Assembly (NCBI RefSeq): GCF_018336915.1
Contig: NZ_CP064923.1
Span: 1,830,001-1,862,000 of the forward strand
DNA from: Acaryochloris marina S15
GTDB taxonomy: Bacteria > Cyanobacteriota > Cyanobacteriia > Thermosynechococcales > Thermosynechococcaceae
Length of the DNA stretch: 32,000 bases
Direction: 5' to 3'
Shown: positions 1 through 32,000 of the stretch, piece after piece
Numbering within the stretch: the first letter of the stretch is position 1
How the letters are laid out: the number at the start of each line of letters is the position of its first letter
Program-made: the position numbers and the translations under genes
Notes under the pieces: model-generated
What the model was told of the DNA's origin: nothing
What the model saw: the letters and a program-made list of their open reading frames with translations, nothing else
The model's database searches: none

Positions 1-2
1 GG

Positions 3-1391
3 GGGAATATTGCTGCCTTTGTATCTGATCAGATTAATATTTCGGGCAATACTCCAAATGCAGGCCAACCTAGTGGCATCTTTTCCATAGTTGAGGTAGG
101 AGCATCTGGGGCAGGCGGTCAACTACTCTTAAGTACAGGCCAAGTAGTCATTGACAATGGTGGCCAAATTTCTACCTCTACTACTGGTTTTGGAGCTGCT
201 GGCAAGATTGATATTAGGGCATCACAAGGAGTTACCTTAATCGATCCTGGAAGCGGAGTGTTTGCTAACACTACTGATACTGGACAAGGAGGAACTATTT
301 CATTGTTTACCCCAAATTTTCTGATTGAGAAGGGGGCTGTTGTCAATGCCAGTACTTCTGGGAATGGTCGAGGGGGCAGCATTTTTATCCGGTCCAATCG
401 TTTTACAGCTCGTCAAGGAGGTCAACTTCTATCTACGGCATCGGGTCAGGGACCAGCAGGGGATATCACCTTACAAGTGCGCGACAACATCACCTTGATT
501 GGGGCCAATAGTGGATTGTTTGCTAGCACTACACCTGATTCTACTGGGGCTGCTGGCAATATCTTTATCGATCCGATACAAGTGTTGATCACCAATGGTG
601 CAGCGGTATCAGCGACTAGCTTAGGTATGGGTAAAGGGGGAGATATTCAATTGCGCGCCCGCAATTTAACCCTAGACCAGGGCCAAATTACGGCTGAAGC
701 AGCAGTGGCCCCAGCGGGGGATATTCAGTTAAATATTGCCAACTTCTTACTATTACGAAATGGCAGTTTGATTTCGACGACTGCGGGTGGGGATGCTACG
801 GGGGGCAATATTGATATCAATGCTCAACTCGTTACAGCATTTCCATCGGAGAATAGTGATATTACGGCTAATGCCCTCAATGGTCCAGGTGGCAATATTA
901 CCATTACGACTCAAGGGGTTTTTGGCCTAGAGGTCCGAGACACGCTTACGAATTCCAGTGATATTGCGGCGTTTTCTCAGACTAATCCCCAACTCAACGG
1001 CATTGTCGAAATCATCACTCCTGAGGTGGACCCTAGCGAAAACTTATCTGAACAACCCGATGCCGTTGAAAAGCCGACGGAGATCTCTAGGGGGTGTAAC
1101 GCCCAAACGGCTAGTAGTAGTTTTGTGAGTAAGGGGCGAGGGGGCTTGCCCCACAATCCAGCGACTGCTTTGAGTAGTGAAGCTATCTGGCAGGATCTAC
1201 GTGCGCAAGAAATACAGTCTCCTGTGCAATCCATTAGTCAAATGACACCCAAATCCACTCCACAGGCACCTGTTGCTGCTCCATTCAAATGGGTAGAAGC
1301 CAAAGCTTGGCAAAGGTTACCTAATGGGAAAGTGAAGCTTGTGGGCAATTCAATCAATCAAAACACTTTGCATCCCGCGCCCTCTTGCTAG
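3..1391 (+). CDS. FHA-like beta-helical exoprotein, C-terminal part (5' end lies outside the window)
   Basis: Reading frame 3 is open from base 3 (GNIAAFVSDQINISGN...) into the tracked ORF 258..1391, so the listed Met is internal. The sequence has degenerate Gly/Asn/Thr/Ile-rich repeats (GGxIxI type) typical of FHA/TPS passenger beta-helices. The last ~180 aa align with the C-terminus of the 4216..6984 product: DITANALNG.GG.ITITT.G..GLE, PEVDPSENLSEQP, GRGGLP, WQDLR, and Cys as the last residue. Confidence 0.85.
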   Translation, partial: GNIAAFVSDQINISGNTPNAGQPSGIFSIVEVGASGAGGQLLLSTGQVVIDNGGQISTSTTGFGAAGKIDIRASQGVTLIDPGSGVFANTTDTGQGGTISLFTPNFLIEKGAVVNASTSGNGRGGSIFIRSNRFTARQGGQLLSTASGQGPAGDITLQVRDNITLIGANSGLFASTTPDSTGAAGNIFIDPIQVLITNGAAVSATSLGMGKGGDIQLRARNLTLDQGQITAEAAVAPAGDIQLNIANFLLLRNGSLISTTAGGDATGGNIDINAQLVTAFPSENSDITANALNGPGGNITITTQGVFGLEVRDTLTNSSDIAAFSQTNPQLNGIVEIITPEVDPSENLSEQPDAVEKPTEISRGCNAQTASSSFVSKGRGGLPHNPATALSSEAIWQDLRAQEIQSPVQSISQMTPKSTPQAPVAAPFKWVEAKAWQRLPNGKVKLVGNSINQNTLHPAPSC

Positions 1392-1714
1392 TTCATGTTC
1401 TCTGTCAGTGAAAGGTTCTAGTGCTTTGAAAGGGAATAGCGTAAGCTGCTGTAATCTGAATTACAAACTTATGTAAATCTCTGCACAAATGCCAGCTATT
1501 TTTCTGATAAATGGGTAGTTCGCCATTCATCCTGTCATTTGGGTTGCTATTTAGCATCACTGATGATTCTTGACTTGTTAATCTTTTTTAGTGATCGCAA
1601 AATATAGGCTAGCTGTGATAGATAATAAGCACATCCCATATGATCTTTACTAATTCGATTTTTTCTTTTAAGTCAAGAAAGTATAAGTCAAATATGTAGG
1701 TTGAGTGATTTCAG

Positions 1715-2812
1715 ATGGAATCCCCTAAATACCAATCAAATGAAGGAATAAAGATTGAAGGGGAAATCACATTGCTGATGTATCAGACGACATCAGACAA
1801 GAAAAAAGTTCAGCTCAGCTTATTCAAGCTGACAACAGATGATGATGAAATATTTACTTTCTGCAATCACTATAAAGAGTCTTCCAGTTCAAAAAGCATA
1901 AATATATTAGTGAGTCTGGAAAGCCTGCAATTTTTTGATGAATATAGTCAGAATCATTTTAGTCTCTTGAATAGAGTTGTAATCTCAGTTCGAGAGCAAG
2001 TTTTGGTAAGCATAGAAGCTGTTGCAGAGAAAAAAATATCTCGAAGTCTAAAAACAATCAACCAGGCATCAAATTTTGCGATTAACGCAAGTATCCCTAT
2101 TGAAGTTTTTTGTAATAGCCAACTAGCATCCCGTCATCAAGAGGCTTTTGACGCAGCAGCAGAACGATGGTCACAAATAGTAGTCGGAGGATATCCAAAA
2201 ATTGGAATTAATGCTCCCAAATCAGAAGGTATGATTATTGAGGTATTTACTTCATTTATTGATGGTCCTGGTGGGATTCTGGGGGGGGCCAAACCAATAG
2301 ATATTAGGGCTGGTTGGAGATTACCTAACGCTGGTTGGATGATATTAGACTCTAGTGATATTGAGCGAATGGATGATCAGGATATTTTAGTTGATGTAAT
2401 TTTGCATGAGATTGGACATTTATTAGGTTTAGGGACCCTTTGGCAGGCATCAGGATTAACACAAGGTATTGGAGGCAGTAATCCAGTATTTGTGGGGCAA
2501 AAAACCATGAGCGAATATGCTCGGCTGACAGGTTATACGGCTCCTATTCCTGTTCCGCTAGAGAATAGAGGTGGCTTTGGTACTAGAGATTTTCATTGGC
2601 GAGAATCCATGTTTGGAAATGAGTTAATGACAGGATTGGTAGATGGAAAAATAAACCCAATTAGCCGATTAACTATAGCAGCTTTGGAAGATATTGGTTA
2701 TCAAGTTAACTATGATGCAGCCGATCTTTATTCCATTAAAAATTTTAGCAGACTGAAAAAGCTAAATGATAGTACTCAAGGCATTTCTGGCCTCTACTGC
2801 TCTGTAAAATAA
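1715..2812 (+). CDS. Leishmanolysin-like (peptidase M8-like) zinc metalloprotease with an unrecognised ~190-aa N-terminal region
   Basis: 365-aa ORF. The HExxH zinc site VILHEIGHLLGLGTLW has HEIGH at nt 2405..2419. Family-typical blocks are FDAAAERWSQIVVG, IDGPGGILGGA, PLENRGGFGTRDFHWRESMFGNELMTG and NPISRLTIAALEDIGYQVNYDAAD. No N-terminal signal peptide is visible (MESPKYQSNEGIKIEGE...). Confidence 0.8.
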   Translation: MESPKYQSNEGIKIEGEITLLMYQTTSDKKKVQLSLFKLTTDDDEIFTFCNHYKESSSSKSINILVSLESLQFFDEYSQNHFSLLNRVVISVREQVLVSIEAVAEKKISRSLKTINQASNFAINASIPIEVFCNSQLASRHQEAFDAAAERWSQIVVGGYPKIGINAPKSEGMIIEVFTSFIDGPGGILGGAKPIDIRAGWRLPNAGWMILDSSDIERMDDQDILVDVILHEIGHLLGLGTLWQASGLTQGIGGSNPVFVGQKTMSEYARLTGYTAPIPVPLENRGGFGTRDFHWRESMFGNELMTGLVDGKINPISRLTIAALEDIGYQVNYDAADLYSIKNFSRLKKLNDSTQGISGLYCSVK

Positions 2813-2968
2813 TATGACTAATCATGGGCGAAGGAGATACAAATACTAATTTAAGTCAGCACAGAAAACCTATATGAATATCACACTAATAATTCATGAT
2901 ATATTCACGAGTATATCTTTTTATAGTTAGATTTAATTCATTCTACATTGAACCAAGGAGCTGATACG

Positions 2969-3421
2969 ATGACATCTAATACAATTGACATAAATCCGGA
3001 ATTTGTAAGGATCCTACAATCTGCTGTGGGAACTGATTTAGACTGCGAACAACTTAAAGCACTTAATTCCTCTTCTGTAAATATAGTTTTTGGCTGTGTT
3101 CAAGCATTAAGCTATATCCCTGATCTTAATGATCAAAAATGTAACCCTCCAGAACTTCAGAAAGTTTTACTCAGGGATATTTTTGGTCAAACTAAATCGA
3201 TTAAAAAAACTCGCTCTAACAATGATGATTGTATTGCTGAAAATTTGAATGATTTTGAGAGAATCTTTAAAAATGCTGCTGACTTCGGCCATGAAATTTT
3301 TGCCATTTCAAATGGCAAAAATTTAACTTTAGCTACATTGGTTATCAATAAGTGCAACGCAAAAAATGCTGCCCAAGCTGCATTTATAACTAAAGATGGT
3401 GGCAATCCGAATCCTTTCTAG
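2969..3421 (+). CDS. Hypothetical protein (~150 aa, several Cys), no recognisable family
   Basis: The tracked ORF 2948..3421 begins at a TTG. An AAGGAG Shine-Dalgarno at 2954..2959 sits 9 nt before the ATG at 2969 (MTSNTIDINPEF...), which is the more likely start. AT-rich codon usage matches the surrounding island. Confidence 0.5.
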   Translation: MTSNTIDINPEFVRILQSAVGTDLDCEQLKALNSSSVNIVFGCVQALSYIPDLNDQKCNPPELQKVLLRDIFGQTKSIKKTRSNNDDCIAENLNDFERIFKNAADFGHEIFAISNGKNLTLATLVINKCNAKNAAQAAFITKDGGNPNPF

Positions 3422-3727
3422 TCTTAAGCGCACAGTAAAGCAATAAAACGGCCAAAGTAAAGGCGTTGCTATATGCCAGGATGACTCCAATATTATCTAT
3501 ATCCAGAGATATTTTGTATTGCAAAGCTTTCAAGGTATATCGTTTTTTAAAGTCTTCTTCAAATTTTGCAACGCCCAATAAGGATCAACTGTTGTTTCTA
3601 TCATTAAACGTAGTTTGAGAATTGTTAATACTCCAAAAATAAAAATCGCCGAGACTTCATTATCACCAATTTTACTCAGGTATCTCTTCCCTAAGTCTAT
3701 GCACATATCAAAAGCTAGAAACCCCAC
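3390..3727 (-). pseudogene. Possible frameshifted small membrane protein (two overlapping ORFs, 3530..3727 and 3390..3578)
   Basis: Two short minus-strand ORFs overlap by 49 nt. Each carries one hydrophobic helix-like stretch (VSAIFIFGVLTILKL; IGVILAYSNAFTLAVLLLYCAL). Joined by one frameshift they would give a ~115-aa two-TM protein. There is no homology evidence, and the upstream ORF starts at GTG. Confidence 0.2.
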
Positions 3728-4088
3728 CTACCTACAGTCAGTTATTTAAATTCATTGAGATAAAGGCATATAGTTTTGTGAGAATACTTTGTGACGATAG
3801 CTTCTATCTTATAAATCTTATATAAATGCACTTTTAAGGATTCTCAAATCAAAGAAGCTAGCTAAGAATCTATTTTAGAAGTCTTTGGAAACCCTCGTCA
3901 AATCTAATTTTCAGCGGTTTAACTATTTCGGCCATAACCAAATACTGGATAAGACTTCTGGAAAAATTCCAAACAGATTCTAACATTTTTATTTTTAAAA
4001 AAATGATCCCATCAACCCCAATACTAAAATTTTTAAAGTATGTAGCTTTCACAGTAGTAGAGATTTTTTTTAAAATCCCTAAACTGGA

Positions 4089-4118
4089 ATTCCTATGACC
4101 TAATATTCCTATGACCTA
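4089..4118 (+). repeat. Two perfect 14-bp direct repeats (ATTCCTATGACCTA) spaced 16 bp apart, ~100 bp upstream of the FHA-like gene; candidate operator/activator site
   Basis: The copies lie at 4089..4102 and 4105..4118. A TATAAAT -10-like element follows at 4122..4128. A partial third TCCTAT occurs at ~4148. Confidence 0.6.
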
Positions 4119-4215
4119 CTATATAAATATTCTAAATTATCAAACAATCCTATAGTATAGATTTTCTTACAAAAGAAATCTGACTATTGCACTTAAGTTA
4201 CTTGATAGTTAACTT

Positions 4216-6984
4216 ATGAAGAATTTTATCCCAGCATTAGCAATCGCTCTAAATTTGACACTATTTTTAGCAGAAGCTTCATTTTTTTCTGTTCGGTGTC
4301 AATCAATTCAAGCTGATGGAACAACGCCTACAAAGATAGATCTGCCAGCATTTGGAAAATGCCAAGGTACTTGCACTATTTCAGGAGGAAAGCGTCAAGG
4401 GAATAACTTATTTCATAGCTTTGAAGAATTTAATGTGGACTTAGACTCAACAGTCTTATTTGTAAATCCAAATGCACAAAACATCATTAGCCGTGTGACT
4501 GGTAACAATCCTTCCAATATCTTAGGTACATTAGGAGTACAAAGTGGCGAGGCTAACTTATTTCTTGTAAACCCTAATGGAATTTTGTTTGGAGAAAAAG
4601 CTAGCTTAGGTCTTAACGGATCTTTTATAGCGACAACTGCGAATGCCATTCAATTTGGTAATCAAGGCATTTTGAGCGTTTCTAAATCTGACATTCCAAG
4701 GATTTCTATTAACCCTTCAGCATTGTTTTTTCAAGAAGCTAGTGGCGCAATTGTAAATAGTTCTCGTGAGGGACTTTCTGTACCTACCAGCCATAGCCTC
4801 CACCTTATTGGTGGTGATGTAATCCTAGACAATGGAAGAATCAATAGTTTTGGTGGTCGAGTTGAGTTGGGGGGGCTAGCTACATCTGGAATTGTGACTA
4901 TATTACCGGATAAAGAAGGTTTTTCCCTGAAATTCCCTGATAGCAATTTGAAGTCTAACGTACTACTTACTAACGCAAGAATTGATGTTACAGGTGAGGG
5001 TGGAGGTAATCTATCAATTAATGCAGGTGAGATAGAAATTGAAAGAAGCAGATTACTGGCAGGTATAGGGATTGACCTGGGCTCCAGTTTTACCCAAGCT
5101 GGAAATATTACACTTAAAGCAGATGAATCAATAACGATTCACAGTGAAAGTAATATTAACAATAGACCACTTTTTAATGCAAAAGGTTTAGGTGGTGATG
5201 TTGTTATTAATTCTAAAAGCTTATATGTGACTACAAATTCACAAGTAGGATCAAATACTTTTGGAATTGCATCTGCAGGTAATGTAATTCTAAAAGTTCA
5301 AGAAGAAATATTGTTAGATTCAGGGTCTATTTTTAATAGCGTAGCAACTTTTCAAGATTTTAGGGCAACAGGTAATGGTGGAAAAATAATTGTAGAAACT
5401 GATAAGCTTTATTTGAAAAATGAAGCCGAATTTGCAGCGAACGTTAACGGAACAGGTGATTCTGGTGGAATCACCATCAATGCTAGTGATATTATTCTAA
5501 GCAATTTTAGTGGAATACTTAGTAGTGTCGAAACAGGTGGAATTGGACAAGGTGGGGAAATAAGAATATTCACTGATACCCTTACTTTGCAAAGTGGATC
5601 GCAAATTGCCTCATCTGTCCTCAGGGCAGTAGGTGGTACACCTGGTGGAATTGGGGAAGGTGGAGATATACATATTGAGGCATCTGAAAGTATTAACATA
5701 TCTGGTTTCGATGAGACGAACGGATTCCCCAGCGGCATTTTAGCCGCTACTGAAGAGGGCGCTATTGGTCCTGCAGGAAATATAATTATAAAAACTGATA
5801 CCTTTAGTATTGTTGATGGAGCATTGTTAAACACAGATACTTTTAATAAGAGTGATGGTGGAAGCATTACAATTTTTTCAAATAACCTTGAAGTAATTAA
5901 TGGAGGTCGAATTAGCACCGCAACTTTTAATCAAGGTAATGCAGGTTTTATTAAGCTTAATGTGACAGGAGAGATAAAATTAGCTGGTAGTGATGCAAAT
6001 TTTGATCGCCGCCTTAAATTGATTGAAACTTTTTTAGTTGAAGCTGGTAGTGATAAAAATTTAGTTATAGACCGGATCAATAGCCTAAGAGACATTGGTC
6101 CTAACAGTGGTCTTTATGCTAGTGCGACTTCAGGTGCTTCTGGTAAAGCTGGAAATATTTCTATTGACCCCAGATTAGTTTTGATTCAAGATGGTGCCAA
6201 TATTACTGTTAATAACGCTGGCTCTGGACCAGGCGGTGATATTTTTCTCCAATCGATTGATTTGACTCTTGATAACGGAACAATCTCTGCAACATCTAAT
6301 AGTAATTCTGGTGGTAATATCTCTCTCTTAATAGATAATATTTTATTACTGCGCAATAACAGCCAGATATCAACTACTGCCGCTGGCGATGGCACAGGTG
6401 GAAATATTGATATCAAAGCCAGCCTTATAGTTGCCTATCCATTTGAAAATAATGATATAACTGCCAATGCGTTGAATGGGAAAGGTGGAAAAATTACTAT
6501 TACTACTAAGGGGATTTATGGGCTAGAGGAAAGAAATCAACTTACTGACTTAAGCGACATTACCGCTTTCTCACAAAATACTCAATTGAATGGGGTTGTG
6601 GAAATCACTAATCCAGAAGTCGACCCAAGTGAAAATCTATCTGAGCAACCTGAAGTCGTAGAACCCCCGAAAGAAATTGCCAAAGGCTGCCGACCTGGCC
6701 AATCCCTCGGTGGCAGCACATTCACCCACGTGGGTCGCGGTGGACTCCCTATAAGCCCCCACCACACCCAAACCCCCACCACTGTCTGGCAAGATCTTCG
6801 CTCTCACAACCTCCAACCCACCTCCATCAGCACCACCGATACATCACCCTCTTCCCTTATCCCCTCCCCGCCCCCCAACATCACCGAAGCCAAAGGCTGG
6901 ACCAAAGACACCCAAGGCCGTATTTACCTAACTGCCGACGTTCCCCAACCAGCCCAGAGCCTCCAACCCATTGCAACTTGCTAG
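4216..6984 (+). CDS. Filamentous-hemagglutinin-family exoprotein with N-terminal TPS (haemagglutination-activity) secretion domain
   Basis: 922 aa with a signal-peptide-like N-terminus (MKNFIPALAIALNLTLFLAEASFF). TPS-domain hallmarks are NLFHSFEEFNV, NIISRVTG and NLFLVNPNGILFG. A long degenerate beta-helix repeat region follows, then a conserved C-terminal module (6454..6984) shared with the 3..1391 product, and a Pro/Thr-rich tail ending in Cys. Confidence 0.9.
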   Translation: MKNFIPALAIALNLTLFLAEASFFSVRCQSIQADGTTPTKIDLPAFGKCQGTCTISGGKRQGNNLFHSFEEFNVDLDSTVLFVNPNAQNIISRVTGNNPSNILGTLGVQSGEANLFLVNPNGILFGEKASLGLNGSFIATTANAIQFGNQGILSVSKSDIPRISINPSALFFQEASGAIVNSSREGLSVPTSHSLHLIGGDVILDNGRINSFGGRVELGGLATSGIVTILPDKEGFSLKFPDSNLKSNVLLTNARIDVTGEGGGNLSINAGEIEIERSRLLAGIGIDLGSSFTQAGNITLKADESITIHSESNINNRPLFNAKGLGGDVVINSKSLYVTTNSQVGSNTFGIASAGNVILKVQEEILLDSGSIFNSVATFQDFRATGNGGKIIVETDKLYLKNEAEFAANVNGTGDSGGITINASDIILSNFSGILSSVETGGIGQGGEIRIFTDTLTLQSGSQIASSVLRAVGGTPGGIGEGGDIHIEASESINISGFDETNGFPSGILAATEEGAIGPAGNIIIKTDTFSIVDGALLNTDTFNKSDGGSITIFSNNLEVINGGRISTATFNQGNAGFIKLNVTGEIKLAGSDANFDRRLKLIETFLVEAGSDKNLVIDRINSLRDIGPNSGLYASATSGASGKAGNISIDPRLVLIQDGANITVNNAGSGPGGDIFLQSIDLTLDNGTISATSNSNSGGNISLLIDNILLLRNNSQISTTAAGDGTGGNIDIKASLIVAYPFENNDITANALNGKGGKITITTKGIYGLEERNQLTDLSDITAFSQNTQLNGVVEITNPEVDPSENLSEQPEVVEPPKEIAKGCRPGQSLGGSTFTHVGRGGLPISPHHTQTPTTVWQDLRSHNLQPTSISTTDTSPSSLIPSPPPNITEAKGWTKDTQGRIYLTADVPQPAQSLQPIATC

Positions 6985-7112
6985 ACACCCCAGATTGACC
7001 GAAAATAAATGACTAAATCGGGAAACTGGGCATTTGTCATTCGTTTGTGAACATGGGCAAAAGAATCTGGAAAAGCATCACACCATCAACAACCGTGAGG
7101 AAGGGAACATTA

Positions 7113-9740
7113 ATGCTTCAAAGAAAGGCTCGAAGACTACTGCCTATTACTCGTAGAAAATTACGCTGGTTGGGAGTGGCCCTTTGCAGTACCTGCCTAG
7201 TCCTTGGCCTAAGCCTTGAGCAACGTCCTGCCCACTCCACCTCGGCCCTCCCTACCGCGAACCAACTGACCATCAACGCTCCTACAACTCCTCGCCCACG
7301 CCTAGCTAGCAACCCGACCCAACTGGTGGAACAAGGGAAAGCCTTTTACCAAGGGGGACAGTATGCCGCAGCCGCAGAAGCCTGGTCTCAAGCTGCCCAA
7401 AGCTATAAAGGTCAACCCCTTAATCAAGCCATCGTCCTCAATCAGCTGAGTCTTGCTCAGCAAGAACTGGGTCAATGGCTAAAAGCCCAAGATAGTATTC
7501 GCCAAAGCCTAGAGATAGTTGGTGAACCACCAGCCCCTCAGAATTTGTCCATCTATGCTCAAGCACTAAATGCCCAAGGCAGTTTAAATTTGTCCCAAGG
7601 CGACCCCAAAAGCGCCTTGGACACCTGGGGTAAAACAGCAGAAATTTATGCTCAACTTGGAGATGAAATTGGTCGCATTGGTAGCCTGATTAATCAGGCC
7701 CAAGCCCAGCAAGTCATGGGACTCTACCTTCAGTCTCGAAAGAATCTGGAAAAAGTCACCGCTGAATTGGACCAACAGGCTAATCCTGCAATTCGGGCCA
7801 CTGGTTACCGCAGTTTAGGTAATGTATTACGCTTAGTCGGTGATCTAGAAGAAGCAGAGAGATCTCTACTCCTGAGTTTACAGAACGCCGAAGCAACCGA
7901 CGCTCCCCAAGAAGTGAGCATGACCCAACTCAGTTTGGGAAATACTGCTCGTGCCCGCAAATCCTTTGACCTTGCTATTGACTATTACCAAAAAGCAGCC
8001 CAGTCTCCTATTCCATCGACCCAGCAACAGGCTCGGCTAAATCTACTCAGCGTCTTAATTGAGAAACAGGACTGGTCCCAAGCCCAACAGCTCTGGCCTC
8101 AAATTGAAACGGAATTAAGTGGGCAACCCCCCAGTCGCCGCAATATCTACAGCAAGGTTAACCTCGTCAAAAGCCTGGTAAAGCTTAATCAAGAGTCATC
8201 TAGCAAGACTCCCTCTATTCCTGACATTGCCAACATTACGGCAAAGGCAGTTCAGCAATCCTATGATATTGATGATCCGCGTGCCCAAGCTTATGCTTTA
8301 GGAAATTTAGGAAATTTATATGAACTAGGTGAACAGTGGTCAGAAGCTCGCAAATTGACGGAGCAAGCTCTTTTTATTGCCCAGGCGAATAATGCCAGTG
8401 AGATCAGTTACCAGTGGCAATGGCAATTGGGGCGCATTATGGATGCCCAAAAGCAAACCGATCAGGCCACCTCTGCTTATCAAGGAGCCTTTCAGACCTT
8501 AGAATATCTCCGCAAAGATCTGGTTGCTACTAATCCGGAAGCCCAATTCTCCTTCCGTGAAAGTGTGGAGCCTGTGTATCGAGAACTCGTAGATTTATTG
8601 CTGCGGGGGGACAATCCGAGTCAGGAGAATCTGAAACAGGCTCGTGCAGTGATGGAATCTCTGCAGTTAACGGAATTAGATAATTTCTTTCGGTCTGCTT
8701 GCCTGGATGGTCAAATTATCAGTATTGAAGATATTGACCAACAGTCAGCAGCAGTGGTGTACCCCATTCTGCTCAAGGATCGCATTGAACTGATCACCAG
8801 CTTGCCTCAGCAGGAAGGCTTAAAGCATCAAACGATTCCTATTCCCCAGTCTGAAGTAGAAGAGACCATCAAGCTTTTTCGTGAGGAAATCGAAAAACCC
8901 TACACCTTTATTGAAAGTAAGGAGTTAGGCCAAGTTGTCTACAACTGGCTGATTCAACCCCTCCAAGCTGAATTAGAGGAAAGCCAGGCCGATACATTAG
9001 TATTTGTGCTGGATGGGGCACTCCGTAACCTTCCTCTGGCTGCCTTATATGATGGCGAGAAATACCTGATCGAAGAATATGCTCTGGCTTTGGCTCCAGG
9101 CATGCAGCTGATCAATACTGAGCCTCTGCAAGGGCGAGAACTCCAAGTGATTGCCGCGGGGATTAGCGAAGCACGAGGTTTTTATCCACCCCTGGAAAAT
9201 GTCAAAAAAGAATTAGATAAGATTAGCCGATTGGTTACTAGTACAGTGCTGCTGAATCGTGATTTTACTAGTACTTCACTACGAGAACAGATCCAGTCCT
9301 TGCCCTATCCCATTGTGCATCTTGCCACCCACGGTAAATTTAGCTCAGAAGCAGAGAAAACCATACTGCTGGCTTGGGACAAAGAAATCAACGTCAATCA
9401 GCTTAATGAGCTATTGCGTAGCAGTGAACAAGTCCGGCCAGAACCCATTGAGCTTCTAGTGCTAAGCGCCTGCGAAACGGCTGCTGGAGATGACCGGGCT
9501 GCCTTAGGGTTAGCGGGTGTCTCAGTTCAAGCAGGAGCACGTAGCACCCTGGCTTCCCTATGGAGTTTGGACGATGAGTCAACTGCCTCCCTTATAGGAG
9601 AGTTCTATGACGAACTCGTTCAATCTAAAGTCTCCAAGGCCAAAGCCCTACAAAAAGCCCAGGTCGCTATGATCAGCGATCCAGACTTCCGTCACCCAGC
9701 CCACTGGTCAGCATTTGTGCTGGTAGGGAACTGGCTGTAG
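7113..9740 (+). CDS. Exported TPR-repeat / CHAT-domain (caspase-fold) protease-like protein
   Basis: The ORF is open from 7047 (GTG). The ATG at 7113 is preceded by GAGGAAGGGA and gives MLQRKARRLLPITRRKLRWLGVALCSTCLVLGLSL, a basic stretch plus hydrophobic signal/anchor. The central part has TPR-like helical repeats (e.g. GKAFYQGGQYAAAAEAWSQAAQSY, ALGNLGNLYELGEQWSEARKLTEQAL). The C-terminal CHAT domain has a His-Cys dyad in the contexts IVHLATHGKF (His codon 9330..9332) and LLVLSACETAAGD (Cys codon 9471..9473). Confidence 0.88.
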   Translation: MLQRKARRLLPITRRKLRWLGVALCSTCLVLGLSLEQRPAHSTSALPTANQLTINAPTTPRPRLASNPTQLVEQGKAFYQGGQYAAAAEAWSQAAQSYKGQPLNQAIVLNQLSLAQQELGQWLKAQDSIRQSLEIVGEPPAPQNLSIYAQALNAQGSLNLSQGDPKSALDTWGKTAEIYAQLGDEIGRIGSLINQAQAQQVMGLYLQSRKNLEKVTAELDQQANPAIRATGYRSLGNVLRLVGDLEEAERSLLLSLQNAEATDAPQEVSMTQLSLGNTARARKSFDLAIDYYQKAAQSPIPSTQQQARLNLLSVLIEKQDWSQAQQLWPQIETELSGQPPSRRNIYSKVNLVKSLVKLNQESSSKTPSIPDIANITAKAVQQSYDIDDPRAQAYALGNLGNLYELGEQWSEARKLTEQALFIAQANNASEISYQWQWQLGRIMDAQKQTDQATSAYQGAFQTLEYLRKDLVATNPEAQFSFRESVEPVYRELVDLLLRGDNPSQENLKQARAVMESLQLTELDNFFRSACLDGQIISIEDIDQQSAAVVYPILLKDRIELITSLPQQEGLKHQTIPIPQSEVEETIKLFREEIEKPYTFIESKELGQVVYNWLIQPLQAELEESQADTLVFVLDGALRNLPLAALYDGEKYLIEEYALALAPGMQLINTEPLQGRELQVIAAGISEARGFYPPLENVKKELDKISRLVTSTVLLNRDFTSTSLREQIQSLPYPIVHLATHGKFSSEAEKTILLAWDKEINVNQLNELLRSSEQVRPEPIELLVLSACETAAGDDRAALGLAGVSVQAGARSTLASLWSLDDESTASLIGEFYDELVQSKVSKAKALQKAQVAMISDPDFRHPAHWSAFVLVGNWL

Positions 9741-9759
9741 TTTTGTTTTCATAAAAAAA

Positions 9760-9832
<73 letters not shown>

Positions 9833-10046
9833 GCGGTTAGTAACTTTTGACCTTTGTCATCGTAGCGAACTTATTACCACTTGGCAACCATAAAATTCTC
9901 TTGACTTCAAAATCGGTCCAGTCTTTGCCCCGTATAGACCCTGAATCTTTCTTTCAATTCGGAAACATTTTCACCACAAAATTCCCTTAGGAGGCATTCA
10001 GTGTCTCTAATAATGGGGGACAACAAAGGAATAGCTGCCAAAATAG

Positions 10047-11336
10047 CTATTGGGAAGATGATTGCAGGCTGCCGTTATTATTGGCCAGAATTTTCTCGTT
10101 CAGTACAGAGAGGGCTTTGGCATATTGAGGATCGGCGAGGGTGCCAATCTTTTCTCGGTCTAGAGAAAGGGCTTCCCGCTGATCATCTGTGAGTTTGACC
10201 TCGATATCTGGTTCAATCCCTTTTTTGTTGATATCTCGACCGCTAGGGGTAAAGTATTTGGCAACGGTCACTGCCAGACCTGAACCATCCTCTAAAGGAT
10301 GCACGGATTGAACCAGCCCTTTACCAAAGGTTTTAGTGCCAATGAGAACGGCCCGTTTGTTGTCCTGCAAGGCCCCAGCTAGAATTTCGCTGGCACTAGC
10401 TGATCCTCCATCTACAAGGATTACAAGGGGTTTATCTGTGAGGGTGTTTTTACCAGAGGTGAGCTTGTCTTCACCGCCTTTACGATCCACTGTGGAAACA
10501 ATGGTGCCTTTACCCATCCACATGCGAGCGATCTCTGCACTGGAGTAGAGTAAACCCCCTGGATTAGAACGCAGGTCAAGGATAAAGCCTTCAACCTTTT
10601 GTTTGTTCAAGGCTTGAATCGCTTCGCGCATTTCCGAGGAGGCATTGTTGCTGAACTGATTGAGGCGAATATAGCCTACATTACCGGCTGGGTTTTTTTG
10701 GTTGGAAAAGCGAACAGGATGTATCTCGATTCGGGCTCGCTTGATCTTGAAATTTAGTTGCTCTTTATCTCGTAGAACAGTGAGGGTAACGTCGGTGTTG
10801 ACGGGACCCCGAATTAAGCTGACGACACCATTAATATCCATCCCTTTGGTGCTTTTGTTGTCAACTTTGATGATGACATCCTTAGATAAAAGTCCAGCGT
10901 CTGCGGCTGGACTTCCTTCGATGGGGGAAATAACGGTGATGTTTTTGGTCTCTTCGTCCTGGGTAATTTGAATCCCAACCCCAGTCAGCTCACCGGAGGT
11001 ATCAATTTGCATGCTCTTGAATTGCTCTGGATCCATGAAGCGAGTGTAAGGATCTTCAAGCTTGTCCAGCATTTCTCGGACTGCTTTATAGGCTTCATCC
11101 CGAGAGGTATAGTTGCGATTTAAATATTTGTTGCGAATATCACGCCAATCATTGCCGTTAAATGTGGCGTCAACATAGTCATGATTGATGACTTGCCAAA
11201 CCTCGTCCACCACTTCTTTCGGACTTTCTTTGAACACGGCCCAACTGGACTGCCAAAGGTTTGCACCAATGACGACAACACCCGCTCCAACAAGGGCTGT
11301 TGTTCCTAATACTAGTCCGTCTTTTGAATTCGCCAT
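10047..11336 (-). CDS. Carboxyl-terminal processing protease (peptidase S41, PDZ domain), Ctp family
   Basis: The sequence shows an N-terminal hydrophobic anchor (LVLGTTALVGAGVVVIGA), a PDZ region (GVGIQI...ISPIEGSPAADAGL...DVIIKVDN) and an S41 catalytic region (LRSNPGGLL, VDGGSASASEILAGALQD, GTKTFGKG). The tracked ORF extends to a GTG at 11366; the ATG at 11336 (MANSKDG...) is the more likely start. Confidence 0.92.
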   Translation of the reverse strand: MANSKDGLVLGTTALVGAGVVVIGANLWQSSWAVFKESPKEVVDEVWQVINHDYVDATFNGNDWRDIRNKYLNRNYTSRDEAYKAVREMLDKLEDPYTRFMDPEQFKSMQIDTSGELTGVGIQITQDEETKNITVISPIEGSPAADAGLLSKDVIIKVDNKSTKGMDINGVVSLIRGPVNTDVTLTVLRDKEQLNFKIKRARIEIHPVRFSNQKNPAGNVGYIRLNQFSNNASSEMREAIQALNKQKVEGFILDLRSNPGGLLYSSAEIARMWMGKGTIVSTVDRKGGEDKLTSGKNTLTDKPLVILVDGGSASASEILAGALQDNKRAVLIGTKTFGKGLVQSVHPLEDGSGLAVTVAKYFTPSGRDINKKGIEPDIEVKLTDDQREALSLDREKIGTLADPQYAKALSVLNEKILANNNGSLQSSSQ

Positions 11337-11468
11337 AAGCCTAACCCAATTGGTTTCGTGAGGCACTATCCCCTTCTGTGTACAACAGAGGGACAGTGAG
11401 GTACGCCCACTCTAGCACAAGCTTCTAGAAGGCTACATGAGTTGGAAATGAGTTTTGAATGATGGGAT

Positions 11469-13205
11469 TTATTCTTGCTGTTGCCAAGTCTGAATTTGGA
11501 GTTGAGCAGAGTCATAGACGCGACTATTACTGGGTATTTTTTGTGCGATCGCAATTGCTGCATCCCGATCAGCCAGTGCTTGTCCTCGGGCCATATCTAG
11601 CAACTGCTCAGACCAGTTATCAATGGAAACTTTGGCTTGAAACTGGGATGGTGACTCTGGATCAATTTGATTGGCTTGCTCAATCGCTGCTGCTAAGGCT
11701 TTGGGGGTTCCCTTGTTGGCAATGGTTTCTGCACTTTTAAGGAGTTGATCAGGACCATTTGCAGGCACCGTTTGCAGAGGCTCATTTAAAGGAGTACTTT
11801 CTGGGGGTTGGAGTTGATATTGCCAATCAGAAATCCGAAGTTGAGCTTCATCGTATAACGTTCGCCCGGGCCGTATTCTTTGGGCCTCTTGAATAGCGGC
11901 CTGTAGAGCGGTTGGACCACCCTGTAAAGCTAATTGATCGGCTCGGTCGAGAATGGGCTGATCTTCCCGGAACTGAATTTGAGATTGCCACTGGTCAATC
12001 TCTTGTTGGGCTTCTTGCCAACGGTCGCTCTGGGATGAAATTTGCTGGGCTTGAGCGACTGCAGAGGATAAATCGCCGATGTCTCCGGTTTGGGCTTGCA
12101 TCTGGGCCGTTTGCAGCAGTTGAATATTGGTAATTTCTTTTTGCCAGTGGGAGATTAAGGTTTGGGCCTTTCCATAGAGAGGACTGTTGATATCCAGCTT
12201 ACTAGCCTGGTTAATGGCTTCTTCTAGATTCACGATGGTGCCATTCCAAGCAGAGGCGCTAGCTTGAGCAATTTTCATAAAGTCTTGGGCTTGCGTCCAG
12301 ACCGGCGTATCCTGCGGAATCAGCTGCAATGCATCCATGCTGGCATGGTAGTTGCGCCGCTCTAATGAATATTCCGCAATCGTTACGAGTTTGCGGGCTA
12401 TAGTGTTTTGGGTCTTCCGAGCAGATCGTCGATAGACACTATCTGAAATCAGCTCTTGGACGAGTCCTAGGGATTCCGATAGATTATCTAGTCCTCCTCG
12501 CCGCATTAAACGCTTGGCTTTGACCAATTTGCGCTCATCTTTCTGGGCAACGATAATCTTCTCGGTCATGGAATCAAACTGAGTGCCGGACCAGTAGCGA
12601 TTATCGATCTGAACCAGCTTGATCATAATGCCGTAGGCTTTTCGCCATTCCTCATTATCGAGGGCAGCCTCGGCTCGATTGTAGATGTCTTCTCCTTCGG
12701 CCCAAATCTGCTGCCATTCCTCTACACGCTCTTTGACGACTTTGTAGGCGGTGGTTTGAGCGGGGATGCGTTGGGCATATTCAATGGCGCGGTCTAACTT
12801 GCCCGCATGAAAGGCATTTTCTGCTAGATCCAGTGCTTGGGTGGACCATTGCTCAATTAAAGGATTGATCGCTGGGCGAAGGGGATGGTTGGTATCGAGG
12901 GCATCCACTAATGCGATCGCAGCAAACAAATCTTCTAAGGTCTGTTTACTCGCTTTTTCCTGGGCACAGTAAACCCGCAACGAACCGGATGCGAAGGGCC
13001 AAAAGACTTGAGCACAGTTGGGTTTTGCTGGCTGATGCAAGAGCAATCGGTAGGATCCAAAACCAACCCCGCCTGATAGCGCAATCGCAACCATGCCCCA
13101 AATGGGCCAATATTTTAAAAACTTAAATCTGCTGGCACCTCGATGGCTCACAGCTTCTGAGCTGATGGAAGAGGCAATAAGATTGGTTTTAGAATCAGTC
13201 GTCAT
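11469..13205 (-). CDS. Membrane-anchored repeat protein (about 8 copies of a ~31-aa A-I-x2-A-x2-I ... Y-x2-A-Q-x2-I-x2-W-Q motif), function unknown
   Basis: 578 aa with one N-terminal TM helix (WPIWGMVAIALSGGVGFGSYRLL). Example recurring units are LDRAIEYAQRIPAQTTAYKVVKERVEEWQQI, LEEAINQASKLDINSPLYGKAQTLISHWQKE, LQAAIQEAQRIRPGRTLYDEAQLRISDWQYQ and RDAAIAIAQKIPSNSRVYDSAQLQIQTWQQQ. It lies on the same strand as the ctp-like gene, ~100 bp upstream of it. Confidence 0.75.
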   Translation of the reverse strand: MTTDSKTNLIASSISSEAVSHRGASRFKFLKYWPIWGMVAIALSGGVGFGSYRLLLHQPAKPNCAQVFWPFASGSLRVYCAQEKASKQTLEDLFAAIALVDALDTNHPLRPAINPLIEQWSTQALDLAENAFHAGKLDRAIEYAQRIPAQTTAYKVVKERVEEWQQIWAEGEDIYNRAEAALDNEEWRKAYGIMIKLVQIDNRYWSGTQFDSMTEKIIVAQKDERKLVKAKRLMRRGGLDNLSESLGLVQELISDSVYRRSARKTQNTIARKLVTIAEYSLERRNYHASMDALQLIPQDTPVWTQAQDFMKIAQASASAWNGTIVNLEEAINQASKLDINSPLYGKAQTLISHWQKEITNIQLLQTAQMQAQTGDIGDLSSAVAQAQQISSQSDRWQEAQQEIDQWQSQIQFREDQPILDRADQLALQGGPTALQAAIQEAQRIRPGRTLYDEAQLRISDWQYQLQPPESTPLNEPLQTVPANGPDQLLKSAETIANKGTPKALAAAIEQANQIDPESPSQFQAKVSIDNWSEQLLDMARGQALADRDAAIAIAQKIPSNSRVYDSAQLQIQTWQQQE

Positions 13206-13514
13206 CCTGGACTTACAAGACTAAGGTCTGCAATACCCAACAACACAGATCACCTTGCGATCCTACAACTTTGCTAAGGATGATGTCCAAATGAACCCCG
13301 CTGATTTAATCACTAACTAATAATGTGCCCTGATGCAGCAAAAAAGAAGTCGATTCCTTTTTACCCTGTATTCAGTTCTCCCATGTTAACCAATGTAAAC
13401 ATCATCTATGGTGATCTTGGAAACAAAACTCTCCAGTACATCTACTTTTCAAGACTTGACTTGGATTCATTGCAGTACAATTAAAAAGATTTATTAAGAG
13501 CCTGTAGAGATTCT

Positions 13515-14414
13515 ATGGCCGACCAACTTATTCGAGCCACAGCCGCCGACGATGGTATCCGAGCAGTGGGTGTGATCACCACTCGCTTAACAGAAGAAGC
13601 AAGGCAACGCCATCATCTCTCCTATGTCGCTACAGCTGCATTAGGCCGGACCATGTCTGCCGGATTATTGCTGGCTTCCAGTATGAAACAAGCGGAAGCA
13701 AGGATTAATCTTCGTATCCGTGGGGATGGGCCATTGCAAGGCATCTTAGTGGATGCAGGTGTAGACGGTACGGTACGTGGATATGTGACAAATCCTGGAG
13801 TAGAATTACCCCCCAATGCGAAGGGCAAGTTGGATGTGGGGGGAGCCGTAGGCAAAGGATTCCTTTATGCGGTTCGGGATATGGGATATGGGTACCCCTA
13901 TTCCAGTACGGTTGAATTAGTCTCTGGTGAAATAGGAGAAGACGTCACTCACTACCTAGTCACTTCAGAACAAACCCCTTCTGCTCTCGCTTTGGGGGTC
14001 TTTGTTGGGGCTCAGGGGGTAACTGCAGCTGGAGGACTTTTGATCCAAGTTTTACCTAAAGCAGCCGAAGATCCAGCCCTTGTGGAATTGCTAGAGTCTC
14101 GCCTTGCTCATTTACAAGGATTTACTCCCCTATTGCAGGCTGGCAAAACCCTTCCCGATATCTTGGCTGATTTGTTAGGAGATATGGGGCTCAAAATCTT
14201 TCCCCATACTCAAATGGTTCAGTTCCAGTGCCGCTGCTCAATTGAGCGAGTACTAGGAGCTTTGAAAATGCTGGGTCAAGATGAATTGTTGGACATGATC
14301 GAAAAAGATGATGGGGCAGAAGCGACCTGCGATTTTTGTGGTGAAGTCTATCAGACTACTAGTGATCAGCTGGGAAAACTAATTGATGATTTGAAAACTG
14401 AAGCAGAAGCCTAA
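13515..14414 (+). CDS. hslO: Hsp33-family redox-regulated chaperone
   Basis: 299 aa with an Hsp33-like N-terminal domain (LIRATAADDGIRAVGVITT...). The diagnostic C-terminal zinc/redox switch is CxC...CxxC (FQCRCS ... ATCDFCGEVY). Confidence 0.92.
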   Translation: MADQLIRATAADDGIRAVGVITTRLTEEARQRHHLSYVATAALGRTMSAGLLLASSMKQAEARINLRIRGDGPLQGILVDAGVDGTVRGYVTNPGVELPPNAKGKLDVGGAVGKGFLYAVRDMGYGYPYSSTVELVSGEIGEDVTHYLVTSEQTPSALALGVFVGAQGVTAAGGLLIQVLPKAAEDPALVELLESRLAHLQGFTPLLQAGKTLPDILADLLGDMGLKIFPHTQMVQFQCRCSIERVLGALKMLGQDELLDMIEKDDGAEATCDFCGEVYQTTSDQLGKLIDDLKTEAEA

Positions 14415-14528
14415 TTTTCGGAGACATGATTGTTTGCCAACAGCAGGTTTCCCTGGCCTGGACGTATTAGTCAGTTTGGTGATGAAGCCTGTATCCACCA
14501 ACTCTAAGAATAGACTTATTCATAAAAA

Positions 14529-14553
14529 TCCCTTGTAGTTTATCTACAAGGGA
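14529..14553 (-). terminator. Rho-independent terminator reading on the minus strand
   Basis: A perfect 9-bp stem, CCCTTGTAG (14530..14538) / CTACAAGGG (14544..14552), plus one flanking T-A pair, encloses a 5-nt loop. On the minus strand the hairpin is followed by TTTTTAT. On the plus strand it is followed by AAGAATC, which lacks a U-tract. Confidence 0.7.
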
Positions 14554-14672
14554 AGAATCGGTAGGACGACAATTTTGGTGTGAAGTACCTACTTCAATAA
14601 GGCCAGAGGGTCGTGCCTCAAGTAATTGTGGGTTGAGTATACTAGAGGCTCAGCTCAGCTTCTAACCTACCC

Positions 14673-15050
14673 ATGCAATGCCCACTATGCGGTCATTCCA
14701 AAGCACACAAGCATGGCAAGATGCCCAACATGCTTCAACGATACCGTTGTCCTGAGTGCCAGCAGACCTTTACTGAACGCTTTGATACCCTTTACTATCG
14801 TCGTCAGGTGAGTCCAGAGCAGGTCCGACAAGTTCTCCAAGCCCATGCAGAAGGGAGTAGTCTTCGAGGTATCACTCGGACCAGTGGCCTGGCTTACAAC
14901 ACTGTAGTCTCTCTAGTAAGAGCTGCTAGCCAACGATCTCAGCAACTCCATAATGGCCAAGTGCAAGCCGTTGAAACGGAGGATGTCAGTGCAGATGAAA
15001 TGTGGTCCTTTGTGAAAAAAAGCAAAAACACTGTCTTCCCCATGAGCTAG
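14673..15050 (+). CDS. insA: IS1-family InsA-like protein (zinc finger + HTH); upstream frame of the InsAB' transposase
   Basis: There is an N-terminal CxxC...CxxC motif (MQCPLCGHSKAHKHGKMPNMLQRYRCPECQQTF). The ORF ends just after the motif ADEMWSFVKK, which spans the frameshift site. Confidence 0.85.
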   Translation: MQCPLCGHSKAHKHGKMPNMLQRYRCPECQQTFTERFDTLYYRRQVSPEQVRQVLQAHAEGSSLRGITRTSGLAYNTVVSLVRAASQRSQQLHNGQVQAVETEDVSADEMWSFVKKSKNTVFPMS

Positions 15051-15502
15051 AGATGGGTGATTGTTGGATGGCGATTACCTTGGCAAACACAAGCGGCGTG
15101 ATCCTCTCGTGTCGTGTGGGCAAGCACACCGATTCATTATTGAATGAACTGGTGACTAGCACTGAAGGTAAGACCGATTGCAAGGACTGGAATAGCGACG
15201 ATTGGGGGGGGTACGAAAGAGTGTTGCCTTGGGAGATTGACCATTACATTGGCAAGGACAGAACTCAACGACTCGAACGCACCAATGGCATTATTCGACA
15301 GCACAGTGGTCGATGGCATCGACGCCAGAACAAATTTGGCAAAGTGTGGGCGCAAACCAAAGTCACTGCTCGATTAGTGGTCAGCTATTTCAATTGGATT
15401 TGGACACACAGTCGGCTTAAAACAACGGCGGCACAACGTGCTGATCTAGCCTCGCGAGCTTGGCATTGGGATGACATACTCACCTACCCCACAATTGTTT
15501 GA
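15002..15502 (+). CDS. insB: IS1-family InsB' catalytic (DDE) part, expressed as InsAB' fusion by -1 frameshift
   Basis: This frame is -1 relative to insA. Slipping on A AAA AAA G (15015..15022) yields ...DEMWSFVKKKQKHCLPHELEMGDCWMAI..., i.e. a continuous ~277-aa transposase. The stop codon lies inside the right IR. Confidence 0.85.
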   Translation: MVLCEKKQKHCLPHELEMGDCWMAITLANTSGVILSCRVGKHTDSLLNELVTSTEGKTDCKDWNSDDWGGYERVLPWEIDHYIGKDRTQRLERTNGIIRQHSGRWHRRQNKFGKVWAQTKVTARLVVSYFNWIWTHSRLKTTAAQRADLASRAWHWDDILTYPTIV

Positions 15503-15556
15503 TGCACGACCGGCCAGAGTTTGTTCAATGGGTAGTACCTGGCCAAGCAAGTAAAT

Positions 15557-17278
15557 TTAGATCTGCACAGTATTGCCATTTAGGCCTTGAAACTCAAAGA
15601 AACCTAGTTCCTCGCGATAGGTCTGTTTGATGTCCCTTAGCATACTGATTGCTAGTTGTTCACCCAATAGGTTTCCACCTGTTGGTATGCCTAAACCGTC
15701 ACGATCTGGTGGGGTATTAACACCAGAGGCAGTACCATCTGTGCGCCAATGCATCCCTGCTGCATCCCGAAACAGGGTAATGTTTGCAATTAATTTGTTT
15801 AACTCTCCATGAATTGTCAAATCTTCTCCGTTGTATGGCATTAAGTCTTGACCCTGAGCGATGGGAATCACTGGGTTTGGAAATGGACCATCTTGGAATA
15901 AAGCTTTGGCAGTAGTGGCTGCGGCTGCGATAAAGACTGAGTGACCACCTGGATACGCGGGATGGGTTGGAGAGCCTTCAGGGAAAGCAATAGGAAGTAA
16001 CCAAGTACCCTCTTGATCAGAACGGCAGTTATTTCTATTTTGTGTCTGGTTATGCGCCAAGATGCGATCCAGCACTTGAGACTGTCTCCATACCTCTGCG
16101 CCTTCTCCAAATAGTTGGTTGAATAAATCGTTGTTGAGTGGGTCGGCTGCAGACGGTGCCAATAAACCTCTGCGGAATAGTTCGAGACGCTGGGCATAAA
16201 CTTCAGGCCTAAGGCGGCGATGGACACACCACTTTTGGAACCAAGCATGTTTTAAGGCATATACAGATGCTAAAGCTGGCTGAATCGTTACGTCTGGGCC
16301 ACCTAAACTCCCAAATGGCTCAGCGGTGGTTATTCCCCCATTTACATAGGGACTTGCGTTGGAGATACCAGTTCCTAAGCCAAGCAAAATAATAGTAGAC
16401 CACAAAGCTGATTGGTAAGGAAAATCGATGTGAACCCATTGCCCTGCATCTCTGAGAGTTATGATACGGCGTTCGCCCACTAAAAGGTCGCTTCCAGTAG
16501 GATCAACATTGCCATTATTGACTTGAAACCAACTATCAAAGTCAGTGAGGTAATCCAGTTTCTTTTGGGGATAGCGCTGTAGTTGTCGAATTGGTTGATT
16601 GCCAAAATCGAAGTCTTGCAGGAGAAACTGAGAAACATGAGGACCGATAGCGCATCCGGTATATGGGCCTCGGAAGACAGTTTGCGGAGTGCATGAAAAC
16701 CCAAATTGTTGTTCAAAGCCTAGGGCATTCAAATCTTGGCAAGCGTCAGCAATTACGGAATTACTGGCATATTGATCAAAAGGGACATCCCGGCATAACG
16801 CCATCCAATAGCGTTCGACTAAGTCAACTGCAGAATTTCGACTGGAGAAAGTTGGCGCTGCAGCCATTCTTGCTCCATTTGAATCATTTCCAATTAATTG
16901 GAATGAATAAGCATTGAGAGGGTTCGCAAGCTTGCGAATACCTCCCCCCAATTGCACGCTTTCGAAGGCATCTTGCGTGCCTGTTTGAATGGCTGAAAGT
17001 AGCGAATTAAAAGATAGTTCTTGGACTAAACCATTGTCATTATGACTTAAAGCTTTCGAAAAAGATGCAAAGCCGGGACGACCAAGAGCCTCATATTTAG
17101 CTTCATCTCCATTTGCGGGTGGTTGCCCTGTTGCGAACTCTGATAGGGCATTGTCACGAGCAAGATCACGGATCTTTCCGACTTTGTGTCGTCTTGTATC
17201 GAAGTCTCGCTCAGATATTACATTAGAGCTTTGATCAGGCTGTGTATCAGAGTCCTGCCCAGGTTGGTAGTTTGTCAT
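15557..17278 (-). CDS. Vanadium-dependent haloperoxidase-like protein (PAP2/acid-phosphatase superfamily; bromoperoxidase-like)
   Basis: The three superfamily motifs are present with correct spacing: KWCVHRRLRPE (K...RP), THPAYPGGHS (PSGH-type) and RDAAGMHWRTD (R-x5-H-x3-D). The protein is large and soluble (~570 aa) with no TM helices, as in algal/cyanobacterial vanadium bromoperoxidases. The tracked ORF extends to 17338; the ATG at 17278 (MTNYQPG...) has a GAGGG motif upstream and is preferred. Confidence 0.8.
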   Translation of the reverse strand: MTNYQPGQDSDTQPDQSSNVISERDFDTRRHKVGKIRDLARDNALSEFATGQPPANGDEAKYEALGRPGFASFSKALSHNDNGLVQELSFNSLLSAIQTGTQDAFESVQLGGGIRKLANPLNAYSFQLIGNDSNGARMAAAPTFSSRNSAVDLVERYWMALCRDVPFDQYASNSVIADACQDLNALGFEQQFGFSCTPQTVFRGPYTGCAIGPHVSQFLLQDFDFGNQPIRQLQRYPQKKLDYLTDFDSWFQVNNGNVDPTGSDLLVGERRIITLRDAGQWVHIDFPYQSALWSTIILLGLGTGISNASPYVNGGITTAEPFGSLGGPDVTIQPALASVYALKHAWFQKWCVHRRLRPEVYAQRLELFRRGLLAPSAADPLNNDLFNQLFGEGAEVWRQSQVLDRILAHNQTQNRNNCRSDQEGTWLLPIAFPEGSPTHPAYPGGHSVFIAAAATTAKALFQDGPFPNPVIPIAQGQDLMPYNGEDLTIHGELNKLIANITLFRDAAGMHWRTDGTASGVNTPPDRDGLGIPTGGNLLGEQLAISMLRDIKQTYREELGFFEFQGLNGNTVQI

Positions 17279-17810
17279 AATTACCCTCAAAGTATGTTCA
17301 AGAAATAGATGTATTTTGCGAAGAATAGATTTCTCCATGAAGAAATTTCTGATGTTTTTATGTGTTAGCCTAGCCTTGGCTTTTATCCCTTTTGTATATG
17401 GAGATTGAGTAGGGTATAGCTAGGTCGAAGTGGTGAAAATCGACCGCTGTCGGGTAAAGAATATTTCTCTTCTTTCCTAGCTAAAAGCATTCTTTATTTA
17501 GTTGAAGCCAGGTATAAGACAGTACACAAAAACTTGAATATTTCTCTTTTTTTAGTGAGAAAAGAGTGATTGATTATTTGTTGACGTAGTTAAGACTTCT
17601 ATGGAATTATCGGTGGTAAATAGTCATTTTACGCAAGAAATAATTTTGTCTGTTGCTGACTGAATTAAGTCGTATTCTCTAGCCATTCATATTGTTTTGC
17701 TGTGATATCCATCGCATGAATTCGTGAGCCACTAGACAGCAAAGCTGTGATCGTTAGCACTGGTATAGCCTGTCTGGGGAATACTAACTGCAGCATTTAT
17801 TCAGACACCT

Positions 17811-19001
17811 ATGTCCTCTACTGATGGTTTACAGTCTTCCGAGTCACTCGCTGATTTAAGAGCATCTGCTGCTAGTGGATCCGTAGAAGCGATGACCCAG
17901 CTCTTAAATCAGACTTTGGCTCATAAGCAGATTGAATCTGAAATTTGGTCGGAAGGAGATGAACTACATGTGTATTTACAAGGAGAACGGTCACCGGATG
18001 AAAAAAGTTCGGTGATGCTGTGCTGCCGTGAAATTATTCAGTGGCATTTGCCGGGAGCACAATTTCTGTTGATATCCGGTCAAGAGGACGGGGCTAGAGA
18101 GTCTTCCTGGTGTTGGCAGTTAAGCTTTTTAACGAGTGATGAACAGATGCCAACACTGCATCAAGCGGCTAATGGAGAGCTATGGCGACGGCCTAGGTTG
18201 GATAAAACGAGTTGGGAGCCAACCCACTCGTCAGATGATCTGTGGGTACCACAATCTATTGAGCCGGAAGGATGGAAAGCGATCGCAGCCGGTATCGTTT
18301 TAGCTCTTCTGATTTTTGCATCTCAACAAGTGACCTTTCTTCTGAGCCCTGTAATCACGTTAATCCATGAGTTGGGCCACACCTTAACCAACTGGATCTT
18401 TGGATATCCGGCGATTCCTGCATTCGATTTTATGCATGGAGGTGGTTTTACGTTCAATGTTGAGCGGATGCCGTTTTTAATTGGTTTGATTTACTGCGGG
18501 TTTGGGTATCTGTTTTATATGTATTGGCAGAATTATTTGACAGCGCGAGTGTTGTTGGGAGTTGCGATCGCATATACGCTTTTTGCGTTCACAGGTATCC
18601 ATGAGTTCTTTGTTGTTGCGATGGGACATGGATTTGAACTAATTTTTGCCGGAATCTTTTTGGCCCGGGCAATCAGTGGATATGCCTGCCGTTATTCTGT
18701 CGAGCGCCCGCTGTATGCCATGCTGGCGGCCTATGTTACCTTCTACGATATTCAATTCAGTTGGCGACTCATTTTTGACCAAACGACTCGTGCTATCTAT
18801 AACCAAGGTAAAGCAGGGATTGATCATGATCTCGTTCGCATTGCTCGGGATGTGTTTAACGTTGATTTGAGCTTAGTGGCAGGTGGGATGTTGTTGGCAA
18901 CGCTGTTGACTCCCTTGGTGATTTGGGGAATGCACCGATATTGGCGATGGATTGTTTATAGTATCAATCGGCTATTTAGTCTGAGAGTGGCTCGTTCCTG
19001 A
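17811..19001 (+). CDS. Polytopic membrane protein with intramembrane HExxH (M50B-like metallopeptidase) and ~160-aa soluble N-terminal domain
   Basis: HELGH at nt 18366..18380 lies at the end of the first predicted TM helix (FLLSPVITLIHELGHTLTNWIFGYP). Several further hydrophobic helices follow. The N-terminal ~160 aa are hydrophilic. Confidence 0.6.
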   Translation: MSSTDGLQSSESLADLRASAASGSVEAMTQLLNQTLAHKQIESEIWSEGDELHVYLQGERSPDEKSSVMLCCREIIQWHLPGAQFLLISGQEDGARESSWCWQLSFLTSDEQMPTLHQAANGELWRRPRLDKTSWEPTHSSDDLWVPQSIEPEGWKAIAAGIVLALLIFASQQVTFLLSPVITLIHELGHTLTNWIFGYPAIPAFDFMHGGGFTFNVERMPFLIGLIYCGFGYLFYMYWQNYLTARVLLGVAIAYTLFAFTGIHEFFVVAMGHGFELIFAGIFLARAISGYACRYSVERPLYAMLAAYVTFYDIQFSWRLIFDQTTRAIYNQGKAGIDHDLVRIARDVFNVDLSLVAGGMLLATLLTPLVIWGMHRYWRWIVYSINRLFSLRVARS

Positions 19002-19220
19002 CTTCATACCTATTAATTCCTTGATCGTTGCAAACAAGACCTTGGTGTTAACCACGATCACAGATGAGACGGAATGGGTGACAGCTTTCTATTGATTTTT
19101 ATGGCAGTAAAAACCTCATTTTCGATCTGGCTGGGATAATCAGGTCAGAGTTATAACCTCGTGCGGATTCAAGACCACATCACTCCCTAGACATTTGTTG
19201 TTTAATCTCTGGAGGCTGTT

Positions 19221-19577
19221 ATGCGTTGGGTTAAGGTTTTGTCGGAAAGCGAACTCGACCAGGGGGAGCGTCAAATCGTTAAAGTTGGGAAAGAAAAGAT
19301 TCTTCTGGTGAATTATGGTGGAATCATTTGTGCAGTTAAGAATGCTTGCCCACATTTAAAAGCCCCACTCAATAAAGGAAAAATTACTGCAGATGGGGCA
19401 ATTGTCTGCCCTCTACATCGGAGTGCGTTTGATCTCACCACGGGGGCACCCAAATCTTGGATTCCCTGGCCCCCAGGGATTGGCAAGCTCCTGGGGGCTA
19501 TCTCCAAGGAAAAGCCATTACAGGTATATCCGACCCGTGTGGAAGAAGGAGATATTTGGGTAGAAGTAGCTGAATAA
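19221..19577 (+). CDS. Rieske [2Fe-2S] domain protein (small, ferredoxin-like)
   Basis: 118 aa. The Rieske ligands are CPH...CPLH (ACPHLKAPLNKGKITADGAIVCPLHRSAF). Confidence 0.88.
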   Translation: MRWVKVLSESELDQGERQIVKVGKEKILLVNYGGIICAVKNACPHLKAPLNKGKITADGAIVCPLHRSAFDLTTGAPKSWIPWPPGIGKLLGAISKEKPLQVYPTRVEEGDIWVEVAE

Positions 19578-19675
19578 ATTTCTAGGTTAGGTTCTCATAT
19601 TTCAGTAACCTAAATTGTGTTGAAAGATAACGGGCTCAATACTTAGCTTGCCAGCTTCTTACACGGGATCTAAAT

Positions 19676-19797
19676 GGGAGCATGTCACCTTTGCAATCTA
19701 GTATTTATACTTATCCCAGAAATCCTTGCTAGTCTTGCTTTCAGACATCAAATTTCTGATTACAAATTTTGTGCATCTGCAAAGGTGACATGCTCCC
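19676..19797. repeat. Perfect 20-bp inverted repeat (GGGAGCATGTCACCTTTGCA / TGCAAAGGTGACATGCTCCC) separated by 82 bp
   Basis: The arms lie at 19676..19695 and 19778..19797 and are exact reverse complements. The element sits in a ~700-bp AT-rich intergenic region between the Rieske gene and the REC-GGDEF gene. Confidence 0.9.
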
Positions 19798-20281
19798 TGT
19801 CGAGTCTATATTGTTTGCTATAGATTTTTTGTGGAGTGTTTTGTTTTTGCAGTATAGGCTGGTTTTCTGAGCCTATTTAATTTGTTTAACCTTATTGAAT
19901 GCTTTTGATTTAGTTGCAATTTCTGTCGTGTAATTTTATTGTTTTCAGAGTCTTCTTGAATTTATAGTAGAGATCGATCTATAAGTTTTTTTGAGTGAGT
20001 ATAGACAGCAGAAAAGTGTAAGCAGTAGTGTTTGAAAATCTAATCATGGCGATTCTGAGAATCGTAATTTTAAATACTGTCGATGTTGTAATTGAATGGT
20101 AAATTCTCTAGCCTATGGTAATTATAAAGTTAAAAGCTTTAGTATAACTTTCGATGAATAGTTAATAACGATCATTGCGTCAAAACTGTTTGAGTCTTAA
20201 AGTGAAAGGAATGGTGAGTAAATAGTTCCTTTTGGGAAATCACCCAGCTATCTATGTGTCATTTTTAATTCAAGGGGGAAG

Positions 20282-21277
20282 GTGGTGCAGCTCAGTGATA
20301 CCCGGATTTTAATGATTGAGGATGATGAGCAGGATGTAGAAATCATCAGAGAATTACTAGAGGGCCGTCATAGTTTCCCTACAGCTCTTGAGCATCGGAG
20401 TTCACTCGCAGAAGGGATAGCTCGACTTCATCATGAACCTGCCGTTGACCTTGTGCTTCTTGATTTATCTTTAACGGATGCCAGTAATCTAGAAGCTTTT
20501 CAACAAATTCAACTGAATTTTCCAGAAATGCCTCTGATCATTCTCAGTGGTAATTTAGATCCATCTAGAGCATTATATCTATTGCAACAAGGTGCACAAG
20601 ATTGTCTATTTAAAGGGCATTTTGATGCTACCATCCTACGTTGCTCAATTCAATTTGCTCTAGAAAGACAGAATCTTTGGTTGGAATTAAGAGAGAAGAA
20701 TAAGGTCTTAGAAAAAATTTCAAAAGAGCTCAAAGTAGCTAACCATAAACTCGAAAAAATATCAGCGATAGATAGTTTAACTCACATCAATAATCGACGT
20801 CGATTTGATTCGATATTTCTGGCAGAATGGATTCGAATGATGCGAGAACAGCAACCTCTATCCCTGATTCTCTGTGATGTCGATCACTTTAAGGCGTATA
20901 ACGACACCTATGGACACCCTGCGGGTGATAAATGTCTACAGCAGGTTGCCCGAGCCCTTTCTGCTGTAGCTAAGCGTTCTGCAGACTGTGTAGCTCGTTA
21001 TGGTGGAGAAGAATTTGTGGTGGTGCTACCTAACACCGATCAAGCTGGAGCGCTTCATGTCGCTGAAACCATTAGATCGGAAATCGAAGCTCTCAGTATT
21101 CCCCATAGCTCTTCCTCTGTCAGTCATTATGTTAGCCTCAGCTTAGGAGTAGCTTGTATCATTCCAAGCAAAGCGATAGCCCCATCTCAGTTGATTGAGC
21201 TGGCAGATCAAGCTCTATATGTGGCAAAAAAACAAGGCCGTAATCGAACTCATACTCTTGAATTGATCCAAACATAA
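20282..21277 (+). CDS. Response regulator receiver + GGDEF diguanylate cyclase
   Basis: The REC domain shows ILMIEDDEQDVEII, the acceptor Asp in VLLDLSLTD, ILSGN and CLFKG. A coiled-coil linker follows, then a GGDEF domain with GGEEF (nt 21002..21016) and an RxxD I-site (RSAD) 5 aa upstream. The start is GTG with an AAGGGGGAAGG ribosome-binding site. Confidence 0.9.
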   Translation: MVQLSDTRILMIEDDEQDVEIIRELLEGRHSFPTALEHRSSLAEGIARLHHEPAVDLVLLDLSLTDASNLEAFQQIQLNFPEMPLIILSGNLDPSRALYLLQQGAQDCLFKGHFDATILRCSIQFALERQNLWLELREKNKVLEKISKELKVANHKLEKISAIDSLTHINNRRRFDSIFLAEWIRMMREQQPLSLILCDVDHFKAYNDTYGHPAGDKCLQQVARALSAVAKRSADCVARYGGEEFVVVLPNTDQAGALHVAETIRSEIEALSIPHSSSSVSHYVSLSLGVACIIPSKAIAPSQLIELADQALYVAKKQGRNRTHTLELIQT

Positions 21278-21359
21278 TTTTTGACTTTTCTTCGGAATTG
21301 AAAGGGGATAACTGGCTGCCTTCTAAATATCTCTTAGGGTGAAAGACATTCTAAGTAAA

Positions 21360-23150
21360 TTAGTGGGCCATAGATGAAGGTTGCATGCTCATATACTGTT
21401 TGAGGGGAAGGGCTCGCTCAAAATGATTTCCCTGGGCATAGTTAATTCCTAGGTTATCTAGTGCGTTAAGGGTCATTTCTGATCTAACTTGCTTGGCGAT
21501 GGTTTTGGAATTCATGACATCAGCTACTCGCTTGATTGACTCTAAAATTCCATGCAATATGGGATCTTCAGTAATACCTTCAACCAGCTCTCCATTGATT
21601 TTTACGTAATCTGCTTTTATAGGTTTCAACTGTTTAAAAGTCTTGAAATCTACACCGAAATCATCTAAAGCAATCTGACAGCCTAACGCTTTAAGGGATT
21701 GTGAAAGTTTCACCGCCGAGGATAAATTTTTCAATGCAACTGATTCTGAAATTTCAAAGCAAAGTTGACTAGCTGGAAAGTCGTATAGATTGAGCTGTTG
21801 TTGGACCAGCTCAGATAGATTTCCCGCCTTACAGGTTGCAGCAGAGAGCTTGATAAAGTAAATAGCCTCAAACTTCTTATGTGCATAAATCTGTGTGTGT
21901 TCTAACAACAAGTGCTCAATCATCCACTGGTCAATCTGAGCCATAAAATCATACTGTTCAAGCATGGGCAGAAACATTTCGGGAGCACAAGCTCGACCGG
22001 ATTGATCGCAGAGTCGCAGTAAAATATCGAAACTCTCTATGCTACTTACTCTATTCAATGAATGAATGGGCTGAACATATAGCTTAAATAGATCGTTTTG
22101 TAATGCCTGGTGTAGCTTGCCCACCCAATGTAATGTTTGGCGAGTGTATAACTCAGACTTAGCATCCCGAATCGTTTGCCAATTGACCTGATGTCGTCCG
22201 CGAGCTTTAGCTCCTATCAATGCTTGGTGCGCAGCTTCAATCAATAAAGAGGGTGCTTCTAGATACCTCGGGACATGGCCTGTGATGCCAAAACTGAGGG
22301 TTGTAGGTTGATGGTGTGAGGTTGAGAGATAATCTGCACCCAGTTTTTGGACTTGAATGCGGATGGCTTCAGCAATGAAGGTTGCTCCCAAAATATCGGT
22401 ATTGGGTAACAAGATCACAAATTGATTTTCACTATATCGAGCGATACAATCTGCTGGACGCTTAATGATGTGGAACATCACCTCAGCGATTTGATGCAAA
22501 ATATGATCTTCCCAGGTTGTAGAAACTGGATCGATCTCAGCTTCAATCGGATCTAGCTCACAGAGAATGAGGGCTAATGGTTGTTCTTCGCGCTGTAGTC
22601 TTTTCCATTCAGATAGGAAAACGTCGTCAAACTGAGTTCGGTTATAAAAATTGGTAAGAGAGTCAATCGTTTCAAGCTTTTTGATCTCAGACTGGGCTAT
22701 TTCTAGTTGCTTTGATAATGCTTGAAGGGCATTATTCTGGAGCTCTAGTTCTAGTTTTTGTTTCTGAATTTCTAAAGCATGTTGAATGGAGTAACACAAA
22801 GCAGAACTATCGAAAGTACCTTTGATTAAGAAATCTGTTGCTCCCTCTTTCAGTGTTTCTTGAACAACGGCTTGGTTTGAATTACCACTCAGAATAATGA
22901 GAGGTTTTTGCGGAAAAGCTTGATGGACTTGATGAAATGTGTCTAAACCTTTAGCGTCAGATAACGTGAGATCTAGTAGGATTAGATCAATAGACTCATT
23001 ATTGTGTAAGAAATTGATGCTTTCCGATAAAGTATGCTTATGTTGAAGTATTAATGGTAGTTGAGGCAAGTTATCTAGAAAACTACGAACGATCTCTGCA
23101 TCCTGTTCGTCGTCTTCAATCATTAAGACATGTGTTTTTGTTGATCGCAT
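21360..23150 (-). CDS. Response regulator receiver + degenerate GGDEF (SENQF) + degenerate EAL; predicted non-catalytic c-di-GMP receptor/adaptor
   Basis: The REC domain is intact (VLMIEDDEQDAEIV, ILLDLTLSD, ILSGN, FLIKG). The GGDEF A-site is replaced by YSENQF (nt 22419..22433) while the RPAD I-site is retained. The EAL signature residues are changed compared with the neighbouring paralog: DIL for E(A/I)L, FIKLS for FINLS, KING for KIDG, and IAKQVRS for IAEYVES. Confidence 0.85.
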   Translation of the reverse strand: MRSTKTHVLMIEDDEQDAEIVRSFLDNLPQLPLILQHKHTLSESINFLHNNESIDLILLDLTLSDAKGLDTFHQVHQAFPQKPLIILSGNSNQAVVQETLKEGATDFLIKGTFDSSALCYSIQHALEIQKQKLELELQNNALQALSKQLEIAQSEIKKLETIDSLTNFYNRTQFDDVFLSEWKRLQREEQPLALILCELDPIEAEIDPVSTTWEDHILHQIAEVMFHIIKRPADCIARYSENQFVILLPNTDILGATFIAEAIRIQVQKLGADYLSTSHHQPTTLSFGITGHVPRYLEAPSLLIEAAHQALIGAKARGRHQVNWQTIRDAKSELYTRQTLHWVGKLHQALQNDLFKLYVQPIHSLNRVSSIESFDILLRLCDQSGRACAPEMFLPMLEQYDFMAQIDQWMIEHLLLEHTQIYAHKKFEAIYFIKLSAATCKAGNLSELVQQQLNLYDFPASQLCFEISESVALKNLSSAVKLSQSLKALGCQIALDDFGVDFKTFKQLKPIKADYVKINGELVEGITEDPILHGILESIKRVADVMNSKTIAKQVRSEMTLNALDNLGINYAQGNHFERALPLKQYMSMQPSSMAH

Positions 23151-23277
23151 TTGCTCCCCCTTAAATGCAACTCTGCATTTAATTAAAAAATTAAAAAGAC
23201 TTGGATTTTATTTTCTTTTTTGTTCAATTTTTTGATGTATTTTTAAGTAAGATACTAATCCTTCCTCACTGGAACGA

Positions 23278-25080
23278 TTAATTTTCAGCTCCTTGACGAT
23301 ATGGAATGGATTGGGAAGCCACTAAGGTTTCAATAAGTGGTTGGGCTTGGGCATAATAATGACCTTGAGCATAATCGATACCAAAACTGGATATTTTGTC
23401 GAGGATAGGCTCAGATTCCACATACTCTGCTATCGTTTGCATCCCCATGCTTTTGGCTAGTCTATGGATGGCTCCGACAATTTCCATGGCAACTGGATCA
23501 GAGTCTATATCCTTGACGAAAGAGCCATCGATTTTGAGATAATCTGCAGGAATGGATTTGAGATGCATGAATGAAGATAATCCATTGCCAAAATCATCTA
23601 AAGCAACTTGACAGCCGATTGCTTTCAACTCGTTACTGAGTTTAGCTGCATTGGATATGTTTTTCAGTGCAACGCTTTCAGTAATTTCAAAACAAAATTC
23701 TTCTGGATGTAAATCGAAACGGGTAAGCTGTTGCTGTAAAAATTCCATAAGCTGGCCATTATTACAGCTTATAGCGGATAAATTGATGAAAAATTGAGCA
23801 TTTTGCTGCATATTTGCTTGAATTTCATGTAGATCTGCAAATAAATGCTCAATGACCCAATGATCAATTTGATTCATATAGCCCTTTTGTTCTGCGATGG
23901 GTAAAAATACACCTGGAGTAATGACTGTGCCAGGCTGATCGCATAAGCGAAGTAAAATCTCAAAACATTGTTTCTCTCGATTCTGATTGAGTGGGTGGAT
24001 GGGTTGAGCATAGAGCCGGAAATAATCTTTTTCTAAAGCTTGCTCTATCCTTCTGGTCCACAACAATGTGTGGTTAGTGGGTTGTAAGGGATTTGTGCAA
24101 TCAGATGTATGAGCAGTGACCCGGTTGCGACCGAGATCCTTAGCTGCATATAAGGCTTGATCTGCAGATTCAATCAGATATGAGGGGGGAATATCTTCGC
24201 TTGGAACAAGACTCGCAACGCCCAAACTGAGGCTGATGTGATGACTAGCTGATGAATTACGGTGGGGAATATTGAGTTCCTCAACCTCTGTCCGAACAGC
24301 CTCTGCAACGTGTATTGCTCCTGATAAATCCGTGTGAGGAAGCAGCACTACAAATTCTTCACCACCGTAGCGAGCTACACAGTCTGCGGGGCGTTTAGCA
24401 ACTCTAGCAATGGCTTGAGCAACTTGCTGTAAACACTGGTCTCCTGCTTGATGACCGTAAGTATCGTTATAGGCTTTGAAGTGATCCACATCGCCAAGAA
24501 TCACTGATAACGGTTGTTCCTCGCGATATAAACGATGCCATTCTCTTTGAAAAACAGAATCAAACTGACGTCGGTTATAAACTCGTGTTAGCCCATCCAT
24601 GGTCGCCAAGCGTTCTAGTTCACGATTGGCAACTTCTAGTTGTTCTGAAAGGGCTAATAATGTTGCATTTTTATACTGCAGCTCTAATTGTTGTTTTTGT
24701 CTTTCTAACGCATATTGAATCGTGCGGGAGAGGAGGGTGCTGTTAAATCGCCCTTTGACTAGAAAGTCTTGAGCCCCATCCTGCATTGCTTCTATGGCTA
24801 TCGTTTCATCTGTATTCCCAGAAAGGATGACTAGTGGGATACTTGGGAACATCTCGTGAATCTTATGAAATGTTTCGAGACCCTGCGTATCTGATAAGCA
24901 CAGATCCAATAAGACTAAGTCAATTGTGTTGGTTTCATGCAGAAACGTGATCCCTGTGGAAAGTGTCCGACGATGTTTGAGGGTGACTGAGTTTTGGTTG
25001 ATACTCAGCAATTCTCTAACAATTTCTACATCTTGATCATCATCCTCAATCATCAAAATTTGAGTTCCGCCTGCATACAT
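23278..25080 (-). CDS. Response regulator receiver + GGDEF + EAL (both domains with intact signature residues)
   Basis: The REC domain shows ILMIEDDDQDVEIV, VLLDLCLSD, ILSGN and FLVKG. The GGDEF domain has RYGGEEF with an RPAD I-site. The EAL domain has FEILLRL, FINLS, FEITES, ALDDFG, LKIDGSF, IAEYVES and YAQGHYY. Confidence 0.9.
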   Translation of the reverse strand: MYAGGTQILMIEDDDQDVEIVRELLSINQNSVTLKHRRTLSTGITFLHETNTIDLVLLDLCLSDTQGLETFHKIHEMFPSIPLVILSGNTDETIAIEAMQDGAQDFLVKGRFNSTLLSRTIQYALERQKQQLELQYKNATLLALSEQLEVANRELERLATMDGLTRVYNRRQFDSVFQREWHRLYREEQPLSVILGDVDHFKAYNDTYGHQAGDQCLQQVAQAIARVAKRPADCVARYGGEEFVVLLPHTDLSGAIHVAEAVRTEVEELNIPHRNSSASHHISLSLGVASLVPSEDIPPSYLIESADQALYAAKDLGRNRVTAHTSDCTNPLQPTNHTLLWTRRIEQALEKDYFRLYAQPIHPLNQNREKQCFEILLRLCDQPGTVITPGVFLPIAEQKGYMNQIDHWVIEHLFADLHEIQANMQQNAQFFINLSAISCNNGQLMEFLQQQLTRFDLHPEEFCFEITESVALKNISNAAKLSNELKAIGCQVALDDFGNGLSSFMHLKSIPADYLKIDGSFVKDIDSDPVAMEIVGAIHRLAKSMGMQTIAEYVESEPILDKISSFGIDYAQGHYYAQAQPLIETLVASQSIPYRQGAEN

Positions 25081-25914
25081 TGGAATGAACCTAGATTTCG
25101 TAATAATGTCTTAAGGTATAACGCAATATCAAGGGGAATATATCCGAAGTAGTACGCAATTATTTATATTGCTTCCTCGCGATTCTCTCCGTGGAAGCAA
25201 CTACTTTAGTCGCTTGATCTCATAAAAATAGTTAGCTGGCCTCAGTGATACTACTTATTTTATTTAGTCTGATAGCTTGACAAGAGTTCTTCAGATTAAG
25301 ACTCAAATTGAATGGTGATAGAACGGCTACCGGTTAAGCTATATTTCTCACAGTATTCCTGTCGCTAGAGCATCCCCATTACTTCTGGATGAAGGAAAAA
25401 TTCTAGTAAGACTCTGAGATTTAATGATCAAAATTGGTTCGAAAAAATCTCTGAATCTGCTATAGGGCAATGAATCTATTTAATTTTTTGTGTAGCTAAA
25501 TAGAGATGTGAATATTGCTGTATGGTGTTTAGATTTTAGGGAGTTACTTGCTTTATTTTTTTAAAGTATGAGTAGCATAAAAATCACCAAAACAAAGGAT
25601 TGAATATTAGCTTTTCGGAGGATTTTGACTGAATTGGTGAGGTTCTTTCTGTAGTTTTGAACTTCATTTTCTACCTTCATATTGGGCTTTTTTATTGTGT
25701 GAGGCTACGACAACAAGCCATCTTACATAATCTAGTTAGATGGCTAGCATGAAATTCAAGCGCTCAAATAAAAATGGATTTAATGCATGCTTGTTTTAAG
25801 ATTTGCTTTGGCTCTTTGTGCTCTGAATTTATCTGTAGAACGAGTTTAAAAAATAATCTCACTCTCATGCTGCTTTATCCATTTAGTCAAATTTTCTGGT
25901 CAAGAATGACTTGT

Positions 25915-26769
25915 CTATATTCCAGTTTGGATAGCTTGAACCAAGCCATTGTAGATTGACTCGAGGAAATCTAGATTGAGGGTGGCAATGGTATCACTGG
26001 GTTTGTGGTAGTGGGGATTTCTTGAATCAGCCGTATCCGTCACCATCAACGCGGAATACCCATAATCCCAAAAGGAGGCATGGTCACTACGGCGGGTATC
26101 TGGAATGGGAGTGCCGCGTAAGGGGATGGGAAGCCACTCACAAGGAGCGCCACTGCGTTTTAGGTGAGTGGACATTTTAAATATGGTGGGAATGGAGCGA
26201 AGATTGCCGAGTAGGGCAATGAAGTTACCAGTGGAAGGATAAAAATACTCAAGCCCCGCCGGATATCGCTGAGTATGCTCTCTTGAGTCAATATAGCCCA
26301 GCATTTCTAGGCTGATCATGGTGGTGATACGGGTTTTGGTTTGCCTTAGTTCTTGGGCATAGGCTTGACTCCCTAATCGTCCATATTCTTCTAGATCAAA
26401 ACCAATAATCTGGATGGGATGACGAGCCGGATGGTGATGGAAATGCTGGGCTAGTTCTAGAAGGACTGCGACCCCGGTTGCATTATCATCTGCTCCGGGA
26501 GAGCCGGGGACGCCATCAAAATGGGCTCCAATGAGAATTGGAGGTAGGGACTGGGTGCCGGGTAAGGACAAGATTAGGTTTTCATGAACGCTTTTGGCAA
26601 CTTTTTTGAGTGTTCTAAAGGTATGCCGACGTACTGTTCCCCATTGGCTGAGTTCTTGGTAGATGTATTCTTTGACGAAAAAATGTCCGGCTGTTGCGAG
26701 ATAGGGGTCGCGTTCCCGGGTTAGGTGGGATAAATGTTGTGAGAGGCGTTCTTGTAAAGGACTACCCAT
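25915..26769 (-). CDS. M28-family zinc peptidase (aminopeptidase-like)
   Basis: 284 aa. M28 metal-ligand blocks are present: IGAHFDGVPGSPGADDNATGVAVLLELA, GFDLEEYGRLGS, and a C-terminal HYHKPSD. Confidence 0.8.
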   Translation of the reverse strand: MGSPLQERLSQHLSHLTRERDPYLATAGHFFVKEYIYQELSQWGTVRRHTFRTLKKVAKSVHENLILSLPGTQSLPPILIGAHFDGVPGSPGADDNATGVAVLLELAQHFHHHPARHPIQIIGFDLEEYGRLGSQAYAQELRQTKTRITTMISLEMLGYIDSREHTQRYPAGLEYFYPSTGNFIALLGNLRSIPTIFKMSTHLKRSGAPCEWLPIPLRGTPIPDTRRSDHASFWDYGYSALMVTDTADSRNPHYHKPSDTIATLNLDFLESIYNGLVQAIQTGI

Positions 26770-26841
26770 AGACCATCAACCTATCAAAAGTCTTCGCAGT
26801 ACTCCAACCATAGCTAAAAGCTTGGTGGGAGAGGATGTCAA

Positions 26842-28248
26842 TTACCAAGGACTACTGATCATCGTAAAGCCTGACCAATAGAAGGGATGGGTGAAATCGA
26901 TATCGGTAATATCGGAGACTTCACTCGGTAGAGGTAAGGGAGTGTTGGAAAGGGTGAGTTGTCCATTTTGGACCCGAATTTGACCTCGAAGCATTCGCAA
27001 TTGAGCTTGACGCAGAGCTTCTGATTTGGTCTTGTGGCGGGGGAGTTGTTGGTAAAACTCGCTCATAATGGCTAGGGTGCCGACATCACTGACATACCAG
27101 AGACTTCCTAAGGCTGTTTTAACGCCTGCTTTGAGGGCGATACCAGCAAATCCTAACTCAGCGGTTTTGTCGCCCAAGGCTGTTTTACAAGCACTCAGTA
27201 CTAAGAGATCGAGGCTGGGTCGGGACCAATCCAGCGTATTCATTTGGTCTAGTCGAAGTTGGGTATCCCGGAATTGAATAAATGACTGACGGGGCTGGCC
27301 AGGATTAAATTCGGCATGGGTGGCGAGGTGAATAATATTGTAGGTTTGCTCGTTTAACTGAGTTTTGAGGTTTTTGAGGGTGAAATTGCGATTGAGTAAG
27401 GCTTGGCCCTGCCACTGGGCTTGGTTTGGTAGACGTTCCTGAAGGAAGGTCAAAATGGCTGAAATTTCCGTGGGGACGGACGGTAGAGACTCTAGTTGCA
27501 AGAACTCGGAAGCTCCACCTGCTAATATTTTTCCCCGCTTACGAGGGGTATATTCGGTTTGAATCAGGTTGAATGCCGGAATATTGGTGAGGCTATACTG
27601 TTCGACCAGATACTGCTCACCGTCATGTAAGGCAGCTAGAGGTAAGCCTCGGAGTCCACTGCCTAAGCAAAACAATAAGGTATCAATGTTGGCAGCTTGG
27701 AGATGATCTTTCTCAAAGGGGGCAATCAGCCATTGGTGAAGTTGTTGAGCCGATTCTAGATCCCACTTGCCAGGATCTTGTGCTTGATCTCGAAAGGTAG
27801 CGACGGTTTTTAGAAGTTTTGAGCGAGGGACATCGTATAGGTCGCGGACAATGGGCTGGCCGCCGGGTAATAGCAAGACTAGATGTAGATGATCCTCACG
27901 AGGAATGATCCACAATACCCCTGGATGGGTTCCAGTGGTTTGGCTAATGCGGCTAAGGGTTTGGGCAACATCGGCGGGATCTTGGGTGACTTCTGCTAGA
28001 TCTTCGCCAAAATAGGCTTCAAATTCTTTTTCGAAGCTACGCTCCATAGCTAAGAAATTTTGGGTCGCTTTGGGAGGGATAACTGGGCGGTTGTATTGAG
28101 CAGAACTTGGCAAGGAATAGGCCCAGATACTGCAGAGGCTGATCAGTCCAATGAGGTTGGGGAATTTACCTTGGCACTGGAAGAAACGTGGGTGCGATCG
28201 CATCCCCCCTAGTCTGGATTTAGCAAGGGTTGGATTCTGTCTCGGCAT
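26842..28248 (-). CDS. Exported CHAT-domain (caspase-fold) protein without TPR region
   Basis: 468 aa with a signal-peptide-like N-terminus (FPNLIGLISLCSIWAYSLPSSAQ). The CHAT dyad contexts are NIIHLATHAEF and LLVLSACKTALGD. The C-terminal FYWSGFTMISSPW parallels the AHWSAFVLVGNWL tail of the 7113..9740 protein. Confidence 0.85.
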   Translation of the reverse strand: MPRQNPTLAKSRLGGMRSHPRFFQCQGKFPNLIGLISLCSIWAYSLPSSAQYNRPVIPPKATQNFLAMERSFEKEFEAYFGEDLAEVTQDPADVAQTLSRISQTTGTHPGVLWIIPREDHLHLVLLLPGGQPIVRDLYDVPRSKLLKTVATFRDQAQDPGKWDLESAQQLHQWLIAPFEKDHLQAANIDTLLFCLGSGLRGLPLAALHDGEQYLVEQYSLTNIPAFNLIQTEYTPRKRGKILAGGASEFLQLESLPSVPTEISAILTFLQERLPNQAQWQGQALLNRNFTLKNLKTQLNEQTYNIIHLATHAEFNPGQPRQSFIQFRDTQLRLDQMNTLDWSRPSLDLLVLSACKTALGDKTAELGFAGIALKAGVKTALGSLWYVSDVGTLAIMSEFYQQLPRHKTKSEALRQAQLRMLRGQIRVQNGQLTLSNTPLPLPSEVSDITDIDFTHPFYWSGFTMISSPW

Positions 28249-28435
28249 ATTCTACACCCCGTAAAAAGTCGTACTCCTCAGTTTAAGGGTAAAGGTAGGG
28301 CTAGACGATCCAAAAGCTGATAGTGCGGGAATTGCCAGATCGTGGGTGTTCAATGGATGGAATGGATACCCCTGAGAATCTTGATCTAGGGGGTGCCTCG
28401 AAGCGGGAGTGGGATTGTGGATGGACACAAAGAAA

Positions 28436-28464
28436 TTCCCTATAGGCTTTAAGCCTATAGGGAA
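28436..28464 (-). terminator. Rho-independent terminator of the sigma-factor gene
   Basis: Perfect 14-nt arms TTCCCTATAGGCTT (28436..28449) and AAGCCTATAGGGAA (28451..28464) lie about 30 nt past the stop codon of the minus-strand gene. On the minus strand the hairpin is followed by TTTCTTTGTGT. Confidence 0.75.
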
Positions 28465-28493
28465 ACATGTCCTAAAGTTTAGAGAGGGAAAGT

Positions 28494-29294
28494 TTAGTGC
28501 TCAGCTTGCAGTGCGTTGGGCTGTTGCTGTTGGAGCAAATCGATCATCTTGTCGATACCCTTTTTCATGTTGCGGGTAACGGTGACGGAGCTGACGCCGA
28601 TGCGCTTAGCGACTTCTTGGCGGGAGAGCTGTTGGAAAAAGACTGACTCAATCATGATCCGAGTCCGATCTTCAAGCTGGTTTAAGGCTTGTTGGAGTTC
28701 GATGCGGTCTTCTTGGTTGGCCTGAAGGATTTGGCTGTGGACATCCATAAGGGTGTCACCCAGGGTCATGGCAGAATCGGATTGGGAGTGGCCAGAGGAG
28801 ACCCGAGCATTGAGGCTGAGGGGAACGCGATTGGTGGTGGCGAGTTTAACAGAGCGCCATTCCTGCATGGAGAGCTTGAGGGCATCAGCGATTTCTTGAT
28901 CGTTAGGCTGACGACCCAATTCCATGGTGAGTGCTTGTCTGGCTTTAGCAGCATCGCGGCTGAGCTGTTGCCAGCGGCGGGGAATACGAACCGTGTTAGC
29001 TCGATCCCGGAGGAAGTGGAGAATTTCGCCGCGAATGTAAGGTACTGCGAAGGAGCTGAAGGCATATCCTTGGGAGGGGTCAAATCGCTCAATGGCAGTA
29101 ATCAAACCTAGAAATCCGCATTGCTCTAGATCTTCGTAGGGCTCAGCGCACTGATGGGTTAGACGGTGAGCAACCTTGCGAACCAGACCCATGTTCAATC
29201 GCACAAGACGGTTTCTTAATTTAACGGAAGGCTTTTGACGATAAGCGACCAAAAGTTCCATGGTTTGCGATTGAAGAGAAGTTTGATAAGCCAT
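28494..29294 (-). CDS. Sigma-70-family RNA polymerase sigma factor, group 3 (SigF/SigB-like)
   Basis: Region 2 reads GLVRKVAHRLTHQCAEPYEDLEQCGFLGLITAIERFDPSQGYAFSSFAVPYIRGEILHFLRD. Regions 3 and 4.2 include SRQEVAKRIGVSSVTVTRNMKKGIDKM. The tracked ORF extends to the ATG at 29333; the ATG at 29294 (MAYQTS...) gives a more typical N-terminus. The start is uncertain. Confidence 0.88.
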   Translation of the reverse strand: MAYQTSLQSQTMELLVAYRQKPSVKLRNRLVRLNMGLVRKVAHRLTHQCAEPYEDLEQCGFLGLITAIERFDPSQGYAFSSFAVPYIRGEILHFLRDRANTVRIPRRWQQLSRDAAKARQALTMELGRQPNDQEIADALKLSMQEWRSVKLATTNRVPLSLNARVSSGHSQSDSAMTLGDTLMDVHSQILQANQEDRIELQQALNQLEDRTRIMIESVFFQQLSRQEVAKRIGVSSVTVTRNMKKGIDKMIDLLQQQQPNALQAEH

Positions 29295-29550
29295 CGTTTT
29301 ATAAAGTCCTGTTTTCCTGTATCTGAAAATCATTATGAAGATCTTGAACTCGGAAAACCATCGTTAAAACACGGGAATATCAAACTTTTTGAGTTTTGAT
29401 TTTTCCGCATTTCTACGGAGCTTTACATGAATATGAATCATGAGCTAAAAATAAGAAGATCCTGAAAAGCTTATGAGAACTGGCATAGAGGGATCAGTAA
29501 ATAATTCTATTTGGATAGAATAAAGGAGACGCAAGGAAAAAAAATTTTTA

Positions 29551-30891
29551 ATGAAGTTTAGGTTTCGCTGGTTAATCCTGGCCTTTTTAGTGCCCATTGT
29601 GATTTTTTTGAGCCAGCCTAGTCCGGCCTGGTCATTTTATTTGGGGGGAACACAGGTCAATGAACCCGATGCATCGGTCTGGGTACAGGAACTGAAATCA
29701 GCGGAAATGAATACGGTGGAGGTGACGGTCTATGCCACCCAAGCCGAATGGAATTCGGCCAATCTTAGATATGACCCTGAAGATGAGGGGGTGCTGCAAG
29801 AGATTCGGGCGGCTAAAGCTGCAGGACTGAATGTCGTATTGATTTTGCGGCTTGCCTTAGATCATGCCTATCCCCAAAATAATTTTATTTGGCATGGACT
29901 GACGATGCCAAAGACGGACGCCCAACTGGCTGACTGGTTTGAGACCTACACTGCTTTTGTGACCCAATGGGCTGAGATTGCCGAAGCGGAAGGGGTCGAT
30001 ATGTTGGGACTAGGCAGTGAAATGAATGCCTTGACTTCCACGTTGCCGGTCCAGGATGTGCCGGATTTAGAGCACTACTATCTCGACCCGATTGAGCAGC
30101 GGGCGCTAATCCATAATCTGCTGAAGTACAAAAACCAGATTCCCTTTGCCGAACTACAGCTGAAAGGGGGATATCAATTCCCGACCCTAGAGGCGTTTTT
30201 GGAGGAGCGACTCCAGGCTTGGCAAGTTTGGGCAAAGCAGGTGAGCTATCAAGGGGAAACGGATCCGATCGCTGCAATCAACCGTCGTCGTCAACGCCTA
30301 GATCAGCACTGGCGGCACCTGATTCGGCAGACTCGCCAGATCTATTCTGGCAAACTGACCTATGCGGCAAACTTTGATCAGTATCAGTCGGTGGGTTTTT
30401 GGGATGCCCTGGATATGATTGGGGTGAATGCGTATTTCCCGTTGCGATCGCAACCCCAATTCCGAAGTCAACGACAGTTGAAGCAACAGCTCTCATCAGG
30501 ATGGCGGAAAATCCTGGGGGATATAGACACATTTCGTCGTGACCAAGCCATTCAGAATAAGCCTGTAATCTTTACGGAGTTGGGCTATACCCGCTGGGAC
30601 CAAAATACCCTAGCCCCTTGGAGCTATAGCGGTTTTTCTTTGGTTGGCAAGCCAGGACAGCAAGATGTGATTTTGTGGACGATGCAGCCCACGAATGATC
30701 AGGAGCGGGTGTTGGCGGTGCAAGCCCTTTATCAAACCGTCAAAAGGCATTACCCCAATTTATTACAGGGCATTCTGTATTGGAAAATTTCAACCCAACC
30801 GGATCACCAGTCCTTTGAGCCATTTGTGTTGATTTTGAATGACTCGCCAGTCGATCCATTGCAAAAGACCTTAGAGAAGTTTATAAAGTAG
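29551..30891 (+). CDS. Secreted putative glycoside hydrolase (TIM-barrel, clan GH-A-like)
   Basis: A signal peptide is present (MKFRFRWLILAFLVPIVIFLSQPSPAWS). Candidate acid/base and nucleophile Glu residues sit in GLGSEMN and IFTELGY, which is the spacing and context seen in GH5/GH113-type enzymes. Family assignment is not possible by eye. Confidence 0.55.
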   Translation: MKFRFRWLILAFLVPIVIFLSQPSPAWSFYLGGTQVNEPDASVWVQELKSAEMNTVEVTVYATQAEWNSANLRYDPEDEGVLQEIRAAKAAGLNVVLILRLALDHAYPQNNFIWHGLTMPKTDAQLADWFETYTAFVTQWAEIAEAEGVDMLGLGSEMNALTSTLPVQDVPDLEHYYLDPIEQRALIHNLLKYKNQIPFAELQLKGGYQFPTLEAFLEERLQAWQVWAKQVSYQGETDPIAAINRRRQRLDQHWRHLIRQTRQIYSGKLTYAANFDQYQSVGFWDALDMIGVNAYFPLRSQPQFRSQRQLKQQLSSGWRKILGDIDTFRRDQAIQNKPVIFTELGYTRWDQNTLAPWSYSGFSLVGKPGQQDVILWTMQPTNDQERVLAVQALYQTVKRHYPNLLQGILYWKISTQPDHQSFEPFVLILNDSPVDPLQKTLEKFIK

Positions 30892-31105
30892 AGCTGAAAT
30901 CATTAGGAGCAGGGCTTTTTCCTAGCTATGGTGCTTTGATCCCATTTAATCCATATATCTGTCCCCATCCTTGGGGATGCTTAATCAACACGGATAGTGA
31001 GATTACTCAACTCATACCAAGCTGTGCCTGAAGGTGTAACTCTCAAACTTGTGAAATCCAAGACTGAGTTGGCTTAGCAAATAATCAAAATTACACTCTT
31101 AGGTG

Positions 31106-32000
31106 CTAATTGGTATCAGAACTGGATACAACAGCCTGAACGGTGAAATTAAACCGTCCTAGGCGTGCACCTTGGAGATTCGCCTGTTGTGGATCAACAT
31201 TAATGGAAATGTCGCTGTTATAGACAATGGCAGTGCAGGATTGTCCCACTAAATCATCGAGTTGAGTATTACCTAAGGGCTGAACATTTTGGACTTCATC
31301 AAGATCGGCTTGGGACTCATTCCCAGCTAAGAAGTCATTGAGGGATAAGGGGCCATTTTTTCCATTCAGAGTTTGGGGTAGGGAAAAGACGCCTTCATCT
31401 CCGGTTTGCCCGGTGGGAATGGTCACCGTGTCTCCTGAGTAACTGGTATTCCAAAGCAAGGCAGGATTCCCTTGTTGGGTGGGGTTATTTTTATTAATCA
31501 AGGCGTCAACAGTGATGCCTTTGCTTTGGGCTGCTTGCACAATACTGGGGACATCACTGTCTATGCTGTCTTCATCCATGAGCAGAATGCAGGAGGGTGA
31601 GCTTGATTCTGTGTCAAGTGAATTACCGGTATTCTGGGCAACCTTTAAGGCACGGATGGCCGTTGTGGTGCTATATCGGTAAGGGGCAGTTTGGTCTAGA
31701 ACTTTGTTAATTCGCCCGGTTTGATAGACTTTGGCGATTTCGCCTGTGGCATTAACGCAGGCAAAGAAACCAGGGGTGCCACTGCCATTCCATCCATTTT
31801 CACAGCTCGGCAGTGAGCCATCGCTTTCAATCAGATCAATAAGGGGCTCATGGGACCATTGTGTTGGCTCACCAGGATTGATATAGGTTCCCTGATCGTC
31901 ATAGGCGGGTCCCCACCGATAGATCGCTTTGGGTCCCTGCCAAATACCGCTGGGGGGTGTAGCGAGATAGTAGACAATCGGTACTAAGTTGGTCTGAGCC
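31106..32000 (-). CDS. Hypothetical protein, 5' end outside the window
   Basis: The minus-strand frame of tracked ORF 31106..31579 stays open upstream to the window edge. I translated 31580..31999 by hand and found no in-frame stop, so the listed Met is probably internal. The sequence is Gly/Asn/Thr/Gln-rich with no recognisable motif. Confidence 0.55.
   Translation of the reverse strand, partial: AQTNLVPIVYYLATPPSGIWQGPKAIYRWGPAYDDQGTYINPGEPTQWSHEPLIDLIESDGSLPSCENGWNGSGTPGFFACVNATGEIAKVYQTGRINKVLDQTAPYRYSTTTAIRALKVAQNTGNSLDTESSSPSCILLMDEDSIDSDVPSIVQAAQSKGITVDALINKNNPTQQGNPALLWNTSYSGDTVTIPTGQTGDEGVFSLPQTLNGKNGPLSLNDFLAGNESQADLDEVQNVQPLGNTQLDDLVGQSCTAIVYNSDISINVDPQQANLQGARLGRFNFTVQAVVSSSDTN

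Follow-up and report, generated by a model that had tools for sequence, protein, structure and literature searches.

Conserved pairing of two-partner-secretion exoproteins with a putative exported TPR-CHAT protease in cyanobacteria

Analysis of a 32,000-nucleotide stretch of the Acaryochloris marina S15 genome (hereafter the window) and of related loci revealed that genes for two-partner-secretion exoproteins (TpsA) and for a putative exported caspase-fold protease, TPR-CHAT, are paired beyond chance. A TpsA gene lies directly upstream, on the same strand, of 44 of the 73 evaluable cyanobacterial TPR-CHAT orthologues, so that the adjacency pointed out in a preliminary description of this DNA is conserved in relatives, and 43 of the 50 loci of at least 15 kb hold a TpsA gene. 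One TPR-CHAT gene is preceded by up to four tandem TpsA genes, and different cyanobacterial orders share the gene order even where protein identity has dropped to 30%, plasmid copies and Gloeothece among them. The two genes are not always linked: 29 of the 73 evaluable TPR-CHAT genes have no directly adjacent TpsA, and in the metagenome loci roughly one in two arrays of tail-bearing TpsA genes is without TPR-CHAT within 10 kb. Our literature search retrieved no paper joining 'CHAT domain' with two-partner-secretion terms, in line with the initial remark that no experimental work on such a pairing was known. The locus is laid out as follows.

1-1391, plus strand: 3' part of TpsA-1, 463 codons (translation; gene start about 1.5 kb upstream of the window)
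1002-1388, plus strand: conserved C-terminal tail of TpsA-1 (alignment with the TpsA-2 tail, 41% identity)
1500-6600: low-GC strain-specific island (GC shift and absent Moss Beach DNA homology)
1715-2812: M8-like metallopeptidase, within the island
2948-3421: ORF without assigned function, within the island
4216-6984, plus strand: TpsA-2, complete 922-aa two-partner-secretion exoprotein (Pfam TPS, TIGR01901)
4306-5016, plus strand: TPS secretion domain of TpsA-2, residues 31-267 (Pfam PF05860 and motifs)
6604-6981, plus strand: TpsA-2 tail, residues 797-922 (predicted disorder, motif conservation)
7113-9740, plus strand: TPR-CHAT, 875 aa, putative exported caspase-fold protease (Pfam CHAT and TPR families)
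7167-7217, plus strand: N-terminal hydrophobic segment of TPR-CHAT, preceded by a basic stretch (orthologue alignment)
7305-8699, plus strand: TPR superhelix, about 465 aa, roughly 11-12 helix pairs (AF2, Foldseek)
8922-9731, plus strand: CHAT domain of TPR-CHAT (Pfam, profile positions 2-289 of 289)
26842-28248, minus strand: second CHAT protein, 468 aa, TPR-less (Pfam CHAT, E 6e-64)

Profile searches uphold the earlier recognition of two FHA-like genes with TPS domains. TpsA-2 matches Pfam TPS (PF05860; E 4e-44; residues 31-267, profile positions 3-251 of 252) and TIGR01901 (E 4e-22), contains NLFHSFEEFNV and NPNGILFG motifs behind a signal-like N-terminus, and is 100% identical to an Acaryochloris marina protein at NCBI (P0125). 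Its AF2 model (mean pLDDT 81) has a beta-helix over residues 30-800, with EtpA, HxuA, HMW1 and FHA as the top Foldseek matches. The ORF at 3-1391 encodes the last 462 aa of TpsA-1, the full gene of which is found on a public contig (L001, 6783-9677; TPS E 4.5e-48); TpsA-1 is a TPS-domain beta-helix exoprotein of 964 aa.

The C-terminal ~125 aa of both exoproteins form a conserved tail, with two near-invariant cysteines and a G-x-G-G-L-P motif. In TpsA-2, the tail comprises VDPS..L..QP, C825, F836..GRGGLP (840-845), W.DL, a P/S/T-rich linker, EAKGW..G.I.L and C922, of which VDPSENLSEQP, GC, F..GRGGLP, WQDLR, EAK.W and the terminal Cys are common to TpsA-1 and TpsA-2. The tail is predicted to be intrinsically disordered, the AF2 pLDDT of TpsA-2 being about 30 from residue 802 onward. 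It is present in 118 of 120 TpsA homologues. Of the 120, 117 have precisely two Cys within their final 135 aa, and 96 have no Cys elsewhere in the mature protein. A profile of the tail found 3952 representative proteins, and all 150 of the matches listed place it at the C-terminus or close to it; the residues beyond the last Cys vary in length and sequence. This conserved disordered tail on TpsA proteins is new here, and the TpsA-1 fragment, tail included, had zero Pfam or NCBIfam matches. Because the Arg of GRGGLP is substituted in divergent plasmid subfamilies (GEGGLP, GSGGVA, GPGGIP), no specific cleavage site can be named.

The ORF at 7047-9740 matches CHAT (PF12770, E 2.9e-59) and several TPR families in Pfam, confirming the domain composition given in the preliminary description; its start at 7047, however, has to be corrected, as the orthologues are 866-873 aa long and the ATG at 7113, giving a product of 875 aa, is therefore the start. 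Between TpsA-2 and TPR-CHAT (6984 to 7113), no terminator-like site was found. The His/Cys dyad had been placed exactly: His741 (codon 9330-9332, HLATHG) and Cys788 (9471-9473, LSACET) are invariant in 27 orthologues. In the AF2 model, pLDDT is mostly >85 over residues 66-530 and falls below 50 over 663-820, making the CHAT core unreliable, and we therefore infer the intact active site from sequence only. Foldseek with this model returned TPR proteins, along with weak full-length-type matches to DdvA and Csx29. Of 120 orthologues, 107 have a single hydrophobic segment at the N-terminus, its median start being near residue 14, with no further strongly hydrophobic 19-residue window after residue 100; this segment is a putative signal peptide or membrane anchor, consistent with the export proposed at the outset. 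More than 2100 homologues were found at E<=1e-20, the best 120 listed being 50-94% identical. The second CHAT protein likewise has a signal-like N-terminus (...LIGLISLCSIWAYSLPSSAQ) and stands outside the TpsA/TPR-CHAT pair; its detection as a further member of a family expanded in this genome was correct.

A Pfam scan of every window ORF of at least 400 aa did not find the transporter TpsB, and a TpsB profile run against ORFs of at least 70 aa in the window and 8.3 kb upstream gave no significant match (best E 0.16), so that the reported lack of TpsB in these 32 kb stands and extends to the upstream flank. Most related loci also have no TpsB within 10 kb, an absence that could be read as TPR-CHAT substituting for TpsB, with the exoproteins exiting without an Omp85-type transporter. 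We consider this extremely improbable: the exoproteins retain a canonical TPS domain, beta-barrel features are absent from TPR-CHAT, and the order TpsA-TpsB-TPR-CHAT, with TpsB consisting of ShlB and POTRA_2, occurs in eight genome loci and also in complete operons on two Acaryochloris plasmids, pREB6 and pMB08. Eight metagenome loci anchored on the tail also contain TpsB, which adjoins TPR-CHAT in some. When the two adjoin, TpsB is directly upstream, between TpsA and TPR-CHAT, the genes often overlapping. TpsB resides on Acaryochloris plasmids and on an Anabaena cylindrica plasmid, and the chromosomal pairs are without it. TpsB thus belongs to the system and is usually unlinked, and the original wording, TPR-CHAT 'instead of' TpsB, is largely refuted by these loci and plasmid operons.

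The distance matrix of TPR-CHAT correlates with that of the tail at r=0.92, whereas the TPS domain reaches 0.64 and the helix cap 0.48. With the N-terminus controlled for, CHAT and tail keep a partial correlation of 0.86, the reverse being 0.08, and the correlation jumps precisely at NPEVDPS, the helix/tail junction. The chromosome of a sister strain, Acaryochloris 'Moss Beach', has zero DNA homology from L001 position 5899 to window position 6603, where homology begins, exactly at that junction, together with a GC shift; the island (GC 0.27-0.41 versus 0.45-0.57 in the flanks) also contains the passenger part of TpsA-2. The passenger is therefore replaceable, the tail and protease being constant, and these two were co-inherited while the passenger was swapped. 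Physical linkage combined with passenger recombination can account for the co-evolution signal; among the triplets, TpsB tracks CHAT at r=0.95 and the tail at r=0.72, and the TPS domain of its own substrate only at r=0.49.

The Moss Beach TpsA beside TPR-CHAT is a pseudogene, yet TPR-CHAT itself is under strong purifying selection (dN/dS 0.068 between the window protein and its Moss Beach orthologue), so the protease is independent of its neighbour. This could mean that TPR-CHAT acts as a periplasmic protease of general function or on other substrates, and that it is linked to TpsA through shared regulation or a shared mobile or variable region; the many orphan TpsA genes, some orphan TPR-CHAT genes and the large, expanded family, second CHAT included, point the same way. 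Such a role nevertheless appears improbable to us in light of the gene order maintained over the distances given above, the precise insertion of TpsB between TpsA and TPR-CHAT with overlapping reading frames, and the constant tail and TPR-CHAT forming one conserved block.

We tentatively favour, at somewhat less than even confidence, a three-component type Vb system of TpsA, TpsB and TPR-CHAT, of which the window would hold a chromosomal TpsB-less copy, and in which periplasmic TPR-CHAT would bind and cleave the tail, controlling retention or release. TpsA proteins would cross the inner membrane via Sec, whereupon TpsB encoded elsewhere (in Acaryochloris, on plasmids) would recognize the TPS domain and thread TpsA through the outer membrane, to fold outside into a beta-helical fibre about 770 residues long. 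The last ~125 residues, a disordered tail bracketed by two Cys that may form a disulfide, would emerge last and probably stay in the periplasm, to which TPR-CHAT would be exported, or where it would be anchored, by its N-terminal signal. The TPR superhelix may bind the extended tail; conserved linear motifs in a disordered segment are the kind of ligand that TPR domains bind. The tail is accordingly only a candidate target: the His/Cys caspase-fold domain would cleave it at some site, with cleavage deciding between a cell-bound fibre and a released or matured one. Because the tail is common to all, one protease could serve several tandem or dispersed TpsA paralogues. A precedent for a retained and removed C-terminus, here proposed for the TpsA tail, is the C-terminal prodomain of FhaB, reported to be kept inside the cell and removed during secretion (PMC4542190). 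Secreted toxins use caspase-like domains as releasing peptidases (PMC3482391), and DdvA offers an example of a periplasmic TPR-CHAT (PMC11506125).

The evidence from synteny and from the tail would also accommodate a non-degradative TPR-CHAT, either a chaperone or docking factor that serves TpsA in the periplasm, or a sortase-like transpeptidase attaching the TpsA C-terminus to an envelope component. TPR proteins are often chaperones or scaffolds, clan CD includes transpeptidases (legumain, GPI8, PorU), and the extreme C-terminal position of the tail in the 150 listed matches resembles that of sorting signals. Yet the invariant dyad speaks against a purely structural role, the variability of the residues past the last Cys sets the tail apart from known C-terminal sorting signals, and no conserved acceptor or partner gene lies nearby; we assign this reading a low probability.

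Envelope signalling is a more serious contender, though one we still hold to be unlikely. Here, the TpsA fibre would be a surface sensor of contact, phage or damage, and the periplasmic tail would not be the final substrate of TPR-CHAT but its ligand or regulator; active TPR-CHAT would cleave, for example, DUF928 or a CHASE2 receptor-caspase, passing the signal to a DUF1822/sigma-like module and changing transcription, much like the autoproteolytic step proposed for DdvA and EACC2-caspase systems. Of 82 related loci, 46 contain DUF928, almost invariably with an adjacent CHASE2 protein, which is of the CHAT-CHASE2 type in at least 25 loci; a DUF1822 and a sigma70_r4-like gene often come next, and many loci read TpsA, TPR-CHAT, DUF928, CHAT-CHASE2 on one strand. 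EACC2-caspase-CHASE2 with ECF sigma and DUF1822 has been read as a stimulus-activated protease/sigma system (Kaur et al., 2021; PMC8195603), and Myxococcus DdvA is a periplasmic TPR-CHAT acting in sigma signalling (PMC11506125), which also dates the earlier view of Csx29 as the sole well-studied TPR-CHAT. These neighbours and the DdvA precedent would fit signalling equally well, as would the selection on TPR-CHAT beside a decayed TpsA. Phage-resistant mutants of Nostoc 7120 affect TpsA alr1906 and the one-TM-helix TPR-CHAT all2170 (PMC10811720), although the all2170 mutant also had a second mutation. Moreover, the window has no DUF928, CHASE2 or DUF1822 gene, and the core pair therefore works without them; the same neighbours are absent from the tightly packed TpsA-TpsB-TPR-CHAT operons of the Acaryochloris plasmids, and TPR-CHAT has no cytoplasmic domain, with only ~19 residues before its hydrophobic segment. 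Returning to the three-component system, the conserved pairing suggests a third, proteolytic partner for cyanobacterial 'two-partner' secretion.

The two exoproteins of the window are members of the TpsA family, displaying all testable defining features of the family save an adjacent gene for TpsB, the Omp85/POTRA transporter. The preliminary description had recognized them as FHA-like TPS-domain exoproteins, which was borne out by Pfam and NCBIfam matches and by the whole TpsA-1 gene present on L001, a public contig that reaches 8.3 kb upstream of the window. The relevant features are the following:

3..1391, + strand: open frame of the 3' end of TpsA-1, a gene of 964 aa with a TPS domain that is whole on L001
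1500-6600: low-GC strain-specific island between both TpsA genes, with ORFs 1715..2812 and 2948..3421, not in the sister strain Moss Beach
4216..6984, + strand: TpsA-2 (922 aa), matching Pfam PF05860 over the near-full profile (E 4e-44) and TIGR01901 (E 4e-22)
7047..9740, + strand: frame of TPR-CHAT, with start ATG at 7113, TPR repeats and a full CHAT domain (PF12770 matched at profile positions 2-289 of 289, E 2.9e-59)
10047..11366, - strand: S41 CtpA-like tail-specific peptidase with a PDZ domain, convergent with TPR-CHAT
26842..28248, - strand: second, TPR-less CHAT protein with a signal-like N-terminus

Inspection of the TpsA-2 sequence revealed the NPNGILFG motif and a signal-like N-terminus, and an NCBI protein of Acaryochloris marina is 100% identical to it. 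The AF2 model of this protein (mean pLDDT 81, 24-sequence alignment) contains a confident beta-helix spanning residues 30-800 (pLDDT ~90), and its best Foldseek matches are EtpA, at the top, HxuA, HMW1, FHA and HpmA.

TpsA-2 is separated from TPR-CHAT by a gap of 128 nt without a terminator-like site, an operon-like arrangement. The TPR-CHAT start codon, yielding a protein of 875 aa, was set by orthologue lengths and alignment. The His/Cys dyad proposed for its CHAT domain, H741 (HLATHG) and C788 (LSACET) at codons 9330 and 9471, held up, being invariant in 27 orthologues of 50-94% identity. Judged by sequence, TPR-CHAT is a CHAT family member and a putative protease; since the catalytic core of its AF2 model is of low confidence (residues 663-820, pLDDT <50) and the Foldseek matches are driven by the TPR part, fold comparison is no reliable guide to the active site. 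A phmmer search of PDB chain sequences returned TPR proteins only and no sequence-level match to Csx29. The PADLOC matches were just weak and domain-level (BovA, TPR) and provide no evidence of a known defence system.

Export of TPR-CHAT, also claimed in the preliminary description, found support at the sequence level. The aligned orthologues all start with an export signal, in which a short basic stretch precedes ~17-20 hydrophobic residues, often followed by AxA-like small residues (SRA before E, VIA before S), and a variable Pro/Ser/Thr-rich linker connects the hydrophobic segment to the first TPR helix. Among the TPR-CHAT homologues listed, 107 of 120 possess an N-terminal hydrophobic 15-residue window (mean hydropathy of at least 1.8 over 15 residues) near residue 14 (median), and none of those 107 has a second strongly hydrophobic 19-residue window beyond residue 100. 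Whether the N-terminus is a cleaved signal or an anchor, the body of the protein should face the periplasm. The second CHAT gene with a signal-like N-terminus was likewise confirmed. It resides in a minus-strand row (25915..29333) together with genes for a sigma-70 family protein (28494..29333) and an M28 peptidase (25915..26769), which may be a separate sigma-linked caspase module.

The FHA-like/CHAT adjacency proved to be conserved in related genomes. One scan of species-representative genomes with the TPR-CHAT orthologue alignment yielded 80 cyanobacterial loci, in which ORFs were called and then searched with the window's own domains; the genera included Nostoc, Calothrix, Rivularia, Coleofasciculus, Microseira, Pseudanabaena, Gloeocapsa, Chroococcidiopsis and Pantanalinema. 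A TPS-type gene is located directly 5' of TPR-CHAT, on the same strand and with a gap of <600 bp, in 44 of the 73 cases with enough upstream sequence, and within 0.8-5 kb in ~10 more; when the loci of at least 15 kb are considered, 43 of 50 carry a TPS gene. The order of TpsA and TPR-CHAT is identical in the annotated neighbourhoods of Anabaena cylindrica and Calothrix brevissima. In the reverse test, with metagenome contigs anchored on the conserved C-terminal tail of TpsA, approximately half of ~50 evaluable TpsA arrays end in TPR-CHAT, the others being orphans. As many as four TpsA paralogues can precede one TPR-CHAT, a pattern that the window, with two, fits.

A claim that was not borne out is that TPR-CHAT takes the place of TpsB. 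Neither the window nor the 8.3 kb upstream contains a TpsB-like ORF, as judged by a Pfam search of all large ORFs and by a TpsB profile run with filters off (best E 0.16). However, neighbour clustering with annotation of representatives identified a ShlB + POTRA_2 protein in 8 of 82 genome loci, in all of which TpsB adjoins TPR-CHAT upstream, that is, between TpsA and TPR-CHAT; 8 metagenome loci also include TpsB. A tblastn search of plasmids with such a TpsB retrieved 45 records, mostly cyanobacterial, and many of the hits are annotated beside a 'CHAT domain-containing protein'. On plasmid pREB6 of Acaryochloris marina MBIC11017, TpsA, TpsB and TPR-CHAT form a tight operon whose genes lie 6 and 20 nt apart; plasmid pMB08 of Moss Beach has another such operon, with overlapping genes, and two further Moss Beach plasmids encode TpsB. 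In Anabaena cylindrica, TpsB is on a plasmid and the two chromosomal TpsA/TPR-CHAT pairs are without it. Given its position between the two genes in these loci and plasmids, TpsB is part of the system, linked to TpsA more loosely than the protease is. Anabaena TpsB-like proteins have been the subject of a study by Ngo et al. (2021, J Bacteriol 203). On both pMB08 (L166) and pREB6 (L169), the complete operon is followed by opposite-strand genes for a serine/threonine kinase and an NB-ARC protein (STAND NTPase), and a TIR-domain gene is also found nearby on pMB08; such a kinase, NB-ARC and TIR context is typical of conflict or defence islands.

A large unannotated C-terminal module of these exoproteins, ~125 aa long, is newly delineated here; we call it the tail (TpsA-2 residues 797-922). 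The pLDDT of the TpsA-2 model drops to ~30 from residue 802 through the C-terminal end, and the TpsA-1 fragment, its tail included, has no Pfam or NCBIfam matches. Nonetheless, TpsA alignments show that the tail is strongly conserved as a series of short motifs, in the following order:

(E)INTP(D/E)VDPS..L..LP
A(Q).C
S.F..(T)G(R)GGLP..P
W.DL
variable Pro/Ser/Thr-rich linker
IVEAQGW.....G.V.L.A
Cys a few residues before the end

The tail is present in 118 of 120 TpsA homologues collected by full-length similarity; exactly two Cys occur within the last 135 residues in 117 of the 120, and 96 have no further Cys in the mature protein, a pattern most simply read as one conserved disulfide. An exhaustive HMMER search with a profile of both window tails matched 3952 representative proteins at E<=1e-3 and 732 at E<=1e-10; the match is at or near the C-terminus in all 150 of the profile matches listed, and all named members that were checked are cyanobacterial TPS proteins. 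Even in plasmid and Gloeothece versions that are 30% identical, the skeleton C...F...G.GG(L/I/V)(P/A)...GW..G...C is still recognizable. These versions do not retain the Arg of GRGGLP; since divergent subfamilies have other residues in its place, we do not put forward cleavage after this Arg as a firm claim.

The tail and the protease form a constant block next to an exchangeable passenger. In a mirror-tree analysis of 36 adjacent pairs, TPR-CHAT distances correlated with those of the tail (r=0.92) more closely than with those of the TPS domain (0.64) or the last helix turns (0.48); the partial correlation of CHAT and tail given the N-terminus was 0.86, compared with 0.08 for the reverse. In a sliding window, the NPEVDPS junction is the exact point of a jump in the correlation, which is 0.2-0.45 before it and 0.63-0.86 after it. 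The composition of the DNA changes at nearly the same place: GC is 0.27-0.41 from ~1500 to 6600 and 0.45-0.57 on both sides, the right edge corresponding to approximately residue 796 of TpsA-2. Compared by blastn with the Moss Beach chromosome, the sequence is 90.7% identical from position 6603 on, through the tail, TPR-CHAT and the downstream genes, whereas the 9 kb before 6603 lack Moss Beach homology, which resumes only upstream of both TpsA genes. We initially read the mirror-tree signal as functional co-evolution and downgraded that reading after a control with nine TpsA-TpsB-TPR-CHAT triplets, in which TpsB correlated with CHAT at 0.95, with the tail at 0.72 and with the TPS domain at 0.49. 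The TPS domain is the recognition target of TpsB; that TpsB tracks CHAT and the tail better than its own target implies that passenger recombination and physical linkage explain much of the signal. What the data do show is that the tail, TpsB where present, and TPR-CHAT evolve as one unit, with the fibre body as an exchangeable cassette. Of the two ORF products of the low-GC island, that of 1715..2812 resembles the leishmanolysin (M8) metallopeptidases (PF01457, E 6e-10), and that of 2948..3421 is a 157-aa protein without assigned function; the island may be cargo that came in with the replaced passenger.

Among characterized systems, the closest parallel for the exoprotein is Bordetella FhaB/FhaC, with which it shares the Sec signal, TPS domain, long beta-helix passenger and, presumably, export by an Omp85-type TpsB. 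Like the tail, the FhaB prodomain includes a proline-rich stretch and is conserved at its extreme C-terminus; SphB1, CtpA and DegP process it. According to PMC4542190, the prodomain remains within the cell and proteases remove it. The tail may correspond to it, as a region outside the mature fibre that stays in the periplasm and whose proteolytic removal controls release. However, the tail is ~125 aa long compared with ~1200 aa for the prodomain, has no detectable sequence similarity to it and is bracketed by two conserved Cys, its processing being presumed; furthermore, the candidate protease, the caspase-fold TPR-CHAT, belongs to the operon itself and is neither a subtilisin autotransporter nor an S41 peptidase with its gene at another locus. 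The convergent S41 gene of the window was considered as a functional partner, given that Bordetella CtpA degrades the FhaB prodomain; its placement beside TPR-CHAT is probably coincidental, because it is not a recurrent neighbour across the 82 related loci.

Like the HMW1ABC, EtpBAC and CdiBAI loci, the TpsA/TpsB operon has a conserved third gene, whose product would work on or together with the exoprotein. In those loci, however, the third gene specifies a cytoplasmic glycosyltransferase (HMW1C, EtpC) or an immunity protein (CdiI), and in no case an exported protease. Contact-dependent inhibition proteins combine a constant N-terminus with a variable C-terminal toxin, whereas here the passenger varies and the C-terminal tail is constant (shared by the 118 of 120 homologues), and the downstream gene encodes an 875-aa TPR-CHAT instead of a small immunity protein; since the constant and variable parts are reversed, a CdiA-like identity is excluded. 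TPR-CHAT also resembles Csx29 of the type III-E CRISPR 'Craspase' and separase in its architecture and, putatively, in the logic of a ligand-gated caspase-fold protease, its model giving a weak Foldseek match to 8eey_B (Csx29). By contrast, Csx29 and separase are cytoplasmic and bound to Cas7-11 or securin; because TPR-CHAT has an N-terminal export signal and a Pfam scan of the window ORFs found no cas genes, it is not a Csx29.

During type Vb secretion, TpsA passes through the TpsB channel with its N-terminus leading, and segments that have folded or carry disulfide bonds fit this channel poorly; TPR arrays, for their part, typically bind extended peptides. These properties, together with the removal of the FhaB prodomain and the proposal that caspase-like domains are releasing peptidases in secreted toxins (PMC3482391), lead us to favour, tentatively and at somewhat below even confidence, a plausible, unproven model in which TPR-CHAT captures and cleaves the Cys-bracketed tail. 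The tail would be the last part of TpsA to leave the periplasm, the TPR superhelix would capture it, and cleavage by the CHAT domain would determine whether the fibre is retained or released. The identity of TpsA, the export signals on both proteins, the conserved dyad, the operon-like arrangement, the overlapping plasmid genes, the conserved and predicted-disordered tail and the constant tail-protease block are the steps of this model that rest on data.

The main rival, which we consider unlikely, reverses the roles, with the tail regulating TPR-CHAT, which would act on other targets in an envelope signalling pathway. A precedent is DdvA of Myxococcus xanthus (PDB 8rot/8rw5), a transmembrane anti-sigma factor with a periplasmic TPR-CHAT that functions in sigma-factor control and whose relatives are reported almost only in Myxococcota (PMC11506125). 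In both proteins, one membrane segment at the N-terminus is followed by a flexible linker, an extracytoplasmic TPR superhelix and CHAT with a His/Cys dyad, and the full-length TPR-CHAT model matches DdvA weakly (Foldseek ranks 35 and 39). However, DdvA has an ECF sigma partner, not a TpsA, and a zinc-binding anti-sigma domain in the cytoplasm, ahead of its transmembrane helix, whereas TPR-CHAT has neither such a domain nor such a partner: ~19 residues precede its hydrophobic segment in the alignment, and its gene neighbours are TpsA and the S41 peptidase, with no sigma factor. Lacking the cytoplasmic domain and the sigma partner, it is not a DdvA-type anti-sigma factor. The Moss Beach chromosome also speaks for a signalling role. 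At this locus (L002, 8063-9872), the TpsA gene 5' of the orthologous TPR-CHAT is a pseudogene split into ORFs of 304, 113 and 169 aa, with the tail frameshifted just past GRGGLPP, yet TPR-CHAT is intact, with a dN/dS of 0.068 relative to the window copy. The same observation fits a protease that serves other TpsA paralogues in trans.

The signalling reading draws further on the surrounding genes. DUF928, which is small and has a signal peptide, is encoded in 46 of 82 loci, nearly always adjoining a CHASE2 protein; at least 25 loci have the CHAT-CHASE2 fusion in this position. Next in order, there is frequently DUF1822 (21 loci) and a sigma70_r4-like gene. This four-gene module matches the 'EACC2-caspase-CHASE2 + ECF sigma + DUF1822' system, proposed as a stimulus-activated protease/sigma device by Kaur, Iyer, Burroughs and Aravind (2021; PMC8195603), in the text of which the terms TPS, hemagglutinin and FhaB do not occur. 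It resembles the present system in using a CHAT/caspase domain and adjoins TpsA/TPR-CHAT in many related cyanobacterial loci, but is absent from the window, where TPR-CHAT is without CHASE2. In DUF928 proteins of related loci (for instance, L057 12891-13676 and L009 17729-18511), the signal peptide is followed by a conserved G-G-x-S/T-R-G-x-C, a motif that bears a loose likeness to the tail's C...G-R-G-G-L-P region and might serve in both proteins as a recognition element for a protease. RTX proteins recur near TpsA/TPR-CHAT (23 loci), and Nostoc loci (L041, L059-L061, L066, L074 and L170, the latter being pCC7120alpha of PCC 7120) often have genes for an ABC transporter and an HlyD-type adaptor directly 5' of TpsA; the transporter is of the C39-peptidase type, the PCC 7120 copy being annotated as peptidase-domain-containing. 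These neighbours suggest that type I and type Vb secretion loci are linked. Among the scanned ORFs of the window, there are no CHASE2, DUF1822, DUF928, RTX or C39 ABC/HlyD neighbours, so that the core of the system is TpsA and TPR-CHAT, with TpsB where present.

The remainder of the window includes two overlapping ORFs (14673..15502, + strand) with similarity to the InsA zinc-ribbon and the IS1 DDE transposase, an IS1-like element or remnant; the Moss Beach locus has no called gene between those for Hsp33 and a haloperoxidase-like protein. A 593-aa protein (15557..17338, - strand) has no Pfam matches, and its Moss Beach orthologue is weakly annotated as vanadium chloroperoxidase-like (VCPO_2nd). 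A cluster at 20282..25080 comprises three genes for response regulators of GGDEF or GGDEF-EAL type, one on the plus and two on the minus strand; GGDEF and EAL domains are responsible for c-di-GMP turnover.

A more far-reaching and, in our estimate, rather improbable possibility is a trans-envelope sensing device made up of the TpsA fibre, its tail in the periplasm, TpsB and TPR-CHAT. The surface fibre would be a replaceable bait or receptor, for instance, for phage or neighbouring cells; pulling or loss of the fibre would alter the engagement of TPR-CHAT by the tail and switch on the caspase-like protease, which would signal via DUF928, CHAT-CHASE2, DUF1822 and sigma, where present, to elicit a defence or cell-fate response. 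If true, bacteria would have an extracellular 'caspase cascade' that is set off by a substrate of type V secretion.

Collectively, these observations define a three-component variant of type Vb secretion that is real, widespread and apparently unstudied: a literature search, with coverage outside subscription journals, found no paper joining 'CHAT domain' with two-partner secretion, TpsB, FhaC, ShlB, hemagglutinin, DUF928 or CHASE2. The nearest experimental hints are phage-resistant mutants of Nostoc 7120 in the TpsA gene alr1906 and in all2170, encoding a TPR-CHAT with one transmembrane segment (PMC10811720). An exported caspase-fold protease with a peptide-binding TPR array, kept in an operon across cyanobacteria, would define a three-partner variant of two-partner secretion, and CHAT proteases would gain their first candidate substrate class in an extracellular pathway. 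Two-partner secretion is treated as a minimal two-gene pathway, and its known maturation proteases, those of FhaB, are unrelated enzymes encoded elsewhere. The tail, with its 3952 representative clusters, predicts where cleavage or binding should fall, and, being shared, would explain how one protease could serve many rapidly swapping surface fibres. In filamentous cyanobacteria, few large surface proteins are more abundant than TpsA fibres of this kind; given this abundance and the phage-resistance phenotype, the TpsA/TPR-CHAT system may bear on adhesion, biofilm formation and phage-host interactions.

Follow-up and report, generated by a model that had tools for sequence, protein, structure and literature searches.

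The cyanobacterial genus Acaryochloris probably has a hypervariable island of the replacement type at a fixed position of its chromosome, and positions ~1490-6650 of the window (the whole stretch of 32,000 nucleotides that we analysed) would be one of its alleles. The second exoprotein gene of this locus, g2, is a recombination mosaic, and the AT-rich block that supplies its variable part belongs to a standing, genus-wide pool of AT-rich alleles and is not a one-off foreign import. The cassette adds a clean case to a type of genomic island that is already known; the phenomenon itself is not new. The features of the locus are as follows.

3..1391, + strand: 3' 462 codons of g1, the first TPS/FHA-like gene, from translation and alignment to g2; left conserved flank
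1447..1489, + strand: intergenic element, conserved in aligned loci, on the left border of the variable block
1715..2812, + strand: cassette gene 1, leishmanolysin-like (M8) zinc metallopeptidase (Pfam PF01457, E=6e-10)
2969..3421, + strand: cassette gene 2, orf157, 150 aa counted from the ATG at 2969
3422..4215, + strand: AT-rich non-coding spacer 5' of g2, GC 0.28-0.33
4216..6642, + strand: variable part of g2, the second TPS exoprotein gene, with signal peptide, TPS domain (aa 31-267) and beta-helical shaft
6643..6703, + strand: junction, with the GC3 change point at nt 6679 and a rise in identity; encodes ...SEQPEVVEPPKEIAKGCRPGQSLGG...
6643..6984, + strand: conserved C-terminal module of g2, part of the right conserved flank, GC3 ~0.6
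7047..9740, + strand: TPR-CHAT protease-like gene (Pfam CHAT, E=3e-59, and TPRs) with an N-terminal hydrophobic anchor
10047-11366: S41/PDZ peptidase, conserved right flank

The computed GC content of the window is 0.480 at 1-1391, 0.359 at 1392-6660 and 0.454 at 6661-32000, which bears out the AT-rich block that a sequence-only reading had estimated by eye (35.9% GC vs 45-48% in the flanks); maximum likelihood places the GC change points at nt 1451 and nt 6591. Inside the single ORF 4216-6984, GC3 rises from 0.23 in the first ~820 codons to 0.62 in the last ~100 codons. This is an abrupt step with a single change point at codon 821 (nt 6679; 2-log support interval 6643-6703) and a log-likelihood ratio of 30.7, against a maximum of 9.1 among 1000 permutations, so the codon-usage switch that the same reading had placed near 6655-6680 was accurately located. 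The M8-like gene (GC3 0.28) and orf157 (0.25) have the same low-GC3 usage, and the CHAT gene (0.45) is host-like, as had been claimed. The 3' end of g2 had been called resident; it is indeed a conserved module of the right flank, but it is not merely host-like, as its GC3 (~0.6) lies above the host mean.

The step could in principle come merely from the amino acids of the C-terminal tail, which is rich in Pro, Thr, Ser and Gln and in which GC1 and GC2 rise as well. However, with the given amino acids and host codon usage one would expect a GC3s of 0.41 in the 5' part and 0.43 in the 3' part, yet 0.23 (z=-10.6) and 0.59 (z=+3.3) are found. This expectation refutes the artefact, as the sequence-only reading had anticipated. 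In addition, GC3 does not rise at the tail of the homologues from Nostoc, L014 and L018, and the step is missing from homologues of other genera that carry the same tail module, indicating that it is not inherent to the g2 gene family. Identity to relatives shifts at the same point. We therefore give an amino-acid origin of the step virtually no credence.

We compared the window with other Acaryochloris loci, mostly from Logan assemblies of sequencing runs of presumed strain identity. The order g1 - M8 - small ORF - g2 - CHAT - S41 - orf578 - Hsp33 is found in L002, L003, L004, L005, L006, L022, L023, L024 and L028, and in part in L001. A matching low-GC block sits at this place in 11/11 loci examined, with gene content and gene order unchanged; it is ~4.9-5.5 kb long with a GC content of 0.34-0.41 (0.35 in L028) vs 0.47-0.52 in the flanks. 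The block sequences are nearly unrelated between loci (TPS N-part 43-57% aa identity, peptidase 35-53%, small ORF 21-43%), and the flanks are 77-100% identical. In blastn, the window matches its relatives at 72-87% for 1-~1500 and at 73-94% from 6584-6616 onward, and the block interior gives only scattered 65-75% matches. Thus, 1392-6660 is variable among relatives and is present rather than absent, and the variable unit takes in the M8-like gene, the small ORF, the g2 upstream spacer, the TPS domain and the beta-helix, as the earlier reading had it. These comparisons show that many deeply diverged cassette alleles coexist in the genus, all of them AT-rich. A composition profile common to all orthologous loci had been named as a sign of ancient composition rather than mosaicism; the profile does recur in the 11 loci, but mosaicism is not refuted by it. 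Both hold: the pool of alleles has long had this composition in common, and recombination at the conserved edges shuffles its alleles among lineages.

The occurrence of the block in every locus also bears on its origin. The sequence-only reading had proposed a foreign head joined to a resident 3' end. Taken literally, this would mean one recent horizontal acquisition by this genome from a low-GC foreign donor, in which a resident gene lost its own 5' part to the incoming DNA and the peptidase and orphan ORFs arrived together with it. The low GC and GC3 and the sharp junction would fit such an event, and so would the uniqueness of the window allele, which apart from L028 has no counterpart among the data found. 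In a neighbor-joining tree of the TPS domain, moreover, the Acaryochloris g2 alleles are not monophyletic: Nostoc proteins branch between them within a clade that has 100% bootstrap support, so some alleles may once have passed from one genus to another. Yet the equivalent block sits in all 11 loci, while the Nostoc and metagenomic g2 relatives lack the peptidase/small-ORF/CHAT context, and no integrase, IS element or flanking repeat was found at the block, which is thus without mobile-element hallmarks. The tetranucleotide correlation between the block and the rest of the window is 0.746, inside the host range (controls 0.71-0.89). The AT->GC excess expected under amelioration was not seen in a weak test on one allele class only (193 polarised AT->GC changes vs 175 GC->AT; equilibrium GC 0.42 vs current 0.39). 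The tetranucleotide signature and the near-equilibrium GC suggest a long residence of the block. The absence of HIP1 from the block, cited earlier as a further sign of foreignness, carries no weight, since only 1.18 copies are expected (P(0)=0.31). Taken together, a recent foreign import is quite improbable, and the block is better described as a long-held part of the genus-wide pool.

The divergence of the block is synonymous as well as non-synonymous. Between the window and L001, L002, L003 and L024, dS in the block ranges from 1.3 to saturated, values above ~1 being saturated and only qualitative, and dS in CHAT is 0.48-0.59; faster protein evolution alone is therefore insufficient. L024 and L006 have the whole cassette in common (M8 82%, small ORF 83% and g2 N-part 90% aa identity, dS 0.22-0.31), and their CHAT genes differ with a saturated dS of 2.5. 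L024 and L003 show the opposite pattern, with 97% identity in CHAT and 47% in the g2 N-part. In a three-way scan, L024 tracks L006 over ~7400 to ~12450 and then L003, and the switch lies at g2 codons ~816-833, in the EVDPS...GC...GRGGLP module, at the position homologous to the window junction. The window itself is 80-87% identical to L003 just right of the junction and 100% identical past ~4.4 kb (beyond about nt 11,000), and despite this identical distal flank the g2 N-parts are only ~50% identical in amino acids. Divergence peaks flank the island on both sides, to the right of the junction (window vs L003) and in the g1 tail. These comparisons show that alleles pass between lineages via homologous recombination at the conserved edges. 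Transfer of the window's own allele would follow from this locus-wide pattern, because no near-identical copy of it on a divergent background was found; its best partner, L028, is itself a patchwork.

Divergence of the block in situ, under diversifying or relaxed selection and with the tail and CHAT kept by purifying selection, would make recombination unnecessary; the composition would then be driven by selection, e.g., for low expression or DNA structure. The composition profile common to all orthologous loci, the wide conservation of the tail as a protein module and the near-equilibrium composition are compatible with this. However, synonymous divergence between close strains is several-fold greater in the block than in the flank, the ratio is inverted in L024 vs L006 (block dS 0.22, CHAT dS 2.5, the latter saturated), the L024/L006/L003 crossover is clean, and the window and L003 share an identical distal flank next to deeply different g2 N-parts. 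The inversion makes vertical descent with rate variation impossible, and we consider divergence without recombination very improbable, even less probable than a foreign import.

The left edge of the island is formed by the 3' end of g1, the upstream paralogue, and the ~45-nt palindromic, promoter-like element behind it. The last ~120 codons of g1 are a paralogous copy of the g2 C-terminal module. The g1 portion is 86-87% identical in nucleotides to L002, L003 and L004, and its dS is higher toward the island (0.68-0.78 in the tail vs 0.26-0.28 in the N-part). The element at 1447-1489, which occurs once in the window, is almost unchanged across nine aligned loci, including L024, which lacks g1, and similarity between loci drops away just past it, at ~1490-1530. 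Within it lies the perfect palindrome TGTAAT-CTGA-ATTACA (1450-1465), and ~20 nt further on a CATAAT-like -10 hexamer that reads CACAAA in the window; no covariation indicative of RNA structure was found in the nine aligned loci. The element may be read as a putative CRP/NtcA-type site. It is a likely operator and promoter, and serves as the left anchor in recombination.

The right edge consists of the conserved C-terminal module of g2 and the adjoining CHAT gene. Identity to 8/9 loci climbs at 6583-6672 in 60-nt windows. The module (EVDPS..L.E.P...GC...F..GRGGLP...W.D...EAKGW...G...L...C-stop) is 67-87% identical in amino acids across loci, with a GC3 of 0.53-0.58 in 9/10 loci. The TPR-CHAT gene lies directly 3' of g2 in every case; its alleles are 77-97% identical in amino acids, with divergence raised near the island. 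The identity cliff, the GC3 step and the L024/L006/L003 crossover all support the earlier proposal of a mosaic gene with its junction in the conserved C-terminal module. With recombination at conserved edges, the step at ~6679 is a permanent border within the gene, between a hypervariable allele pool (GC3 ~0.2-0.3) and a conserved, species-tracking 3' module (GC3 ~0.6). In the alignments a finer patchwork is seen as well, both within the cassette and over the first ~4 kb of flank on its right side. Small g2 patches are in common with L002 (6262-6600), L001 (6082-6200) and L028 (5560-6700, patchwork), indicating that breakpoints differ between pairs.

Within the cassette, the g2 TPS domain is well recognised (Pfam TPS, E=4e-44; TIGR01901 also matched). 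Among alleles the g2 N-part is 43-57% identical in amino acids, the TPS domain 47-65% and the shaft (268-500) 31-51%. The M8-like peptidase carries a HEIGH motif and, at its N-terminus, 'domain X', and shows neither a signal peptide nor any other recognisable export signal; its amino acid identity is 35-43% to the eight other alleles tabulated and 87% to that of L028 (P0122), with a dN/dS of 0.25-0.54. The orf157 product is a stand-alone paralogue of this domain X (hhalign of its alleles vs peptidase N-domains: probability 99.8%, E=7e-28). Its alleles are 21-43% identical, or 74-83% inside one allele class, and the family is tiny, with 3 matches in 5.8 billion proteins and 10 representatives in 1.84 billion. 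The spacer at 3422-4215 is the least conserved portion of the block and is not alignable even to L028, despite 90-96% identity in the adjoining peptidase gene; it contains a predicted promoter-like site (4048-4076, promoter scan) and a 16-nt tandem repeat (4089-4120). The cassette alleles are functional, because their ORFs are intact in all alleles and dN/dS is 0.22-0.54.

As one allele of a replacement island, the cassette would encode a surface-exposed exoprotein whose shaft is diversified by frequency-dependent selection through phage or grazer recognition, or through cell-cell recognition. The peptidase and its domain-X partner may co-vary with the shaft because of an allele-specific interaction with the shaft or with each other, and a joint role with the resident TPR-CHAT protease, in processing or anchoring, may keep the C-terminal module conserved. 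The AT-richness would come from the AT bias common in flexible DNA that seldom recombines homologously and has long been retained, and not from a recent low-GC donor.

The diversity could instead stem from inter-strain conflict, not from phage or grazer evasion, if the cassette is a polymorphic effector/immunity system for contact-dependent competition or kin recognition, with the M8 peptidase as effector, the domain-X protein as cognate inhibitor and the TPS exoprotein for delivery or recognition. Peptidase, small ORF and exoprotein N-part mostly co-vary across alleles, the small ORF is a paralogue of the peptidase N-terminal domain, as a pro-domain-like inhibitor could be, and its family is lineage-restricted and fast-evolving; toxin delivery by TPS proteins is known from CDI systems (Zhang et al. 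2012, PMC3482391). The arrangement is nevertheless unlike known polymorphic toxins in that the variable part is N-terminal, and neither a C-terminal toxin behind a conserved motif nor a downstream immunity gene is present. The peptidase is encoded separately and lacks a recognisable export signal, and its alleles can uncouple from those of g2 (window vs L028). PADLOC gives no matches beyond generic TPR/CHAT, and the AlphaFold model of the small protein is unusable. We regard this role as unlikely, though less so than the alternatives above.

The Acaryochloris cassette resembles the replacement flexible genomic islands of aquatic prokaryotes, which comprise O-chain, flagellar glycosylation, S-layer and giant-protein clusters (Lopez-Perez, Martin-Cuadrado and Rodriguez-Valera 2014, PMC4033161). 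As in those islands, the same locus in every strain holds the same functional kind of genes with barely alignable sequence, conserved boundaries allow homologous exchange across divergent backgrounds, mostly synonymous substitution peaks occur in the bordering genes, integrase and IS hallmarks are lacking, and the products are expected to be cell-surface exposed. In contrast to them, the cassette is small (5 kb and three genes), it carries a TPS exoprotein, a peptidase and a domain paralogue instead of glycosyltransferases, and its right boundary is intragenic, at a protein-domain border, which leads to a chimeric protein product. The alleles found are also old (closest pair dS 0.2 or more), so no very recent swap is seen among them. 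With CdiA/CdiI and polymorphic toxins (Zhang et al. 2012, PMC3482391) the locus shares a modular TPS-family exoprotein gene, a conserved peptide motif that separates the conserved from the recombining variable part, and neighbouring small genes that co-vary with the latter. The polarity is reversed, however: in g2 the variation is in the TPS domain and shaft and the conservation in the last ~120 residues, the co-varying genes lie upstream, and we found no recognisable C-terminal toxin domain, VENN-type motif or downstream immunity gene.

In E. coli and Salmonella, the O-antigen clusters are low in GC and the adjoining gnd gene is mosaic. The Acaryochloris locus likewise has a low-GC variable cluster in all strains and recombination tracts that end in flanking conserved genes, giving raised, mosaic polymorphism, while it differs in organism and gene content and in that one structural gene is split into a variable and a conserved domain. 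During its maturation, Bordetella FhaB loses a conserved C-terminal prodomain to periplasmic proteases, among them the S41 tail-specific protease CtpA. g2 similarly has a conserved C-terminal region apart from the exposed shaft, and protease genes (CHAT and S41/PDZ) lie in its conserved flank; among the genes of the window, none for a TpsB transporter was found. By this analogy one might speculate that CHAT or S41 takes part in g2 processing, although cyanobacterial S41 peptidases have unrelated roles too. The ~120-residue cyanobacterial module differs from the FhaB prodomain in having no sequence relationship to it, and by a strict pattern it occurs in 53 of 120 cyanobacterial TPS homologues.

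The AT-rich block that lies between g1, the upstream TPS/FHA-like gene, and the C-terminal end of g2, the second TPS exoprotein gene, is real and sharply bounded. Its GC content (1392-6660) is 0.359, compared with 0.480 in 1-1391 and 0.454 in the remainder of the window, and likelihood places the GC change points at nt 1451 and nt 6591. The abrupt codon-usage switch that the sequence-only reading had described in ORF 4216-6984 was confirmed: GC3 is ~0.23 over the initial ~820 codons and 0.62 after, and a single change point fits best at codon 821 (nt 6679; support interval 6643-6703), with a log-likelihood gain of 30.7 versus no more than 9.1 over 1000 permutations. The GC3s values predicted from the amino acids and the host codon table are 0.41 before and 0.43 after the step, while the observed values are 0.23 and 0.59; amino-acid composition is therefore ruled out as the source of the switch, as that reading had held. 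GC3 is also low in the leishmanolysin-like (M8) peptidase gene (0.28) and the small ORF (0.25) of the block, and the downstream CHAT gene, which had been called host-like, has a GC3 of 0.45, equal to the host value. The absence of HIP1 sites, which had been counted in favor of a foreign block, carries no weight and was dismissed as evidence: from the 6 sites in the other 26.7 kb of the window, 1.18 are expected in the block, and P(0) = 0.31. The genes of the locus and its flanks are as follows.

to 1391: g1, TPS/FHA-like gene, from its translation; the window starts inside it
1715-2812: leishmanolysin-like (M8) peptidase (PF01457)
2948-3421: small ORF, 150-157 aa (150 aa from 2969), cassette gene
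upstream of g2: spacer of ~800 nt, GC 28-33%
4216-6984: g2, 922-aa TPS exoprotein gene (PF05860, TIGR01901)
downstream of g2: TPR-CHAT gene, product with N-terminal hydrophobic anchor
9760-9832 (-): tRNA-Phe(GAA), directly downstream of CHAT, ~3 kb outside the AT-rich block
downstream of CHAT: S41/PDZ peptidase, conserved flank
11469-13205 (-): orf578, conserved 578-aa protein with a single hydrophobic segment at the N-terminal end and a long, helical stretch of Gln-rich repeats
downstream of orf578: Hsp33, conserved flank

The g2 product has the make-up of a TpsA protein: it starts with a signal peptide, its TPS domain matches PF05860 (aa 31-267, E = 4e-44) and TIGR01901 (E = 4e-22), and an NPxG-type motif is present as 'NPNGI'. 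The signal peptide and TPS domain, together with beta-helix repeats, lead us to infer an exposed cell-surface structure. No ORF of the 32-kb window matched the TpsB (ShlB/POTRA) families, and the TpsB for g2 may be encoded elsewhere in the genome. The product of orf578, a gene that is syntenic in all loci compared, was dismissed as a TpsB because it has no match in Pfam, NCBIfam or the PDB and its sequence is helical. An Rfam search over the window returned the tRNA-Phe alone. g1 and g2 are old paralogues, with ~70% nucleotide identity at best, around 6330-6660; their tails are 33-50% identical in amino acids and about 33-48% in nucleotides after the junction (nt ~6679). With tails this divergent, a recent g1/g2 tail conversion was dismissed as the origin of the junction.

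The cassette peptidase is a predicted leishmanolysin-like (M8) metallopeptidase, in that its match to PF01457 is above the cutoff (E = 6e-10) and the zinc motif HEIGH (HExxH) is kept in all nine peptidase alleles. The small ORF (2969-3421) is a stand-alone copy of the peptidase N-terminal domain (1715-2068), to which hhalign relates it with a probability of 99.8% (E = 7e-28). Many secreted multi-domain proteases of other phyla contain the catalytic domain, joined to different accessory domains, and the matches from these phyla cover only the catalytic part of the query and not its N-terminal region. The small-ORF family is tiny (3 matches among 5.8 billion proteins; 10 representatives among 1.84 billion) and is almost confined to these loci. 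A PDB sequence search with the peptidase gave no matches, and the AlphaFold model of the small ORF has a mean pLDDT of 35, too low to be of use.

Exact-sequence look-ups of g2 and CHAT gave no match, and relatives were obtained via homology; g2 finds its best homologues in Acaryochloris, at just 44-59% identity. Ten further syntenic loci were collected from contigs of g2 homologues and from loci reached via the CHAT protein: A. marina MBIC11017 (L004), two Acaryochloris MAGs (L005, L006) and seven Logan assemblies (L001-L003, L022-L024, L028). The order g1, M8 peptidase, small ORF, g2, CHAT is kept in all loci, with g1 lacking in L024, and the island occupies one chromosomal position in 11 of the 11 Acaryochloris loci, between the g1/LOR side and CHAT-S41-orf578-Hsp33. 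In blastn against the relatives, the window matches at 72-87% over 1-~1500 and at 73-94% from 6584-6616 onward, and between them only scattered 65-75% matches are found. In 60-nt windows, identity drops past ~1490-1530 and climbs again at 6583-6672 for eight of nine loci. The sequence-only reading had asked whether the block is variable or absent among relatives; it is hypervariable, with edges that coincide with the composition edges, and is absent in none of the 11 loci. The same kinds of genes are present in divergent versions, in contrast to CHAT.

Amino-acid identity among the syntenic loci
M8 peptidase: 35-53% (most pairs)
Small ORF: 21-43% (most pairs)
g2 N-part: 43-57% (most pairs)
g2 tail: 67-87%
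CHAT: 77-97%

The cassette ORFs are all intact and their dN/dS is 0.22-0.54, indicating that they are functional. All alleles are AT-rich (block GC 0.34-0.41; g2 N-part GC3 0.21-0.32). The sequence-only reading took an identical composition profile in all orthologous loci as a sign of ancient, selection-driven composition rather than mosaicism; the profile is indeed the same in all of them, yet the locus is a recombination mosaic, so a profile common to all relatives and mosaicism do not exclude each other.

The exchange is seen in an allele class common to L002, L024 and L006 (M8 82-86%, small ORF 74-83%, g2 N-part 77-90%), even though L006 belongs to a different species-level lineage (CHAT 77-78%). 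Between L024 and L006, the three cassette genes have a dS of 0.22-0.31 against 2.5 for CHAT, so that one version of the island sits on divergent backgrounds. The pair L003 and L024 shows the reverse: CHAT is 97% identical (dS 0.20) while the g2 N-part is only 47% identical and cassette dS is 1.7-2.2. In a three-way sliding comparison, L024 tracks L006 (85-97%) from ~7400 to ~12450 and then L003. The switch point in L024 falls at g2 codons ~816-833, which encode EVDPS..L.E.P...GC...GRGGLP and are homologous to 6620-6700 of the window. Synonymous substitutions also peak in the bordering genes, as tail dS between L003 and L024 is 0.59 compared with 0.20 in CHAT (dN/dS 0.08-0.20). Between the window and close strains, block dS ranges from 1.3 to saturation, compared with about 0.5 in the tail and CHAT.

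The window itself is 100% identical to L003 from ~4.4 kb right of the junction (beyond ~11,000). Identity is 80-87% just right of the junction, 80-94% over the g2 tail, CHAT and the tRNA region (6618-11000), and ~50% in amino acids in the g2 N-part. This gradient is that of imported divergence beside an exchanged island, and the end of the latest recombination tract seems to lie well beyond the composition boundary, on its right side. A further identity dip between the two was observed at about 9018-9818. Breakpoints vary by pair: L002 shares an additional 6262-6600 with the window (76-92%) and L001 a patch at 6082-6200. The match to L028 is a patchwork: identity is 98-100% across 1360-1800, 90-96% through most of the peptidase gene and 68-80% for the small ORF, the spacer does not align, and the 5' half of g2 and 6062-6700 reach 59-77% and 86-96%, respectively. 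In most cases the cassette travels as a unit, and internal reshuffling also occurs.

Taken together, the locus is shown to be a fixed-position, genus-wide, AT-rich hypervariable cassette that is exchanged by homologous recombination, and the codon-usage step arises because its right border falls on a domain boundary within the exoprotein gene. Its fixed position, divergent versions, exchange at the boundary and bordering synonymous peak are those of a replacement flexible genomic island. It is a compact one, with a defined intragenic crossover at a domain border and a conserved, predicted operator-like left anchor.

In addition to the cassette, g1 is polymorphic: it is absent in L024 (5125-7751), encodes 1375 aa in L023, is 35-46% identical in L022, and has a class common to L006 and L023 (71%). 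The locus thus has a nested variable region that extends beyond the AT-rich block. In the type strain MBIC11017 (L004, 10001-12694), the CHAT gene that follows g2 is broken into two ORFs, of 472 and 383 aa, and may be a pseudogene.

The sequence-only reading had proposed a mosaic gene with a foreign 5' head. The mosaic part stands, given a dS of 0.22 in the block against 2.5 in CHAT between L024 and L006, while a recent low-GC import is disfavored by the tetranucleotides and by balanced substitutions. The base-composition-normalized tetranucleotides of the block correlate with those of the remaining window at r = 0.746, towards the bottom of the range of same-sized controls (0.71-0.89) but still inside it, a comparison that has low power at 5 kb. 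Polarized substitutions, from the L024/L006/L002 class only, number 193 AT->GC and 175 GC->AT; the equilibrium GC implied by this one class is 0.42 versus a current 0.39, which is weak evidence. Neither an integrase, an IS element nor a flanking repeat was found at the block, where the repeats present are beta-helix coding repeats, and the tRNA-Phe shows no sign of being an integration site. With the block present in all loci, no mobile hallmarks and tetranucleotides in the control range, the locus is not a classical integrase-type island. Moreover, the tail GC3 rise is absent in homologues with the same C-terminal module from Nostoc (L025) and from two other loci (L014, L018), indicating that the step is not intrinsic to the gene family. 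These controls together argue for a long-resident pool of AT-rich alleles, for whose AT-richness the simplest account would be the AT bias general to flexible DNA. In a neighbor-joining tree of the TPS domain, a clade with 100% support joins most Acaryochloris alleles to Nostoc proteins of ~950 aa and leaves out the L002/L006/L024 class. The allele lineages are thus either very old or have at times crossed between genera. The Nostoc and metagenomic g2 relatives lack the peptidase/small-ORF/CHAT context. The locus shows that an abrupt intragenic codon-usage step can mark a long-lived recombination border and not a recent foreign insertion. A TPS gene in a different context on a metagenome contig (L027, 8001-11123; homologue P0022) has its own internal GC3 step, from 0.32-0.43 in the initial ~660 codons to 0.52-0.63 beyond, and intragenic mosaicism may be common in the TPS family.

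The GC3 of the tail (6680-6984, ~0.6) exceeds the host mean of ~0.42-0.45, with z = +3.3 when amino acids are controlled, and is high in nine of ten loci (0.53-0.58). This excess could possibly come from codon selection, or from conversion that is biased where recombination has a hot zone. The exception, L004 (0.39), is also the locus with the split CHAT.

The left edge of the cassette is a ~45-nt intergenic element (1447-1489) that hardly varies across nine aligned loci, the g1-less L024 among them, in otherwise unalignable surroundings. It contains a perfect palindrome, TGTAATCTGAATTACA (1450-1465; TGTAAT-CTGA-ATTACA), which occurs once in the window, and in most loci a -10-like CATAAT hexamer follows ~20 nt downstream. 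The nine aligned loci show no covariation for an RNA structure. The element looks like a putative CRP/NtcA-family operator plus promoter, as it resembles the operators of this family (TGTGA-N6-TCACA; GTA-N8-TAC) in class II promoter placement. A 16-nt tandem repeat (ATTCCTATGACCTAAT / ATTCCTATGACCTACT) was also observed at 4089-4120, ~100 nt upstream of the g2 start, with a promoter-like site just before it (4048-4076). The right edge is the C-terminal ~120-residue module of g2, which is conserved also in g1 and, under a strict pattern, is present in 53 of 120 cyanobacterial TPS homologues; it is not covered by any model of Pfam or NCBIfam. We flag this widespread, unannotated module, constantly paired here with a TPR-CHAT protease, and the lineage-restricted pair of peptidase and domain paralogue.

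A CDI or polymorphic toxin system has a variable C-terminal toxin followed by an immunity gene, whereas here the C-terminus is conserved (67-87% in amino acids) and the next gene is the conserved CHAT. Domain-family searches and PADLOC found no toxin domain in g2 or the locus, and PADLOC returned generic TPR/CHAT-like matches only. With its polarity reversed and neither a C-terminal toxin nor a downstream immunity gene, the locus does not belong to this class. The TPS product would be exported with its shaft exposed, and its diversity may be kept by frequency-dependent selection, an idea put forward for replacement flexible genomic islands (PMC4033161). The peptidase might interact with its domain paralogue allele-specifically, and the conserved tail might work with the N-terminally anchored TPR-CHAT protein. 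A further, speculative and rather improbable reading is that the cassette is an undescribed cyanobacterial polymorphic recognition or conflict module. In it, an allele-specific triad of variable TPS shaft, M8-like peptidase and cognate domain-X inhibitor/adaptor (domain X being the N-terminal domain of the peptidase) would be plugged, by recombination at a fixed domain border, onto an invariant C-terminal module handled by a resident periplasmic TPR-CHAT (caspase-like) protease. If true, this would be a 'reverse-polarity' counterpart of CDI, in which the processing/anchoring end is conserved and the secretion-competent head and accessory enzymes are swapped. We found no paper on this locus or on a cyanobacterial TPS-CHAT pairing. 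A general TPS-CHAT operon beyond the genus was not established, since distant cyanobacterial CHAT loci have a TPS gene upstream only sometimes (L014, L018). The delimited island makes the selective agent (phage, grazers or neighboring cells) testable by allele swaps.

Elsewhere in the window, a second, shorter CHAT-domain gene (468 aa) adjoins a sigma-70 family gene (26842-28248 (-) and 28494-29333 (-)). Three consecutive response-regulator GGDEF or GGDEF-EAL genes (20282-25080) have a GC of 0.40-0.42 and a GC3 of 0.31-0.37, below their neighbors.
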